Assembly: GCA_014905635.1 (NCBI GenBank)
Contig: CM026548.1
Location: 806,001 to 870,000, forward strand
Direction of reading: 5' to 3'
DNA from: Scenedesmus sp. PABB004
Taxonomy: Eukaryota
Length of the DNA stretch: 64,000 nt
The translations under genes and the position numbers were made by a program. Shown here in pieces: positions 1-64,000 of the stretch. Each line of letters begins with the position of its first letter. Position 1 is the stretch's first letter. Under the pieces are notes generated by a model. It was not told the DNA's origin. It saw only the letters and a program-made list of their open reading frames with translations, and made no database searches.

Positions 1-220
1 TGGCGGGCGGAGCGGCGCGCTGTCGCGCGTCACGTGCGGCCTGCGGCGGCGGCGTTTTTGCTGCCTGGCCTGCTGTGCCGTGTCTCCCGCCACAGCCGGA
101 CTGCCCTCGCCATTGATCGCGAACCGCCGACGCCGCACCGCGCGAGGAGAGGCCGGAGATTGCCGACCGCGGCCGCACCCGAGCTTTTGTTGGCCGGCGC
201 TCACCGCGGCGGCGTGCGGA

Positions 221-3200
221 ATGCTCGCGGCACTGCCGCGGGCCCCTACAGGTGCGCGCCGGACGCGCCAGGCGCCAGCGCTGCGCTGCGCGCCGGCGGC
301 CGCTGCTGCTGCCGAGCCGCCGGCGACCGCTGCGCCCGCTGCCGGTCGCGCCGCAGGGCCCGCGGCCGGCGGGGTGACCGTGGGCCAGCGGCCGTCGCCC
401 TGCGCAGCCAGCGCTGTGCCGGCGCGCCTCGCCCGCCGCGCGGCGCTCGGCAGCAGCGGGCGTGGGGCGGCGCTGCTCGCGCGCTGCAGCGGCAGCGGCA
501 GCAGACCTCGCGACAGCAGCAGCACCAGCAGCAGCAGCAGTAGTAGAGTCAGCAGCAGCAGCAGCAGACGCAGCAGTAGCACCAGCAGCAGCAGGCAGCG
601 GCGGCGCGTGGCTGCGGCGGCGGGCGAGGCCGGCGCCGGCCCGGAGACGGGCGAGCAGAGCAGCGACGAGGGCGACGAGGGCGAGGACGACGCGCCGTTC
701 ACCGAGGCCGAGCTGCGCGAGCTGACCGCGCTCGAGGCGGAGCTCGCGGACGAGGCGCTCGGCGAGGCGTGGCGGGCCGAGTTTGAGGACGACCTGGACG
801 GCCTGTACGACTACGTCGACCGGTGCGCGGGGCGGTCGCCGAGCGGCCCCGGCGGGGCTCACGCGGCGTGTGCGACGCAGGGCCCGCGCGGCGAGGCGCC
901 GGCGGCCAGCCGCCAGCGGCGCCCGCGCGCCGACGCGCGGCCGCCCTGCTGCCGCTGCTCGCGCGCTCCATCCCTCGCTCTCTCGCAGGGACCAGCTGGA
1001 GTATGCCGACCGCGTGCGCGAGCTCAAGGCCACGCCGAAGCACCTCTGGGAGCAGGCGCGCGCGGCGCGCGCTGGGAGGCCTCCGCGCGCCCACACCCGC
1101 CGCCGGGCTGGGCTCACGCTCGGGCCGCTCGCCGCGGCGCGGCGGCACACACACAGGTCGGCGCGATGGACCGCCTGCAGTCGTACGCGCCGGGGCTCAT
1201 CGCCGACATGATGGGCATGGCGACCTGGCGCCTCAACGGTGCGCCGCCGCCGCCGCCTGAATGAGCCACCGCGCGCAAACACTTGAGCTCGCCGGCGCCA
1301 GCCATTGCTCGACGCGGCCGTGCCCCGCCTTCGCCCGTCGCCGCGCTGCCGACATCTGCTGTCGCCGCCGCGTCGTGCGCTGCTGCGGCCGCCACGTGGC
1401 GCGCAGGCATGGTGGACGAGGTCTTCTCCTTCCTGGTCGGCCGGCTCGAGGCGAGCATGCGGGAGCTGCTGGAGACCGACATCGCCCTTTACCCTGCGGG
1501 TGCGGCTGACGCCGCGCCGCTGCCGCGCCGCCGTGTCTGCCGTGTCTGCCGCCGCGCCGCCGCCACGGGGCCTGGCTCGGCGCGCACTGGCTGTCGCGCG
1601 TGCGCGTGCGGCCTGCCGCGCGCGTACCTGACCCCGCCTCGCCCCAACACGCGTCGCGCAGCCAAGTGGAAGGGCCGGCACTGGGACTTTATCGACTCGC
1701 TCGACCCGACCCGCGAGTGGGAGGGCTTCAGCTACGTGGACATGCCCGACCCCATCAAGGGCCAGGAGGTGACGCTCGCGGCGCGCCGCCGGGCTGGCGG
1801 GCGGGTCCGGCACGCGCGGGCGTGCGCGGGCGGGGCCGGGCGCGCGCGCCGCAGGCGGGGAGCAGCGCCGCCGCGCCGCGCGCTGAGCACCGGGCGCCGC
1901 CGCACGCCGCCGCGGGGCGCCGCGCAGGGCTACCCGCGGCTGCTGATTGAGAACCGCGTGTACAGCAGCCGCGTGTTCCGCAAGCTCCATCTCGAGGTCG
2001 CGCACCGCCAGGACGGGCTGCAGGTGCTGCACATGGTGCTCTTCCCGCGGTGAGCCTGCGGCGCCCGCGGCGCCCGCGCCGCCGGCGGCGGCGGCGGGGG
2101 GGCTGCCCGGCGACGGAGCGCGCGCGTGCGGCGGCCGCGACCGCCGCGCTCCGCCGCGCGCGCCGGTCCCTGGCGCGCGGGAGAGCGACGAGCTTTCGAT
2201 TGAGCGCTCACGCGCACAGCGCAGACACTGTGCTGTTGTGATTGACATGCCCCGCCCCCGCCGCGCGCAGGTACGACTTTGACATCCCCATCCTCGCGCT
2301 CGACCTCGTCGCCGCGGGTGGCGCCGTCACGCTCGCGATCGCCGACGCGTGCCCGCTGAGCGAGCGGCTGGCGCTGCCGCCGCACTACGCGCAGACGATG
2401 GCCGAGCTGCAGCACAACTTCCTGCCGGGTGCGGCGGCGCGGCGCGCGCGGCACGCAGCGCCGGCGCCGGCGCCGACGGGCCTCGCTGACAATGCTGACG
2501 GGGCCCGCCGCCGGCGCCGCAGAGTCGGTGCGCGGGCGGAGCATCCCCGAGTGGGGGTCCAAGATCTTTTCGCCGCTCTGCGTCTGCATGCGCCCGGAGC
2601 AGCCCGAGGAGCTCGGAGGCTTCCTCAAATATGCGATCGCGCTCACGCGCGCTCACCTCATGGTGAGCCGAGCCGAGCCGAGCTGAGCTGCGCTCAGCCG
2701 CGCTTTAGAGGCCGAGGCTGCGCCGGCGCGCCGGCGCTCGTTGAGGGAGGGGCCCCGGCCTGGGCTTCAGACGCGAGCCCCGAGCCCCGAGCCCTGAGCC
2801 CCGCCCCGCCCGCCGCCGCCGCCGCGCAGTACTCGCGCCTGCTGCAGCCGATCGCGCCCGACAGCAAGGCCTCCGCGCGCCGCCTGAGCGAGCTGCTCGC
2901 GTCGCAGCGCCGCTTCTGCGAGCAGCAGCTCGCCAACACCAAGACGTCGCGCGTGCTGGAGGTCGCGTTTGACGCGGAGTTCACCGACGCCTACATGAAA
3001 CAGGTACGCCAGCCGCCCGCGCTGCGGTGGCGTCGCGCCAGGATGACGGGGCGATCCGCGGCCGCCGCGCGCGGCCGCCGCGCTCGCGCGCGCGGTGCCC
3101 GTCTCGCCCCCCCCCCCCTCGCGCCGCCGCCCGCCCCGTGCCCACGCGCGCCGCCGCACGCGCGCGCACGCACGCGCGCCGCCAGCTCATGTTTGACTAC

Positions 3201-3948
3201 GCGCCGTCCGAGGACGTGCCCTGGTTTGACGGCAGCCTCGCGCGGCTGTACGAGTACTTTGACAACGCGCCAGAGGTGTGGGCCGACGCAGCAGAGTTCA
3301 TGAAGGTGAGAGGGAGAGGAGGGAGAGGAGGGAGAGAGGGAGAGGGAGAGGGAGAGGGAGATTTAGAGGCAGAGAGAGAGTGAGGGATAGGGCGGGAGAG
3401 GCAGAGAGAGAGACGGAGGGAGGGAGGGAGGACCGCCACGCGCGGCGGCGGCGGCTCACCCGCGCCCGCCGCACCGCGGCCGCCGCGCCGCCGCAGACGC
3501 GGCTGAAGCTCGACGGCGCCAAGGCGTCCGACTACCTGCGCCGCTTCCTGTCGGGCGACCCCTCGATCAAGGCGCCGCGGCTCTCGTTCGCGCTGCAGCA
3601 CATGTACGACACAGACCCAGACTTTTGCGCCGCGGTCGACAGGTGCGCGCGCCGCGCGCGTGCGCGCTCGCAGGCGGGCGCGGGGCGCGAGGTACGCGGG
3701 GCGCGAGGTGTGCGGGGCGCGGCGCGCGGCGCGCGACGCGCGCGCGGCGCCGCCGCAGGTCGCTCGAGGGGCGCGCGCCCGAGGACGCGCCGGCGCGGAG
3801 CGAGATGGGCGAGCACCTCGCGGCGGAGCTGATGCAGCTGGTCTACACGCGCCCCGCGGAGGAGCAGCCGCTCGCCGCGGCGGCGGCGGCGGCGGCGGGC
3901 GGCTCGGGCGGCGAGCCGGCGGCGGCGGCGGCGGCGGGCAAGGCGTAG
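221..3948 (+). CDS. PCYA1: Ferredoxin-dependent bilin reductase, phycocyanobilin:ferredoxin oxidoreductase (PcyA type), probably plastid-targeted, multi-exon
   Basis: Spliced exons give LLIENRVYSSRVFRKLHLEVAHRQDGLQVLHMVLFPR-YDFDIPILALDLVA...RSIPEWGSKIFSPLCVCMRP...SQRRFCEQQLANTKTSRVLEVAFDAEFTDAYMKQLMFDY, matching PcyA family motifs (H74/E76, H88, D105 equivalents). Ala/Arg/Ser-rich transit-like N-terminus from ATG 221 (start inferred); TAG ends at 3948. Confidence 0.9.
517..600 (+). repeat. (AGC)n microsatellite encoding poly-Ser in the N-terminal region of PCYA1
   Basis: Imperfect cagcagcag run visible in the sequence. Confidence 0.8.
3307..3431 (+). repeat. Polypurine (GA/GGA) low-complexity tract inside a PCYA1 intron
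   Basis: gagagggagaggagggagagg... over about 125 nt. Confidence 0.85.
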
Positions 3949-4087
3949 CGCCTGGAGCCGGGCCGGTGGGTGCAACGCCCTGCCAGGGTCACGCGAGTTG
4001 CACCAACTCCCCGCCAGGATCACGCGCCGCTCAACCTGCACACGCCGCGCCGCGGCGCGCGTCGCAGCCGCCTCGCGCCGGCGCGTC

Positions 4088-4968
4088 TTAGCGGCCAAAC
4101 ACGAAGCCAGTGAGCGCGGCCAGGTTGCTGGTGGTCAGCGCGACGTTGTCCTCGCTGTCGTCAGTCTCGACCGCGTCCGCCGTCGTGCCCGGCAGCACCG
4201 CCGCAGCGTTGCCCGAGGCCGCGACGCCGCTGTTGACCTTCCCGGTCAGCGCGGCGGGCTTGGTGGCGGCCTGGGAGGCCGAGAGCCCCGTGGTGAGGCG
4301 GTTGAGCGTCCCCGTGGCGCCGCCGAGCGCGCCCAGCACGGGCGTCGTGATGCGCGCTTGCGTGTCGGCGCCGAGCGTGCTGGCGCTGCTCGCGAGCGCG
4401 CCGGTGTTGCGGCTGCCGAGCGTGTTGGTGTCGGTGACCTGCCGCGCGCGCGCGGGGGCGTGGGCGTGGGCGTGCACGGCGCGCGCGCGGCGCCTCCCTC
4501 GCCCCCCACCGTGGTGAGCAGGCTCGCGCCGGCGACGACCGCGTCGTCGGCGACGTCGAAGAGCTGCGAGTAGTCGTAGGGCACTACGTAGGCAAAGGGC
4601 CCGACCGCCACGGGCGGCTCGCGCGTCGTGACCTGGCACGCGACCTTGCCGTCGTCGGCCTTGACCAGCACCGCGACGTCGCGGCACGCGTACTCGGCGC
4701 ACCCCGCCAGCGCCTCCAGCGACGTGCAGTTGACGTCCGCCTGCCGCAGCGAGCGCCGCGGCGCCGCGGCGGCGGCGCCGCCGAGCGCGAGGAGCTCGTG
4801 CCTCAAGCCCTGCGCGCGCGGCAGGTCGCCCGCCGCCGCGGCGGCCTCCAGCGCGTCCAGCAGGCCCGCGCGGTGCTCGGCCAGGCCGGACGCGTTGTCC
4901 AGCGGCTTGGTGGCGGCGGCGGCAGCGGCAGCGAACAGCAGCAGCGCGATCGCGGCCGTGCGGCGCAT
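4088..4968 (-). CDS. Secreted protein of unknown function (signal peptide, RRSLRQ pro-site, Cys domain, Thr/Ala/Gly-rich C-domain ending FVFGR), 2 exons
   Basis: [21 protein letters not shown] signal peptide; exon 1 ends at GASLLTT, GT-AG intron ~4439-4510, exon 2 VTDTNTLGSRN...LTGFVFGR*. Confidence 0.75.
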
Positions 4969-5241
4969 GGTGGCGACGCCTGGCGCGGGTTCGCACGGCG
5001 CTATGAGCGATGCGGAGGACTGGGACCGCGGCGGGGGCCTGGACGAGCGCGCAGGCGCTTTGCTGCGAGTCTTGGAGCGGCAGCGGCCGAGGTTCTGCCC
5101 GAGCTTTTGAAGTGCCCTGCCGCGCCCTGGCCCTCGCAACGGAGCCTCTGGACCTGCCGCGTCCCATCGAGAGCTCGCGGCCTCCTACGACAGGCGGGCA
5201 GCGATTGCAACTGCTGGTCAAACTTGGTTCGCGGCTCCACC

Positions 5242-7233
5242 TCACGTTGCGGCGTCGTCGCTCGCCGGCTCGTTGCTCGCCGGATCGCGGCCCTCTGGCG
5301 CCGCCGCGGCGGGCGGGCGGCCGCCGCCGGCAGCGGTGACGAGCCACGCGTCGAGCGCGGCGGTCGCGCTGCGCGCCACGAGCGTGAGCTCGGTGCCGGC
5401 GGGCACCGGGAAGGCAACGCCTGCGCACGCGCGCGTGCTTGTGTGTGTGTGTGTGTGTGTGGCGCCCCGCGGCCGGTGCGCAGCACTGCGCTGCCAGCCC
5501 CCCCCCCCCCCCCCGGCGCGGCGCACCCAGGCGCAGCTCCGCCTCCGCCTCCGCCTCCGCCTCCGCCTCCGCCTCCGCCTCCGCCTCCGATGCGTCGCGG
5601 GCCGCGCGCGCGCGCGCCGTCGCGGTGCCGGTGCCGCCGAGCACGAGCAGCAGGCCCGGCGCGCCCAGCGCGAGCGCCGCCGCGGCGTCGGCGCGGCGCC
5701 CGCTGCCGGCGCGCGCGGCGACGTGCCAGGCCTCAAACGGCGGCGCCGCGTCGGGGGCCGGCCGCGCAAACAGCCGCAGCGCAGGCGGCCCCGCGCCGGG
5801 CGCGGCGACGGGCGCGACCGCGGGCGGCGCGCCCTCCAGCGGCAGCCCGCCCCGCGCGCCGCGCGTGCGCTCCAGCGCCGCGCCGAGCGTGGCGAGGAAC
5901 GCGCGGGGGTCGACCGCCTCGCCGGGCGCGGCCGGGCCTGCCGCGACGGCGTCGCCGCCGGCCTCCACCGCAAGCGCCTCGCCTGCGCGGGCGGCGGGCG
6001 GCGTTCGTGGCGGCGGCCGCCCAGCGCGCGCGGCGCGCACCGCCCCGAGCCTGGGGCCGCGCCAGCGCGGCTGCGCACCGCAGACAAAGGCGTGGGGGCA
6101 GCCCGGGGGGATGAAGGCAGCCTCGCCCTGCGCACATGCGCGTGCCTCGGCGTCGGACGCAGACCGAGCCGCCCATGCCAGTCGCGTGGCGCTGCGTCGC
6201 CGCCCGCGCACCTGCTCCAGCACGACAACCTCGAGCAGCGCCAGCGCCAGCACGGCGCCCGGCTGGCCCGGCCACTCGCGCGCGGCCGCGGAGAGCGCCG
6301 CGCCGCGCGCCGCGCCGCCCGGCTGGCCCAGCAGCCCCGCCGCGAGCGCGAGGTCGCACGCCTTGGCGGCCGGGCGCGCAGGGCCCGCGAGCGCCGCCGC
6401 CGCGGCGAGCGTCGCCGGGCTGGAGGTGCCTGTGCTGGGCTTGGTGCCGCGGCGCCCGCTGGGCTCGGCGGCCGCCGCGCCGGCCGCGCCCGGCGGCAGC
6501 AGCGCCGGCCCGCCCGCCTCCGTGCCCGAGCCGTCCAGGTCGGTGAGCACCGCGTCCAGCGCCTGCGCATGCGCGGCGGCGGGCGCGCGCAGCAGGAGCG
6601 CCTCCAGCATGCGCAGCAGCGCGCCATGCCGCGCCGCCGCGCCGCCGGGGCCCGGCCCCGCCGCGCGGTAGTCGGCGGCCGCCGCGGCGCCGCACGCGCC
6701 CGCGAGCGCGGGCAGCCGGCCCTGCGGTCGGTCGTGCGGCGGTGGCGGCGGGCGTGGCGCCGGCGAGCTCAAGCCGCGCCGCCGCGCGGGGCCCGGGCCC
6801 TCTGCGCGCGGGCGCTCGGCCTACCAGCAGCGGCTCGAGCTGCTCGTGGCGCAGGAAGCCGGCAAAACCAACAAGCGAGTTGAGCGAGACGACCATGATG
6901 CCCCCGGGCGCCGCGCTCAGCGGCGCCGCGCGGTCGATGGACCACACCGCCAGCGAGAGCGGCGGCTCCGCGCCCAGCCCGACGCTGCGCGCGGCGCGGG
7001 AGGCGGTGGCCGAGAGAGGCGGCGGCGGCGCGCGCGCGGCCCGCGCGGCGGCGGCGCGCGCTGGCCGCCCCGCCGCCGCCGCACCGCAGCTCCGACCAGC
7101 GGCGCTCGGCGGCGGCGCCGTGCGCGGCCTCCCCGGCGGCGGCGACACCCGCGAGCGCGCGCGCCCGCCCGCCGCCCGCGCCCCCCGGAACGCCCCAGCC
7201 GTCGTGCTTCGCCGAGGGCCGCAGCGGAAGCAT
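5242..7233 (-). CDS. Mannose-6-phosphate isomerase (type I PMI)-like protein lacking the catalytic Zn ligands, multi-exon
   Basis: Collinear degenerate PMI blocks: MLPLRPSAKHDGWG (~L.C.VQ.YDWG), WSELRVG (~YAELWMG), LSLAVWSIDRAAPLSAAP (~FLFKVLSV.KALSIQAHP), IMVVSLNSLVGFAGF (~EMAIALT.FEALCGF), LLEVVVLEQ-GEALAVEAG (~LN.V.L.PGEA.FL.A), LRLFARP..PPFEAW, APGLLLVLGGTG, GVAFPVPAGTELTL. Confidence 0.7.
5441..5590. repeat. Cluster of simple repeats: (TG)n, poly-C and (CCTCCG)n
   Basis: tgtgtg run 5441-5461, C homopolymer ~5498-5514, cctccg hexamer repeated about 8 times at 5538-5590. Confidence 0.85.
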
Positions 7234-7494
7234 CGTAGCTGTGTGGGACGGCGGCGGCGGCGCGGGCGGGGTAAGGGCGTCATGCCCTGAGCAGCGCACC
7301 GCCGCCTGCCGTCAGTGCGCGATCGCACGGCAGCGCCAGGCCCCTCAGCGCGGGCACGGCAACAGCAGCGGCTCGCCCCGACTCAGCCCGTTCGGCGGGC
7401 GCAGCAGGAGCCGCGGGAGAGAGCCGGGAGCGGATTAGCACGGACGTACGCCGGCTCGGCCGAGTCCGTCGCGCCGCCAGACAGCAGGCTCTCC

Positions 7495-10400
7495 ATGGCC
7501 GGCGATCAGCTCTTCGACGCTGCTGCTGCGCCGCGCGCTTCACTCCACTGCCGCTGCTGCCGGGCCGCCACGGCCGCCACACGAGCGCTGCTAAGAGCTC
7601 TCGCGGAGTCCGTGGCGGCCGCGGCGGAGCTGGTGGGCGGGGCTGGGCAGCGCAGCACTGCCCGGACGTGCGGGTGGAGCGCTACGGTGTTGGTGCCGTC
7701 GGTGGAGGCGAGCGCGGCTTGGGGCGCCCGCGTCGACGCCGGCCAACCTCTGCGGCGCGGCGTGCATCGCGGCTGCGTCGACCGCGCCGCCGGTGCGCCG
7801 CGGCCGAGCGTGGACCACTTTAGCAGCGGCGGCGGGTGCTTGCCACACGCCGACAACGGCTCGCCACGCAGCCCGGGCGCGCCGTCGCCCAAGGCGCGCC
7901 GCGTGGCGCTGCGCGGCGGCCACCGGCCGCGCCCGTTCCGGCGCTGCGCGGCATGGCAGCCGCTGCTGATGCTGCTGCTGCTTCGCCTGGCGGGCGCGGC
8001 GGCCGCAGCGCCAGCGGCGCCAGCAGCGGCTGCGGCGGCGCCGGCAGCGGCGCCGGCAGCGGCGCCGGCAGCGGCGGCGCCGGCAGCAGTGGCAGCGGCG
8101 GCGCCAGCCGCAGCGCCGGCAGCGGCGCCGGCGGCGGCGGGCGTGTTCACGCTCACCGCGACGTCGAACAAGGCGGAGGTCGAGGCCGCCATAGCGGACC
8201 CGCGCATCTCTCGGCTCGAGCTTGACGTGCCGTCCCACACGGTCGCGATCGCCCCGGGCGCGCCGGTCGCGGCGCTGACCCGCAACTTCACGTTTGCGAC
8301 CGCGCCCGGCCGCGCGCCGGCGGTGCTCGACCTCAACTTCCTGGAGCGCCGCGTGCAGATGGCGCCCAACGTCACTCTGCGGTTCGAGAACCTGGTGCTG
8401 CGAAACGCGCGCAAGCTGGCCGGCTTCCAGCTCGACATGTACCTCGGCGCGCCGGGGGCGGTGATTGAGCTGGTCAACGTCACGCGCGTCAAGCTTGTGT
8501 GCGGCAGCTCGTCCCGGGACGCGCTCGGCGCGCTCGCCGCGCTGCCGCGGCTGCCGGGGCGGCCGCCCAACGCCGTCGAGGTGCTGCCCGAGCTGTGCGT
8601 GCCGCTGCCGCCGCCCGACGGGGGGCGCTGCTTCGCGTCGCCGCTGCACTTGGAGTACTTTGCAATGCGCGTGAGCCAGAGCGACGCGGAGGGCATCTCG
8701 GACGCCGGCTACGTGCTCGTCCAGGTGCGGGCGCGGGCGCCGGCGCGGCGGCTCTGCAGCGCGGCGGCGGCCGGCCTGCTGTCGCGCGGCGCGGCCCGCG
8801 CCCGGCGGCGGCTCCAGCCCCGCGCTCTGCGCGCCGCGCGCCGCCTCGTGCCCAGGTCAACACGTCGCGCGTGTGCGTCGACTACGTTGACCCGGCGTGC
8901 GTGAAGGCGCACGGCGAGCTCGACTGCTGGGCGGAGAAGGCCTACCCGCTGCTGCAGCTGGCGGACGAGGGCGGCGCGGCGCGCGGCCTCGGGCCGGGCG
9001 GCATCGCCGGCGTCGCGGTCGCGGGTGCGCGGCGCGCAGCGCCGCGCCCGCGGCAGCGGGCCGCGGCAGCGGCCCGCTGCCGCGCGCCCGGCAGCGGGTG
9101 CTCACGCGCCCGACGCGGCCGCCTGCGCAGGCGCGCTGGTGCTGCTGGGCGCGGCGCTGTGCGTCGCGTACCGGCATCGCGTGCTGCGCTGCTGCGTGGG
9201 CGCTGCCGGCGGTGCCTTCAGGGAGATGCCCGCGTCCAGCGGCGGGTGCGGCGAGACCCCTGCCCGCGCGGCGGCGAGCAGCGGGGCGGGTGCCCGCGGG
9301 CGCGCTCCGAGGCCCGCCGCCGCTCCGCCGCGCAGGAGCCCCGCGTCGTCGGCCGACGGCCTGCCCGGCGAGGTGCTCGTCACCTGCCCGGCGGGCGCCA
9401 AGAGCAACGTGCTGCAGCACATCCGGCTCGGTGCGCACGCGCCGCGTCCGCCGCGTCCGCGGCCGCGTCCGCGTTCGCGTTCGCGTCCGCCGCCGCCTGA
9501 CGCCGCACGGCGGGCGTTCGCGCGCAGGCGTGCTCGTGGGCGCGGGGTCGTTTGGACGCGTGTACCGCGCCCGCTGGCACGGCCGCGAGGTCGCTGTGAA
9601 AATCATCACCTGCTCGGACGCCGAGCTGCCCCGCGTGCTCAAGGAGGCGGAGATCATGGTGCGGCGGCGGCCGGCGCCGCGCCCCCCGCTCCCGCGCGCG
9701 CGGCGCCGCGCCCCCGCTTCCGCGCGCGGGCGCCGCGCACGCGCACACGCACGCGCCGCGCCGCAGACCGGCATCGAGCACGAGTGCATAGTGCGGGCAC
9801 TGAATTGCACGGTCGTGCGGCGCACCGCGGGCGCGGTGGCGCGCAAGGTGCGGCGGGGCGCGGCCGCGGGCGCACGGCACGGGCCGCGTCGCGGCGAAGG
9901 GCGCCTGCTCACGCCGCCGCCCGCCCTGCGGTCGGGGCGTGCACGCAGCCTGGCGGCGGCGAGTACGCGCGCGCCGCCGGCAGCGGCCCCGCCACGCCGC
10001 CCTCCAGCCTCGGCGGGCCGCGCACCGCGCCGGCGCCGCCCGCCAGCCCGCCGCTGCCGCTGCCGGAGCGGCGCAGCCTGAGCAGCACGGGCGGCAGCAC
10101 GAAGGCCAGCGCTGCTGCTGTGTCCACCACGGCGCCCAGCACGCGCAGCAGCCTGGAGGCTGCACAGGGCGCTCGGCACGGCGCGCCCACCAGCCCGGGC
10201 CAGCCCCTGCACTACCTGCCGGCACCGCTGGCGAGCCTGCAGGAGGCCGGGCTGGGTTCGGCCGCCGGGCCGGGCGGCAGCGGCGACGCGCGCGGCGGCA
10301 GCGGCGCCGCCCAGCCGGCGGGCAGCGGCGGCAGCGGCGCGGCGTGCGCAGCGCCGGCAGGCGCTGCGAGCGGCACCGGCACTGGCACCACCGGCACGGG

Positions 10401-11959
10401 CACGGGCAGCTGCTGCGGCAGCAGCTGCTTTGGCAGCAGGGGCGCCGACGGCGCCGGCGCCGAGCTGCCGCCGCCCGTGGGCGCCGCCATCGACCTGGAG
10501 GCCGGCGGCGGCGGCGGCGGCGAGTCGGTCGAGGTGTGGCTGGTGATGGAGCTGTGCAGCGGCGGCACGCTCAAGGACGCGGGGCTGATGCAGCAGGGCA
10601 GGGACCCGGGGCTGAGCCTGGTGAGTGCTGAGCGCTGCGCCCGGCCGCCGCGCCGCGCGCCGACGTCGACGCCGCGCCGCGCCGACGCCGACGCCGCCCG
10701 CCCCGGCCGGCGGCGAGCGCAGGCGGTGCTGCTGAGCCGGCTGCTTGAGGTGGCGCAGGGCATGGCTTTCCTGCACGAGAAGCACGTGCTGCATGGCGAC
10801 CTCAAGGTGGGGCGCACCGCCGGCCATTCGGAGCGCACGCGCGCGCGCCGGGTGCCACCGCCGCTCGCTCACGCGCGCGCGCGCCGCGCCGCCGCCGCCT
10901 CTGCCGCCGCCGCGCCAAGGCGGCCAACGTGCTGCTCCACAACTCCATCCACGGACCCTATGGCCAAGTCGCAAAGATCAGCGACTTCGGGTGGGTCTGG
11001 CCGCGCGCGCCGCTGGGCCGCGGCGCGCGCGGCCCGCCGCCGGCCCGCCGCCGGCCCGCCGCCGGCCCGCCGCCGGCCCGCCGCGCGCGGACGCCCCGGC
11101 CGCCGCGCGCCCCGGCCCGCCGCCGCCGCCGCCGCGCAGGCTCGCGTCTGTGCTGGAGGGCGGCACGCACCGCTCGACGCAGCGCGCGGGGACCATCACG
11201 CACACGGCGCCCGAGGTGCTGCGCACCGGCAAGGTGTCAAAGGCCGCCGACGTCTACTCGTTTGCAATAATGGTGCGCGCGGTCGGGACCGCGGCGGTCG
11301 GGGGGCGAGCGTGCTGCTCGCGGCGGCGCGCGCCCGCCCGGCGCCTGGCGCCCGCCGCCGCCGCCCCTGGCCCCGACCGCGCACGCGCCGCGCCGCGCCG
11401 CGCCGCGCCGCGGCAGATGTGGGAGCTGTTTGCCGGCGCGTCGGCGTTCTCCAACCTGCACACCGGCAGCGTCGTGGAGCGCGTCGTGCGCGGCGAGCGC
11501 CCGCCGCCGCTGCGCGACGCGCCCGAGGAGTACTCGCTGCTTTTAAACAGCTGCTGGGCGGCCCACCCGGGTGATCGGCCCGACTTTGAGCAGGTGGGTC
11601 GGGCCGCCCTCCAGCGCGCCGGCCGCCGGCAGCCAGCGCGCCGCTGCGCGCCGGTCCACGCGCGGCCCTCCTCCGCCGCGCGCGCGCGCGCGCCGCAGAT
11701 CGTCGCCTGCCTGCACCTGCTGCTGGAGAACCTGGGCGCCCCGGACAGCGCCAGCGACGCCGGCGGCGACGCCGGCGGCGGCGACGGCGAGCCGGCGGGC
11801 AGCGGGGCGCGCCCGTGCGTGGGCGCCGCCGCGCCGCCGGCGCTCGTGCCCGCCGCCGTCGCGGCCGGCTCGGGCGGGCGGGCGCCGCCGGCGCCGGCGC
11901 GACCGGGCGGCAGCCCCGGGCCCGAGCTGCCGCCGTCGGCGTTCATTCAAGACCTCTGA
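7495..11959 (+). CDS. Receptor-like TKL Ser/Thr kinase (non-RD) with chlorophyte-type ectodomain and single TM, multi-exon; start at 7495 or 7969
   Basis: Hydrophobic LLMLLLLRLAG, (AAAP)n linker, ectodomain LDLNFLERRVQMAPNVTLRFENLVLRN, TM GIAGVAVAGALVLLGAALCVAY, kinase motifs GAGSFGRVY, VAVK, LVMELC, HGDLKAANVLL, DFG, GTITHTAPE, DVYSF, CW..RP; ends FIQDL* at 11959. Confidence 0.9.
8010..8140 (+). repeat. 12-nt tandem repeat (gcagcggcgccg)n encoding (AAAP)n
   Basis: Direct inspection; lies just after the hydrophobic segment of the kinase. Confidence 0.8.
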
Positions 11960-12422
11960 GCCGCCTCCCCCCTCGCGCTTTCTGCGCGTAGCATCCGTCT
12001 GATTCGCGGGCGGCGCGACGAAACGCGCGTGGGTGCGCTGCACGCTTGCGGGGGGCACTGCCCATGCTGACCCGGTCAGCGCCGCGCGGGGCCGGGGGGC
12101 TAGGCCCCCTCCCAGGGGGGAGGTCGCACCCGTGACATCATTCGTCGGGCACTGGCACTGGCAAAGCGGGCGGAGGCCGCCAGCGCCACACCAAAACTGC
12201 GCCGGCGCCCCGCGCGCGCCCGCCTCGTGCCTCAGACTGTCGGGCCTGCATTGCATTGTGAATCCCGGCGTGACTGCACGACTGCATGCGTGCGGCCTGA
12301 CACCTGCGCCACACTTGAGAACCCAGCGCGCCGCACTGCCCACGCGCGCCGCGCCGCGCCGCCCGACCGTGCGGTTTCGGCGCGCCGAGCCTGGAACGAG
12401 AGGTCTGAGCGAGCGCTGCCTG

Positions 12423-12427
12423 TTACA
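12423..12427 (-). terminator. Chlorophyte poly(A) signal TGTAA
   Basis: ttaca on + strand just downstream of the stop at 12441 of the minus-strand secreted protein. Confidence 0.6.
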
Positions 12428-12440
12428 ACTCGTCTCGCGC

Positions 12441-13081
12441 TCAGCGGCAGCCGTAATCCACCACGCCCGTTCTGGGATCGATCGACGCCAGCGGCCTGCA
12501 GGCCGGCCCGGCCGCAGCCCCCGCGGCGGCCGCCGCGGTCGCGTTGGCCGCGTCGGGCCGCGGCGGCGCGCTCGCGTTTGCTGGCGGGGCGAGCTGCGCG
12601 CCGGCCCGCCGCGCACGCCCAGCAGCAAAGCCGCACACGAGGGCGCCGCCGCAGCAGCGCGCGCTGCAGGTGCACGGCGCGCCCGCCGGGAGGCACACGC
12701 CCGCTGGCGGCGGCGCGACGCCCCAGAGCACGGCCGCCTCGGCGAGCTGCGCGGGCGTCGGCAGCGTCTCGTTGGGCGCCGGCAGCCCCGTCGCGTTGGG
12801 CGCCACACCCGCGCGCTGTGCGCACACGCAGCGGCAGTCGCCGCAGTCGTCCACGGCCTCAACGGCGCCGCGCGGGCACGCAGGGGCGGGAACAGGGCAC
12901 AGACGTTCGGGAGCGTGCACGGCACACGCGGCGCGCCCCCGGGGCACGCGCCGGGCGTGGCGTTGAGCGCGGGCGGCGGCCACGCGACGCGCGGCGGCTC
13001 CTGCGCCAGGCGCCGCGCGCCGCACTCCAGGGCCGCCGCCAGCAGCGCCAGCAGGGCGAGGCGGCGCGCGCCGGGAGCCAT
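12441..13081 (-). CDS. Small secreted cysteine-rich protein (apparent frameshift near 12885)
   Basis: Signal peptide MAPGARRLALLALLAAALECGA, then RRLAQ; Cys module CPGGAPRVPCTLPNVC..ACPRGAVEAVDDCGDCRCVC; knottin-like CLPAGAPCTCSARCCGGALVC...C; ends DYGCR*. Confidence 0.7.
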
Positions 13082-14115
13082 CCCGACCCGGCGGCGCCGC
13101 CGAGCGCTGCCGCCGCTGCTGCGCGGCGCGTGCACGTGCGCAACGGCGGCGGCCCGGGCGGGCGGGAGGGCGGCCCCACACAGGGAGGGGCGTTGCGGGC
13201 GGGGCCTTGGACCGCCGAGGAGGGGCTGCGCCGCACTGCGGGAGACGGCGGGGCGCCCCTGAACCCCGGCGGTTCGGCGGCCGCTTCACCGCGCGTTTTT
13301 ACCATCCACCAAAAATGCCGGTGCCCCGGCCGGGGCACGCTGACATTCAGTCATTCGCAGGCCGTCAGGCAGCAGAGAGAGTTCACGCGCGCCCGAGGGA
13401 TTTGATATATGCACACCATGCGCGCGCGGTGCAATCCCCGGGCGCGCAGCGCAACGCGCGGCCGCCGCAGCGGCGGCGTGCCCGCGCGTCAAGCCCGCGC
13501 AGCGACCTGGGAAGTCTGCGGGGCCGCTTGATACAACGCGTGTGGTGACGCATCAGGCGGGCCGATTCCTCGCCGCTGCTGCAGCCCAACCAAGGTCCCC
13601 CGCGGGGGCCGCCCAGCGGGCAGCGCCCGCCCACCCCGCCACCCTCTACGCTACTGCCGCTCCTGACGGCGGGACCGCGTCGCCGCCGGCAGTGTCGCCG
13701 GCGGCGGGGCGGCCCCCTCTCGTGCGCTCGCGCGTGCGCCGCCACGGTTTGGTCGCGAGCGCCGATCACGGGGCGCCGCGCTCCTCATGCATTGCGTGCC
13801 TCCACTGCCGGCTGCCGGCTGCGGGGCGTTTCGTGCGCGCCCGCAGGTGCCCAGCCAGGTGCCTGCCGCCTGCGCTCCGGCGCCTGGCCGCGCGCAGCGG
13901 CGCGTGCCGGGCGCGCCGCAGCCGCCAGCGCCCGGCGGCTCCGCGCGCCCCCGGTGCGCTCGCCCGACCCTGCTCCAGCTCCAGCTCCCACCGCTGCCAT
14001 CACGGCCGCGGCGCCGGGCGCCGGGCGCCGGCGGGCGCGCCGCTCCGCGCGGCTCCGCGCGTGCGCGCGCCGCGCAGCGCGCTGCGCGCCGCGGCGCTCC
14101 GGCGTGCTCGCCGCG

Positions 14116-14490
14116 TCACCCGTAGCGGAAGAGCAGCAGCGACAGCAGCACCACGCCGCCGGAGCCGCCGGCGAGGCCGGCGTAGAGGTGGTGCTTGCGC
14201 GTGCGCGCGTCGTAGCAGGCGACGTAGGTCTGGTCCTTCATGCACTGCTCCTGGTCGAGCAGCTTCTCGCCGTTGCCCAGGATGCGGTAGGGGTTGGCGC
14301 AGGGGCAGGCGGTGCGGCTGTTCATGGTCATCACCGCCAGCACGGCGAAGAGCACGACGCCGGCGCAGCCCGCGACGAAGAGGAAGCCGATGAACTTGCT
14401 GTTGCGCTTGGGGCGGTCGGGATTCTTGCTCAGCTTGTTCACGTTGTGCCAGAAGTTGCCGTCCTCCTCGTCGTGCTCGTGGACGGTCAT
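14116..14490 (-). CDS. 124-aa intronless two-TM membrane protein with a 4-Cys loop, unknown function
   Basis: Normal amino-acid composition and GC3-biased codons, unlike the artefact ORFs; TM1 FIGFLFVAGCAGVVLFAVLAVM, TM2 LYAGLAGGSGGVVLLSLLLF. Confidence 0.8.
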   Translation of the reverse strand: MTVHEHDEEDGNFWHNVNKLSKNPDRPKRNSKFIGFLFVAGCAGVVLFAVLAVMTMNSRTACPCANPYRILGNGEKLLDQEQCMKDQTYVACYDARTRKHHLYAGLAGGSGGVVLLSLLLFRYG

Positions 14491-15268
14491 GGCGCGGCCC
14501 GGCGCCGGCGCGGCGCGGTGCGGGCGGGGCTGGCGCGGGTGTGGCGCGCTCTGCGCTGCGACCAGGGCACCGGCGCTGCGCGGCGGGCGTCGCGGTGGCT
14601 GGGAGACGGCGAGACAGTGGCAGGGCTGGCGGGAGGCGGGCCGGGAAGGGCGCAGCGGGGCGGGCGGGCGAGTGTCACTGCCGCTGCCCTAACTGCTGCA
14701 GTGCCGGCGCCTCGTCGGCGGCGCGGCGAGCACCTGACCCCGTCGCTCGCGCGCCCTGCGAGCGCGAATCGGCGCGCGCTGATGGCGGCGCCGGCCGGCG
14801 GCAGCAGTTGGCGGCGGGTGGGTGCGGTGAGCGCAGCTCAACTCGCTGCGCCGCGCGATGCGCACACCACTGGGTTGCATGCAACCACCGCAGAACAGGA
14901 GAACGACGCGGCAGCGGCGGCGGCGGTGGCCGCGCCGAGCGCACAGCAGGAGCGGCAGCGCGCGGCGGCGACGGCCTTGCGTCACGCGCCCAGGCCTCGC
15001 CGACCGCGTCCCAGGCCCCCGGCAGCAGCGCCGCGGTTGAACTCGCGCCGCCGCTGCGCCGCTGTCACGCGGCCGGCCGCGCGCGGGCCTGGCGTCCCGA
15101 CGTCCTGTCCGCCGCGCCCCCGCGCTCTCCGCCACACGCGCTCCTCCGCGCTGCCACGCAAAAGCGGGCGGAGCGCCGGCGCCGCCGCGCAGCAGCAGCG
15201 GCGCGCACAGCGCGCCGCCGCCCGCATGCAGCCCGGCGCCGCCTAGCTAGCTGGGTTGGGCGGCGCCC

Positions 15269-16545
15269 ATGGATCCCGCGCGCGTGGAGGACTTCAGCGG
15301 CAATGAGGAGGCGCAGCTGGAGGTGTTTGCCAGCTACACCTGCCGTTCGAGCGCGCGCCGCGGCCTGCCGCACGCAGGAGACATCGCCGAGCCGAGCTCG
15401 CTCAGGTGCGGGCAGCGCAACGCAGGGAACGCGCCGCTGCGGCCGGCACCGCGCACCGCGCACCGCGCACGGCGCGGCGGCCCGCCGAGCGCCGCCGCTG
15501 CTGCGCTGTCTCGCGCCCGCTGCCCGCGCCGCAGCGCGATCCCGCTGCCGCCGACGACCTACCCGCTGTGGGACGCGCTGCCGGAGGAGATAGTGTCGCA
15601 GGGCAAGCTCAGCCAGCTGCAGCGTGCGTGGCGGCGTGCGCGCGCGGGCCGCGCGCGCACGCGGCGGGCGTGCGGCACGCCGCTGCGCCCAGCCGCCGCC
15701 GCCAACCGCCCCGACCGCCGCGCAGTCGAGGGCGTGCTGTACGCGTGCAGCCGCAACCAGCAGGTGCTGCCCAGCGGCGAGCGCGCCGCGTTTTTCATCG
15801 GCGACGGTGAGCCGCACCGCCCGCGCCCGCGCCCGCGCCCGCGCACGCGCACGCTGAGCGCCGCGGCCGGGGCGCGCGCCTCCGCCTGCGCGCGCGCCCG
15901 CCCAGGCGCGGGCGTGGGCAAGGGGCGCCAGATCAGCGGCGTCATCGTGGACAACTACGTGCGCGGCCGGCGGTGCGCCCAGCGCCTGCTTGTGTGTGTT
16001 TGTTTCCTGCAAGCACCGCGCTTGCTCTCCGCGCGCCCCGCCCGCCGCGCTCTCCGCGCCGGCGCCGCCGCCCCTGCCGCCGCCGCCGCGCGCGCCGCCC
16101 ACGCGCGCGCGCGCCGCGCCGCCGCGCTGCGTGCCCCGCGCGCCCCGCGCAGGCGCCACGTGTGGCTGTCCACGAGCAGCGACCTGTACGTCGACGCGAG
16201 CCGCGACATGCGCGACCTCGGCGCGCACGGCGTGCGGCTCATCAACGGCTGCGCGGGGCTCGACGCCGGCACGCGCGCGCTCGGGCTCGACCGCGACCTG
16301 CAGGAGGGCGTCCTCTTCCTGTGAGCCGCCGCCGGGGGCCGTCGGGGTTTTGGCGGCGGCCGCACCGGGGTTCAGGCCGCGCGGGGGGCGCGGCGGAGGG
16401 GCGCGCGGCCCGACCCCGCCGCGCCGCACCCGCTCGCCCGTCGTGCCGCGCCCGCCCACCCGCTGCCGCCGCGCCCGCCGGCGCAGCACATACTCCACCC
16501 TCATCTCTGCAGGCCGCGGCGGCCGCAGCCGCATGGACCAGGCGC

Positions 16546-16597
<52 letters not shown>

Positions 16598-19500
16598 TGC
16601 GCTCGCTGCTCGGGGCCGGCCGGCCTCGCCCTGCGCGCGTGCCGCGCGGCGCTCACGGCCCGCCGCCGCGGCCGCGCCCGCGGCCGCCAGGTGCTGGAGT
16701 GGCTCGTCGGCGGCGGCGCCGGCGCGGCGTCGGGCGAGGCGGGCCGGGCGGCGTTCCGGGAGGCCCTCGCGGCGTGGGACGGCGTGCTGGTCTTTGACGA
16801 GTGCCACAAGGTCCGTGGCCGCCGGCGCGGGCACAGGGCGCGCACGCGCACACGCACCGGGCGCGCGTGGCCGCGGCGTGCGGGGCCCGACACCGCGCCT
16901 TGACGCCGCCACGCCCGCCGGCGCCGCGCGCAGGCCAAGAACTTCACACCCGGCAAGGAGGCGCAGTCCACCAAGGCGCGGGCGGCGGCCGCCGCGCGTT
17001 TCCGCCGCCCGGCGAGCCCCCGCGCCCGCGCCGCGCGCGCCCCGACGCCGCGCCGCGCCCCGCGCTGCGCCGCGCAGGTCGCGTCGGCGGTCATCGAGCT
17101 GCAGGCCCTGCTGCCCAACGCGCGCGTGCTCTACTGCAGCGCGACGGGCGTCAGCGAGGCGCGGCGCACGTCGCGCCGGCCGCGCCCCGCCCCCTTCTGC
17201 GCAGGGCGCGCCGTCCGCCGCCGTCCGCGACGCGTTCGCGCGCGCGCGCCCGCGCCCGCACTGCGCGCAGGTCGCCAACATGGCCTACATGTCGCGCTGC
17301 GGCCTGTGGGGGCCGGCGAGCCCTTTCCCCGACTTTTCGGCCTTCCTGGAGTCAATGCGCAAGCGCGGCGTGAGCTTCATGGAGCTGGTGCGGCATGAAC
17401 CGCGCGCTCATGCAGGGTTTAGGGCGCCGGGGCTTGTCGGGGCGTGTCAGCGCGTGCGTTGGACGCCTCCCTCCCTCCTCGGGCGTGGAAGCCTGGCCGC
17501 GGCGGACCCTGATGGGCGCCTTGCGGTCCGCGCCGCGTTCGTCGCCGCCGCCCCGCAGCTGGCCATGGAGATGAAAGCCACCGGGCGCTACGTGGCGCGC
17601 GGGCTGAGCTTCAGGCGCGGCGCCGCGCGGCGCACGGCGCGCCGCGCCCGCGCAAGGGGCCGGCCCGCCGGCGGGCGCTGCAGACGCGCGGCCGACGCGC
17701 GGCCGCCGCGCCGCGCCGCACCGCCCGCGGCGGCGCGCAGGCAGGCCGAGTTTGTGACGGCCGAGGCGCCGCTGCGCCCCGACCTCGTGCGCCAGTACGA
17801 CGCCGCCGTCGCGCTCTGGCAGCAGCTGCGCGCGGCGCTCGACCTCGCGGCGCCCACGCTCGCCGCCGCGGCAGGCGGCGGCGCGGGCGCCGAGGGCGGC
17901 GCCGCGGGCGGTGCCGGCGGCGGTGGCGCCGGCGGCGGCAAGCGGCCCGGCGACGTCATGAAGGCCTATTGGAGCGGGTGCGGCGCGCTCGTGCACACCC
18001 TCGCCCGCCCGCGCTCTCGCCGAATTGTCTCTTGCGGCGCGTCGCGCTGCTGCTGCGCAGCGCGTCTGCACACAGCACATCCCCGCCGACGCCGCTGCCG
18101 CCGCGGCTGCGCAGGCACCAGCGCTTCTTCAAGCTGCTCTGCATCGGGCTCAAGCTGGACACCGTCATCGCCGAGGCGCGCGCGCGCCCATGCGCCGGGG
18201 GCGCGACGGGGCCAGTCGTCGCAGCGGCCGCCGACCGCGCCCCGCGCGCCCCGCAGGCCAAGGCGGCGCTCGCCGCGGGCATGTCTGTCGTCATCGGGCT
18301 GCAGTCGACCGGCGAGGCCGCGGCCGACGCGCTCGGGCTCGAGCCGGGCCCGGTGCCGGGCTTTGTGAGCCCCTGCAAGGAGCTGCTCGAGCGCTTCATC
18401 ACCACCCACTTCCCCGTCCTCGCCGACAGGCAGGCGCAGCAGCAGGCGCAGCAGCAGACGCAGCAGCCCGGCGGCGGCGCGGGCGCGCTCGCGGCGCTGC
18501 GCGCTGAGCTGCTCAAGACGGTCGCCGCGCTCGACCTCCCGGCCAACTTCCTCGACACGCTCATCGACGAGCTCGGCGGCCCCAGCGCGGTCGCAGAGAT
18601 GACGGGGCGCAAGGGCCGCGTCGCGCGCGCGCGCGCGCGGCGGCGCCGCCGGCGGCGGGCGGCTCGTGTACGAGCTGCGCGCCAAGCCCGACTCAGGGGA
18701 GATGGACTCGCTCAACGGTGCGGCGGCGGCGGCGGCGGCGGCGGCGCGGGCGGCGCGGGCGGGACGGGCGGCGCGGGCGGCGCGGGCGGCGCCGGCGGCG
18801 GCGGCTGGCCGGCGACGCGCTGAGCGCTGCCCCGGCGCGCCCGCCCGCCCGCGCCCGCCCCCCGCGCGCGCGCGCGCGCGCAGTCGCGGAGCGTGAGGCC
18901 TTCCTGGCGGGCAAGAAGCGCGTGGCGCTCATCAGCGACGCCGCGTCGACCGGCATTTCGCTGCACGCCGCCGCGACCGCGGCCAACCGGCAGCGCCGGC
19001 TCCACCTGACCATCGAGCTGCCCTGGTCGGCCGACAAGGCCATCCAGCAGCTCGGGCGCAGCCACCGCACCAACCAGGTGCGCGGGTTGTGCGCCGCCGC
19101 GCGCGCTCCCTGCCCGCGCACGCTGGCCAAGTGACGACGCGCCCGCCCGGCGTACCCGGCCGCCGGTCCGTCGTCCCGCCCGTCAGGTCAGCGCGCCGCT
19201 TTACAAGCTCGTCACCTCGGCCGCCGGCGGCGAGCGGCGCTTCGCGGCCGCCGTGGCGCGGCGGCTGCAGAGCCTGGGCGCGCTCACGCGCGGCGACCGG
19301 CGCGCGGCGGCGGGTGCGTGCGCGCGCCGTGCCGTGCCCGCGCCCGCGACCGGCGCGCCTCCCACGCGCGCCGCCGCCCCTGCCCGCACAGGCATCGACC
19401 TGTCCGACTCGCACTTTGACTCGCCGTGGGGCCGCCGCTCGCTCAAGGCGCGCGCCGCGCTGGGCGCGCCGTCCGCGCCCGCGTCGGCGCCGCGGCGCGC

Positions 19501-20621
19501 CCCGTCGCTGAACCCCGATGAGCCCTCGCGCCTCGTCTGCCCCGCGCGCGCCCGGGCGCCCGCAGAAGATGTACGATCACATCGTCAACGAGTCCCCCCG
19601 CCTGCCCAACGGCGTCAGCGCCGCCGCGCTGCTGAAGGACCTGCTGCCAGAGGCGCAGCCGGGCGGCGGCGGCGCCGACGGCGGCGCGCCCGACGGCGCC
19701 GCGGCCGCGGCCGCGGCCGCGGCGCAGCACCGCGCCGCGCTGCGCCTGCTGCAGGCCGACGTGCCCGCGCTGCACGCGCTGCAGCGCCTCGCGGCGGCCG
19801 AGGCGGCGGGCCCGGGCGGCGCGGCGGGCGCCGCGGGGGGCGGCGGCGAGGCCGCCGCGCGCGGCAGCGCCAGCCCGCCGCCGGCCGCGGCGGCGGGGCC
19901 GGGCGGCGAGGAGCAGGAGGCGCTGGTGGTGGCCGCGCTCTCGGGGCGGGCGCTGCCGGCGGGCGTGGCCGCCGCGGCGGCGGCGCGCATGTCCACCGAC
20001 GAGGTCGCCGCGAGCGTCAGCGCGTTCCACCACGAGCTGCGCAGGTGCGCGCCCGGCCGGGCAGCCCCCGCCGCAGCGCGCTCGCGCCGGGCCGCGCGCG
20101 CGCGCGCGCGCGCCGATTGACCCCCGCCGCCGCCGCCGCCGCCGCCACCGCCGCAGCTGCTGCGACGTGATGGGCATCGGACTCGGCGCCTCGCGCGGCG
20201 ACACCGTGGCCGAGGTGCGCGGCCGCGCGGCGCCGCGGCCGGCCAGGCCGCTGCACGGCGGCAGCGCTGCGGCGCCCCGCCCTGCGCCGCCCGCCGCGCG
20301 GCCGCGAGCGCCGCCCGCCTGCCCGGCCGCCCGCGCGCTCGCGCGCCCGCCCGCGCAGGACCGGCTCCGCGACACGGTGCCCACCGCGCGGGGCGGCGCC
20401 GGCGCCGGCGCGGCGCCGGCGGCGGCGCCCAAGGCGTCGGACCTGGGCGACGTGCGCCGCTTCCTCAACCGCCTGCTGGGCCTGCCGCTGGGCAAACAAA
20501 ACCTACTGTTCAACTACTTCACCGCCACGCTGGCAGCCGAGATCGCGGCGGCCAAGGCCGAGGGCCGGTGCGAGGGCGCGCGCGCACCCCGCCGGCACCG
20601 GCGCTCGCGCGCCGACGCCGC

Positions 20622-20652
<31 letters not shown>

Positions 20653-23299
20653 GCGCCCGACTGGGCGCGCGCAGGTACACGGAGGGCGTGTCGGACCTGC
20701 AGGGCAGCAGCATCCGCCTCGCGCGCCCGCCCGAGCTGCTGTGGGTCGGCGCCGGCGGCGGCGACGGCGACGCCGGCGCGGCGGGGCAGACGATCGTCAA
20801 CACGCTGGAGATCGATCGCGGCGTGAGCTTTGAGGTGCGCGGGTCGCCGCCGCCGCCGCGGCGCCCGGGGCCCGCGCCGCGCCGCGCGGCGCAACAGGCC
20901 CGGCACGAGCTCTCGCGCGCGCCGCCGCGCGGCGCAGGACGCGAGCCGCCGCCTCGCGCACGAGGCGGCGCCGGGCAGCGGCAGCGGCTTCCGCCTCGCG
21001 CGGCGCGCGATGTGGGGCAGCAGCCTCGTGCTGCTCGCGCTGCAGAAGCCGGGGCACAAGGGCCTCTTCACGATCGTCCGGCCAAACACGGGTGCGCCGG
21101 TGCCCGCCCTGTGCCGCACCCCACTGCCTGCGCCGGCACGCCGGCGCCCCGCCGCGGCGCCGCGGTCGTGCGCAGCGGGCTGCACGGTCCCACCCGCGGC
21201 GCGGCCCGTCTCACGTGCGCGCGCCGCGGCGGTGGCGCAGGCGAGAGTGTGTTTGACATGGACCGCGGCGAGCTGGACGAGAAGTACCGGGCCATCAGCC
21301 CCGACGACGCGGCGCCCCACTGGCGCGAGCAGCACGAGCGCAGCCTCGCCGCCTGCATGCACGGCGCGAGCTGCGCGAACAAGGACACCTGCCAGGCGAG
21401 CGGGCGCGCGCGCCCGCGCAGCGCGCCGCCGCGCCGCGCGCCGCCGCGCCGCGCGCCGCTGCCGGCGCGCCGCGGCCGACACGCCGCTCGCCTCGGCCCG
21501 CGCAGATCGGGCGGCGCCTGGTGCACGTCACCGTCCTGTCGGGCAGCGTGGTTCGCGTGTGGGGCGTGCTGGAGAGCGTGCTGGACCGGCACACCGCGGA
21601 GCTGAGCCGGGCCGACCGCACGCTGCGCGTCGTGCGCGTTGCCTTCAGCGGCGGCGCCACGGCGCAGGCCGGCGGCAGCCAGGCACAGGCCGGCGGCAGC
21701 CAGGCGCCGGCCGGCGGCAGCCAGGTGCAGCCTCGCGGCAGCCAGGCGCAGAGCGGCGCGCCCAGCCCGACGCAGGCCGGCCGCGCTCAGGCAGAGGGCG
21801 CCAGCCAGCAGTCGCAGCAGCAGTCGCAGCGGGAGCAGGAGACGGCAGAGGGGGCGGAGCAGGCGGCATCGCCCAGCTCGAGCGCAGCCACGCCCCGTGC
21901 CGGCACCAGCGCCGGCGCCGGCGCAGCGAGCCCCGGCGGTGCCGGCCGCGCGCCGCTGGCGGCGCCGCCGGCCGAGCGGCACCTCGTCGGCGTTCGCTTC
22001 CCCTCCCAGCTGTTGCCCGAGGTCGTCGCCACGCTCGCGTCGCTGCAGGAGCAGCAGCGCCCGCAGCAGACGACGCTCGACGCGGCGTGGGGCCGCGGGC
22101 AGGGCGGCGCGCCGGGCGCGCCGCCGGCCGGCGCCAGCGCGGGCGCCGCGCCGGCGCCGCCCGGCGGCGGCGGCCGGTCGATGAGCGCGTGGTGGGCGGC
22201 GGGCGTCGCGTCGCAGCGCGCCGTCGCGGCGGCGGCGCGGCGCGGCGGCGCGGCGGCCGCGGGGTCGAGCCTGACCGACGCGCTCGGCATCGCACGCATT
22301 GATCCGCCCACGCCGGTGGACCCCAAGGCCGCGGCGCGCGCGTTCCGGGTGCCCAAGACGCTTGCCAGCTACTTCGCGCTCGCCGTCGCGCCCTCGCCGG
22401 CCTCGGCGGCGGCGGGCGCGGGCGCGGGCGCGGCCGCGCCGGCGCCGGGGGGCGGCGCGCCGCGCGGCGCGTCGGCGACGCCGCCCCCGCCGCGCCGCGC
22501 CGGCAGCGCGGGCAGCGCCGCCGCCGGCGGCGCCAAGGCGTCTGGCGCCAAGGCGGCCGGCGGCAAGGGCGCCGGCAAGCGCAAGGGCGCGCAGCAGCTT
22601 GGGCCGCAGAGCAAGCACCTGGACTGCTTCTTCAAGCCGGCGGTCAAAAAGGCGCGACCCCCGGAGCAGCCGCCGGGCGGCAGCGGCGTCGCGCCCCAGC
22701 TGCCGCAGCAGCGGCAGCAGCGGCAGCGGCAGCAGCGGCAGCGGCAGCAGCAGCAGCAGGAGCGCTCGTCGGTGATCGTTGTCGGCAGCGACTCGGAGCC
22801 GACCAGCAGCGACGCGGCAGGCGCCGACAGCCCGCGCGGCGGCGAGGCCAACGGCGCGCACGGGCGCGGTGCCGGCGACGACGGCGGGGCGCCGCCAGGC
22901 AAGCGGGCGCGGCGCGGCGCGGCGGCCCGGGCGCCCGCGGCGCAGGCGCAGGGCAGCGAGGACGCGATCAGCGACCCCGCCACCACCAACACCGACGGCG
23001 GCGGCGACGACAGCGACTGGGAGCTGGAGCCCGACAGCGGCCGCGCGTCGCCGCCGCAGCGCAACGCGCCGGCGCCCGTGCGCGCAGCCGGCGCCGGCGG
23101 CGCCAAGCTGCTGCCGCCGGGGCTCGGGCTGCGCACCGCCGCGGACGGCGCGGCCGGCGGCAGGGCCGGCGGCGACCCGCAGAAGCTGGCGGTGCTGCAG
23201 GGCATGGGCTTCAGCGCCGCCGACGCGTCGCGCGCGCTGTGGGTCGCGCAGGGTGACGTGTCGCGCGCGGTCGAGTTTGCGCTGTCGGGGTGCAGTTGA
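15269..23299 (+). CDS. Strawberry notch family SF2 helicase-like protein with C-terminal UBA domain, ~24 exons
   Basis: [91 protein letters not shown]...[107 protein letters not shown]. Confidence 0.93.
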
Positions 23300-23411
23300 G
23301 CCGAGGCGGCGTGCACGCGCCGGGCGCCGGTTCGGCGCAGCGCGGCGCCGGCAACAATTGCGGTTGCGCCGCGCCCGCGCCCCCGCCCGCGTCGCAGCGG
23401 GCCACGGCCGC

Positions 23412-23953
23412 TCACCCCGGCAGCGGCCGGCCGAGCAGCTTTGCCACGCGCACCTCGTGCGGCACAAACGGCCGGCCCTCCAGCACCACCCCGTCAGAGC
23501 GCCGGCCGCCTTGCAGCGCGCGCCAGGCCTGCGCCGTGCCGGCGGGCGCCGCCGCGGCCTGCTGCTGCTCGCCGCCGCCGCCGCCGGCGGGCCCCGCCTG
23601 CCGCGCCTGCGCCTGCTGCTGCCAGGCGCTGTGCGGCGTGCCCGCCGCGGCCGCGAGCAGCGACGCGCCGTCCACCGTGAGCGCCGCGAGCAGCGCGCGG
23701 TGGCGCTTGGCGCTCGCCTCGCTGCTGCGCTGCGCCAGCGCGAGCCGCGGAATGGCGTCGCGCAGCCGCTTGCGCGGCGCGGCCGCGCCCACGCCCGGCG
23801 GCTGCGCGGCGTCGCGCCCGGCGTCGCCGGCCCCCGCGTCCGGGATGGCGCAGGGCGTGCCGGGCGCGACGCGCCGGAACAGCCGCACGCCGCCGCCGTT
23901 GTCGTCTGCGGCTGCTGCTGCTGCTGCTCCTGGTGCTGCTGCTGCTCCTGCTG

Positions 23954-23984
<31 letters not shown>

Positions 23985-24504
23985 CCCTGCTGCTGCCCCT
24001 CCTGCTGCTGCTGCTCCTGCTGCTGCTGCGTCAGCGCCCTCCTCCAGCTGGCGAGCCAGCAGCACGTCCAGCGCCGCCGCGATCTGCGGGCCACAGCGCG
24101 GCGTGAGGGCAGGCCGCGCGGCAGCGCGCCGCGCAGCGCGCTGCGCCGCTCACCCGCTGGCTGGTCAGGTCCAGCTGCTCGCCGCCCGCGTCGCCCTCGC
24201 CGCCGCCGCCGGCTGCGGCGGCGCGCTGCGCGGCGCCGCTGCCACGCGGCGCCGACGCCGCCGCGCCCCTCCCCGACGCCGCGACCGCCGCACTGCGCCG
24301 CCGGGCGACGCTCTCTTGCTGCGGCGGCGGCGGCGCGGCGGGAGCGTGGGCGCCGGGGCGGCGGGCCTGCGCGCGAGCAGTGGGCGGTGGTGCCAGCCGC
24401 TGCCGCACCTCCTTGCGCGCCGCCTCCGCCACCTCCTCCGCGCTCACGGCGCAGGCCAGGAACCGCGACCGGTCTTCGTCGTCGCTGCTGCTGCTGTCGG
24501 CCAT
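23412..24504 (-). CDS. CUSTOS (C12orf43)-like protein, ~3 exons
   Basis: MADSSSSDDEDRSRFLACAVSAEEV...QLDLTSQR-IAAALDVLLARQLEE...DDNGGGVRLFRRVAPG...LLAALTVDGASLL follows my recollection of the CUSTOS motif order (SSSD-E..R..AAVS; A..L..LL; G.RLF). Confidence 0.6.
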
Positions 24505-24852
24505 CGCGCGCTGGTGCGGCGGCGGCAGCTGCTGCCGGCGCAGCAGCAGGTGAGGCGGAGCGAGTCTGGGCGGCCAGCGCGCAGAGCTGCTGCACGAGCC
24601 GCCGTCAACGACGACGACGCCCGCCGAGCTGCCGCCGCTGCTGCGTGGCGTGCTCCACGCCGCACCACGCACCACGCACAGGCCGCAGTCGAACAACGAG
24701 CACCGCGGGGGCAGCGGGCCAGCCACAGCAGCAGCGGGGGCTCGCGCGCCGCTGCCGCCGCCGCACGAGGGGGGCGCGCGGCGCCGATCGCTGCGCCACG
24801 CCTGCCCCCGCCGCGCCGACATCCCGGGGCCCGCCCCGGATGCGCGGCCGGC

Positions 24853-27800
24853 ATGGCGGCGGCAGTGCCAGCGATGGCGCAGCAGCTGCGCAGCCTGTGC
24901 GCGGGCGTCGGCAGCCTCTGCGGCCCCGGCGTGGCGCCGCAGGCCCGTGAGTGGCGCGCCGCGGGGTGCCGTCGGCGCAGGGCGCTCCCAGCGCCCGCGG
25001 CGCGAGCAGCAGCGCCGCGCGCGGGCCCCCTCAACAATTGCCGCCGCTGCTGCCACCCCCGCCGCAGTCACGCCGCACATCCACCCGCCGGGCTCCGGCG
25101 CGGCGGTGTGCCAGCTTGACGCCGACGGCGAGAGCAGCGCCGGCGCCGGCGACGGCGACGACGGCACGCAGCAGCGGCCGCCGGAACTCGCGCAGCTGCT
25201 GAGCGCGAACCAGCAGCTGCTGGTGACGCTGCTGCTGGACGACTGGCGGGAGCAGCAGCAGCAGCAGGAGCTGCAGCAGCAGCGGCAGCAGCAGCAGCCG
25301 CAGGTGCAGCCGCAGGTGGAGCAGCAGGCGGAGCAGCAGGCGCAGGGACTCGCGGCGCCCGACGCCGACACCGCCGCCGCGGCGGGCGCCAGCGGCGGCA
25401 GCGACTGCGGGCGCGGGGGCGGCGCGCCCGGCGCGCCGGCCGGCAGCAGGTGGATGCACGCGGGGCTGCAGCAGTTTCTTTACGAGCTGGAGCGCGGGCC
25501 CTGGACCGGCGCGGCGGCGGCAAAGGCGGCGCCGGCGGAGCCGCAGCACGAGCCGCGCCGCGCCGCCGCCGGCGCCGCGCTGCCCCCGGCGCCCGGCTCC
25601 GACTGGCTGGACCGCGGCGGCGGGCTGCTCGACTGGCTGCGCGCCGCCCACCCCGCGGCGGCGCTGGCGGTGGACGGCGCGGTGGTCGGGCGGGCGCGCC
25701 CGGGCGCGTCCGAGGCCGGCAGCGGCGGCGGCGAGCCAGAGGGCGCGGCGCGCTTCCTGGCGCGCTGCGGCGCCGGCCGCAGCGCCCACCCCAACCTGCA
25801 GCCGGTGCTGCTGCTGGCGACGCGCAGCACCGACGCAGGCGCCGGCGACGGCGCGCGCTGCGCGGTCGTGAGCCCGCACGTCGCCGCCGACGCGCGCTCG
25901 CTGCTGCGCTTTGCGCCCGCCAGCCTCGGCGGCGACTGGCACCTCCGCTTCCTGCTGCACCAGCTGCTCTCCGCGCTCGCGTCGCTTCACGCCCAGGGCC
26001 TCGCGCTGGGCGGGCTGTCCAGCGAGCAGCTCGCGCTCGTTGCGCCGGGCTGGCTGCAGCTGCTCGCCACGCCCGCGGGCGCGCTCGCGCCGCGCGGCGG
26101 CGCCGCGCCCGGCGCCGCGCCCGGCGGCCGGCGGCCCGCCGCGGCGCTTGCGCTCGTCCGCGAGCCGGGCTACAGCCTGTCGCAGCTCACCGAGCTGTGG
26201 CGGCGGCGGGGGATCTCAAACTTTGAGTACCTGCTGTGGCTCAACGCCGCGGCGGGGCGGTGCTGGGGCGACCGCCGGCGCCACCCGCTGGTGCCGTGGG
26301 TCATCGACTTCAGCGCCCGGCCAGGTGCGGCGGGAGGAGCGCGCGGGGCGCGCAGCGGGGGCGCACAGCGGGGGCGGCGGCGGCGCGCCGCCGCGCCGCC
26401 GCGCGCGCGCGGCGCCGACGGCGTGCGCGGCCCGCGGCGGCCGCCGCGCGCAGACCTCGACGCGCGCGCCGGCGCCGGCGGCGCGCCGCCGCCCGGCTGG
26501 CGTGACCTGGGGTTCAGCCAGTACCGCCGGGCCAAGGGCGACGCGCAGCTCGACCAGACGTACGCGATGTCGGGCGCCGCGGCGGCCGCGGCGGCCGACG
26601 CGGCGGGCGAGCCGGCGGCCGCCGGCGCCGCGTCCGCGTCGTGGGACCCCTGGGCGCCGCCGCGCGGCTGGGGCGGCGCCGCGGCGGGCGCGGCGCCCGC
26701 GCCGGCGCCGGTGCAGGCGCACCACGTGAGCAACGAGCCGCTGAGCGAGCTGTCGTTTGCGATCTACGCCGCGCGCCGCCTGCCGGTCGCGCTGCTCGTG
26801 CGCCTCGTGCGGCGCAGCTTCCGGCCCGCCGAGTACCCGAGCAGCCTGGAGGCTCTCTACCTCTCCAGCCCCGACGAGGCGCTGCCGCAGTTTTACTGCG
26901 ACCCCCGGGTGCGTGCGGCGTGCGCGCGCGGCGCGCACGCAGGCGGCGCGGCGGGGAGCGCCCAGCGGGCGGCGCCGCCGCCGCGCGAGCGCCCGCCGCC
27001 GCGCGAGCGCCCGCCGCCACGCCGCGCCGCGCCGCGCCGCGCCGCGCGTCAGGTGTTTGTCTCGCGGCACGCCGGCATGACCGACCTGGCCGTGCCGGCG
27101 TGGGCGGGCGGGCCCGACGCGTTTGTCGCGCTGCACAGGTCCGGCGCGGCGGCTGCGGCCCCGCCGGCGCGGCGGCTGCGGCGCCGCCGCGCGCGCGCGC
27201 GCCCGAGCCGCCGCGCCCCGCGCCGCGCGCCGCAGGGCCGCGCTCGAGAGCGAGTACGTGTCGGCCAACCTGCACAAGTGGATCGACCTCACGTTTGGCG
27301 TCGCGCTCTCCGGCGCGGCCGGGCTGGCAGCCAAGAACATCCACCTGCCCGCCGGCGCCGGCGCGGGCGCGGGCGGCGGCGCCGGTGCCGGCGCGGCGAA
27401 CGCAGCAGCGGCAGGCGGCGGCGCCGCGGCCGAGCCGCCCACGCACGGCGTGTGGCAGCTGTTTGTGGCGCCGCACCCGCCGCGCGCCACGGCCGGCGAC
27501 GGTGGCCAGCAGCAGCTGCGACCCGCGCCGGTCGGGGGCGGCGGCGCCGAGGGGGCCGGCGACTTCCTGCAGCCAGAGGCAGAGGTGCCGCCGCCGCCGA
27601 CGCCGGGGCAGCTGGCACTGTGCTGGTCCGAGCTGTCCAGCCTCGAGGCGGCGGCCGCGGCCGGCTGCTGGAGTCCGGAGCGAACAGCGGCCCCCAGCGC
27701 GGCCGCCGGGGCCGCGGCGCAGCAGGCCAGCAGCGGCGGCGCCGCCGCCGCCCCTGCCCCTGCCTGCAAGCCGCTGCCGGCGTTTGCTGCCGACCTCGCC

Positions 27801-30659
27801 GCCGTGGGCGTCATCGCGGTGCAGCTCTATCGCGGCCTGCAGGCGCCGGGCGAGGACCTGGCGCTGGGCCGGGCGGCCGGCGCGCAGGCGGCGGAGCGGG
27901 CGCTCGCGGGCGCCGCCGGCGGCGCCCGCGCGCTCGCCGGCCTCGGCGCGCCGCGCGTGCCCGCGGCGGCGTCGCTCTTTGCGCGCCAGTGCGCCGCGGG
28001 GCAGCTCTCGGCGCAGGGCCTGCTGCGCAGCGCGTTCTTTCCGCCCTGGATGGAGGCGGCGCGGGACTTCATGCTGCGCCTGCTGTTCGCGCGGCACGCC
28101 CCCGGCGACGCCGGCGGCGCCGGCGATGGCGGCGCGGCCAGCTGGAGCGTGCGGGGCAACGCCTTTGCAGCGCTCGCGGAGCTCGCGGCGCCCGGCGGCG
28201 CGCTGCAGCAGCTCGCGGCGACGCCCGAGGCGCTGCAGCTGTGCCTGCCGGCGGTGCTGCACGTCGCGCGGGGCGGGCTGCTCGGCGGCGCGGCGCAGCA
28301 GGGCGGCGAGCGGCGGAGCGGCGCAGATGTCGTCGACGCCGCCTGCGTCGTCGTGCTGCGCCTGGCGGCCGTGCTGCCGCCGCTGCAGTTACAGCGCCAC
28401 CTGGTGCCGCTGCTGGCCGACGTCCTCGCAGTCGAGCAGCGCGGCGCGGAGCAGCCCGGCGCGGCAGTGGGCGGCGACGCGCTCCCGAGCGGCGGGGACG
28501 AGGGCGCCGGCCAGCAGCGGGACGGCGAGCAGGGCGCGGGGGTGCTCAGCGCCGCGGCGCGCGCGGCGGCGGGCAGGCGCGCCGCGCTGCAGCCGGTGCT
28601 GTGGCAGCTGCTGTCGGTGAAGCTCCCGCAGGCGGCGCTGGTGTCGGCGCTGCTGCCGCCGCTGCTGGCGGCAGTGCTCGAGCCGCAGGCCGATGGCCTG
28701 CTGGCGCCGGGCACCACCGCCGCGGCTGGCAGCCCTGAGGAGCAGCTGCTGCTCCTGCGCCACCAGCACGCGAGCGCCGCCGACGGCCCGGGCGACGTGG
28801 GCAGCCGGCGCGGCGGCGTGCTCGCCTTGCTGCCCCGCGGCGCGCAAGCGGCGGCAGCGGAACAGGGGCCCGCGGTGGCGGCGGCGGCAGGCCGGCCGCG
28901 CGCGCGGCGCCACCAAGACCAGGAGATCCAGCTGCCGCTGCAGCACCACGGCCACCTGCCGCATGCCGAGGCGCAGCAGAGCCACGCCCCGCAGGCGCAG
29001 CTCGGCGCCGGCTGCCTGGCGGTGCTGGCGCAGGCGCTGCCGTTCCCTGTGGTGTGCCAGCAGCTGCTGCGCCCCTGCTGCTCGCGCTGCCGTGGGCGGG
29101 TGCTGGCGGCGGCGCGCTGGGCGGCGCGCCCAACGCAGCCGCGCAGGCGCTCCTGGCGCTGGCCGCGGTGCTGCCGCGGCAGCTGGCGGCGGAGTACGTC
29201 TTTGCCCCTGCGCTGAAGCTGGCGCTGGCGCCGCTGGCCGCGCATGGTGGCAGCGGCGGCAGCGCCGACCCGGCGCCGCGCGTCGCGCAGCACACCCTCG
29301 CGGCGCTGCCGGTGCTCGAGGGGCTGCTGGGCGAGGTGCTGCCAGCGCTCGCGCCCGCCGCGCTGCTGCCGCCTGGCAAGGCGGCGCCCACCGCCCCGGC
29401 GCCGAGCGCGGCCGGGCCTGCTCCCGCCAGCGCTGGCGCCGCCGGAGCTGCAGGAGTAGCCGCGCCGCCCGGCGACGGCGCTGGCAGCGCAGGCAGCGGC
29501 GCCCAAGCGCCGGCGGGCGCCGCCGCGCCGCCGCCGCTGCCGCCCCAGCAGCAGCAGCCGGCCGGGGGCGCCGGGGAGTGCCGGCTGCACCAGGTGGCGG
29601 AGCTGTGGCTGGCGCCGCCGGACGCGGCGGCGGTCGCGGACTGCCCGCTGCTGTACCCCCGACTCGCGGCGCTGCTGCTGGTGTCGCTCGAGGCAGCGGC
29701 CACGTCCGGCGCGGGGCGCAGCCACGCCAAGCTGCTCGGCGGCTGGCTGCTGCCGCAGGTGCTGCAGCCGCTGCTCTCGCCGGACGCGGCCGAGGCGTGG
29801 CAGGCGGGCGGCGCCGCGCAGCGGCGCTGCTACCACCGCGTCGTGCTGCTGCTGTACGCTGCCACCGCGCGTGAGCTGGGCCTGCGGCGCGTGCGCGAGG
29901 CGCTGCCGGCCTGGCACAGCATTGAGGTGCGCCGGAGGCGGGGGGGGGGGGGGGGGGGGGCGCCGTGCGTGGCGCACGCGCGTGCCACGGCGGCGGCGGC
30001 ACGATCACCCGCCGCCCGCCCGCCGCCGCGCCGCAGGTCTGGCTGTCGGCCGAGACGGGCTGGGAGCCGCAGCAGGGCGCGCAGCAACTGCCCGGCGCGC
30101 TGCCCGCCGGCCCGCTCAGCGGCGGCAGCAAGGCGGCGCCGCCCGCGCCAGAGCCGCACCCACTGCAGCTGCTCGCCGTGCTGGCGGAGCAGGAGCGAGC
30201 GGCGACGGCGGTGGCGATCGCCGCGGCGGCGGCTGCTGCCGGAGAGCCGGCTGCGCCCGCCGCGGCGGCCGACGGCGGTCGTGGCGGCAGCCGCGTCGGC
30301 GACGCCTGGCCGCTGCCGGGCAAGGCCGGCGCCGCCCCGGCCGGCTGGGAGCCGCCCGCCGCCATCGTCGGCGCGGCGCGCAGCCGGAGCGCCGGCAGCG
30401 AGCCCGACGGCGGCGGCGCGCCCGGCCCCGACGCGAGCAGCCTGTCCGGCCGTGTGAGCGACCTGCTGCAGCGCATTGCTGAGGAAAAGGTGGCCCGGCG
30501 CAGCCTCAGCACAACGCACGAGTTCCTGGAGGGCGTGGGCTGGAGCATGCCGCGCCCGGTCAGCGCCAGCGCGGCGCTCGGCGGCGGTGCCGGCACGCCC
30601 GGCACCGCAGAGGCGGCGCCACAGCAGCAGGAGGAACAGCAGCGGCAGCAACAGCAGCA

Positions 30660-30696
<37 letters not shown>

Positions 30697-33146
30697 CAGC
30701 AGGAGCAGCTCCAGCACATGCGGCGCGCGCTGTCGGCGCCGCTGGCGGCGGAGCCGCCGGACGGGGCGCTGGCCGCGGCGGCGCGGCCAGCGCCCGGCAG
30801 CGGCGACGGCGGTGGCGCGCAGCCGCTGGCGGCAGCGACAGCCAACGGCAGCGCAGCGCACGCGGCCAGCAACGGCGGCCCGCCGCCGCACGTGCAGCTG
30901 GAGCACGCGACCAGCGCAGAGGGCGGCAAGGCGCCAGCGAGCGTCGCTGCGGCGGCGCGCGCCCCCGACGCGTCGCCGCGCAGCCCTGGCCGCCGTGCAG
31001 ACAGCCCGCCGCCACAGGCGGCGGGCCGCAGCTGGGCGGCGGAGCTGAGCGAGCTGCGGCTGCTGCTGGACTCGCCCGCGCGGAGTGCGTGCCGCGCGCG
31101 CACGCGCCGGCCTCGCACCGCCAGCTCCGCGCCGCGCGCGCCCGCCCGCCGCTGACACCGCCGCCCGCGCGCACCGCACCGCAGCCGCTGACCGCGGGCC
31201 CTCCGCGGGGCGGGAGTGGTTTTGGCTGCTCCAAAACCCCCAGCTCGACCCGCACCACCTGCTGCCGCCCGACCCCGCCGCCGCCGCGGGCGCGGGGCGG
31301 CCCTGGCGCAGCGTCGCGGGCGCGTGGTGGGAGGAGGGCTGGAGCCTCGGCGCCGTCGCGCTGCACGCCTGGCCCGCGCACCGCGAGCGGCTGCGCGCGC
31401 TCGCCGTCGACCCGGGCGAGCGCTGGGTCGCGACCGCGGGGCGCGGCGTCGTGCGCGTGTGGGAGCTCGCGGACGCGGAGACCAAGGTGCAGTACGCCGG
31501 CCACCGCGGCGCGGGCGTGGCGCGGCTCGCGTTTGTGGGCTGCGGCAGCGGCGCCGTCGCGAGCCTCGACGTGACAGGGTCGATCCACGTGTGGAGCCGC
31601 GCGACGGGTGCGGCCGCGTCGCCGCGCGACGCCGCACGTCGCCGCGCGACGCCGCACGTCGCCGCGCGACGCACCGCGCTGGAGCGGCTCACGCCGCGCC
31701 GCGCGCCGGAGCCGCAGCCTCACGCCGCTGGCCGTGCCGCCGGCCGCCGTCGGCGCAGGCACGCAGCTGACCTGCTTTGTGCCGTCGGACGTGAGCGAGC
31801 CCGCGGCGGCCGCCGCGCCCTCGTGGCGGGCAGCGGCGGACCTCACAGCAGCCGGCGACGCGCCGGGCGCCGGCGGCGCGCAGCAGCCCAGCTCGAGCGG
31901 GCCCGCAGCAGAGCCGTCCGGCGCCGGCAGCAGCGCGGCGGCGGCGGCGGCGGCGCTGCAGCCCTTGGCGCTGGCGGGCGGCGGCGGCTTCTTGGACCGC
32001 GGCTGCAGCAGCAGCCGCGGCTGGCAGGCGCTCGCGGCGCTGCCCAGCAGCCGGCAGCTGACGGCGGCGGGCGGCCCCGACAAGGCCGCCGCCGGCGGCC
32101 GCGACGGCGCCGACGCGGCGGCCGCCGCCGGCGCGGCGGACGGCGTCGGCAGCGTGCTCGGTGCCGGCCCCGCCGCGCTGGCGCTGGGCGGGCTGCACCG
32201 CGGTTACACCACTCTCGCCGCGGTCGGCCCCGGCGGCGCCTTCTGCGACCGCCTCGGCGCGCTCGGCACCGCGAGCGCGGCGCCCGGCGCCGCGGCCGGC
32301 GCGGCGGGCCTGGCCGCCGCGAGCGACGCGCCCGGCAGCGCCGGCCTGCTGCTCGCCGGCACCGCGGACGGGCACGTGTGCTGCCTCGACCTCGACTGCG
32401 GGGCGCTCGTCGACGACATGGTCGCGGCGTGGGAGCCCGGCCGCCCCGCGGCGGCGTGGGTGGGCCACACCGCCGCGCCGGGCGGCTGGGACGACCCCAC
32501 CGCGTGCGTGATCAGCGCGGTCGCGACGGGCGGCGACGCCGGCGGCGCGCCGGGCCCGTGGCTCGCGGCCGGCAGCGGCAGCGGGCGCGTCGCGCTGCTC
32601 GACGCGCGCGCCGGCGCCGCGCTCGCGGGCTGGCAGGCGCACGGCGGCGGCGGCGTGGGCCAGCTGTCGGGGCTGCGCGGCGTGCAGCTGCTCAGCTGCG
32701 GGCACGACCGCCTGCTGAAGCTCTGGGACCTGCGCATGCTCCGCGCCGCGCCGCCAGCGGCGCACGGCGGCGTGTCGCCGCTCGCCGTGTTTGCCGGCAG
32801 CCGCGCCGACGGTATCGAGGGTTTTGCGGTCTACCAGGACGCCGCGCTCGTGCACGGCGGCGCGGGGCTGGGCCTCGCGCCGCTCGCGGGCGGCGCGCCG
32901 CCGCCGCCGGCCGGCGGCGCGACGGCCGCGCCCGGCTGGTCGTCGGCCGCGCCGCCGGCGCGGCAGGTGCGCATGACGGGCGTGCGCGGCGGCGCCGCGC
33001 GCGGGGGCGGCGGGCTCAGCGGTGCCCCCGGCGGCGGCGCCCCCGGCGGCGGCAAGGCGTCGGCCATCGTCGGGCTGGGGCTGCTCCCGCACAGCAAGCT
33101 GCTGGTGGTGGGCTCCGAGGACGGGCAGGTCAAGGTCTGCCGCTGA
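24853..33146 (+). CDS. WDR81/GFS12-type protein: pseudokinase-like region, BEACH domain, helical region and WD40 repeats, multi-exon
   Basis: BEACH: LTELWRRRGISNFEYLLWLNAAAGRCWGDRRRHPLVPWVIDFS, WRDL..S.YR.AKGDAQLDQTY, HHVSNEPLSELSFAIYAARR, EYPSSLE..PDEALPQFY.DP, HRAALESEYVSANLHKWIDLTFG; WD40 AHRERLRALAV, LLSCGHDRLLKLWDL, LLVVGSEDGQVKVCR*. Start codon inferred; one apparent frameshift ~29073. Confidence 0.9.
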
Positions 33147-33215
33147 CTGAACAGGGAGCGAGCGCGGCGGCGGGAGGGAGCGGGACGGGCGGCCGACCCG
33201 CCACGCAGTGCGCGC

Positions 33216-33220
33216 TGTAA
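33216..33220 (+). terminator. Chlorophyte poly(A) signal TGTAA
   Basis: tgtaa 70 nt after the BEACH gene stop. Confidence 0.65.
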
Positions 33221-33372
33221 CCTCGTGACACCCCGCGCGGCGTGCTCTGTTGCTCACACGGCTGCCGCGCCCTTGCTGGCGCCCTCGGATCCAAACCGCA
33301 GCGCGTGCCGCCACCACAACGGACCGGCGAGCCCGGCGCGTGCGCGCGAATGCGCCACGCCCTCGCGCGGCG

Positions 33373-35614
33373 TCACATCACGCAGCACTTGTCCTCCTGC
33401 GGCGGCTGCTGCGCGCTGCGCCGGCCGCCGGCGCCGCAGCCCTGGCCCTGGCCGCACGCCGCGCCTGAGCCTGAGCCGCGCCGCCCGCGCTGCTGCTGCT
33501 GCTGCTGCCCCGACTGCTGCCGCTGCGCGAAGTCCGCCGCCGCGCGGTCGACGCCGCTCACGAGCCGGCGGCCGACCTCGCGCACGCTCGACGCCAGCGA
33601 CTCGCCGAGCTGCGCCGCCTGCGAGCCCACGCCGCCGGGCTGCTGCTGCGCCGCCGCCGCCGCCGGCGCCGCCGCGCCGCCCGCGGCAGCCGCCTGCTGT
33701 TGCGCCGCGCGCTCGGCGCGCACACGCGCCGCCTCCTCCTCCTGCAGCTGCAGGTGCAGCGCCAGCGCAAAGTCGGCGTCCTCGCCCGGCAGCGCGCTGG
33801 CGCCGCCGGCGCCGCCGGCGCCGCCCAGCGCGTCGAGCCCGCCGCCGCCGCCGCCCTCCACCGCCGCGAGGCTCGCCGCGATCGCCGCGTCGAGGTCGGT
33901 CGCGGCGGCGCCGCCGCCGCCCGGCTCGGCGTGCGGCACAAACGGCACGAACGCGCCGGTGCAGAACGTGGTGTCGCCGTTGACGCTGTCGAGGCGCTCC
34001 CACACGACGTCGGCCTCGCACTCGTAGCCCTGGTCAGTCACCAGCAAGTACGCTCCGCCCTCGTACTTGAACAGCGTGGCAAAGTGGTTGTTCCTGGCGG
34101 GCGTGGGAAGGGCGGCGACAACAGCAGCAGGGCGGCGCAGGGCGGCGCAGGGCGTCGCGGAGCCCCGCCGCGCGCTGCGCGGGGGCGGCGCGCGCGCGGG
34201 CGGCCGGCGGCAGCGACGCGCGCGCGCCTCACCTGAAGAACACGGCGAGCTGGTGGTCCTTCAGGCTGTCCGTGACCGCGGCGAGGCCGTAGGGCGTGAG
34301 CTGGCTGCAGTGCCGCTCCATGAACGCACGCACCACGCGCGCCGCGTCGCCCGGCGGGGGCGCGCCGCGCCTCCCCGGCTGCTGCTGCTGCTGCTGCTGC
34401 TGCTGCGGCTGCTGCGGCGGCGGCGGCGCGCCGCCGCCGCTGCTGCTCCCGGCGCGCAGGCGCGACGGCCCGGCGCCCTCAAACGCGAGCCGCCGCGCGA
34501 GCGTCGCGCCGCGCGTGGGGCTGTCGCCGAGCTCGATTGCGCTCGGCGCGGCCTCGCCGCACAGCTGCTGCAGCACCTCCTCCACCAGCTCCTCGATCAC
34601 CCGCTCAGCCGCCGCCTCCACGCCCGCCGCGCCGCCGCCAGCGGCGTCGGCGCCGCCCCCGCCCGGCGGGGCCGCCAGCGGCGGCAGCGCCGGCGGCGCG
34701 CCGACCAGCGGCGGCGCCGACGGCGCGGGCGGCTGCGGCGACTGCTGCTCCAGCGGCTGCTCCAGCGGCTGCTCCAGCGGCTGCTCCAGCGGCTGCTCCT
34801 GCTGCTGCTGCTGCTCCAGCAGCGGCTGCTGCCGCGTCTGCTGCGCCGCGAGCGGCTGCTGCTCCTCCTGCGCGCCGCCGCCGCCGCCGCCGCGCGTGAG
34901 GCTCAGGCTGCGCAGCGGCCCCTCCGCGAGCGCGCGGACCTCCGCGTCGCCCAGCCCCGACAGCAGCAGCTCGGCGAGCTCGTTGTACGAGCGGTTGCCG
35001 ACGACGTCCGCCGTCGCGGCGTCGGCGGGGTCGACGAGCCAGCCGTGGACGAGGGGGATGCCGAGCAGGTCAAAGACAGCGACCTCCGGTGTCGGCTCAA
35101 ACGCGTGCGCGCTGTGGAACTTGACGTTCACGTCGATGCCTGCGCGCCGGCGCCAGGCGGTCGGCGGCGGGCCGCCCCCATGCGGGCGGCTGCTGCCAGC
35201 GCCGGCGCAGCTGGCGCCGGCGCCGGCGCCGCTGCCTCCGCGCGCCGCGCGCCGCGGCCTGCGTCACCGGCTCCCCCCTGCCGGGACACACCCCTCCCCC
35301 TCACCCGTGGTGAGCTTCTGGAGCACGGGGAAGACGTCGGCGACGTTTTGCGCCGCGTCCGCCGCGTACGCCGGCTCAAAGCTCTTGCTGCGCTCCAGGA
35401 GCAGGTCCACGATGGCCGTGATCAGCTCCGCCTGCGCGATCTGGCGGCTGCCCAACGGAAGCTTCAGCTCCCCGCGCAGGGAGAGCACGTTGGCGATGGC
35501 CAGCAGCGGGCAGGGGCCGTTCTCGTTCTGCAGTACGATGCGCGCCGAGCGGCCGCAGAAGGCGACCTTCTTTACAGCATACGAGGGCTGCTGCTGCTCT
35601 AACGGCGCCGCCAT
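33373..35614 (-). CDS. MINDY-1/2 (FAM63) family K48 deubiquitinase with UIM/MIU-like motifs and C-terminal CaaX, 3 exons
   Basis: QNENGPCPLLAIANVL (catalytic Cys), LTTGIDVNVKF, FDLLGIPLVHGWLVDP, SQLTPYGL, VFFRNNHFATL (catalytic His), LVTDQGY...VVWERL..VNGD; DADFALALHLQ; ends EDKCCVM*. Confidence 0.95.
34743..34800 (-). repeat. 12-nt tandem repeat encoding (EQPL)n in the MINDY insertion
   Basis: ctgctccagcgg repeated about 4-5 times. Confidence 0.8.
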
Positions 35615-35967
35615 TGCGCGAGCGGTTGCTGCTGCGCGGCCCGATGCTGCTGCCTCGCGGCCAGCGCGTGCTGGCGGCCCCCGGGTGCGCGTGTTGGGCG
35701 GGCCGGAACCGGGGCCGGCGTGTGGGTGCGGCGGAGCTGGCGGCGGGCGCTTCGGCTGGCCGCGGCGGCGGCGACTTTGCGCTCTAACGACGCGCGCCGC
35801 GCCGGCGACCTGAAGCGCCCGCTTTGCCTACTGACGCCATTGATCCACGCTTTCCGGCAGCCCGCCGCAGTCCCTGACTTTAGAGCGCTCACCCGACGCG
35901 CGCGCAGCAGCCGCCGCTCCGCGCTGCCGCTGCCCCGCAGCCGCCGCCGATCGCGCGCCGCCGCCGC

Positions 35968-36135
35968 ATGTCCGACGCGCCGGCGCCTCCGGGCCAGGCG
36001 GTCGCGGCGCTGGGAGCGTCCGACTTTGTGCTGCTCCTCCTCGCCGCGGTCGTGCTGCTGTTCGTGCTGCCGCGCCGGCTCGCGCGGCGCCTGCGCCGCG
36101 GCGGCGCCGCCGCCGCCGCGCCGACGCGCCGCTGA
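35968..36135 (+). CDS. 55-aa single-pass membrane microprotein (candidate upstream cistron)
   Basis: [55 protein letters not shown]: hydrophobic TM followed by a basic cluster; below the ORF-track length cut-off. Confidence 0.55.
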   Translation: MSDAPAPPGQAVAALGASDFVLLLLAAVVLLFVLPRRLARRLRRGGAAAAAPTRR

Positions 36136-36159
36136 GGCGCTGCCGCCACACGCCGCGCG

Positions 36160-39100
36160 ATGGCGGGCGGGCGGCGCAGCCGCGGCGCCGGCGGCAGCGT
36201 GCTGGGCACGGCGGCGGCGTGGCAGGCGGCGCAGGCCGCGGCGCGGCTGCGTGGCGCGCTCGGCGCCGCGCCGGCCGGCGGCTGCCTGCCGGCTGCGGCG
36301 GCGCACGAGGTGCGCCGCGCGCTCGCGCTGCTTCAGCAAGGCGCTGCCGACGACGCTGGCGATGACCCGGGGGGCGCGCTCGCCGCGGCGGAGGCGCACC
36401 TGCGCGCCTGCCTCGCGCGGCTGCGGCCCGCGGCGGCGGCGGCGGCGTGTGTGCACGCGCACCTGTTTGCGGCGTGGGCGCGCGGCGCGGCGGAGCAGCC
36501 GCAGCCGCAGCAGCAGGAGATGGCCCCCGCCGGGGGGGGTTGGGGCCCGATCAGTCGGCGCTGGCGCCTGGGTAGCCGGCAGTACGGCCGGCTCGTCGTG
36601 GCGCTGGGGCTGCAGGCGCAGCTGCTTGACCAGCTCGCCTGGCTGCAGCTGGCCCCGGGCGCGGCGGGCGGCGCGGCGCGCGTGCGCGAGGGGGCGGCGC
36701 TGGAGTCGCTGCAGCTCGCGCTGCTCGCGCGCGCCGCCCGCGCCGTGCCGCAGCTGGCCGCGGGGCTGCTGCAGCGCGTGCTGCCGGCTGACGGCGCGGC
36801 CGGCGGCGGGTGGCGGCCCGGGCCGGTGAGCGCGGTGCTGCTGCTCAGCCTGCGGCGCGGCGCGGCGGCCGGCGAGGTAGCGGAGGGCGTCAGCTCGGCG
36901 CCAGACCGGGCGGCGTGCGTGCGCGCGCTGGCGAGTGCCGCGCTGCTGCTGGCAGGCGCGCCAGGCGTGGCGGAGCAGGGCGAGGGCGGCGTCGCCCTCC
37001 CCGTGGCGGTGCTGCAGCAGCTGCTGTGCGAGCGCGATGCGCCGGCGGCCGAGGCCGCGGACGGCGAGCCAGCGCACCTGCCGGTCAGCCGTGAGCAGCT
37101 CCTGGCGGCTGCGCTGGGGCAGCTGGAGGCGCTGCTGCTGGCGTGGGGCCACACCTGGTGCGACGGCGACGGCGCGACGCGGCACCTGCTGGCGCAGGTC
37201 CATCAGCGCCTGCAGGCCCTGCTGCCGGCACACCTGGCGCGCCAGGCGGCGCCCAGCGGCGCCGCCGACGGCGCGCCGGGCGGCGCCGCCCTGCCGGGCG
37301 TGACCCACCAGCTGCTGGTGCATGCCAACAGCCGGCTGGCGCTCACACTCATGCTGCTGGGAGGCCCTGGCGAGCAGCAGCAGACCGACGGCCCGCTCGC
37401 CGACGCTCCCGCGACCAGCGCCGGCGGCGGCGCGGCCGACTGGGCGGCAGTGCGCGGCGACCCGTTTGGCTGGAGCGCGCAGCGCCTGCTGCGCTGCAGC
37501 TGCCGCGGCGGGGGCAAACCCGAGCCGGAGCGTGAGGCGGGCGGAGCAGACGGCGGCGGCGCCGGCGGCGGCGAACGCGCCCTCTGCTGGCTGTGCTGCC
37601 TGGCGGCGCCACAGCCGTGCACGCCCTGGAGCAGCGGCGCGCCCGGCGGGCGGCTGCCGTGCAGCCTGATCCCCCAGGCGCAGGTGCCGCCGGTGCCGCC
37701 GCCGGCGCGGCCGCCCGTGGCGTACGCGGCAGCGGAGGCGCTGGCGCCGCCGGTCGCGCCCTGCGCGGCGGACGCCGCCAGCCACCTCGCCGGTCTCGCT
37801 GCTGCCTGGCTGACGCCGGGCTTCAGCCTGGGTCCCCTGCTGCAGCCACCCACCGGCGCCGGGGAGCCGGCGCTGGCAGATGACGGCGGCAGCGGCAGCG
37901 GCGGCGGGCCCGACGACCTGCTCGAGCAGCTCGCGGGTGCGGCCGGGGCGGACACGTTTGGCGCCCTGCGCCTCTCGGGCTGCCTGCTGGAAATGCTCGC
38001 GCACGTGGCGCTGGCCCGGCAGGAGCAGCAGCACCAGGAGCGGCTGTGGCGGCCCGCGTCGGCGCTGGAGGAGCTGCTGCTGGCGATGCTCGCGCCGGCC
38101 ACGCAGGCGCTGCACGAGCCGGCGCTGCAGCAGGCGCTGCTTGCCGCGCTCTACAGCGGCCCGGCCTGGCCCCGGCTGCGCAGCGAGCTGGCAGCGCGGC
38201 CGGGGCTCGCGGCGTCCGCGGCGCGCGGCCTGGTGGCCGCGAGCAACACGCTGGTGGAGCGCGACGCGGCGGCCGGCGCCGGCGCGGACGGCGGTGGCGT
38301 GGCGAGGCAGGCGGCGGTGCTGCCGCAGCGCGCCGCGCAGGCGGCGCTGCTCGCAGAGCTGTCGCGCGTGCTGCTGCTGCACGTGCTGCTGTGGCCCGAG
38401 CTCACTGTGCGGCGGCTGCTGCTGGACGGCGTGCAGCACAGGTGGGTCGTCGGGGCGGTGGCGGCGGCTGGCCAGGAGGAGTCTCTGCATCACCCCCCCC
38501 CCTGCCGCCTGCCCGCTTCGCCCGCCGCGCAGGGCACAGCAGCCCCTGGTGCTGCAGCTCTTCGCGGGAATGGCGGCCGCCTGCGCCGTGCCCGCGGCTG
38601 CGCCGCTCTGGCCGCCCGCGCCGGGCGGCCCAGGCGCGAAGCAGGAGAGCGCGGAGGTCAGCGTGCTGCTGGACCAGCTGCTGCGGCTGCTGCTGCCGCC
38701 GCCCGGCGGCGCCTCGTTCGCGGTCGGTGGCGTTGCGGCCGAGCAGGCCGCGCCGCTGGAGCTGACAGAGGGGCAGCGCGGGGCGGCAGTGTGCCTGGTG
38801 CAGCGGCTGCTGGAGGAGGGGCTGCTGCAGCAGCGGCCGGCGCTGCAGCTGCTGTGTGCGCGGCCGCTCGCCGCGCTCGCGCGGCGGCAGGCGGGCGCGG
38901 CGGCGGGCGGGTGCAGCCCATGCCAGCTGCGGCTGCTGCTGGCCCTGGCGGAGGGCCTGCTCGGCCTGGCTGCGGTGGGGCCGCTCAGCAGCGGCAGCGC
39001 TGGCAGCGCTGGCAGCTTACTGGAGCAGTGCATGGCAGCACAGCCGGCCTGTCGCTGCCCGCTGGTCGCGACGCACGCCACGTGCGAGGCGCTGCTGGCG

Positions 39101-40479
39101 GCCACGGACGGCGCGGCAGGTGCGGAGGGGCCGACGCTCGGCGAGCTGCTGCTGGGGCTGTGCGCCGCGGAGGAGCAGCTGCAGCAGGCGGCCCTGCTGG
39201 AGCTCCGGCCCGACTTTGAGGGCGCCGGCCAGGCGGTGGCCGTGCTCGAGGCGCTCTGCTTTGGGCGGCCAGCGGCCGGCAGGGCGGAGCAGTCGGCAGC
39301 GGCGCCGCCGGCGCTCCTCACCACGGAGCAGCTGCAGCGCCTGCCCTGGCCCCAGCGGCTGCTGCTCGCGCCGGCGGCGGCTGGCAGCGGCGCGAGCGCG
39401 GAGCTGAGCGCGCTGCTGCAGCCTCGCAGCCTGGCGCCAGGCGAGGCAGGCGGCGTTGAGAGCGTGGCCGGCGCGCGGCAGCTGCTGCTCGACTGCTGCT
39501 CTTTTGCCGCAGCGTCGGACACGCACGCGCTGCTGTTGGCGCAGGCGCTCGCAGCGGCAGCCGCGGGCGGCTCAGGGGGCCCGGACCCTGTGCCGCCGCC
39601 GCTGCCGCCGCCGCCGCCGCCGTGCCCTGCGGCAGGCGGGCCCGCGTCAGGCGAGCCGGGCTCGCAGCCGCTGCGGGACGTCGCGCGCGGCCTTGCGGCG
39701 GCGACGCTGGGGCTGCCCTGGGAGCTCACGCGCCAGGGTGCCACGCTCGCGCTGGGCCAGGCGCTGCCGTGGGCGGCCGAGCACCAGGCGGCGCGCGTGC
39801 TGCTGCGGCTGCTGCCGGCGCTGCTGGCGGCCGCGCTGCGCCCGCGGCCGCCGCAGCAGCAGTTTGCCGGCGCGGTGTGGCTGGCGGAGCTGCAGCTCGT
39901 GGCGCGGGGGTCGCTCCTCTTCCTCATGCACGGCCGCTGGGCGCAGCGGGCCCGCGGCGCCGCCCCCGCTGCGCTGCAGGCGGCGGGCGAGCAGTGCTTC
40001 AGGCGCGCCTCCCACCTGGCCATGCACGCGGCGGGCCAGGCGCGGGGCTGGTGCGGCGACGGCGCCGCCGGCGCCGCGGCGGGCTTTGACCTGCTCCGGG
40101 CGTGCGTGCGCGAGCTGTGCCAGCTGGCGGCGGCACTGTCCGGCGCCGGGCTGGACTGCGCGGCGCTGCAGGTGCTGCTGCTGCAGCTGCTTGCGGCGCT
40201 GTGCGAGTGGGGCGGCGACGGCGCGCGGCGCAACGGCGCGGCGGCGGCCGCAGACGGCGCCTGGCGGGCGGCGGCCGTGCCCGGCGGCGGGGGCTGCTCG
40301 TTCGGGGCCTTGTCGCGTGGGCGGGCGGGCAGCTGGCGGTGCTGCCGGGCGCGATGCGGGGCGTGCTGGCGCCCGCGGCGGCGCACGTGTGCGAGGGCCG
40401 GCTCTCGCAGGTGCTCGGCAGGGCGCTGCGCGAGGAGGAGGTGGCGGAGCTGGCGGCGGGGCTGGGCGCGGAGCCTTGA
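36160..40479 (+). CDS. Large (~1400 aa) Leu/Ala-rich helical protein of unknown function; one intron 38442-38532, apparent frameshift ~40290
   Basis: ORF 36160-39219 joins ORF 37880-40717 through a GT-AG intron (VQHR|AQQPL); CTG/GCG-rich coding-like codon usage; amphipathic helical segments; final segment LLVRGLVAWAGGQL...LGAEP*. Confidence 0.75.
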
Positions 40480-40587
40480 GGGTGAGAGGGGGGAGTGTGA
40501 GTCACAGGGAAAGGTTCACAGGGCGGCGCACCGGGCCGCGCAGGCGCGTGGTGCAGCGCCTCTCCCACCCCCTCGGCAACGAGCTGC

Positions 40588-42379
40588 TCAGCAAACGTTG
40601 GACACCTCCGCCCTTATCGTCAGCGTGCCAGACGCGCGCACGCCCTGCGCCGCCAGCGCAGCCTCGTCCCAGCCGCCGGCCATGGCTCCGACGCGGAAGA
40701 AGTCGGACCAGCCGTAGCTGTCGCCTGCCTTCAGAGGCGCCGAGCCGCTGCAATCTACCACCTTGCCCACCGCGCTGACCGTGGCGCTGAACTTGCAGAA
40801 CGTGCCGGGCGGCAGGCCCACCGGCCCCAGATACACGCCCAGCTTGGTGCCGCCGCTGCCCGCGTCCTCGCTGGCTGCCACATGCTCGCAGCACACCCAC
40901 AAGCGCCACGCCAGCCCCGCCAGCGGCGGGCTGAACCTGGGGCTGTCCAGGCTGAACATCCTGCCAGCGCTGGCAGACTTGCACGCTGCGCGCAGCTCCG
41001 CCACGGGCATCTCCCACACCGCCTCCACGCAAACTGGCGCCGGGCGGATGGACCGCGGGCCCAGCCGCCAGCTCGCAGGCGCAGTGGGCAGCTCTGCCTC
41101 CACGTGCGTATGCCTGGCGTCAGCGGGGGCCAGCCGCACGAGCGACGCCAGCTGCTTGAGGAGGGCGCCGTGCTCGCGCGTGAGCAGCAGGGCGTCAGGC
41201 GCAGACGTGGTCGCCAGCGCGACCAGCCACAAGTCTGACAGCTGCGGACAGCGCACCAGCCCCGCCAGCAGCGAGCGCCACGGCTGAGCAGGGGCTTGGT
41301 TCGCGACGTACTGCTGCACGGTGAAGAGCAAGCACCGTATCCTCCGACGCCACGCGCAGCTCGTCGCTCGACAGCAGCAGCGCCACGGCCGCCGTCGGCA
41401 GCGCCCACAGCGCGCGTCGCAGCTCTGTGTCCGCGAACACCTCCTCCAGGTCGCCTAGCGCGCCCAGCAGCATACGCGTCGCGTGCTTGGCGCCGCGGTT
41501 GGATGGCACCGCGGCGCTGATCTTGCCGCTGGCCTGCATCTGCTTCACGCACGACGCATTTTTGACCGCCGGCACCAGCAGCGGCAGCAGGCACGGCGGC
41601 CATGCCGGCAGCCCTGCCAGCGCCTCCAGCGCGCCCAGCGCCAGACCAGCCTCCGACTGCGCGGTCGCCATCAGGCGCTGCAGCGCCGCGGAGGCGGGGC
41701 CTGCCGCTGCCAGCCGGTCCGCCAGCACCGCCGCATGCACCAGCAGGGGCTGTGCCAGGCGCCAGCGGCCCCTCGTCGCCGTACATGCTGGCCAGCACCG
41801 CCAGCGCGGCGGGCTCGTGCTCGGCGCTGTCCAGCCGCAGTGCCAGGCGCGGCCGCGCCGGCGCCGCCAGCGCCGCCGGCTCGCTGTCCTTGCGGCGCCG
41901 CTTGTTGCCGCAGCTCGGTCCCGCCTGTGCGCTTGCCGCCTCCTGCCAGTTGTCGGCCTGCGCGTTGGGGCAAGCGGGGCGGGCGGGGCGCGCAGAGCGT
42001 GAACGCCGGCAGAGCGAGTTGGCTGCGGCACTCCTGCACGTGCTGCTGCAACACCAGGTGTTGCTGGCACCGCCGCCGTTGTCCGGTGGAGCTCCGGCAG
42101 CTCACCAGGGCCTGGAAGAACTCAGACTGGATGCACACGACGGCGCAGTGCGCCGGCAGGCGGCACAGCTCGCGCTCGCCGCCGTCAGCGTCGGCGACGC
42201 ATATGGAGAGGTCGGCGTCGGCGTACTTGTCACTGCGGAAGAGGCCCTTGATCGACAGGCCTGCCTCACGCGCGCGCGGGCAGCGACGGCGGCGCGGGGG
42301 TGACGCCCACTTCGGGTGCTCTCGCGGCGTCGCTTCCACAGCCACGACAGCACCAGCGGGGGGCGCGCTCACCCGGCAT
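40588..42379 (-). pseudogene. BTB/POZ-BACK protein with MATH-like C-terminus (expanded green-algal family), two frameshifts
   Basis: MPG|LSIKGLFRSDKYADADL...LPAHCAVVCIQSEFFQAL (BTB), intron 41958-42105, AVLASMYG, AAVLADRL, LGDLEEVF...LWALP..AV.LLLSSDELRVASEDTVLFTV (BACK), VRCPQLS, SYGWSDFF; frame breaks at ~41760 and 41327-41334. Confidence 0.65.
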
Positions 42380-42756
42380 GGCGACTCTGGCCCGGAAAAG
42401 GCGCGGGCGGCTTGCTTGCGAACGCCGCTGCGCCGCGCCGCTGGCTGGGGCGTCTGCAGCGCCTGCGGCGCGCTCCGAGCAGCAGATCAGCGCTATCCGG
42501 GCGTGATCGGGTGCGCCAGTCGGCCGGTGGCGGGCGGGCACTGCGATCGCCGCTGCTGCCGCTGCTGCCGCCGGTGCCGCTGCCGCCGGTGCCGCCGCGA
42601 TCGATCGACCGCGAGCCGGCCACGCACCACGGGCTCCTGCAGTGCGCTGTGGCGCGCGAGAGCTGCTTGCTAGCGGCTGGGGCGGTTGCCAGCGCCGGCG
42701 CGTGGCCCCTGCACCCCGCCGCGCGCCCATGCCGCCGCGCCCCTTGAGGCTGGCCG

Positions 42757-45700
42757 CTAGCCCGGCGCGGGCGGCCCTCCCTGGCCTGGCAGCCGGATGC
42801 CCTTCAGCTTGAGGCCCTTCAGCTTGAGCTTGCTGGGCGCCGGGGCACCCGCGATGCTCGCCGACGGCGCCGCGCCGGCGCTCGGGGACGGCGCCGCCAC
42901 GGGCAGCGGCGTCGCCGCCGCCGCCACCGCGCCGCCCGTCGCCGCGGGGCTGGCGCGGCGCCGCCGCCGGGCGGGCTGACGATGCGGAGCTTCTTCGCCG
43001 CCGGCGGTGCGGCGACCGCGTCGGGCGCCGGCGCAGCCGCCCCGCCCCCGTCGCCCGGCGGCAGCGGCGACGGCGCGGCGCGCTTGGCGCCCGCCGGCGC
43101 CGCGTCGGCGGCGGCCTGCTCCGTACCGGCTGCTGGCACGGGTGCCGCGCCCCCGGCAGCAGCGGGCTTGCGCAGCTTGCTCAGTGGCTTGCCGCGCGGC
43201 AGGCCGCCAGCAGCAGGCGGCGCCGCCGCTGCGGCGGGAGCTGCCACCTCGGGCTCGCTGCCTGTCGCCGGCGGCGCCGCAGCCGGCCCTGCGGCCGCCA
43301 CCGCTGGCCCTGCAGGCGCCACCGCCGGCCCTGCGGGCGCCATCGCCGCCCCCTCGCCGGGCTGGCTGCTGGCCGGCGCGCTCGGCTGCGGCGCATGAGG
43401 CAGGGGCGGCAGCCCCTGCTGGTCTGGGGTGGCAAACGGCGACGCAGCGCGGCCAGCCCCCGCCGCCGCCTGGGCTGCCTCGGGCGCCGCCGCCGCTTCC
43501 CCCGTCGCCGCCGGTGCGACTGCCGCCGCCGGCGGGACTGCTGCCGCAGCGTCCTGCGCCGGCTGCTCGCCCGCCAGCGCGCCAGGTGCGGCGGGCGCCG
43601 CCGCGCCGTCGGCGGGCGCGGCCGGCTGCGGCTGCTCGCTAGCCGCCGCCGCCGCCGCCGCCGCCGCCGCGGGCGGGCGCTGCAGCTTGACGCCCAGCTT
43701 GATGCGCATCGGGGCTGCAGTGGTGCCGGTCTGGCCGTGCGACACGCCGCCCGACGCCGCGGGCCGCGCGCTGCGCGTGCCGCCGCCACCGCGCGCGCCG
43801 CCGCCGGTCACGCCGGTGCGCAGGCTGCCGCTCGGCGCGCCGGCCGCGCCGCGCACGGGCGCGGCGCCGGCGGCGGCCGCCGCGTCGTCGTCCTCGTCCT
43901 CCCGCTCCCTGCGGCGCGCGGCAGCGGCGGCGGCGCCCTCGGCGGCGGCGGCGGCGGCGGCGGCGAGACGAGCGCGCGCGCTCGCGGCGCGGGCGGCGGC
44001 GCCGGCGGCGCCCTCCGCTCCGCGCAGGCGCACCTGTGCAGCGTGGCGGGCTGGCCGGCGAGCCTCTGCAGCAGCATGAATGCCAGCTGCCGCACCGCCG
44101 GCTCGCCGTGGCCCGTGAGGAGGCGCTGCAGCGCGAGCAGCGTGTCGACGCTCACCGGCACGACGCCGCCGGCGCCCGCCGCCGCCGCGGCGCCGCCGGG
44201 CGCGGCGGCCGCCGCGCGCGCCGCCGCGTCGGCTGCCGCGGCCGCCGTCGCCGCCGCAGAAGCCGCGGCCGCCGCCGCAGCCTCTGCGGCGGCCAGCCGC
44301 GCCGACGCGGCCTGCTGCTGCTGGCCGCCCGCGGCCGGCGGCGGCGGCGCGCCCGCATCCGCTGCGGGCCGCGCGTCGCCGGCGGGCTCGCCGGCCGCGC
44401 CGTCGTGCGCCGTCGTGGCCGCTGCCGCCTCGCCGTCGGCGGCGCCGCCCGCGACCGGCGGCGCGGCGGCGCCTGCTGCAGCCACCGCCGCCTCTGCCGC
44501 CGCCGCCTGCGCCTCCGCCTGCGCCGCCGTTGCCGCCTCCGCCGCGGCCGCCGCGTCGGCCGCCGCCTCTGCCGCCGCCGCCTGCGCGGCCGCCTGCGCG
44601 GCGGCCGTCGCCAGCACGCCCTCTGGCAGCACCGCGCCCGGGGCCAGGGAGAAGTAGCCCCGCGCCTCGAGCGAGCCCACCAGCAGCAGCGCCTCGCGCA
44701 GCAGCCCCGCGCGCAGCACGGGGCAGCGCTCCCGCGCGAGCAGCTGCAGCGCGGTGCCCAGCACGGCGTCCAGCAGCAGCGGCGGCTGGTACGGCAGCAG
44801 CTGCCACAGCAGCTCCGCGTACGGCGCCGACGCCGACGCCCCCGAGGCCGCCGCGGGCGCCGCGGGCGCTGCCGCCCCGCCAAACGGGCCCGCCGCCGCA
44901 GCGGCGCCCGCAAAGCCGCCCCCCTTCAGCGCCAGCGGCTGCTGCTGCGGCTCCTGCGGCGGCGCGCCGCCGTCGAGCGCCATTGGCGCCGGCCCGTCCC
45001 CTGAACCGCCGGCCCGGCCGGCCGGCGCCTCGAGCGCCGCCGCCATGCCGCGCAGCACCGCCTCGGCCTTGGCCGCCGCGACCTGCAGCAGGCAGCTGTA
45101 CGCCGTGGCGCGCATCGCGCGGCCGGCGCAGCCGCCGTCGCCGTCGCCGTCATCGGCGTGGGCGTGCTCCAGCAGGAGCACGCCGACCGCGTCGAGCAAC
45201 GCCGGCGCGGCCGGGTGGCGCAGGCCGACCGCGAGGCTCGTCGCCGCGGACAGGCACGCGCAGCCGAGCACGCCGCCGTGCGTCGACACGACCACCTCGT
45301 GCGCCAGCTGGCGGTCGAGCTCGCGCAGCACCTGCGACGCGCGCCGCGCCGCGCGCGCGCGTGGGCGCCGGGCCGCCGCGCGCGCCGGCGCGCGCCGGCC
45401 AGCGCGGCTGGGGCCCAAACTCCAACCCTGAACCCTCGGGCGGGGCTCACCCGGGCGAGGTCGTAGCTATTGTTGATGCGCAGCCGCCCGAGCGCCGCCG
45501 CGAGGCCCCCGAGCCAGTGCCCGTCCTCGATCGGGTTGCTGCTGTTGTCATTGGCAGCGAGCATGTCCAGCAGCAGCTCAAGCACCGGCCCGGGCGTGCA
45601 CCTGCGGGCGGCGCGGTACGGCGCGGGCGCGCGTGCGGTGTGCGCGCCGGTGGCCGGGCGCCCGCGCCGCCGCTGCAGGGCTCCCGGGCGCCGCGCCGCG

Positions 45701-48700
45701 CGCGCGCACCCGGCGTCGTCGCGCACGGACGCGAGCGCGGCAGGCAGGCCCTGGCTGATGAGCGCTTCACTCAGGTCGGCGAAGCTGTTGGGCCGCAGCA
45801 GCTGAGTGAGCGGATCGTACAGCCGCTCCCTGCGCGCGGCGGCCGGCGGGCGACAGCGGCGGCGCCACGTGCGTCAGCCCCGCCCGCACCACGCACGCGT
45901 GCGCGGCCGGCCGCAGCGCGGGCGACGGCGCCCGGCGGCGCCGCGCCGCCGCACCGCGTGAACGCCAGCAGCTCGTTCAGCGGCCGGTCGCCGCTGCACG
46001 CCGTCGACGCGGCGCCGAGCGCGAGCGCCGCATCCAGCCGCACCCTGCGGCGGCAGCGGCGGCGGCGCGGCTTGCACATGCGTGTCACGCGCCCGCCTGG
46101 CCCCTCCGCCGCCCGCGCGCGCGCCCGCCTGCCCCCCGGCCGCCGCGGGCGCCCGGCTGGCCGCTCGGCCGCCCGCGCGCGCGCCCGCCTGGCCCCTGAC
46201 CTGCAGAAGATGCCGGGGTTGCGCATGACCGCCGCGAGGACCGAGACGATGTAGTCGTTCACGCCCGCGCTGGCGGCGCCGAGCTGCGACGCGAGGCCCG
46301 CGACCGCCTGCGCCTGCGCGACGACATCCTTGCTGTGCTCCAGCTGCGCGCGGCGCGCGGCCGCGGACGCGTTGGCGAGGGAGCGGCGGCACTGGCGGCT
46401 GCGAGCGCGGGCGGGCGGGCGGGCGCAGGCGGGGCAGGCGCCGGCGCCGCACCTGCAGCGACCACCAGTGCGCGGGCTGGCGCAGCTGGACGCTCGCGAG
46501 CCACTCCATGGGGTGGTCGACCTGCACCCACAGCACCGGCACGCCGCGCAGCTCCGCCTCGCTCACGTCCACGTCCTCTGCGGCGCGGCGCGGCGCGGCG
46601 CACGGTCGGCAAGCAGCGGCCAGGGCGGGCGCGGTGGCAGGTGCGCACACGCGCGCGCGGGGCCGTCGGCGGCGCTTCGCGCACCTGCCAGCACCGCGCC
46701 CGGCCACGCCGCGCCGGCGCGGCCGCGCGTGCCGACGCCGCCCGCGCCGCGCTGCTGGCGGCGGCGCTGCTCGCCGACCTTGCTGCCGATCTTGAGCTCA
46801 TGCAGCGACAGCCGCTCGCCGGCGCCGACCTGGCGCGCGGGGCGGCGGGGCGTCGGCCGCAGGCGCTGCACGGCGGCGCGGAGCGCGGCACGGGCCCCGG
46901 CCTCGCGAGCGCGCGCCGCGCGCCCCACCTGCAGCGCATGCTCCTCGAGAACGTCCAGCTCGCGGACCAGCACTTTGAGCACGCACGTCGGCACCGCGCC
47001 CGCGAGCCCGGGCAGGCCGTCGGCGCCGCCCGGCAGCGCGGCGACGCCCGGCGGCAGCTCCGCCGCGCGCAGCGCGCCCCGCAGCACCGCGCGGCTGCCG
47101 CTCTGGCGCAGCGCGAGCAGCAGCAGCGAGCGCTTGGGGTCCCAGGTGACCCCGATCGTCAGCCGCGGCATGCCTGCGCGGCGACGCACAGCGCGGCGTG
47201 AGTGCGGCGGGCGTCGCGCTCCGCGCTCGCCGCCCCGCCGCGGCGTCACCGCCGCCGCCCGCGTGGCCACGCACCCGTGCCGTGCACCCAGCGGTCGAAG
47301 AAGCCAGGGGCCTCCTTTTTGAATCCCTGCTTCTTGCCCAGCAGCCGCATGAACTTGGCGGTGCTCACGTAGCGGTCAGCGCCCGCGCCGCCCGCGCCCG
47401 CGCCGCCCGCCGGCGGCGTCGCGGCCGGCGCGCCGCCACCGCCGCCGACGCCGCCGACGCCACCGCCGGCGCTCGCCGCGGGGGCGGGGCCCGACGCCGC
47501 CGGCGCGCCGCCCGCGCTCGCGGCGGGCTTGGCGGGCGTGCCGCCGGCGCCGCCCGGCGCCGGCGACGCGGCCGCCGCGGCCGCGGCGACGGCGGCGGGG
47601 TCGGCCTGCGCCGCGGCGGCGGCCTTTGCGGCGCTCACGAGGCGCTCGAGGATACGCCGCAGCTCGTCGTCGCCTGCGGCAGCAGGCGCGACGGCGGCGG
47701 CGCGCGTGGGCGCCAGGCCGGCGCTCGGCGCGGCGGCGGCGGCGGCAGCGCGCGCTGGGGCGCGCACCGATGCGGCGCTCCAGCATCTGCATGACTGCGT
47801 TCGCCTTCCACGCCAGCGCGGCGCACGGCTCCAGCTCCTGCCGGCGGCGGCGCGGCGCGGCAGCGCGGCGCGGCGGCGGGGCGCTCAGCCGGCGCTGGCT
47901 GCCGCTCGGGACGCCGCCGGCGGCGCCGCCGCACCTGCGTGCCGTGCAGGCGGCCCCACGCCGCAGTGACGCCGCGGTCGCCCGGCCTGACCCGGGGGCT
48001 CAGCGGGCCGAGCGACTCGCCGTCGTCAAGCACCGCCAGCGCGCAGCGCTCCTGCGGGCGGGTCGGGCCGGCGGCGCGGGCGGCGGGCGGGGCTGGGCCC
48101 CGCGCCCGGCGGCGGCGCGGGGCCGCGCCGGCGGCGCGGCGGCCCGCGGCGGCGCGCGTGCCGGGCGCGCCGTGCCGCCGCACGCGCCTGCCAGCGCTTG
48201 TAGGCCATCTCGTTGCTGCCCAGCAGCTGGCGCAGGCCCTGACCCTCGAGCCAGCCCGAGAGGCCGCGCAGCAGCCAGCCGTCCTCGGGGCCCGCCGGCA
48301 GCAGCAGGAGGCCCACGTACTGCCGCGCGAGCGCGGCGGCCAGCTGCTCCATGCTCGCGAGCCGGGGCTCCAGCAGCAGCGAGTCACGCACGAGCAGGCA
48401 CTCGCTCAGCAGCACGCTGCCGAGGCCGGCCTGCGCGGCCGCGGCGCGGCGGCGGCGGCGGACGCGTGGGCTGACGCCCAGCGGCGGCGCACACGCGGCG
48501 GCGCCGCCGCCCGCCCCCGCCGCCGCACCTGCCAGGGCGCCGCGAGCAGCGTGCCCGCCGGCACGACCGCGACCTGCAGCGCGCCCCAGGGGAAGGGCGC
48601 GTTGAGAACCTTGGCGTACGCCCGCAGCAGCACCGCCAGCGGCTTGAGCGTGTCGGCGAGCGCCCGCAGCTGCCCCGGCGCGAGGCCCGCAAGGCCCTCG

Positions 48701-50327
48701 CGCACGGCGGCGCCCTCCGCGCCGCCGGCGCCGGCGCCGGCGGCGCCGTTGTTGCTCTTGCCGCCGCCGCGCGCGCCGCCCTGCTGCGCACCGGCGGCGC
48801 CGGCGCCGGGCGCGGCGCCGCTGCGCAGCGCGAACACCGTCACGACCGGCGCCCCGGGCGGCAGCGCTACGCCGGGCGTGCCCGCTGCAGCGAGGAGCTC
48901 GGCGTAGGGCAGCGCGGCAAACTGGCCCACCGCGATGCTGAGATGGCAGGGCGAGACCGGCGTCGCGACGCTGTACTCAAACGTGCGCGCCACGACGCGC
49001 CCGCCGCCCGGCTGGCCGCCGCCTGCGCCGCCCGCGACGGCCGCCGTCTGCTGCACCAGCGCCCCGCTGCAGACGGCCGTGAAGCTGGGCGGCACGGTGA
49101 GCGAGAGGTCCCACGTGCAGGGCAGCACGTGCGGCGCGCCGGGCGCGTAGACATGCAGCGGCGAGTCAACGCAGGGGAACCAGCCCCGCGCGCGCCGGAC
49201 CGCGGCGTTGGCGACGAGGCAGCCCCGCGACACCAGCAGCGACGTGTCCGCGGACGCGCTGCCGCCGGCGGGCTTGGAGAACGTGACCACGATCGTCAGC
49301 GGCACGCGGCCCGCCGGCTCCGCCGCCGCGCCGCCGCCGCCGCCCGGCGCCTGCTTGCCGGGCGGCGGTGGCGTGGCCGGCGCGGCGCCGCCGCCGGGCG
49401 CCGGCTGCTGCGCCGCGGGCGCCGGCGTGGCGGTGGTCTCGTCCCCTCCGGCGCTGGCCGCCGCGGCCGCGTCCGTGGCGCCGGCCGGCGCCGGCGGCGG
49501 CGTGGGAGTGCGCGCCGCCGCTGCAGCTGCCGGCGCGGCCGCCGGCGGCGGCGTGCCCGCGCCGTCTGCGCCCGACTTAGCGGGCGTGGCCGCCGCCACC
49601 GCGCCGCCGGCGCCGCCGCTGCCCGCAGCGCGCGGCGTGCCCGCGGCGCCGTCCGCGGCGCCGTCCGCGGCGCCGTCCGCGGCGCCGTCCGCGGCGCCGT
49701 CCTCGCCGCCGGGCGCCGCCGGCTGCGGCGGCCCGCGCGGCTGCGGGAGCGTGATGACCAGCTCCGGCTCCTGCTCGCGCCGCACGAGCCGCAAGTACGT
49801 GTCATACGCCGCCTCGCCCGCGGCGCCGGCGCCCGCGCCGCCCCGCCGCAGCGCGTCAACCGTCGCGTCGGGCAGCGGCTCCGGGGGGTAGGAGTACAGG
49901 GAGAACTGCCGCGGCGCGGCACGGCAGCGCGCGGCAGCGCGCGGCGGCGGCGTCGGGCGCCGGCGATGACGCCGCGGCCACAGCAGCTGCGCGCCGCGTG
50001 GCGCGCCGCCGCACCTGCGCGGGCTCGCCGTTCACGGTGACGGCGTGCACGCACAGGTTGAAGCAGTGCAGCCCCACGCTCGTCGCCCCCGGCGCCGGCA
50101 GCACCTTGAGCTCCGTGCGGCTGCGGCGTACGGGCACGGGCAGGGGCGGTGAGCCGGCGGCGGCGGCGGAGGGCGCCGCTGCTGCCGCTGCACCGCGCCC
50201 GCCGGCCCGCGCCCTGGGCCCGATCCGTCGCCTGCGCAGCACCGCACCCGCCCCATGTTCTCCGGCGTGGGTTGACCTGCAGCCACACGCTCTGGTGCAG
50301 CGGCGTGGGCAGGAGGCTCGACGCCAT
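42757..50327 (-). CDS. TAF2: Transcription initiation factor TFIID subunit 2 (inactive M1-aminopeptidase fold), multi-exon
   Basis: LHQSVWLQVN, GLHCFNLCVHAVTVNG, EPELVITLP, ARGWFPCVDSP...CTWDLSLTV...AVCSGAL, LARQYVG...EDGWLLRGLSGWL...LLGSNEMAY, KA.AVMQMLERRIG, VST.KF...FFDRWVHGTGMP, LWVQVDHPMEWLA..QP..WW..QLEHSKDVVAQAQAV, F.RVR.DAALAL, LLDMLAANDNSSNPIEDGHWL. Confidence 0.9.
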
Positions 50328-50635
50328 CTCGCCGCCGCCACTGTCGCCGCCGCCGCGCCTGGAGGCGCCTGGTCAGGAGCCCGAGCTACATGCTCGCGGG
50401 CGTCAGCGCTGCTCTGGCCGTGGCGGGCGCCGCGCGGCGGCGCCGCCGCTCCGCCGGGCGCTGCGCCGCGCTCGCCGCGATCGCTGGCGCACGCAGCCGA
50501 GCGTCGCCGCTTGCTGGCCCGGTTGCCTGCCCGCCCGCAGGAGGACGGGCGGCTCCTGCCGTCGCTGCCACCGCCGGCGCGAGCGAGCCCCAAACCGCAA
50601 GCCGTCGCGACGAGCGGCGTGCCACGCCAGTGCGG

Positions 50636-50640
50636 TTACA
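50636..50640 (-). terminator. Chlorophyte poly(A) signal TGTAA
   Basis: ttaca on + strand ~75 nt downstream of the stop at 50714. Confidence 0.65.
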
Positions 50641-50713
50641 TGTTCTTACTCACTCGCGCGATGAAACAACCAAAGCCCGCCGCTACACGCGACCCGCGCT
50701 CTTCGGCGCCGCG

Positions 50714-51433
50714 CTACGCCGCGGCGCCAAACAGCCGGAGCAGGCGGCGGCGCGCGCCCTTGGAGTCGTCCTCCTCCTCCGGCAGCTCCGCCGTGACCGG
50801 CAGGTAGCTGGGCCCCAGGCCTCCCTGCGTCTCCCGCTGCTCCGTGCGCTGGACGTTGGCCACCGAGCTCAGCGCGTCGGCCGCGCTCGACGTCGCGTCG
50901 CTGGCGGAGTTGCCGCGCGCCGCCTTCTGCAGCGCGTCGTGCGTCGCGATCTGCGCTTTCTGCGGCGCAGCGGCACGGCGCGGCGTGCCGGGCTCAGCGC
51001 GGGCCGTGCTCAGCAGCACGCGGCGCCGCCGGCGGGCGCCCCTCACCTGCACGTTGGCGTCGACCCACCAGCTGCGCGTCCACGCGGCGCCTGCGCGCGA
51101 AGCAGCGGCGAACGCGGGCGGCGCAGCTCAGCGTGGGAGTCCCGCTCTGGCGCAGCTGGACCTGCGGCCAGAGGAGCCTCTGGGCCGCCTGCAGGCGCGC
51201 TGCCGCGCGCCGTGCGCCGGCGTGGCGGCGGCGGCGGGGCCGCGCCAGGCTGGCCCGAACGCGCGCCGCTGCCGGGGCCGCCACGGCGCGGCAGCTGCCG
51301 CCGCGGCGTCCCGAGTTGCATGGGCGCCTGCCAGTCCGCCGCGCAGGTGCGCGCGCTCACTCGGCGTGGCGGCCGCGAGCAGGAGCGCGAACGCAAGGAC
51401 GAAGCCAGCCCGGCGCGCCGTCTGGCTCGCCAT
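50714..51433 (-). CDS. Small secreted protein of unknown function, multi-exon
   Basis: Signal peptide MASQTARRAGFVLAFALLLAAATP; exons ...GAAWTRSWWVDANVQ|KAQIATHDALQKAARGNSAS...EEEDDSKGARRRLLRLFGAAA*; internal exon boundaries uncertain. Confidence 0.6.
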
Positions 51434-51656
51434 GCCGGCTGTTGCTGCTCAGAGATATCAAACAGTTAATGCGGCTGTCGGGGAGCGGTCCTGACGCTCT
51501 CTGACCAGGCGCGTGTTGGCGGGCTGGCCCGGACGATGAGCTGTCGCGCAGCGCTCGCTCGAGATGGCTCGGCGCCGCGACACGGAGTTCAGGGCGGGCG
51601 GCACGCCTCCCCACCAGCTGACCACCCCGCTGGCAAAGCCCTGACCCCGCGGCACG

Positions 51657-53257
51657 TCACGCCGCCTTGGGCGGCCGCGCCGCCTTCTCCTCGACGCCGC
51701 TCGTCCCGAAGCGCTTGCGCAGCACCCGCAGCACGTCCTCCAGCGGCACGCCCTGCGTGCGCCGGCGACGGCGGCCGGCGTCGGCCGCCCGCGCCGCTCC
51801 GGCGCGGTCGGCTCAGCGCCGCTTCTCCCCCCCCCCCCCCCCACGCAGCGCGGCGCGGCGGCGCACCTGGATGTTGAGCAGGACCATGGCGTGGTAGATG
51901 AGGTCCGCCGCCTCGCTCGCGGCGCGCTCGCGGCCCTCGCCCGCCTCCCACGTCTGGCACAGCTCGCCCGCCTCCTCGCGCACCTTCTTGCAGCAGAGCT
52001 CCGGGTTGGCCAGCAGGCGCGCCGTCCACGACGGCTTGCTGCCCTCTGCGCGACAGGGGTGGGGCGGGGCGGGGCGCGCGTGAGCGCGAGCGCGCGCCGC
52101 CGCCGCCGGCCCGCCGCCGCCCGCCGCCGCCCCCGCCAGGGCGCGCCTGCGCGGCGCCTCCACCGCACCCGGCTGCGGCGCGTCCATCGCGGCGCGGCGC
52201 TGCGCGATGGTCGCTTCGAGCGCCATGAGCGTGGTCAGCGGCGCGTGCGCGTCGGGGGCGTCATGCCCGCCGCCGACCACGACCTGGCCCTCGGCCATGC
52301 CCGCCTCATGGAACCAGCACGTCCTGCGGGCCGCCGCGGCGCAGGGTGAGCGCGCGGCGCGTGCGCAACGGGCCGTGCGCCGGGCCCGCCGGCGGGCGGG
52401 CCGCCGGGCGGCTGGCGCGCGCGTGGGCGCGCCGCACCGCGCGCCCGTGTGGCAGGTCGGGCCAATTGGATCGCCGAGGTACACTACAGAGTCGCGGTCG
52501 CAGTCGTGGAACACGCGCGACACCTGGCACCGGCGCCGGCGCAGCGCGGTGTGTGGGCGACCGGCCGCGGCGCAGCGGCCGCCGCTGCGCTGCCGCCGCC
52601 GCTGCGCCGCCGCCGAGCCGCCGCGCCGCCGCACCTGGATGAAGTTGCCGCTCGTCTCGCCCTTGCACCAGCGCTCGCCGCGGCTGCGGCTGTAAAACGT
52701 GGCCAGCCTGCGCGGCCGCGCGGGCGCGGCGGGGGCTCGCGCCGCTGCGACGGCCGGGCCGGCCCGCGCCGCCCCGGGCCGCCCCGGCCCGCGCCCGCAG
52801 CGCCACGCGCCCTGCGACGCACCCGGTCTGCAGCGTCTCGCACAGCGCTGCGCGGTCGGCGTAGGCCTGCATCAACAGCTCGCCGGTGTCCACGTGCTGC
52901 GCCGGCGAGCGGTGCCGCGCGTCGGCGGCGGCGCGGCGCCCGGGCGCGGCCCGCCGCGCCGCGGGCGCCGTCGCACGCAATGCGCAGGCCCACCTGCACG
53001 ATCACGGGCACCAGGCCGTCGCCGCTCCACTTGAGCTTGTCGAGGTAGGCTGCCATGCCGGGCACCGCGGCCTCCGGCTGCCACTGCGCCGCGCCCGCGG
53101 GCACCGCCTGCGCGGATGCCACCAGCAGCTGCGCCGCCGCCCGCCTGGACACCGGGCGCCGGGCGACGGCGGCGTGCCGCGGCGGCGCAGCCGGCGCCGC
53201 CCGGCGTCGCCGACCGCCGACCGCCGCCTGGCTGGCGCGGTGCGCTGGCACCGCCAT
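51657..53257 (-). CDS. HISN2: Bifunctional phosphoribosyl-AMP cyclohydrolase / phosphoribosyl-ATP pyrophosphatase (HisIE), plastid-targeted
   Basis: LDKLKWSGDGLVPVIVQHVDTGELLMQAYAD, TFYSRSR..RWCKGETSGN, DCDRDS...PIGPTCHTGARTCWF, SWTARLL...KKVREEAGEL, SEAADLIYHAMVLL...LEDVLRVLRKRFGTSG. Confidence 0.96.
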
Positions 53258-53517
53258 TGCTCGCAGCGCGATGGGACTGATGTGATTGCAAGCCCAGGGC
53301 TGCGGCGCTCACTGGCGGCGCCTCGCGGCGCAGCGGCGGCCGCCCCGCCAGGTCACAGCGGCTCTGTTCCAACCCCGCCGCAAGAAGCTGCTTCATGTGA
53401 CGCCTGGGCCTCCACAGAGTTGGGGGTCGCTGTGCGCGCGGCTGCGCGTCCACGCACCGACAGCGGGAGCGCGCCCAACAGCACGGCAGCAGCCGGCGGC
53501 CCGCGCGCGCAGGCAGC

Positions 53518-55353
53518 ATGGCGGCCCTCCTGGGTGGAGCTGCGACCAATCCCTGCGCGCCACACGCGCGCGGGCGGCCGGGGCGGCCCGCGCCGGCCTC
53601 GGCGCCCGCCACCGCCCGCCCTGGCCGCCCGCTGGGCGCACGGCCCGCCCCAGCGCGCACCGCTGCCGCCGTGGCCGCCGCGCAGCAGGGCGCTGGCGGC
53701 GCGGCAGCATCAGCGGCGCCCCGCCGCGCCGCCGGCGCGGCGTCAGCAGCGGCGGGCGGCCCGCGGCGCCGCCGCCGCGCGTGCCCGCCGCCGGCGGCGC
53801 TGCCGGTGCGCCTGGAGGACGCCGGCACGGCCGCGCTGACGGACTGGGCGCGGCGCGTGGGCATCGAGTTCCCCAAGCTCCGGCCGGCGATGTTTGACGG
53901 CGTGCGCGGCATGGAGGCGGCGTCGGACATCGCGCCAGACGAGATCATCGTCAGCGTCCCCCGCGCCCAGGTGACCGCGCCGCGCGGCCCCACCACCTGG
54001 CGCCGCCGCAGCCGCCGACGCCACACCCCCTCGCGCCCCCGCCGCGCGCCGCCGCGGCAGGCGCTCACGCTGCCGCCGAAGCAGCGCTGCCCGTGCCCCG
54101 AGTACGTGGCGCCCGCCTACTGGGACGCGAGCCCCTGGTTCGTCAAGCTCGGCGTGCGCCTGCTCGCGGAGCAGCGCAAGGGCCCCGGCAGCGCGTACGC
54201 GCCGTGGCTCGCGCAGCTGCCGCGCGGCGCCGACACGCCCGTGCACTGGAGCCCGCAGCTGCTGCAGCAGCTCTGCTACCCGCCGCTCGCGCACAAGGTC
54301 ACCGAGCAGCAGGCCGAGTGGGGCCGCCTGTACGAAAAGTTCCTGGCCGAGGGCGTCGCCGACCGCGCCGCGGCGCCGAGCAAGCAGGCGCGCGGCGCAC
54401 CCGCCGCGCTCGCGGCGGCCGCCTGCGGGGCGGGGCGCCCAAGCCCGCTCATGCCCGCGCCGCCGCCGCGCGTTTCCGCAGGAGTTTTTCCGGGCGCTGT
54501 CGCTCGTGCGGTCGCGGACGTTTTCGGGGCCCTACGTCGCGTCGACGCTGCCGGAGCGGCTGCGCCTCGCCGCGCTCGTCGCCGCGCTCGTCGCCGCCAA
54601 CACGTGCGCCGCGCCGCGCCGCCGCCGCTGCTAGCTTCCTCCCCACGCGCCCTCGCCCGCGCCCACGCGCCGCACTCACCGCCGCCCCTCCCCTCCCCTC
54701 CCCTCCCCTCGCTCGCCCCTCGCCCAGCCTCGCCGGCGGCGACCTGTCCAAGGGCCTCGGCGCCGCGGCGGCTGTGTTTCTGTTCAACGTGACCTACGAG
54801 CTCCTGCTGAGCGCCAAGCTCCGCCAGTACGCGCTCTGCCCCGTGATCGACCTGCTCAACCACAGCAGCACCAACACGGTGCGTGGGGTGTGTGCTGTGT
54901 GCGCCGCGCCGCGCCGCGCGCCGCGCCGCGCGGCCCGCGCCCGCCCGCGCTCTCCCTCTCGCACGCTCCCTCCCGCACGCGCTCCCACCTCACGACGCCC
55001 GCACACCCCCTGCCGCCCGGCCTCCCTGCCTCCCTGCCTCCCTGCCTCCCTGCCTCCCTGCCACAGACGGAGGTGAGCTACGACTACCCCCGGGACGCCT
55101 TCCTCGTCGCCGCGGGCGCGGGCGGCGCGGCGTCGGGGGGCCAGGTGTTCATCAGCTACGGCGCCCAGACCAACGACTCGCTCATGCAGGCGCGGCGCGG
55201 CGCGGGGCGTGAGGAGGGCGGCGGGGCGGGCGGCGAGGCTGCGCGCGCGCGCGCGCGCGCGGGGCACAGCGGGGCGGGCCTTGCTCGCGCGGCGGGGGGC
55301 GCGGGACGGCGCCCGCGGGCGCGCGCCGCGCCTCCCCGCGCGCCGCGCTGACG

Positions 55354-55384
<31 letters not shown>

Positions 55385-56036
55385 GCCGCTGTGCCGCCGC
55401 TCACAGTTTTACGGCTTTGCCGAGCCCGACAACCCCGCGGACGTGTACGTTATGACGAGCCTGCTCAAGTGGCTGGAGCAGCTCCAGCCGCTCTGCCAGG
55501 CGCGGCTCGACCGGCTCAACCGCGACGGCCTGCTGTCGGCGCTGCAGGAGGTGCCCGTGACGCGCGCCGGCTTTGGCGCGCCCACGCTGCGCGCGCTGCG
55601 CTACCTGCTCATCCCCTCCGCGCCCGGCGGCGACGCGCCGGCGGGGCCGCCGTCGTCGTACGACGCGCCCGCCGACGCCGCGACGGAGCAGCGCCTCGGG
55701 CTCGCGCTCGTCCACGCGTGCCAGCAGGAGCTGGCGGCGCTCGGCGGCGGCGGCGGCGGCGGCGGCGGCGCGGCGGCCGCGGGCAGCAGGCGCAAGGGCG
55801 GCGCGAGCGAGGGCAGCAGCGGCGGCGGCGGCAGCGGCGTGGACGTCGCCGCCGCGACCGCTGCCGCAGCAGCGTTCAGGGGCGAGAAGCGCAAGGTGTT
55901 GCTCGCCTGCCTGGAGCAGCTCACCGGCGGCACCGGCGGCACCGGCGCAGCCCTCGCCGGCGGCGCGGCCGCTGCCGCCACGTCGCCGGGCGGGGCGGGC
56001 GCGGCGCCGCCAGCGCCTGCGGGCGCCGCGCGCTGA
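53518..56036 (+). CDS. Rubisco LSMT-type SET-domain protein lysine methyltransferase, probably plastid-targeted, 6 exons
   Basis: GVRGMEAASDI.PDEIIVSVP, KLGVRLLAEQRKGPGSAYAPWLAQLP, TPVHWS, ALSLVRSRTF, LCPVIDLLNHS, QVFISYG.QTND.L.QFYGF..PDNP.D. Confidence 0.9.
55018..55062 (+). repeat. (CCTGCCTC)n intronic minisatellite before a splice acceptor
   Basis: cctccctg repeated about 5 times. Confidence 0.8.
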
Positions 56037-56678
56037 ACAGCGCGGCGGCTGCGACCGGGTGGGGGCCAGCAGGCAGCACAGGGCAGGGGGGGGGCAGCCG
56101 GCCGCATTGGTGGCTGCGGGTGGGGCAGGTGCGTGTGTGTGCGAGAGGCAAGCAGCACGGGCCTGCGCTGTGTGCGACACGGGTTGCGGTCGGGCGCATG
56201 CATGCGGCGGCGATTTTGAGCCCGTCCCAGCCGCCGGAATAAACAAGCCCGCGGCCGTGAGGCGGCGGCCGCGCGGCGGCGCTAGATTGATTCCCTGGGC
56301 CAGCACGCACTGCCCCCGCGCGCGTTGAGGCTGGTCGGAAGCACTGCACGGCATGCTTGCCGCGCACATCGCTACTGCTGCTGGCGTTTGATGACCATTT
56401 GGCGGCGGCGGGCTTGCAAACCTGTCCAGTTGGAGCTGCCCCTCAGCAGTCACAGCGCCGTGTTACTCTAGCGGTCTCTCGCGCAACCAGCGGCGGGCAA
56501 CATGAGCCAAGTAACCCAGTTAGTTGCGGCCCAGCGAGCCCCCCCCCTTCCCTTCCCGCCCCCGCACAGCGGCCCGTGGCCGCGCCGCCGCCGCCCTGGC
56601 GCCAGTCGGGCGGGCGCCCGCCCGGCTGCGCGCCACGCGACGCGGCGGCCATGCCAGCGTGACAGGTTGGTGGGCAGG

Positions 56679-57685
56679 TCAGAGGTAGCCGAGGTCCTTC
56701 TTGTACGCAATCTCCTCCTGCCACGTCAGCCGGTCGGCCGACCAGTCGGCGCTCGACGTGCGCTCGCCGAGCTTCCGCACCTTGTGCCGGTGCTTCTGCT
56801 GCGCCGCGGCGTCGACCGGCACGTCTGCGGCGGCGGCGGACGGGTGTGTGTGTCGCGGCCGGCGGCGGCGCGGCGGCGGCGCGCCGGCACGGCGCGGCGC
56901 GGCGCTCTCAGCGACGGCCCGCGCGCCCCGCCCCGCCCCGCCCCGCGGCGCCGGCGCCGGCGCCGCGCACAGACCTGTGAACATGTCAGCGAGGTCGCAC
57001 GTCGTCTGGCGCGCGCCAAAGATGGTGTCCGGGTCGGTCGCGCGCTGCGCCTTGAGCGCGTCGACCAGCGCCGCGCTACGCGCCCAGTCTGGGATGGGCT
57101 TGTGGCTGCGGTCGGGCGTCTCGGTGTCGTCGTCCCTGCGGGCAGGCGCGGCGCGGCGCGGCGCGCTCAGCGCGCGGCGAGGCGGCGGTGGCGGCTGCGC
57201 CTGGCGCCTGGCGCCGCGCTGCGCACCTGAAGGGCGAGATCACGTAGCTGCTCGGCGGGCCGCCGCCGAAGGGCGTGCGCTTGGAGCCGGGGTTGACGTA
57301 TGGCGAGCTCTTGAGCGCCTCCACGTTGCGCTTCTCCTGCAAGGCGCCGGGCAGGGCGCGGCGCGGCGCGGCGCGGCGCGGCGCTCGGCCGCCGCCCGGC
57401 GGGCCGCGCGCGGCGGCGCACGCGCCCCCGGCGGCGCGACGCGGCGCGGCGCCGCGCGCACCTGCTCCGACACGGGCGGCGCGGGCGTCTTGAACGCGGC
57501 CGGCGTCTTGGCGCCGACCGGCGGCGGCGGGCCCATGTGCCCGTGCGCGACGCCCTTGCCGCCGGTGGAGACGGGGTCCAGCAGCTTGATGGTCAGCGAG
57601 GGGCTGTCGGCGCCGCCGCCGTCGCCGCCGCCGGCGGCGTGGTCGGTGCGCGGCGCGGCCTTGGGCGCAGCGGGCGTCTCGAAGC

Positions 57686-57721
<36 letters not shown>

Positions 57722-60700
57722 GGCCGGCAGGGGCTTGGCCTTGGCGTCGGGCGCCGCCGGGCCCGCGGGCGGCGCGCGCGCGCCGGCGGGCGGCGCCTTG
57801 ACGGGGGGCTTGCCCGCCTTGAGCGCGGCGGCCGCCGCCACGCGCTCCTCCTTGAGACGCTGCTTCTCCGCGAGCTCCGCCCTGGCGCCCCGGCCGCGCG
57901 CGCGGCGCGCACGCGGGCTCAGCGCGGGCTCGGTGCGCCCGCCGCGGCCGCCGGCGCGGCGCGCGCCGCCGCGCCGCGCTCACCGCCGCTTTGCCTCGTC
58001 CTCCTTGCGCTTCGCCTCGGCGCGGCGCATGCGCTCCTCGCGCTCCGCCTTGTCCATCGCGCTGCGGCGGCGGCGGCGCGGCACGGCGGGCGACAGTCAG
58101 CGAGCGCCGCGCGGCAGCGCCCCCCACGGCCTGACCTCCTGCCAGCTCCAGCGGCGCACCGCGTGGCCGCCTCCGCCTCCTTCTCGGCGCGCTTCTGGGC
58201 AGCCTCCTTGTCGGCTGGCTTCGCCGGCGCGGGCTCGGCCTCCTCCGCCGGCTCGACCGCCACGCGCTGCGCGCCGCCCGAGCCGCTCAGGCCCGCGGCG
58301 GCGCGCTCGACCGCGGCGACCCGGGACTGCGCCACCGCGCCAGACGGCGTGCCTGGCGGGCCGGCGGCGCGGCGCAGCGCGGCTGCGTGAGCGGCCGCGG
58401 GCGCCACGCGCCGCGCGCGCGCCGCGCGCCGGGCCCGCCACGCCGCCCCGCGCGCGCCGGCGCGTCGCACCCGCGGGCTTGGCCGCCGCCGGCGCCGCCT
58501 CTGCCGCGCCGCGCGCCTTGGCCTGCTGCTCCTTGTGCTCGCGCGCGCGCGCGAGCCGCTCCGCCGCCTTGGCCTCCTCGGCCTGCCGCGCCACGATCGC
58601 CGCCTCGAGCGCCTTGACCTGCGCGGCGCGACGAGGCGGGCGGCGCAGCGACGGCTGAGAGGGCACCCGGGCGGGCCAGGGCGCGTCCCCGTGCGCGCGG
58701 CTGGCCAGCCGCCCCCGGCTGCAGCTGCGGCGCGGCGGACCTTGGGCTTGACCTTGCCCGCGGCGATGGGCGCCGCCTCGTCCTTCTTGGCCACGGCCGG
58801 CACAAAGGAGCGGATGCCAGAGACCAGGTTGGGCCGCGCCGGCGCCCTGTCCTGCTGCTTCGCGCGGTCGCCGGCAGCCAGCGCGGTGGCCGCGAGCCAG
58901 GCCGACACCTTGTTGCCGGGCGTGGCGCCGCCGCCGGGCGCGGCGGCGCCGGGCGCGGCCGCGCCGCCGGCGCCCTTGGCGGGCGTGGCGGCGGGCTCGC
59001 CGCCGTGCGCCGCGGGCGCCTCGGCGCCGGCCGCCTGCTGCTCTGCCTGCTCGGCAGCGTCCGCCTCCCGCATCTGCTCGTCCGCTGCCGCCCAGGCGGC
59101 CTCCTCGCAGGCGGCCTGCTCCGGCTCTGCGTCGGCCGGCTGCGCGGGCTGCTCGCCAGCAGCCTCGTCCGCCTCCCGCACCGGCTGCAGGCTGGGGCTG
59201 CGCGGCCGCTGCACCGAGCCGCGCGTCACGCGCCTGCCCGCCTCGGCGGCCGTGCCAGCGACTGCTGGCGCCGCGACGCCGACCGGCGACGCCGCCGCGC
59301 CGGGGCTCCCGTCGCCGGGCGGGCCGGCGCGGCTGGGCCGACTCGACCGCCGCTGCCGCCCGCCGCCGCCGCTCGCGCCTCCGCCCGACTGCGAGCGCAG
59401 CCGCAGGCGCCCGTGGGCGGGCGTGGGCGCGTCACTGGGGTGCATGGTGCTGACAAACGCTCTCCAGTCCAGCGAGCCGCCCGGCCCGTCGGCCAGCGCC
59501 GCCCCCGGGCCGTCGCCGGCGGCCGCGCCGTCGCCGCCGGCCGGGCCGCCCGGCTCGGCCGCGGCGTCGGCAAAGAGCGGCCCCTGCAGCGGCTGGCCGA
59601 ACGACAGCGACGCTCCGGCGGCGCCCGACGGCCGCGCGCCGCGTGCGCCGCTCGTGCCGCGCACGACGCGCGCCAGCGAGAGCTCCCCGTCGCCGCCGCC
59701 CGTCCGCGCGCCGGCGGCGGGGGTCGCGGCCGGCGTCTCTGCCGCAGCGCCCCCGCCCGCTGCGTGCTGCTGCTGGGAGCGCGTGCTCGCGCGCGAGGCG
59801 CGGCCCACGAAGCAGGGCGTGGCGGACGGCGGCGCCTGCTCGCCTGGCGCCGGCAGGCTGAAGCGCGGCGTCTTGGGGTTGTGCAGCGCCGCCGCCGCGG
59901 AGGCCAGCGCCGCGTCCGCGGCCGGGCTGACGGCGCCCGCCGCGCCGCTGCCGGTGGCGGGGCTGCTCGGCGCCGCAGGCTCCGCGGGCAGCTCCTCGCC
60001 CGCCTCGTCTGCCGGCTCGCTGCCTAGCAGCTGCTCCGACACGACCTCGGCGCCCGCCTCGGCCATCTCTTCGTCGTCGCCGCCAGCCGCGCCCGGCTGC
60101 TCCGCCGCGCCCGACGACGCGGCGCCGGCCGGCGGCGCGCCCGGCGACGAGGCGCCATCCAGCTGCTGCTGCACGTCGCCGCTCTGCTGCGCCGCGGCGG
60201 GGCTGGAGCGCAGCAGCTGCGGCGCCGCCTGCTCCGCCGCGGCGCCCGGCGCGGCCGCGTCCTGCTCTGGCGCCGCCGCCTGCTCGCCTTCCTCTGCCTG
60301 CTCGCCCTCCTCCTCCTCGATCGCCTCCAGGGCAGCCGCGGCCGCGGCCGCGCCGCGCCGGCTGCGCGTGCTGCGGCCGCCAGCTGCGGCGCCGGCGGCG
60401 CCCCTGCCCCGGCCTCGGCCGCGACCCCGGCCGCGGCCGCGGCCACTGGGCGCCGCAGCGGCCTGCGGCTCGGGCTCGGGCTCGGGCGCCGCCGCCGCCT
60501 CCTCCACGACCTCTGCCTCTGCTGCGGCGGCGGCGGCGGCTGCCGCGCGCGTGCTGCGGCCACCGCGCGCGCGGCCGCGCCCCCTGCCGCGGCCGCGCGC
60601 CGGCGCCGGCGCGGACGTCGCGTCCGCGTCCGCGTCCTCGTCCGCGTCCGCGTCCTCGCCGCGCCCCGGCTCTGGCGCCGCCGGCTCCTCCGCCACGGGC

Positions 60701-61187
60701 GCCAGCACGGTGACCGACACGCCGTCGTCATCGTCGTCCGCCTCCGCCGCCGCCGCCTCGTCGTCCTCAGCAATGGGCGGCGGCTGGTTCTTGCGCGGCC
60801 GGCCGCGCCCGCGCTTGGCCGGCTGCGCCGGCGCGGCGGGCGCGGGCTGCTTGCGCTTGCCCGCGCCGCTCGCGGGCCGCTCGTCCGCCGCGTGCTGCTC
60901 CTGCGGTTGGGGCGGCGGCGGCGGCGTTGGCGCGCGCGCCCGGCGGCCTGCCGGGGCGCCAGGCGGGCGGCCCGGCCGCCACGGGGACCGCCGCCCCTGG
61001 CACGCGCCCGGCGCCGCACCTGCTGCGCGGCGGCGGGCGCGCCGCCCAGCGCCGCCGCGATGTCGCGCGCCGCGGCGTCGATGAGCCGCCGCAGGTGGGA
61101 CTTGTGGCCGGCTATGGCCTCGTAGAGGGCGCCCAAGCTGCGGGCGTGCAGCTCCGCGAGCTGCGCGGCCACGTCGTCAGGCGACAT
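56679..61187 (-). CDS. INCENP: Inner centromere protein INCENP-like (chromosomal passenger complex), multi-exon
   Basis: C-terminal IN-box: SYVISPFRDDDTETPDRSHKPIPDWARSAALVDALKAQRATDPDTIFG....CDLADMF...RTSSADWSADRLTWQEEIAYKKDLGY; charged SAH-like segment EEAKAAERLARAREHKEQQ; NLVSGIRSFVP motif; N-terminal helix. Confidence 0.88.
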
Positions 61188-61548
61188 CCTGTTGCCCCGC
61201 CCCTGGGCTGCCTGGGCGCCTGTCACAGCGCTGCGGCTCGCCACGTCTCAGTGACAGCCGTGTGCTGCGTCCATGCGGGGCGGGAGGGCCTGGCGCGCGC
61301 GGGCGGGGCTGTGCAGGGCCCGGCAGGCGCTCGAGCGGGGCTGGCGCGCCGGGCACCGCGCGCCGCGAGCGCGGCTCGACCGGGGACGCTTGAGAGCAGC
61401 GTCGGGGCGCTCCTGGGCTGCGCGCCGCGCGGCGCCGCGCCACCTGGCGCGCCGCGCTCAAATCGAACCCCTGTGCCCCGCCTGACAACTGCGCAGCGCC
61501 CAGCCCGCCCCCGCCAGGCGCCGCAGCGGCAGCCGGGGCCCGCGCGCC

Positions 61549-62908
61549 ATGGAGGCGCGGATGGCGCCGGCGCGGCGGCGCAGGGCGACCCGGCTGGCGC
61601 TGCTGCTGCTCTGCGCCCTGCTGGCGCTGGGCCTGCAGCTGCGCAGCCGGCGCGACGCTGCGTCTGGGACGCCCAGGGCGCCGGGTGGCACGCAGCGACT
61701 CGCGGCGGCGCCGCCGTCGCCGGGCGGCGCGCGCGCGCCGCTGCTGCTGCCGCTGCGCGGCGACGCCGGCGGCGCCGGCGGCGGCGGGCGGCGGCGGCGG
61801 CGGCTCGGGCGCCTGGCCAGGCTCGCCTCCGTTCAGGTGGGGGCAGCGCTGGACGGCGGCGCGTCCGTGGCGCGGCGCGGCGAGCCACCCCGCACCTGCC
61901 GCGCCGCGCGGCCGCGCACCGCGCCGCGCGACCGCGCCGCCCGCTGCGCCGCGCAGGCTGCCGCGGCTCATCCACCAGACCGTGCGCGACAAGGGCCGCC
62001 TCTCCTGCCAGCAGCGCGCGTCGATCGAGAGCTGGCGCGCGCAAAACCCGGGGTGGACGCACCGGCTCTGGGACGACGCAGAGATGCGGGCCTTTGTGGC
62101 GGAGCGCTACCCCCAGCTGCTGCCGCTGCCGTACGACGCGTTCCTGTCCGGCGCGGAGCGCGCCGACGTGTGGCGCGTGCTCGTGCTGCACGCGGTGCGG
62201 CGGCGCGCGGCGCGGCGCCGGGGGCGGGCGTGCGCCCCCGACCTGACCTGGCGCGCGCGCCGCGCGCCGTGCGCCGCCGCAGCTGGGCGGCGTGTACGCG
62301 GACGTCGACGTCGTGTGCCTGAAGCCAGTCGAGGCGTGGAGCGCGGAGCACGGCCACGACGCGGCCGTGCTGCTGGGCGTCGAGAACTATGACGAGGCGC
62401 GGCTGCACCCGCTGCACGTCGTCAACTGGGCGCTCGCGGCGGTGCCGGGGCACCCGCTGCTCGGGCGCGCCTTCCCCGCCGCCGTGTCGGCGGCGGTGCA
62501 GCGCCAGTTCTTCGCGGCCGCGGCGGACGGCAAGCCCGTCAGCGGCGCCGCGTACGAGGCCGGCATCATCGACCGCACGGGCCCAGCCGCGCTCTCGGCC
62601 GCGCTCTACGCCTGGTTTGCCGCGGCTGGCGTGCCCGACCCGGCCGCGCTCACATACGCCAACGTCACGTCCGCCGGTGGGCTCGCGGTCGGCGGCGTGC
62701 GCGTCGCGCCGATTGACCGCCTCGGCGCGGGCTGGGAAACCGCCGCGGCGCGGCGCGAGGGCGGCAACGTCACTTGCGCCGACGTCGCCGCGAAGCACCC
62801 GCGCGCGTGGGTGTGCCACCAGTTCCACGGTCAGCGCGTGGCGCGCGCCGGCGCGCAGGCCGCCGCCGGACGCCGCCGGGCGGCGACGCTGCCGGCGCTC
62901 CCGCCTTA

Positions 62909-62941
<33 letters not shown>

Positions 62942-62999
62942 AGGCTCTTGGCGCGCAAAGTGGAGCTTCGCGGAGCGGCACACGTGGGACGACTGCTGA
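61549..62999 (+). CDS. Glycosyltransferase family 32 (DxD, OCH1/SUR1-like), type II membrane protein
   Basis: N-terminal TM RLALLLLCALLALGL; LPRLIHQT, SIESWRAQNPGWTHRLWDD, ERADVWRVLVLHA-LGGVYADVDVVCLKP, NWALAAVPGHPLL, DRTGPA, HQFHGSWR. Confidence 0.92.
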
Positions 63000-63408
63000 C
63001 GCGCGGGGGGAAGGGGACGGGAGACTCGTGGGCGCATCCCTCACGCATGCCACGCTCGTCAACGTTAAGGCTGGGGCTGAGAGAGAGATGGGTATTGGTT
63101 TGTGGGAAAGGGGCCGTCGGTTGAAGGAGACGCTTCATCTGTCACGCGCGCGCGAGCAGCGGGGGGGCGCGTTTGCTTGCGCAGGCGGCGCAGCGGCGGC
63201 AACAAACGAAGGTGCCGTGCCCCTCCGACCTGCGCCCTCCAGGGCGCGCAGCAGCCGCTCTCACGCAAGCGGCTGCGCGCCAGGGATTCAAAACCGCCGC
63301 GCGGCCGCCCGTCCGCCGACCTGCCGCGCCGCCGCTGCGCCCAGTTCGCCAGTTCGCACCCCTGCGCCCCTGGCACGCGCTCCCCCGCCCCGTGGCAACA
63401 CCACGGCC

Positions 63409-64000
63409 ATGGACTGGATCGCACGGCAGTTCGGCCGGCAGCGCCGCGGCGGTGCGGCGGCGCCGCCGACGCCCCCGCGGCGCCCGCCGCAGCGCGCGAG
63501 CTCGCGCCTGGCGCGCGGCGCGGCGCCCCGCTGGACCTCACCAGCCCCCTGGAGGCGGGCTTGCCCGCTGCGCCGCCGCCCGGCGCCAAGCCCGCGGACG
63601 GCTCGCCTGCCGCGCGAGCGCCGGCGCACGGCGCGCGTGCAAGCCTGCGCCGCAGCAGCGCGTCGTTCTGGCGGCTGGCGGAGGAGCTGGGCGGCAGCGG
63701 CAACCAGGGCGACGACGCGGCCCCCTCGCCCGCGGCGGCCGCAGGCGGGGGTGACTCGGGCCTGCAGCAGCACCTGCTCGCGCCAGACAGCCCGCCGCCA
63801 GCAGCAGCAGGGGGCGAGCAGCCCGGCGCCGTGTCAGCGGCGGCGGCGAGCGCGCTGCTGGCGGCCGCGAGCGACGTGCGCGTCGTCGCCGCCCTGGCGG
63901 CGCTTTCGCGCTCCGATTTGATCCCCCTGAGGCGCGACGACGACGGCTCGGGCAGCATCGACGCAACGCTGGCCTGGTGCCTTGAGGTCGGCCGCCGCGC
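63409..64000 (+). CDS. 5' part of a gene of unknown function, truncated by the window edge
   Basis: gccATGG start MDWIARQFGRQRRG, possible short intron 63452-63492, then an open frame ...SLRRSSASFWRLAEELGG...DATLAWCLEVGRR. Confidence 0.45.

Follow-up and report, generated by a model that had tools for sequence, protein, structure and literature searches.

Frequent GC-AG introns preceded by an exonic AG in a GC-rich nuclear region of the green alga Scenedesmus sp. PABB004

Abundance of GC-AG introns

Of 39 introns verified in a 64,000-nucleotide stretch of nuclear DNA from Scenedesmus sp. PABB004 (the whole of which is referred to here as the window), 11 were of the GC-AG type, and every GC donor was preceded by an exonic AG. 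The stretch has a 100% match to a deposited protein from this alga. Judged by protein conservation and reading frame, the introns were real in all 11 named cases. They are probably ordinary U2-type introns whose donors have exchanged T for C at position +2 under GC bias, a conventional pairing threshold being maintained by compensation elsewhere in the donor. The verified set (28 GT-AG and 11 GC-AG introns) was established from orthologue alignments or deposited models and is biased, since its genes were those picked in an earlier note on this DNA. The GC content of the window is approximately 80% (range, 77 to 82%), and that of the PABB004 genome is 78.5% (PMC12571836, Table 1), which is the highest among the values listed there for its green-algal group. 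Sequenced relatives have genome GC contents of 56 to 57% (Tetradesmus and Scenedesmus NREL 46B-D3) and 65 to 71% (Monoraphidium and Raphidocelis). A Pfam profile scan of 98 exon segments provided the gene inventory of the window, at a resolution too coarse for the placement of donors.

To widen the sample, 104 adjacent exon-segment pairs were scored for the donor that they required. Confident calls were made for GC in 11 pairs and for GT in 39 pairs; since the decoy donors GG and GA were confidently needed only three times and once, respectively, the GC result was above chance. In genes outside the list of the earlier note, there were 18 confident GT calls, 10 ambiguous calls, and 4 GC calls, 2 of which look mis-paired, and the GC-AG rate in these genes may be only about 5 to 10%. 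A cruder estimate for the window as a whole places the GC-AG share at about 10 to 20%. A simple Viterbi gene finder in which GC donors were allowed chained whole strands together (189 + 208 introns, 124 + 146 of them with GC donors), and its output was dismissed as evidence.

The strawberry-notch gene and its seven GC-AG introns

The strawberry-notch (SBNO) homologue (15269..23299, plus strand) contains 23 introns, 16 GT-AG and 7 GC-AG. The deposited protein, P0001, maps exactly to this locus, and 15 orthologues were aligned with it. The earlier note had counted 7 GC-AG introns among about 23, a count that turned out to be exact because the orthologues supply a 23rd intron, of the GT-AG type (15624..15725, plus strand), which is retained in the deposited model. 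All seven of the GC-AG introns that it had placed in this gene, likewise on the plus strand, were recovered. At six of them, P0001 is reproduced by one donor/acceptor pair only; the exception is the intron at 16976..17077 (102 nt, AAG/GCGCGG), which is in frame, is read as coding in the deposited model, and has no GT alternative. The 34-residue product of this interval is missing from 15 of 15 aligned SBNO orthologues. At 16542..16690 (149 nt, CAG/GCGCGC), the sole pair yielding P0001 also scored best against four orthologues, and no in-frame GT-AG alternative lies within 60 nt. The introns at 17159..17270 (112 nt, GAG/GCGCGG) and 17615..17740 (126 nt, CAG/GCGCGG) follow from both P0001 and the orthologues, and their best GT alternatives lose a conserved SE and nine conserved residues, respectively. 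P0001 and the orthologues likewise give the introns at 19448..19565 (118 nt, AAG/GCGCGC), where the GT alternative adds 22 unrelated residues, and at 21396..21505 (110 nt, CAG/GCGAGC), where an in-frame GT-AG alternative is absent. At 18176..18256 (81 nt, GAG/GCGCGC), P0001, the orthologues, and the junction test are in agreement; for two of the four orthologues, the score of a repeat-shifted pair (18182..18262) was as high or higher, and the donors are GC in both pairs.

The use of nearby GT donors, which the earlier note had named as an alternative, was examined by targeted junction tests against four orthologues, and the GC-AG solution was ranked at the top at all seven SBNO junctions. An in-frame GT-AG pair within 60 nt was absent at three of the seven, and at the other four, GT alternatives removed or added conserved residues. 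In a read-through check, none of 21 short SBNO hit proteins terminated at an SBNO GC donor. The deposited SBNO model contains at least three errors, in that two introns (one GC-AG, the other GT-AG) are kept as coding and one conserved segment, of 12 residues, is omitted. The omitted segment lies near a frame break in a (GC)n/(CGG)n run (18620..18660, plus strand), where the frame of 18254-18616 differs from that of 18639-18716; probably, the assembly carries at least one indel in the (GC)n run. A metagenome scan for SBNO relatives returned 57 loci, many of them labelled marine, at about 42% identity. These loci typically gave one unbroken match of about 3.3 kb and are apparently distant and mostly intron-free.

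GC-AG introns in other genes of the window

The remaining four GC-AG introns, which the earlier note had also listed, were supported as well. PCYA, encoding a bilin reductase whose downstream exons are matched by the Pfam family Fe_bilin_red, has one GC-AG intron (1056..1156, plus strand; 101 nt; CAG/GCGCGC) among 10 verified introns; the orthologue P0140 runs on without a break at the junction, where the only solution found has a GC donor. SETD4 has two, at 54388..54481 (plus strand; 94 nt; CAG/GCGCGC) and 55190..55406 (plus strand; 217 nt; CAG/GCGCGG). Both are present in the deposited model P0125, and neither junction shows a gap against the Tetradesmus and Raphidocelis orthologues; the first was also gapless against a further orthologue, and at the second, the pair analysis gave no GT solution. 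At the protein level, orthologues are gapless across 10 GC junctions.

The eleventh junction, in TAF2 (48052..48187, minus strand; 136 nt; CAG/GCGCGT), was assessed at the protein level by its conserved exon end only, together with frame and coding potential. Genomic open reading frame fragments from three relatives share the exon end, KRWQ, and continue with V (GTN). Hence, in the one intron compared, the three relatives appear to have GT, read through as valine, at the donor that is GC in PABB004. The exon before the GC donor matches solved TAF2 chains, and the pair analysis favored GC over GT by 11.7, this being the 1 GC call in 13 scored TAF2 pairs. The search for TAF2 relatives returned four fragments only and no full orthologue, and the exon that follows the intron had no match in the PDB.

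One further candidate, in an INCENP-like gene (58327..58516, minus strand; AAG/GCGCGC), comes solely from the pair analysis (GC, 5.8; GT, 0.8); its flanks are low-complexity coding sequence, and its donor fits the AG/GCGCG pattern. Candidates at 9032-9335 and 52324-52626 were rejected as probably mis-paired exons, there being no exonic AG and a GTGCG donor 7 to 8 nt upstream; a candidate at 30931-31017 was weak in the pair analysis and was also set aside.

Donor, acceptor, and branch signals

All 11 GC introns open with GC at +1/+2 and close with AG. As the earlier note had described, exonic AG is common to all of their donors and nearly all read GCGCG (10 of 11, with all 11 reading GCG(C/A)G). 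Exonic AG was found at 11 of 11 GC donors versus 10 of 28 GT donors (Fisher P = 0.0002), and A at -2 was found at 11 of 11 versus 11 of 28. The overall match to CAG/GTAAGT was nonetheless similar, at 4.82 of 9 positions for GC donors versus 5.18 of 9 for GT donors with a minimum of 4 in each class, as scored against the general consensus for the U1 5' end, from which PABB004's own may differ. In intron interiors, GCG outnumbers GTG by 530 to 46 (about 11:1), yet T is found at +2 in 28 of 39 donors (72%). GC-donor introns have a higher GC content than GT-donor introns (90.4% versus 84.9%; P = 0.015), a difference that is not significant within SBNO alone (P = 0.15).

The acceptor AG is present in 39 of 39 verified introns, as part of CGCAG in 29 of 39, and a classical branch motif is found in only 13 of 39. 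The statement in the earlier note that acceptors lack pyrimidine tracts holds for T, which accounts for only 5 to 6% of the positions upstream of the acceptor AG, but not for pyrimidines in general, whose frequency is 0.61 versus 0.54 in intron interiors (P = 0.001), with C enriched. Among the GC introns, 7 of the 10 measured on the plus strand, and the 136-nt TAF2 intron, have lengths that are not multiples of 3, so that retention of those introns would break conserved domains; within SBNO, the length is divisible by 3 in three of the seven GC introns.

Two other intron classes were considered and rejected. U12-type (minor) introns have the donor motif /[AG]TATCCTT and a branch site resembling TCCTTAAC, and that donor motif was present in 0 of 11 GC donors. 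For an introner-like mobile family, the 39 introns were compared all-against-all by blastn, which produced 268 short matches; the matches listed showed no co-linear sharing, being out of register and running through GCC/CGC-type repeats, and they connected introns irrespective of donor class.

Proposed GC drift with compensation, and alternatives

The introns, their frequency in the window, and the pattern of compensation are shown by the data above; we infer that GC pressure drives the accumulation of GC donors, that the direction of change is T to C, and that the snRNAs are unchanged. Extreme GC-biased mutation or gene conversion acting on the PABB004 genome would make C about 11 times as frequent as T in a neutral G_G context within introns, while selection would keep T at +2 in the majority of donors. 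A T-to-C change would be tolerated, and then fixed, where the rest of the donor pairs well enough with U1 (and U5/U6), meaning A at -2 and G at -1, +1, +3, and +5. About 10 to 30% of introns would then be GC-AG, with AG/GCGCG as the C variant of this genome's G/GTGCG, recognized by an unchanged spliceosome. That T at +2 is still selected is indicated by its retention in 72% of donors against the 11:1 neutral bias to C. Moreover, the equal total match of the two donor classes, taken with the exonic AG bias, points to an ordinary U1-type threshold and not to relaxed recognition. The earlier note had suggested that recognition of the 5' splice site was relaxed or altered, and the need of GC donors for A at -2 and their undiminished consensus match speak against this; its suggestion of greater reliance on exon pairing, on the other hand, fits the invariant exonic AG.

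A changed spliceosome, with a U1 that varies at its 5' end (such as one pairing with C at +2), an altered U6, or an altered U1-C, would treat GC donors as it does GT donors. Such a change would be in keeping with a GC-AG share far over the usual 1 to 2%, with donors that read GCGCG instead of GCAAGT and are weak by vertebrate standards, and with a shift in all three intron signals, the acceptors being nearly T-free and the branch motif scarce. However, compensation would be unnecessary with a U1 suited to C at +2, and A at -2 with G at -1 is universal among GC donors and found in the minority of GT donors. Neither class is more complementary overall to the standard consensus, and the predominance of T at +2 despite the opposing bias fits a standard U1 that prefers U. 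We therefore regard a changed spliceosome as unlikely. An Rfam search of the window, snRNA families included, gave no matches at the gathering score. It is similarly doubtful that PABB004 is already part-way to the state of Emiliania huxleyi, with a co-evolved spliceosome whose U1 5' end, U1-C, or U5 loop leans on positions -2/-1. If that were true, GC donors, degenerate branch sites, and T-free acceptors would all be workable, and PABB004 would offer a tractable green-algal system for the co-evolution of splice signals and snRNAs under GC pressure.

The probable indel in the (GC)n run and the errors of the deposited SBNO model lend some substance to the view that base errors or gene-model choices only mimic GC donors, transcripts in fact using GT or retaining the intervals. 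Yet 11 independent sites share one AG/GCG context, random T-to-C errors would not hit exonic-AG donors exclusively, and decoy donors were seldom needed. The GT alternatives at the SBNO junctions, where they exist, alter conserved residues. An artefact is thus very improbable. Little likelihood was also given to the proposal that GC donors are regulatory weak sites, serving retention or alternative splicing and concentrated in genes such as SBNO, as opposed to the product of genome-wide drift. The SBNO rate (7 of 23) is probably above the window average, and it may be set beside 1 of 10 in PCYA and the single TAF2 call; in addition, some of the SBNO GC introns preserve the frame, and one of them is read as coding in the deposited model. 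However, SBNO does not differ significantly from PCYA and SETD4 combined (7 of 23 versus 3 of 15; P = 0.71), at 80% GC, chance alone should produce in-frame introns free of stop codons, and the model retains the GT-AG intron at 15624..15725 as well.

Comparison with known systems

Drift under GC pressure with exonic compensation, the reading that we favor, would place PABB004 among several lineages with unusual donors. Ordinary GC-AG introns have a stronger consensus at the remaining donor positions. Those of the U2 type in plants and animals share with PABB004 the GC at +1/+2 and the AG acceptor, but the intronic part of their donor is GCAAGT, whereas it is GCGCG in PABB004, where compensation comes through the exonic -2A/-1G. 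The share of GC-AG introns in the window is, as the earlier note had proposed, far above the usual level, being 10 to 25 times higher than in plants, for which a value of about 1.2% is given (PMC6310983, PMC7072748).

Since cases in E. huxleyi and pelagophytes have been published, PABB004 does not represent a new phenomenon; the excess of GC donors in GC-rich genomes is already known, and PABB004 extends the pattern to a green alga. Our literature search found no report of a GC-AG excess in a chlorophyte, although the strain's original genome paper may hold splice-site statistics; among the papers listed for PABB004, judged by titles and abstract openings, splicing is not a subject. With this case, the relation of GC donors to genome GC takes in a green alga, and its compensation rule is clear, with exonic AG at every GC donor. 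Gene predictors that allow only GT donors, or favor them, will mis-model many genes in PABB004 and in similar GC-rich algae. Because relatives at 56 to 57% and 65 to 71% GC have been sequenced, the lineage forms a graded series for weighing mutation bias against selection on splice sites.

In E. huxleyi, about 60% of donors are GC in a genome of 65% GC; these donors have been validated by RT-PCR, ESTs, and RNA-seq, and the authors credit genome GC content (PMC4028052). Common to E. huxleyi and PABB004 are a GC-rich genome, many GC donors, an invariant AG acceptor, and the mis-modeling of genes by GT-only predictors. GC is the majority donor in the haptophyte, however, whereas in the chlorophyte PABB004 GT remains the majority (28 of 39, from protein comparison) at 78.5% GC. 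The pelagophytes Aureococcus anophagefferens and Pelagomonas calceolata have about 14 to 17% predicted GC-AG introns, which are ascribed to high GC, versus 0.32% in a lower-GC relative (bioRxiv 10.1101/2024.10.30.620910). They are similar in GC-AG share to the PABB004 window, but they are stramenopiles with few introns per gene, and their figures are predictions. Extreme GC pressure, already suggested in the earlier note, is a plausible driver in PABB004, and the same link has been drawn for E. huxleyi and the pelagophytes. Finally, the animals Eurytemora affinis and Oikopleura dioica have GA-AG introns with a highly conserved upstream AG (PMC7072748). They resemble PABB004 in the lineage-specific rise of a non-GT donor and in the conservation of the preceding AG, but +2 is A in these animals, with no link to GC content described, and C in PABB004.

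GC-AG introns in the strawberry-notch gene

The exon translation of 18257-18622 (122 residues) was a 100% match to the 1,769-residue strawberry notch-like protein (SBNO) deposited for Scenedesmus sp. PABB004. This protein was placed on the window via exact matches, and all donor/acceptor pairs that reproduced it were enumerated at each junction. The deposited model spanned 22 exons (15269-23299, plus strand), in which 6 junctions were possible only as GC-AG and the remaining 15 were GT-AG; all six lay exactly where the earlier note had claimed them. The seventh claimed GC-AG intron, 16976-17077 (102 nt, in frame), is coding in the deposited model, and its 34 residues were missing from 15/15 orthologues in a MAFFT alignment that was gapless at all seven GC-AG junctions. 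An additional 102-nt in-frame GT-AG intron (15624-15725), also coding in the deposited model, corresponded to a 34-residue insert missing from the orthologues. With these two, the protein comparisons bring SBNO to a predicted 23 introns, 7 of them GC-AG, in line with the "7 of ~23" claimed previously.

All G-N donors and AG acceptors lying up to 60 nt away were also scored against four orthologues (Tetradesmus, another chlorophyte, Edaphochlamys, and Trebouxia), and the top-scoring pair was GC-AG at 7/7 junctions. At 16542, 16976, and 21396, an in-frame GT-AG pair was absent within the 60 nt searched; at the other four junctions, the best GT-AG pair dropped conserved residues or added 13 to 22 unrelated ones. 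A second, repeat-shifted GC-AG pair at junction 18176 scored equal or better against 2/4 orthologues, and a GG-AG pair at 17615 trailed by 2 to 4 points.

Separately, the reading frame of SBNO breaks at a stretch of (GC)n/(CGG)n repeats (18620-18720), such that "..MTGRKGRV" and a conserved 19-residue stretch fall in different frames. The deposited model bypasses the conserved part via a GT donor at 18666; orthologues favor an intron at 18718-18883. The break is probably a one-unit repeat slip of the assembly, which we favored over a real lesion. In the annotated SBNO protein of Scenedesmus sp. NREL 46B-D3, insertion or divergence occurred exactly after "GVSE" and "TCQ," break points that align to 17159 and 21396, both GC donors here.

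GC-AG introns in other genes

The deposited SETD4 model (53518-56036, plus) has 5 introns, of which 2 are GC-AG (54388-54481 and 55190-55406), at the positions previously claimed, and both junctions were gapless against Tetradesmus, Raphidocelis, and one further orthologue. For the PCYA-type bilin reductase (~640-3640, plus), a 562-residue orthologue was contiguous over ten junctions, of which nine were GT-AG and only 1056-1156 was GC-AG, as claimed; a GT solution was looked for at the GC-AG junction and not found. For TAF2 (~44282-50354, minus), the comparison covered the only four ORF fragments found, each a single exon on a relative's genomic contig. In three, the exon ended alike at (K/R)RWQ and was followed by valine (GTN) where the window has GCG. 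By inspection, the GTGCG five bases downstream of the GC donor does not share the reading frame of the coding segment that follows, and the exon matched solved TAF2 chains; the claimed intron (48052-48187, minus) is supported. The deposited annotation already includes at least 8 of these 11 GC-AG introns (six in SBNO and two in SETD4).

Splice signals and their interpretation

The introns verified by orthologue alignment or deposited model (n = 39; 823-3496, 15406-21505, 48052-48187, and 53971-55406) comprised 28 GT-AG and 11 GC-AG introns, a sample biased toward genes where GC donors had been spotted beforehand. Exonic AG at -2/-1, claimed for all GC donors, was present in 11/11 of them versus 10/28 GT donors (Fisher P = 0.0002), and A at -2 in 11/11 versus 11/28. 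G occurred at +3 and at +5 in 11/11 versus 26/28 in each case, and G(C/T)GCG was read in 10/11 versus 19/28, bearing out the claim that nearly all GC donors are GCGCG. Mean matches to the nine positions of CAG/GTAAGT were 4.82 and 5.18, respectively (minimum of 4 in both; P = 0.19, not significant). The pair lost at +2 is compensated at -2, if the U1 5' end is taken to be canonical in this genome. The donors did not fit U12-type introns, which were rejected. Mean intron GC content was 90.4% for GC donors versus 84.9% for GT donors (P = 0.015), a difference not significant in SBNO alone. Since +2 was T in 28/39 donors despite 530 GCG versus 46 GTG in intron interiors, the sequences argue clearly that selection still maintains T at +2.

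Acceptors were AG in 39/39 and CGCAG in 29/39. The claim that they lack pyrimidine tracts held for T (only 5 to 6% in the 20 upstream bases) but not for C, which was enriched; pyrimidines there reached 0.61 versus 0.54 in intron interiors (P = 0.001). A classical yTnAy branch motif lay 8 to 70 nt upstream of the acceptor in only 13/39 introns. Across these 39 introns, donor, branch, and acceptor signals are all shifted to G+C. No co-linear intron family was found among them (268 blastn matches); the matches listed fell in simple GC-rich repeats without a common register and paired GT with GC introns as readily as introns of one class.

These patterns are most simply read as an ordinary recognition threshold combined with GC bias. 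The 5' splice site would be recognized by a conventional U1/U5/U6 threshold, T-to-C change at +2 would be driven by GC-biased mutation or gene conversion, and C at +2 would persist only if the lost pairing is made good by exonic AG. Alternatively, as the earlier note had suggested, the snRNAs might be altered; we consider this improbable because a spliceosome adapted to C at +2 would dispense with asymmetric exonic compensation. An Rfam search of the 64-kb window found no snRNA genes. The interpretation in the earlier note is supported in part, namely for GC pressure and for a dependence on the end of the exon (AG in 11/11). Every 4-kb bin of the window is 77 to 82% GC. The strain's genome (39.8 Mb, 77 contigs, 7,092 genes) is listed at 78.5% GC; ~56 to 57% is given for most of its relatives, 65% for Monoraphidium, and 71.5% for Raphidocelis (PMC12571836, Table 1 for the strain).

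Frequency of GC-AG introns in the window

Pfam searches of exon segments identified the bilin reductase and TAF2 (SBNO and SETD4 being named from deposited proteins instead), together with a protein kinase (~8140-11800, plus), a BEACH/WD40 protein (~25067-33137, plus), a MINDY deubiquitinase (33376-35599, minus), HisIE (~50726-53131, minus), an INCENP-like protein (~56680-61250, minus), and a DXD glycosyltransferase (61967-62834, plus). Long glutamine/serine/leucine-type triplet repeats (23903-24058, 30619-30717, and 34741-34863) gave coding scores in several frames on both strands.

Thirty-seven verified introns served to train splice-site matrices (positions +1/+2 excluded) and a codon log-odds score. 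Strongly coding segments over the whole window formed 104 pairs of neighbors, and for each pair the donor class of the best in-frame join was determined (score ≥0, margin ≥5). GC against GT yielded 39 GT, 11 GC, 19 ambiguous, and 35 neither; the decoys yielded 46 GT, 3 GG, 13 ambiguous, and 42 neither for GG, and 56 GT, 1 GA, 4 ambiguous, and 43 neither for GA. Seven of the 11 GC calls were verified introns and therefore not independent of training; of the four new calls, two were rejected as apparently mis-paired exons and a third was weak. The fourth, a candidate GC-AG intron in the INCENP-like gene (58327-58516, minus; AAG/GCGCGC, fitting AG/GCGCG), came solely from this coding-potential analysis. 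Genes not named in the earlier note gave 18 GT, 10 ambiguous, and 4 GC calls; from these counts and the doubtful calls, we estimate a GC-AG share of 10 to 20% in the window, with SBNO at the high end.

Comparison with known GC-donor systems

At the level of protein comparison, many GC-AG introns in the window are confirmed. GC-AG introns are reported to average 1.2% in plants (PMC6310983), and non-GT-AG sites ~2% or less across plants, animals, and fungi (PMC6310983, PMC7072748). In the literature searched, where the strain's original genome paper was not recognized, no report of a GC-AG excess in Scenedesmus or another chlorophyte was found. As far as the cited reports describe it, the phenomenon is of an already known type: GC-AG introns are predicted at ~14 to 17% in Aureococcus and Pelagomonas, versus 0.32% in a lower-GC relative (bioRxiv 10.1101/2024.10.30.620910), and in E. 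huxleyi (65% GC) GC occupies ~60% of donors, which was attributed to GC content (PMC4028052). The E. huxleyi donors were validated by RT-PCR, EST, and RNA-seq.
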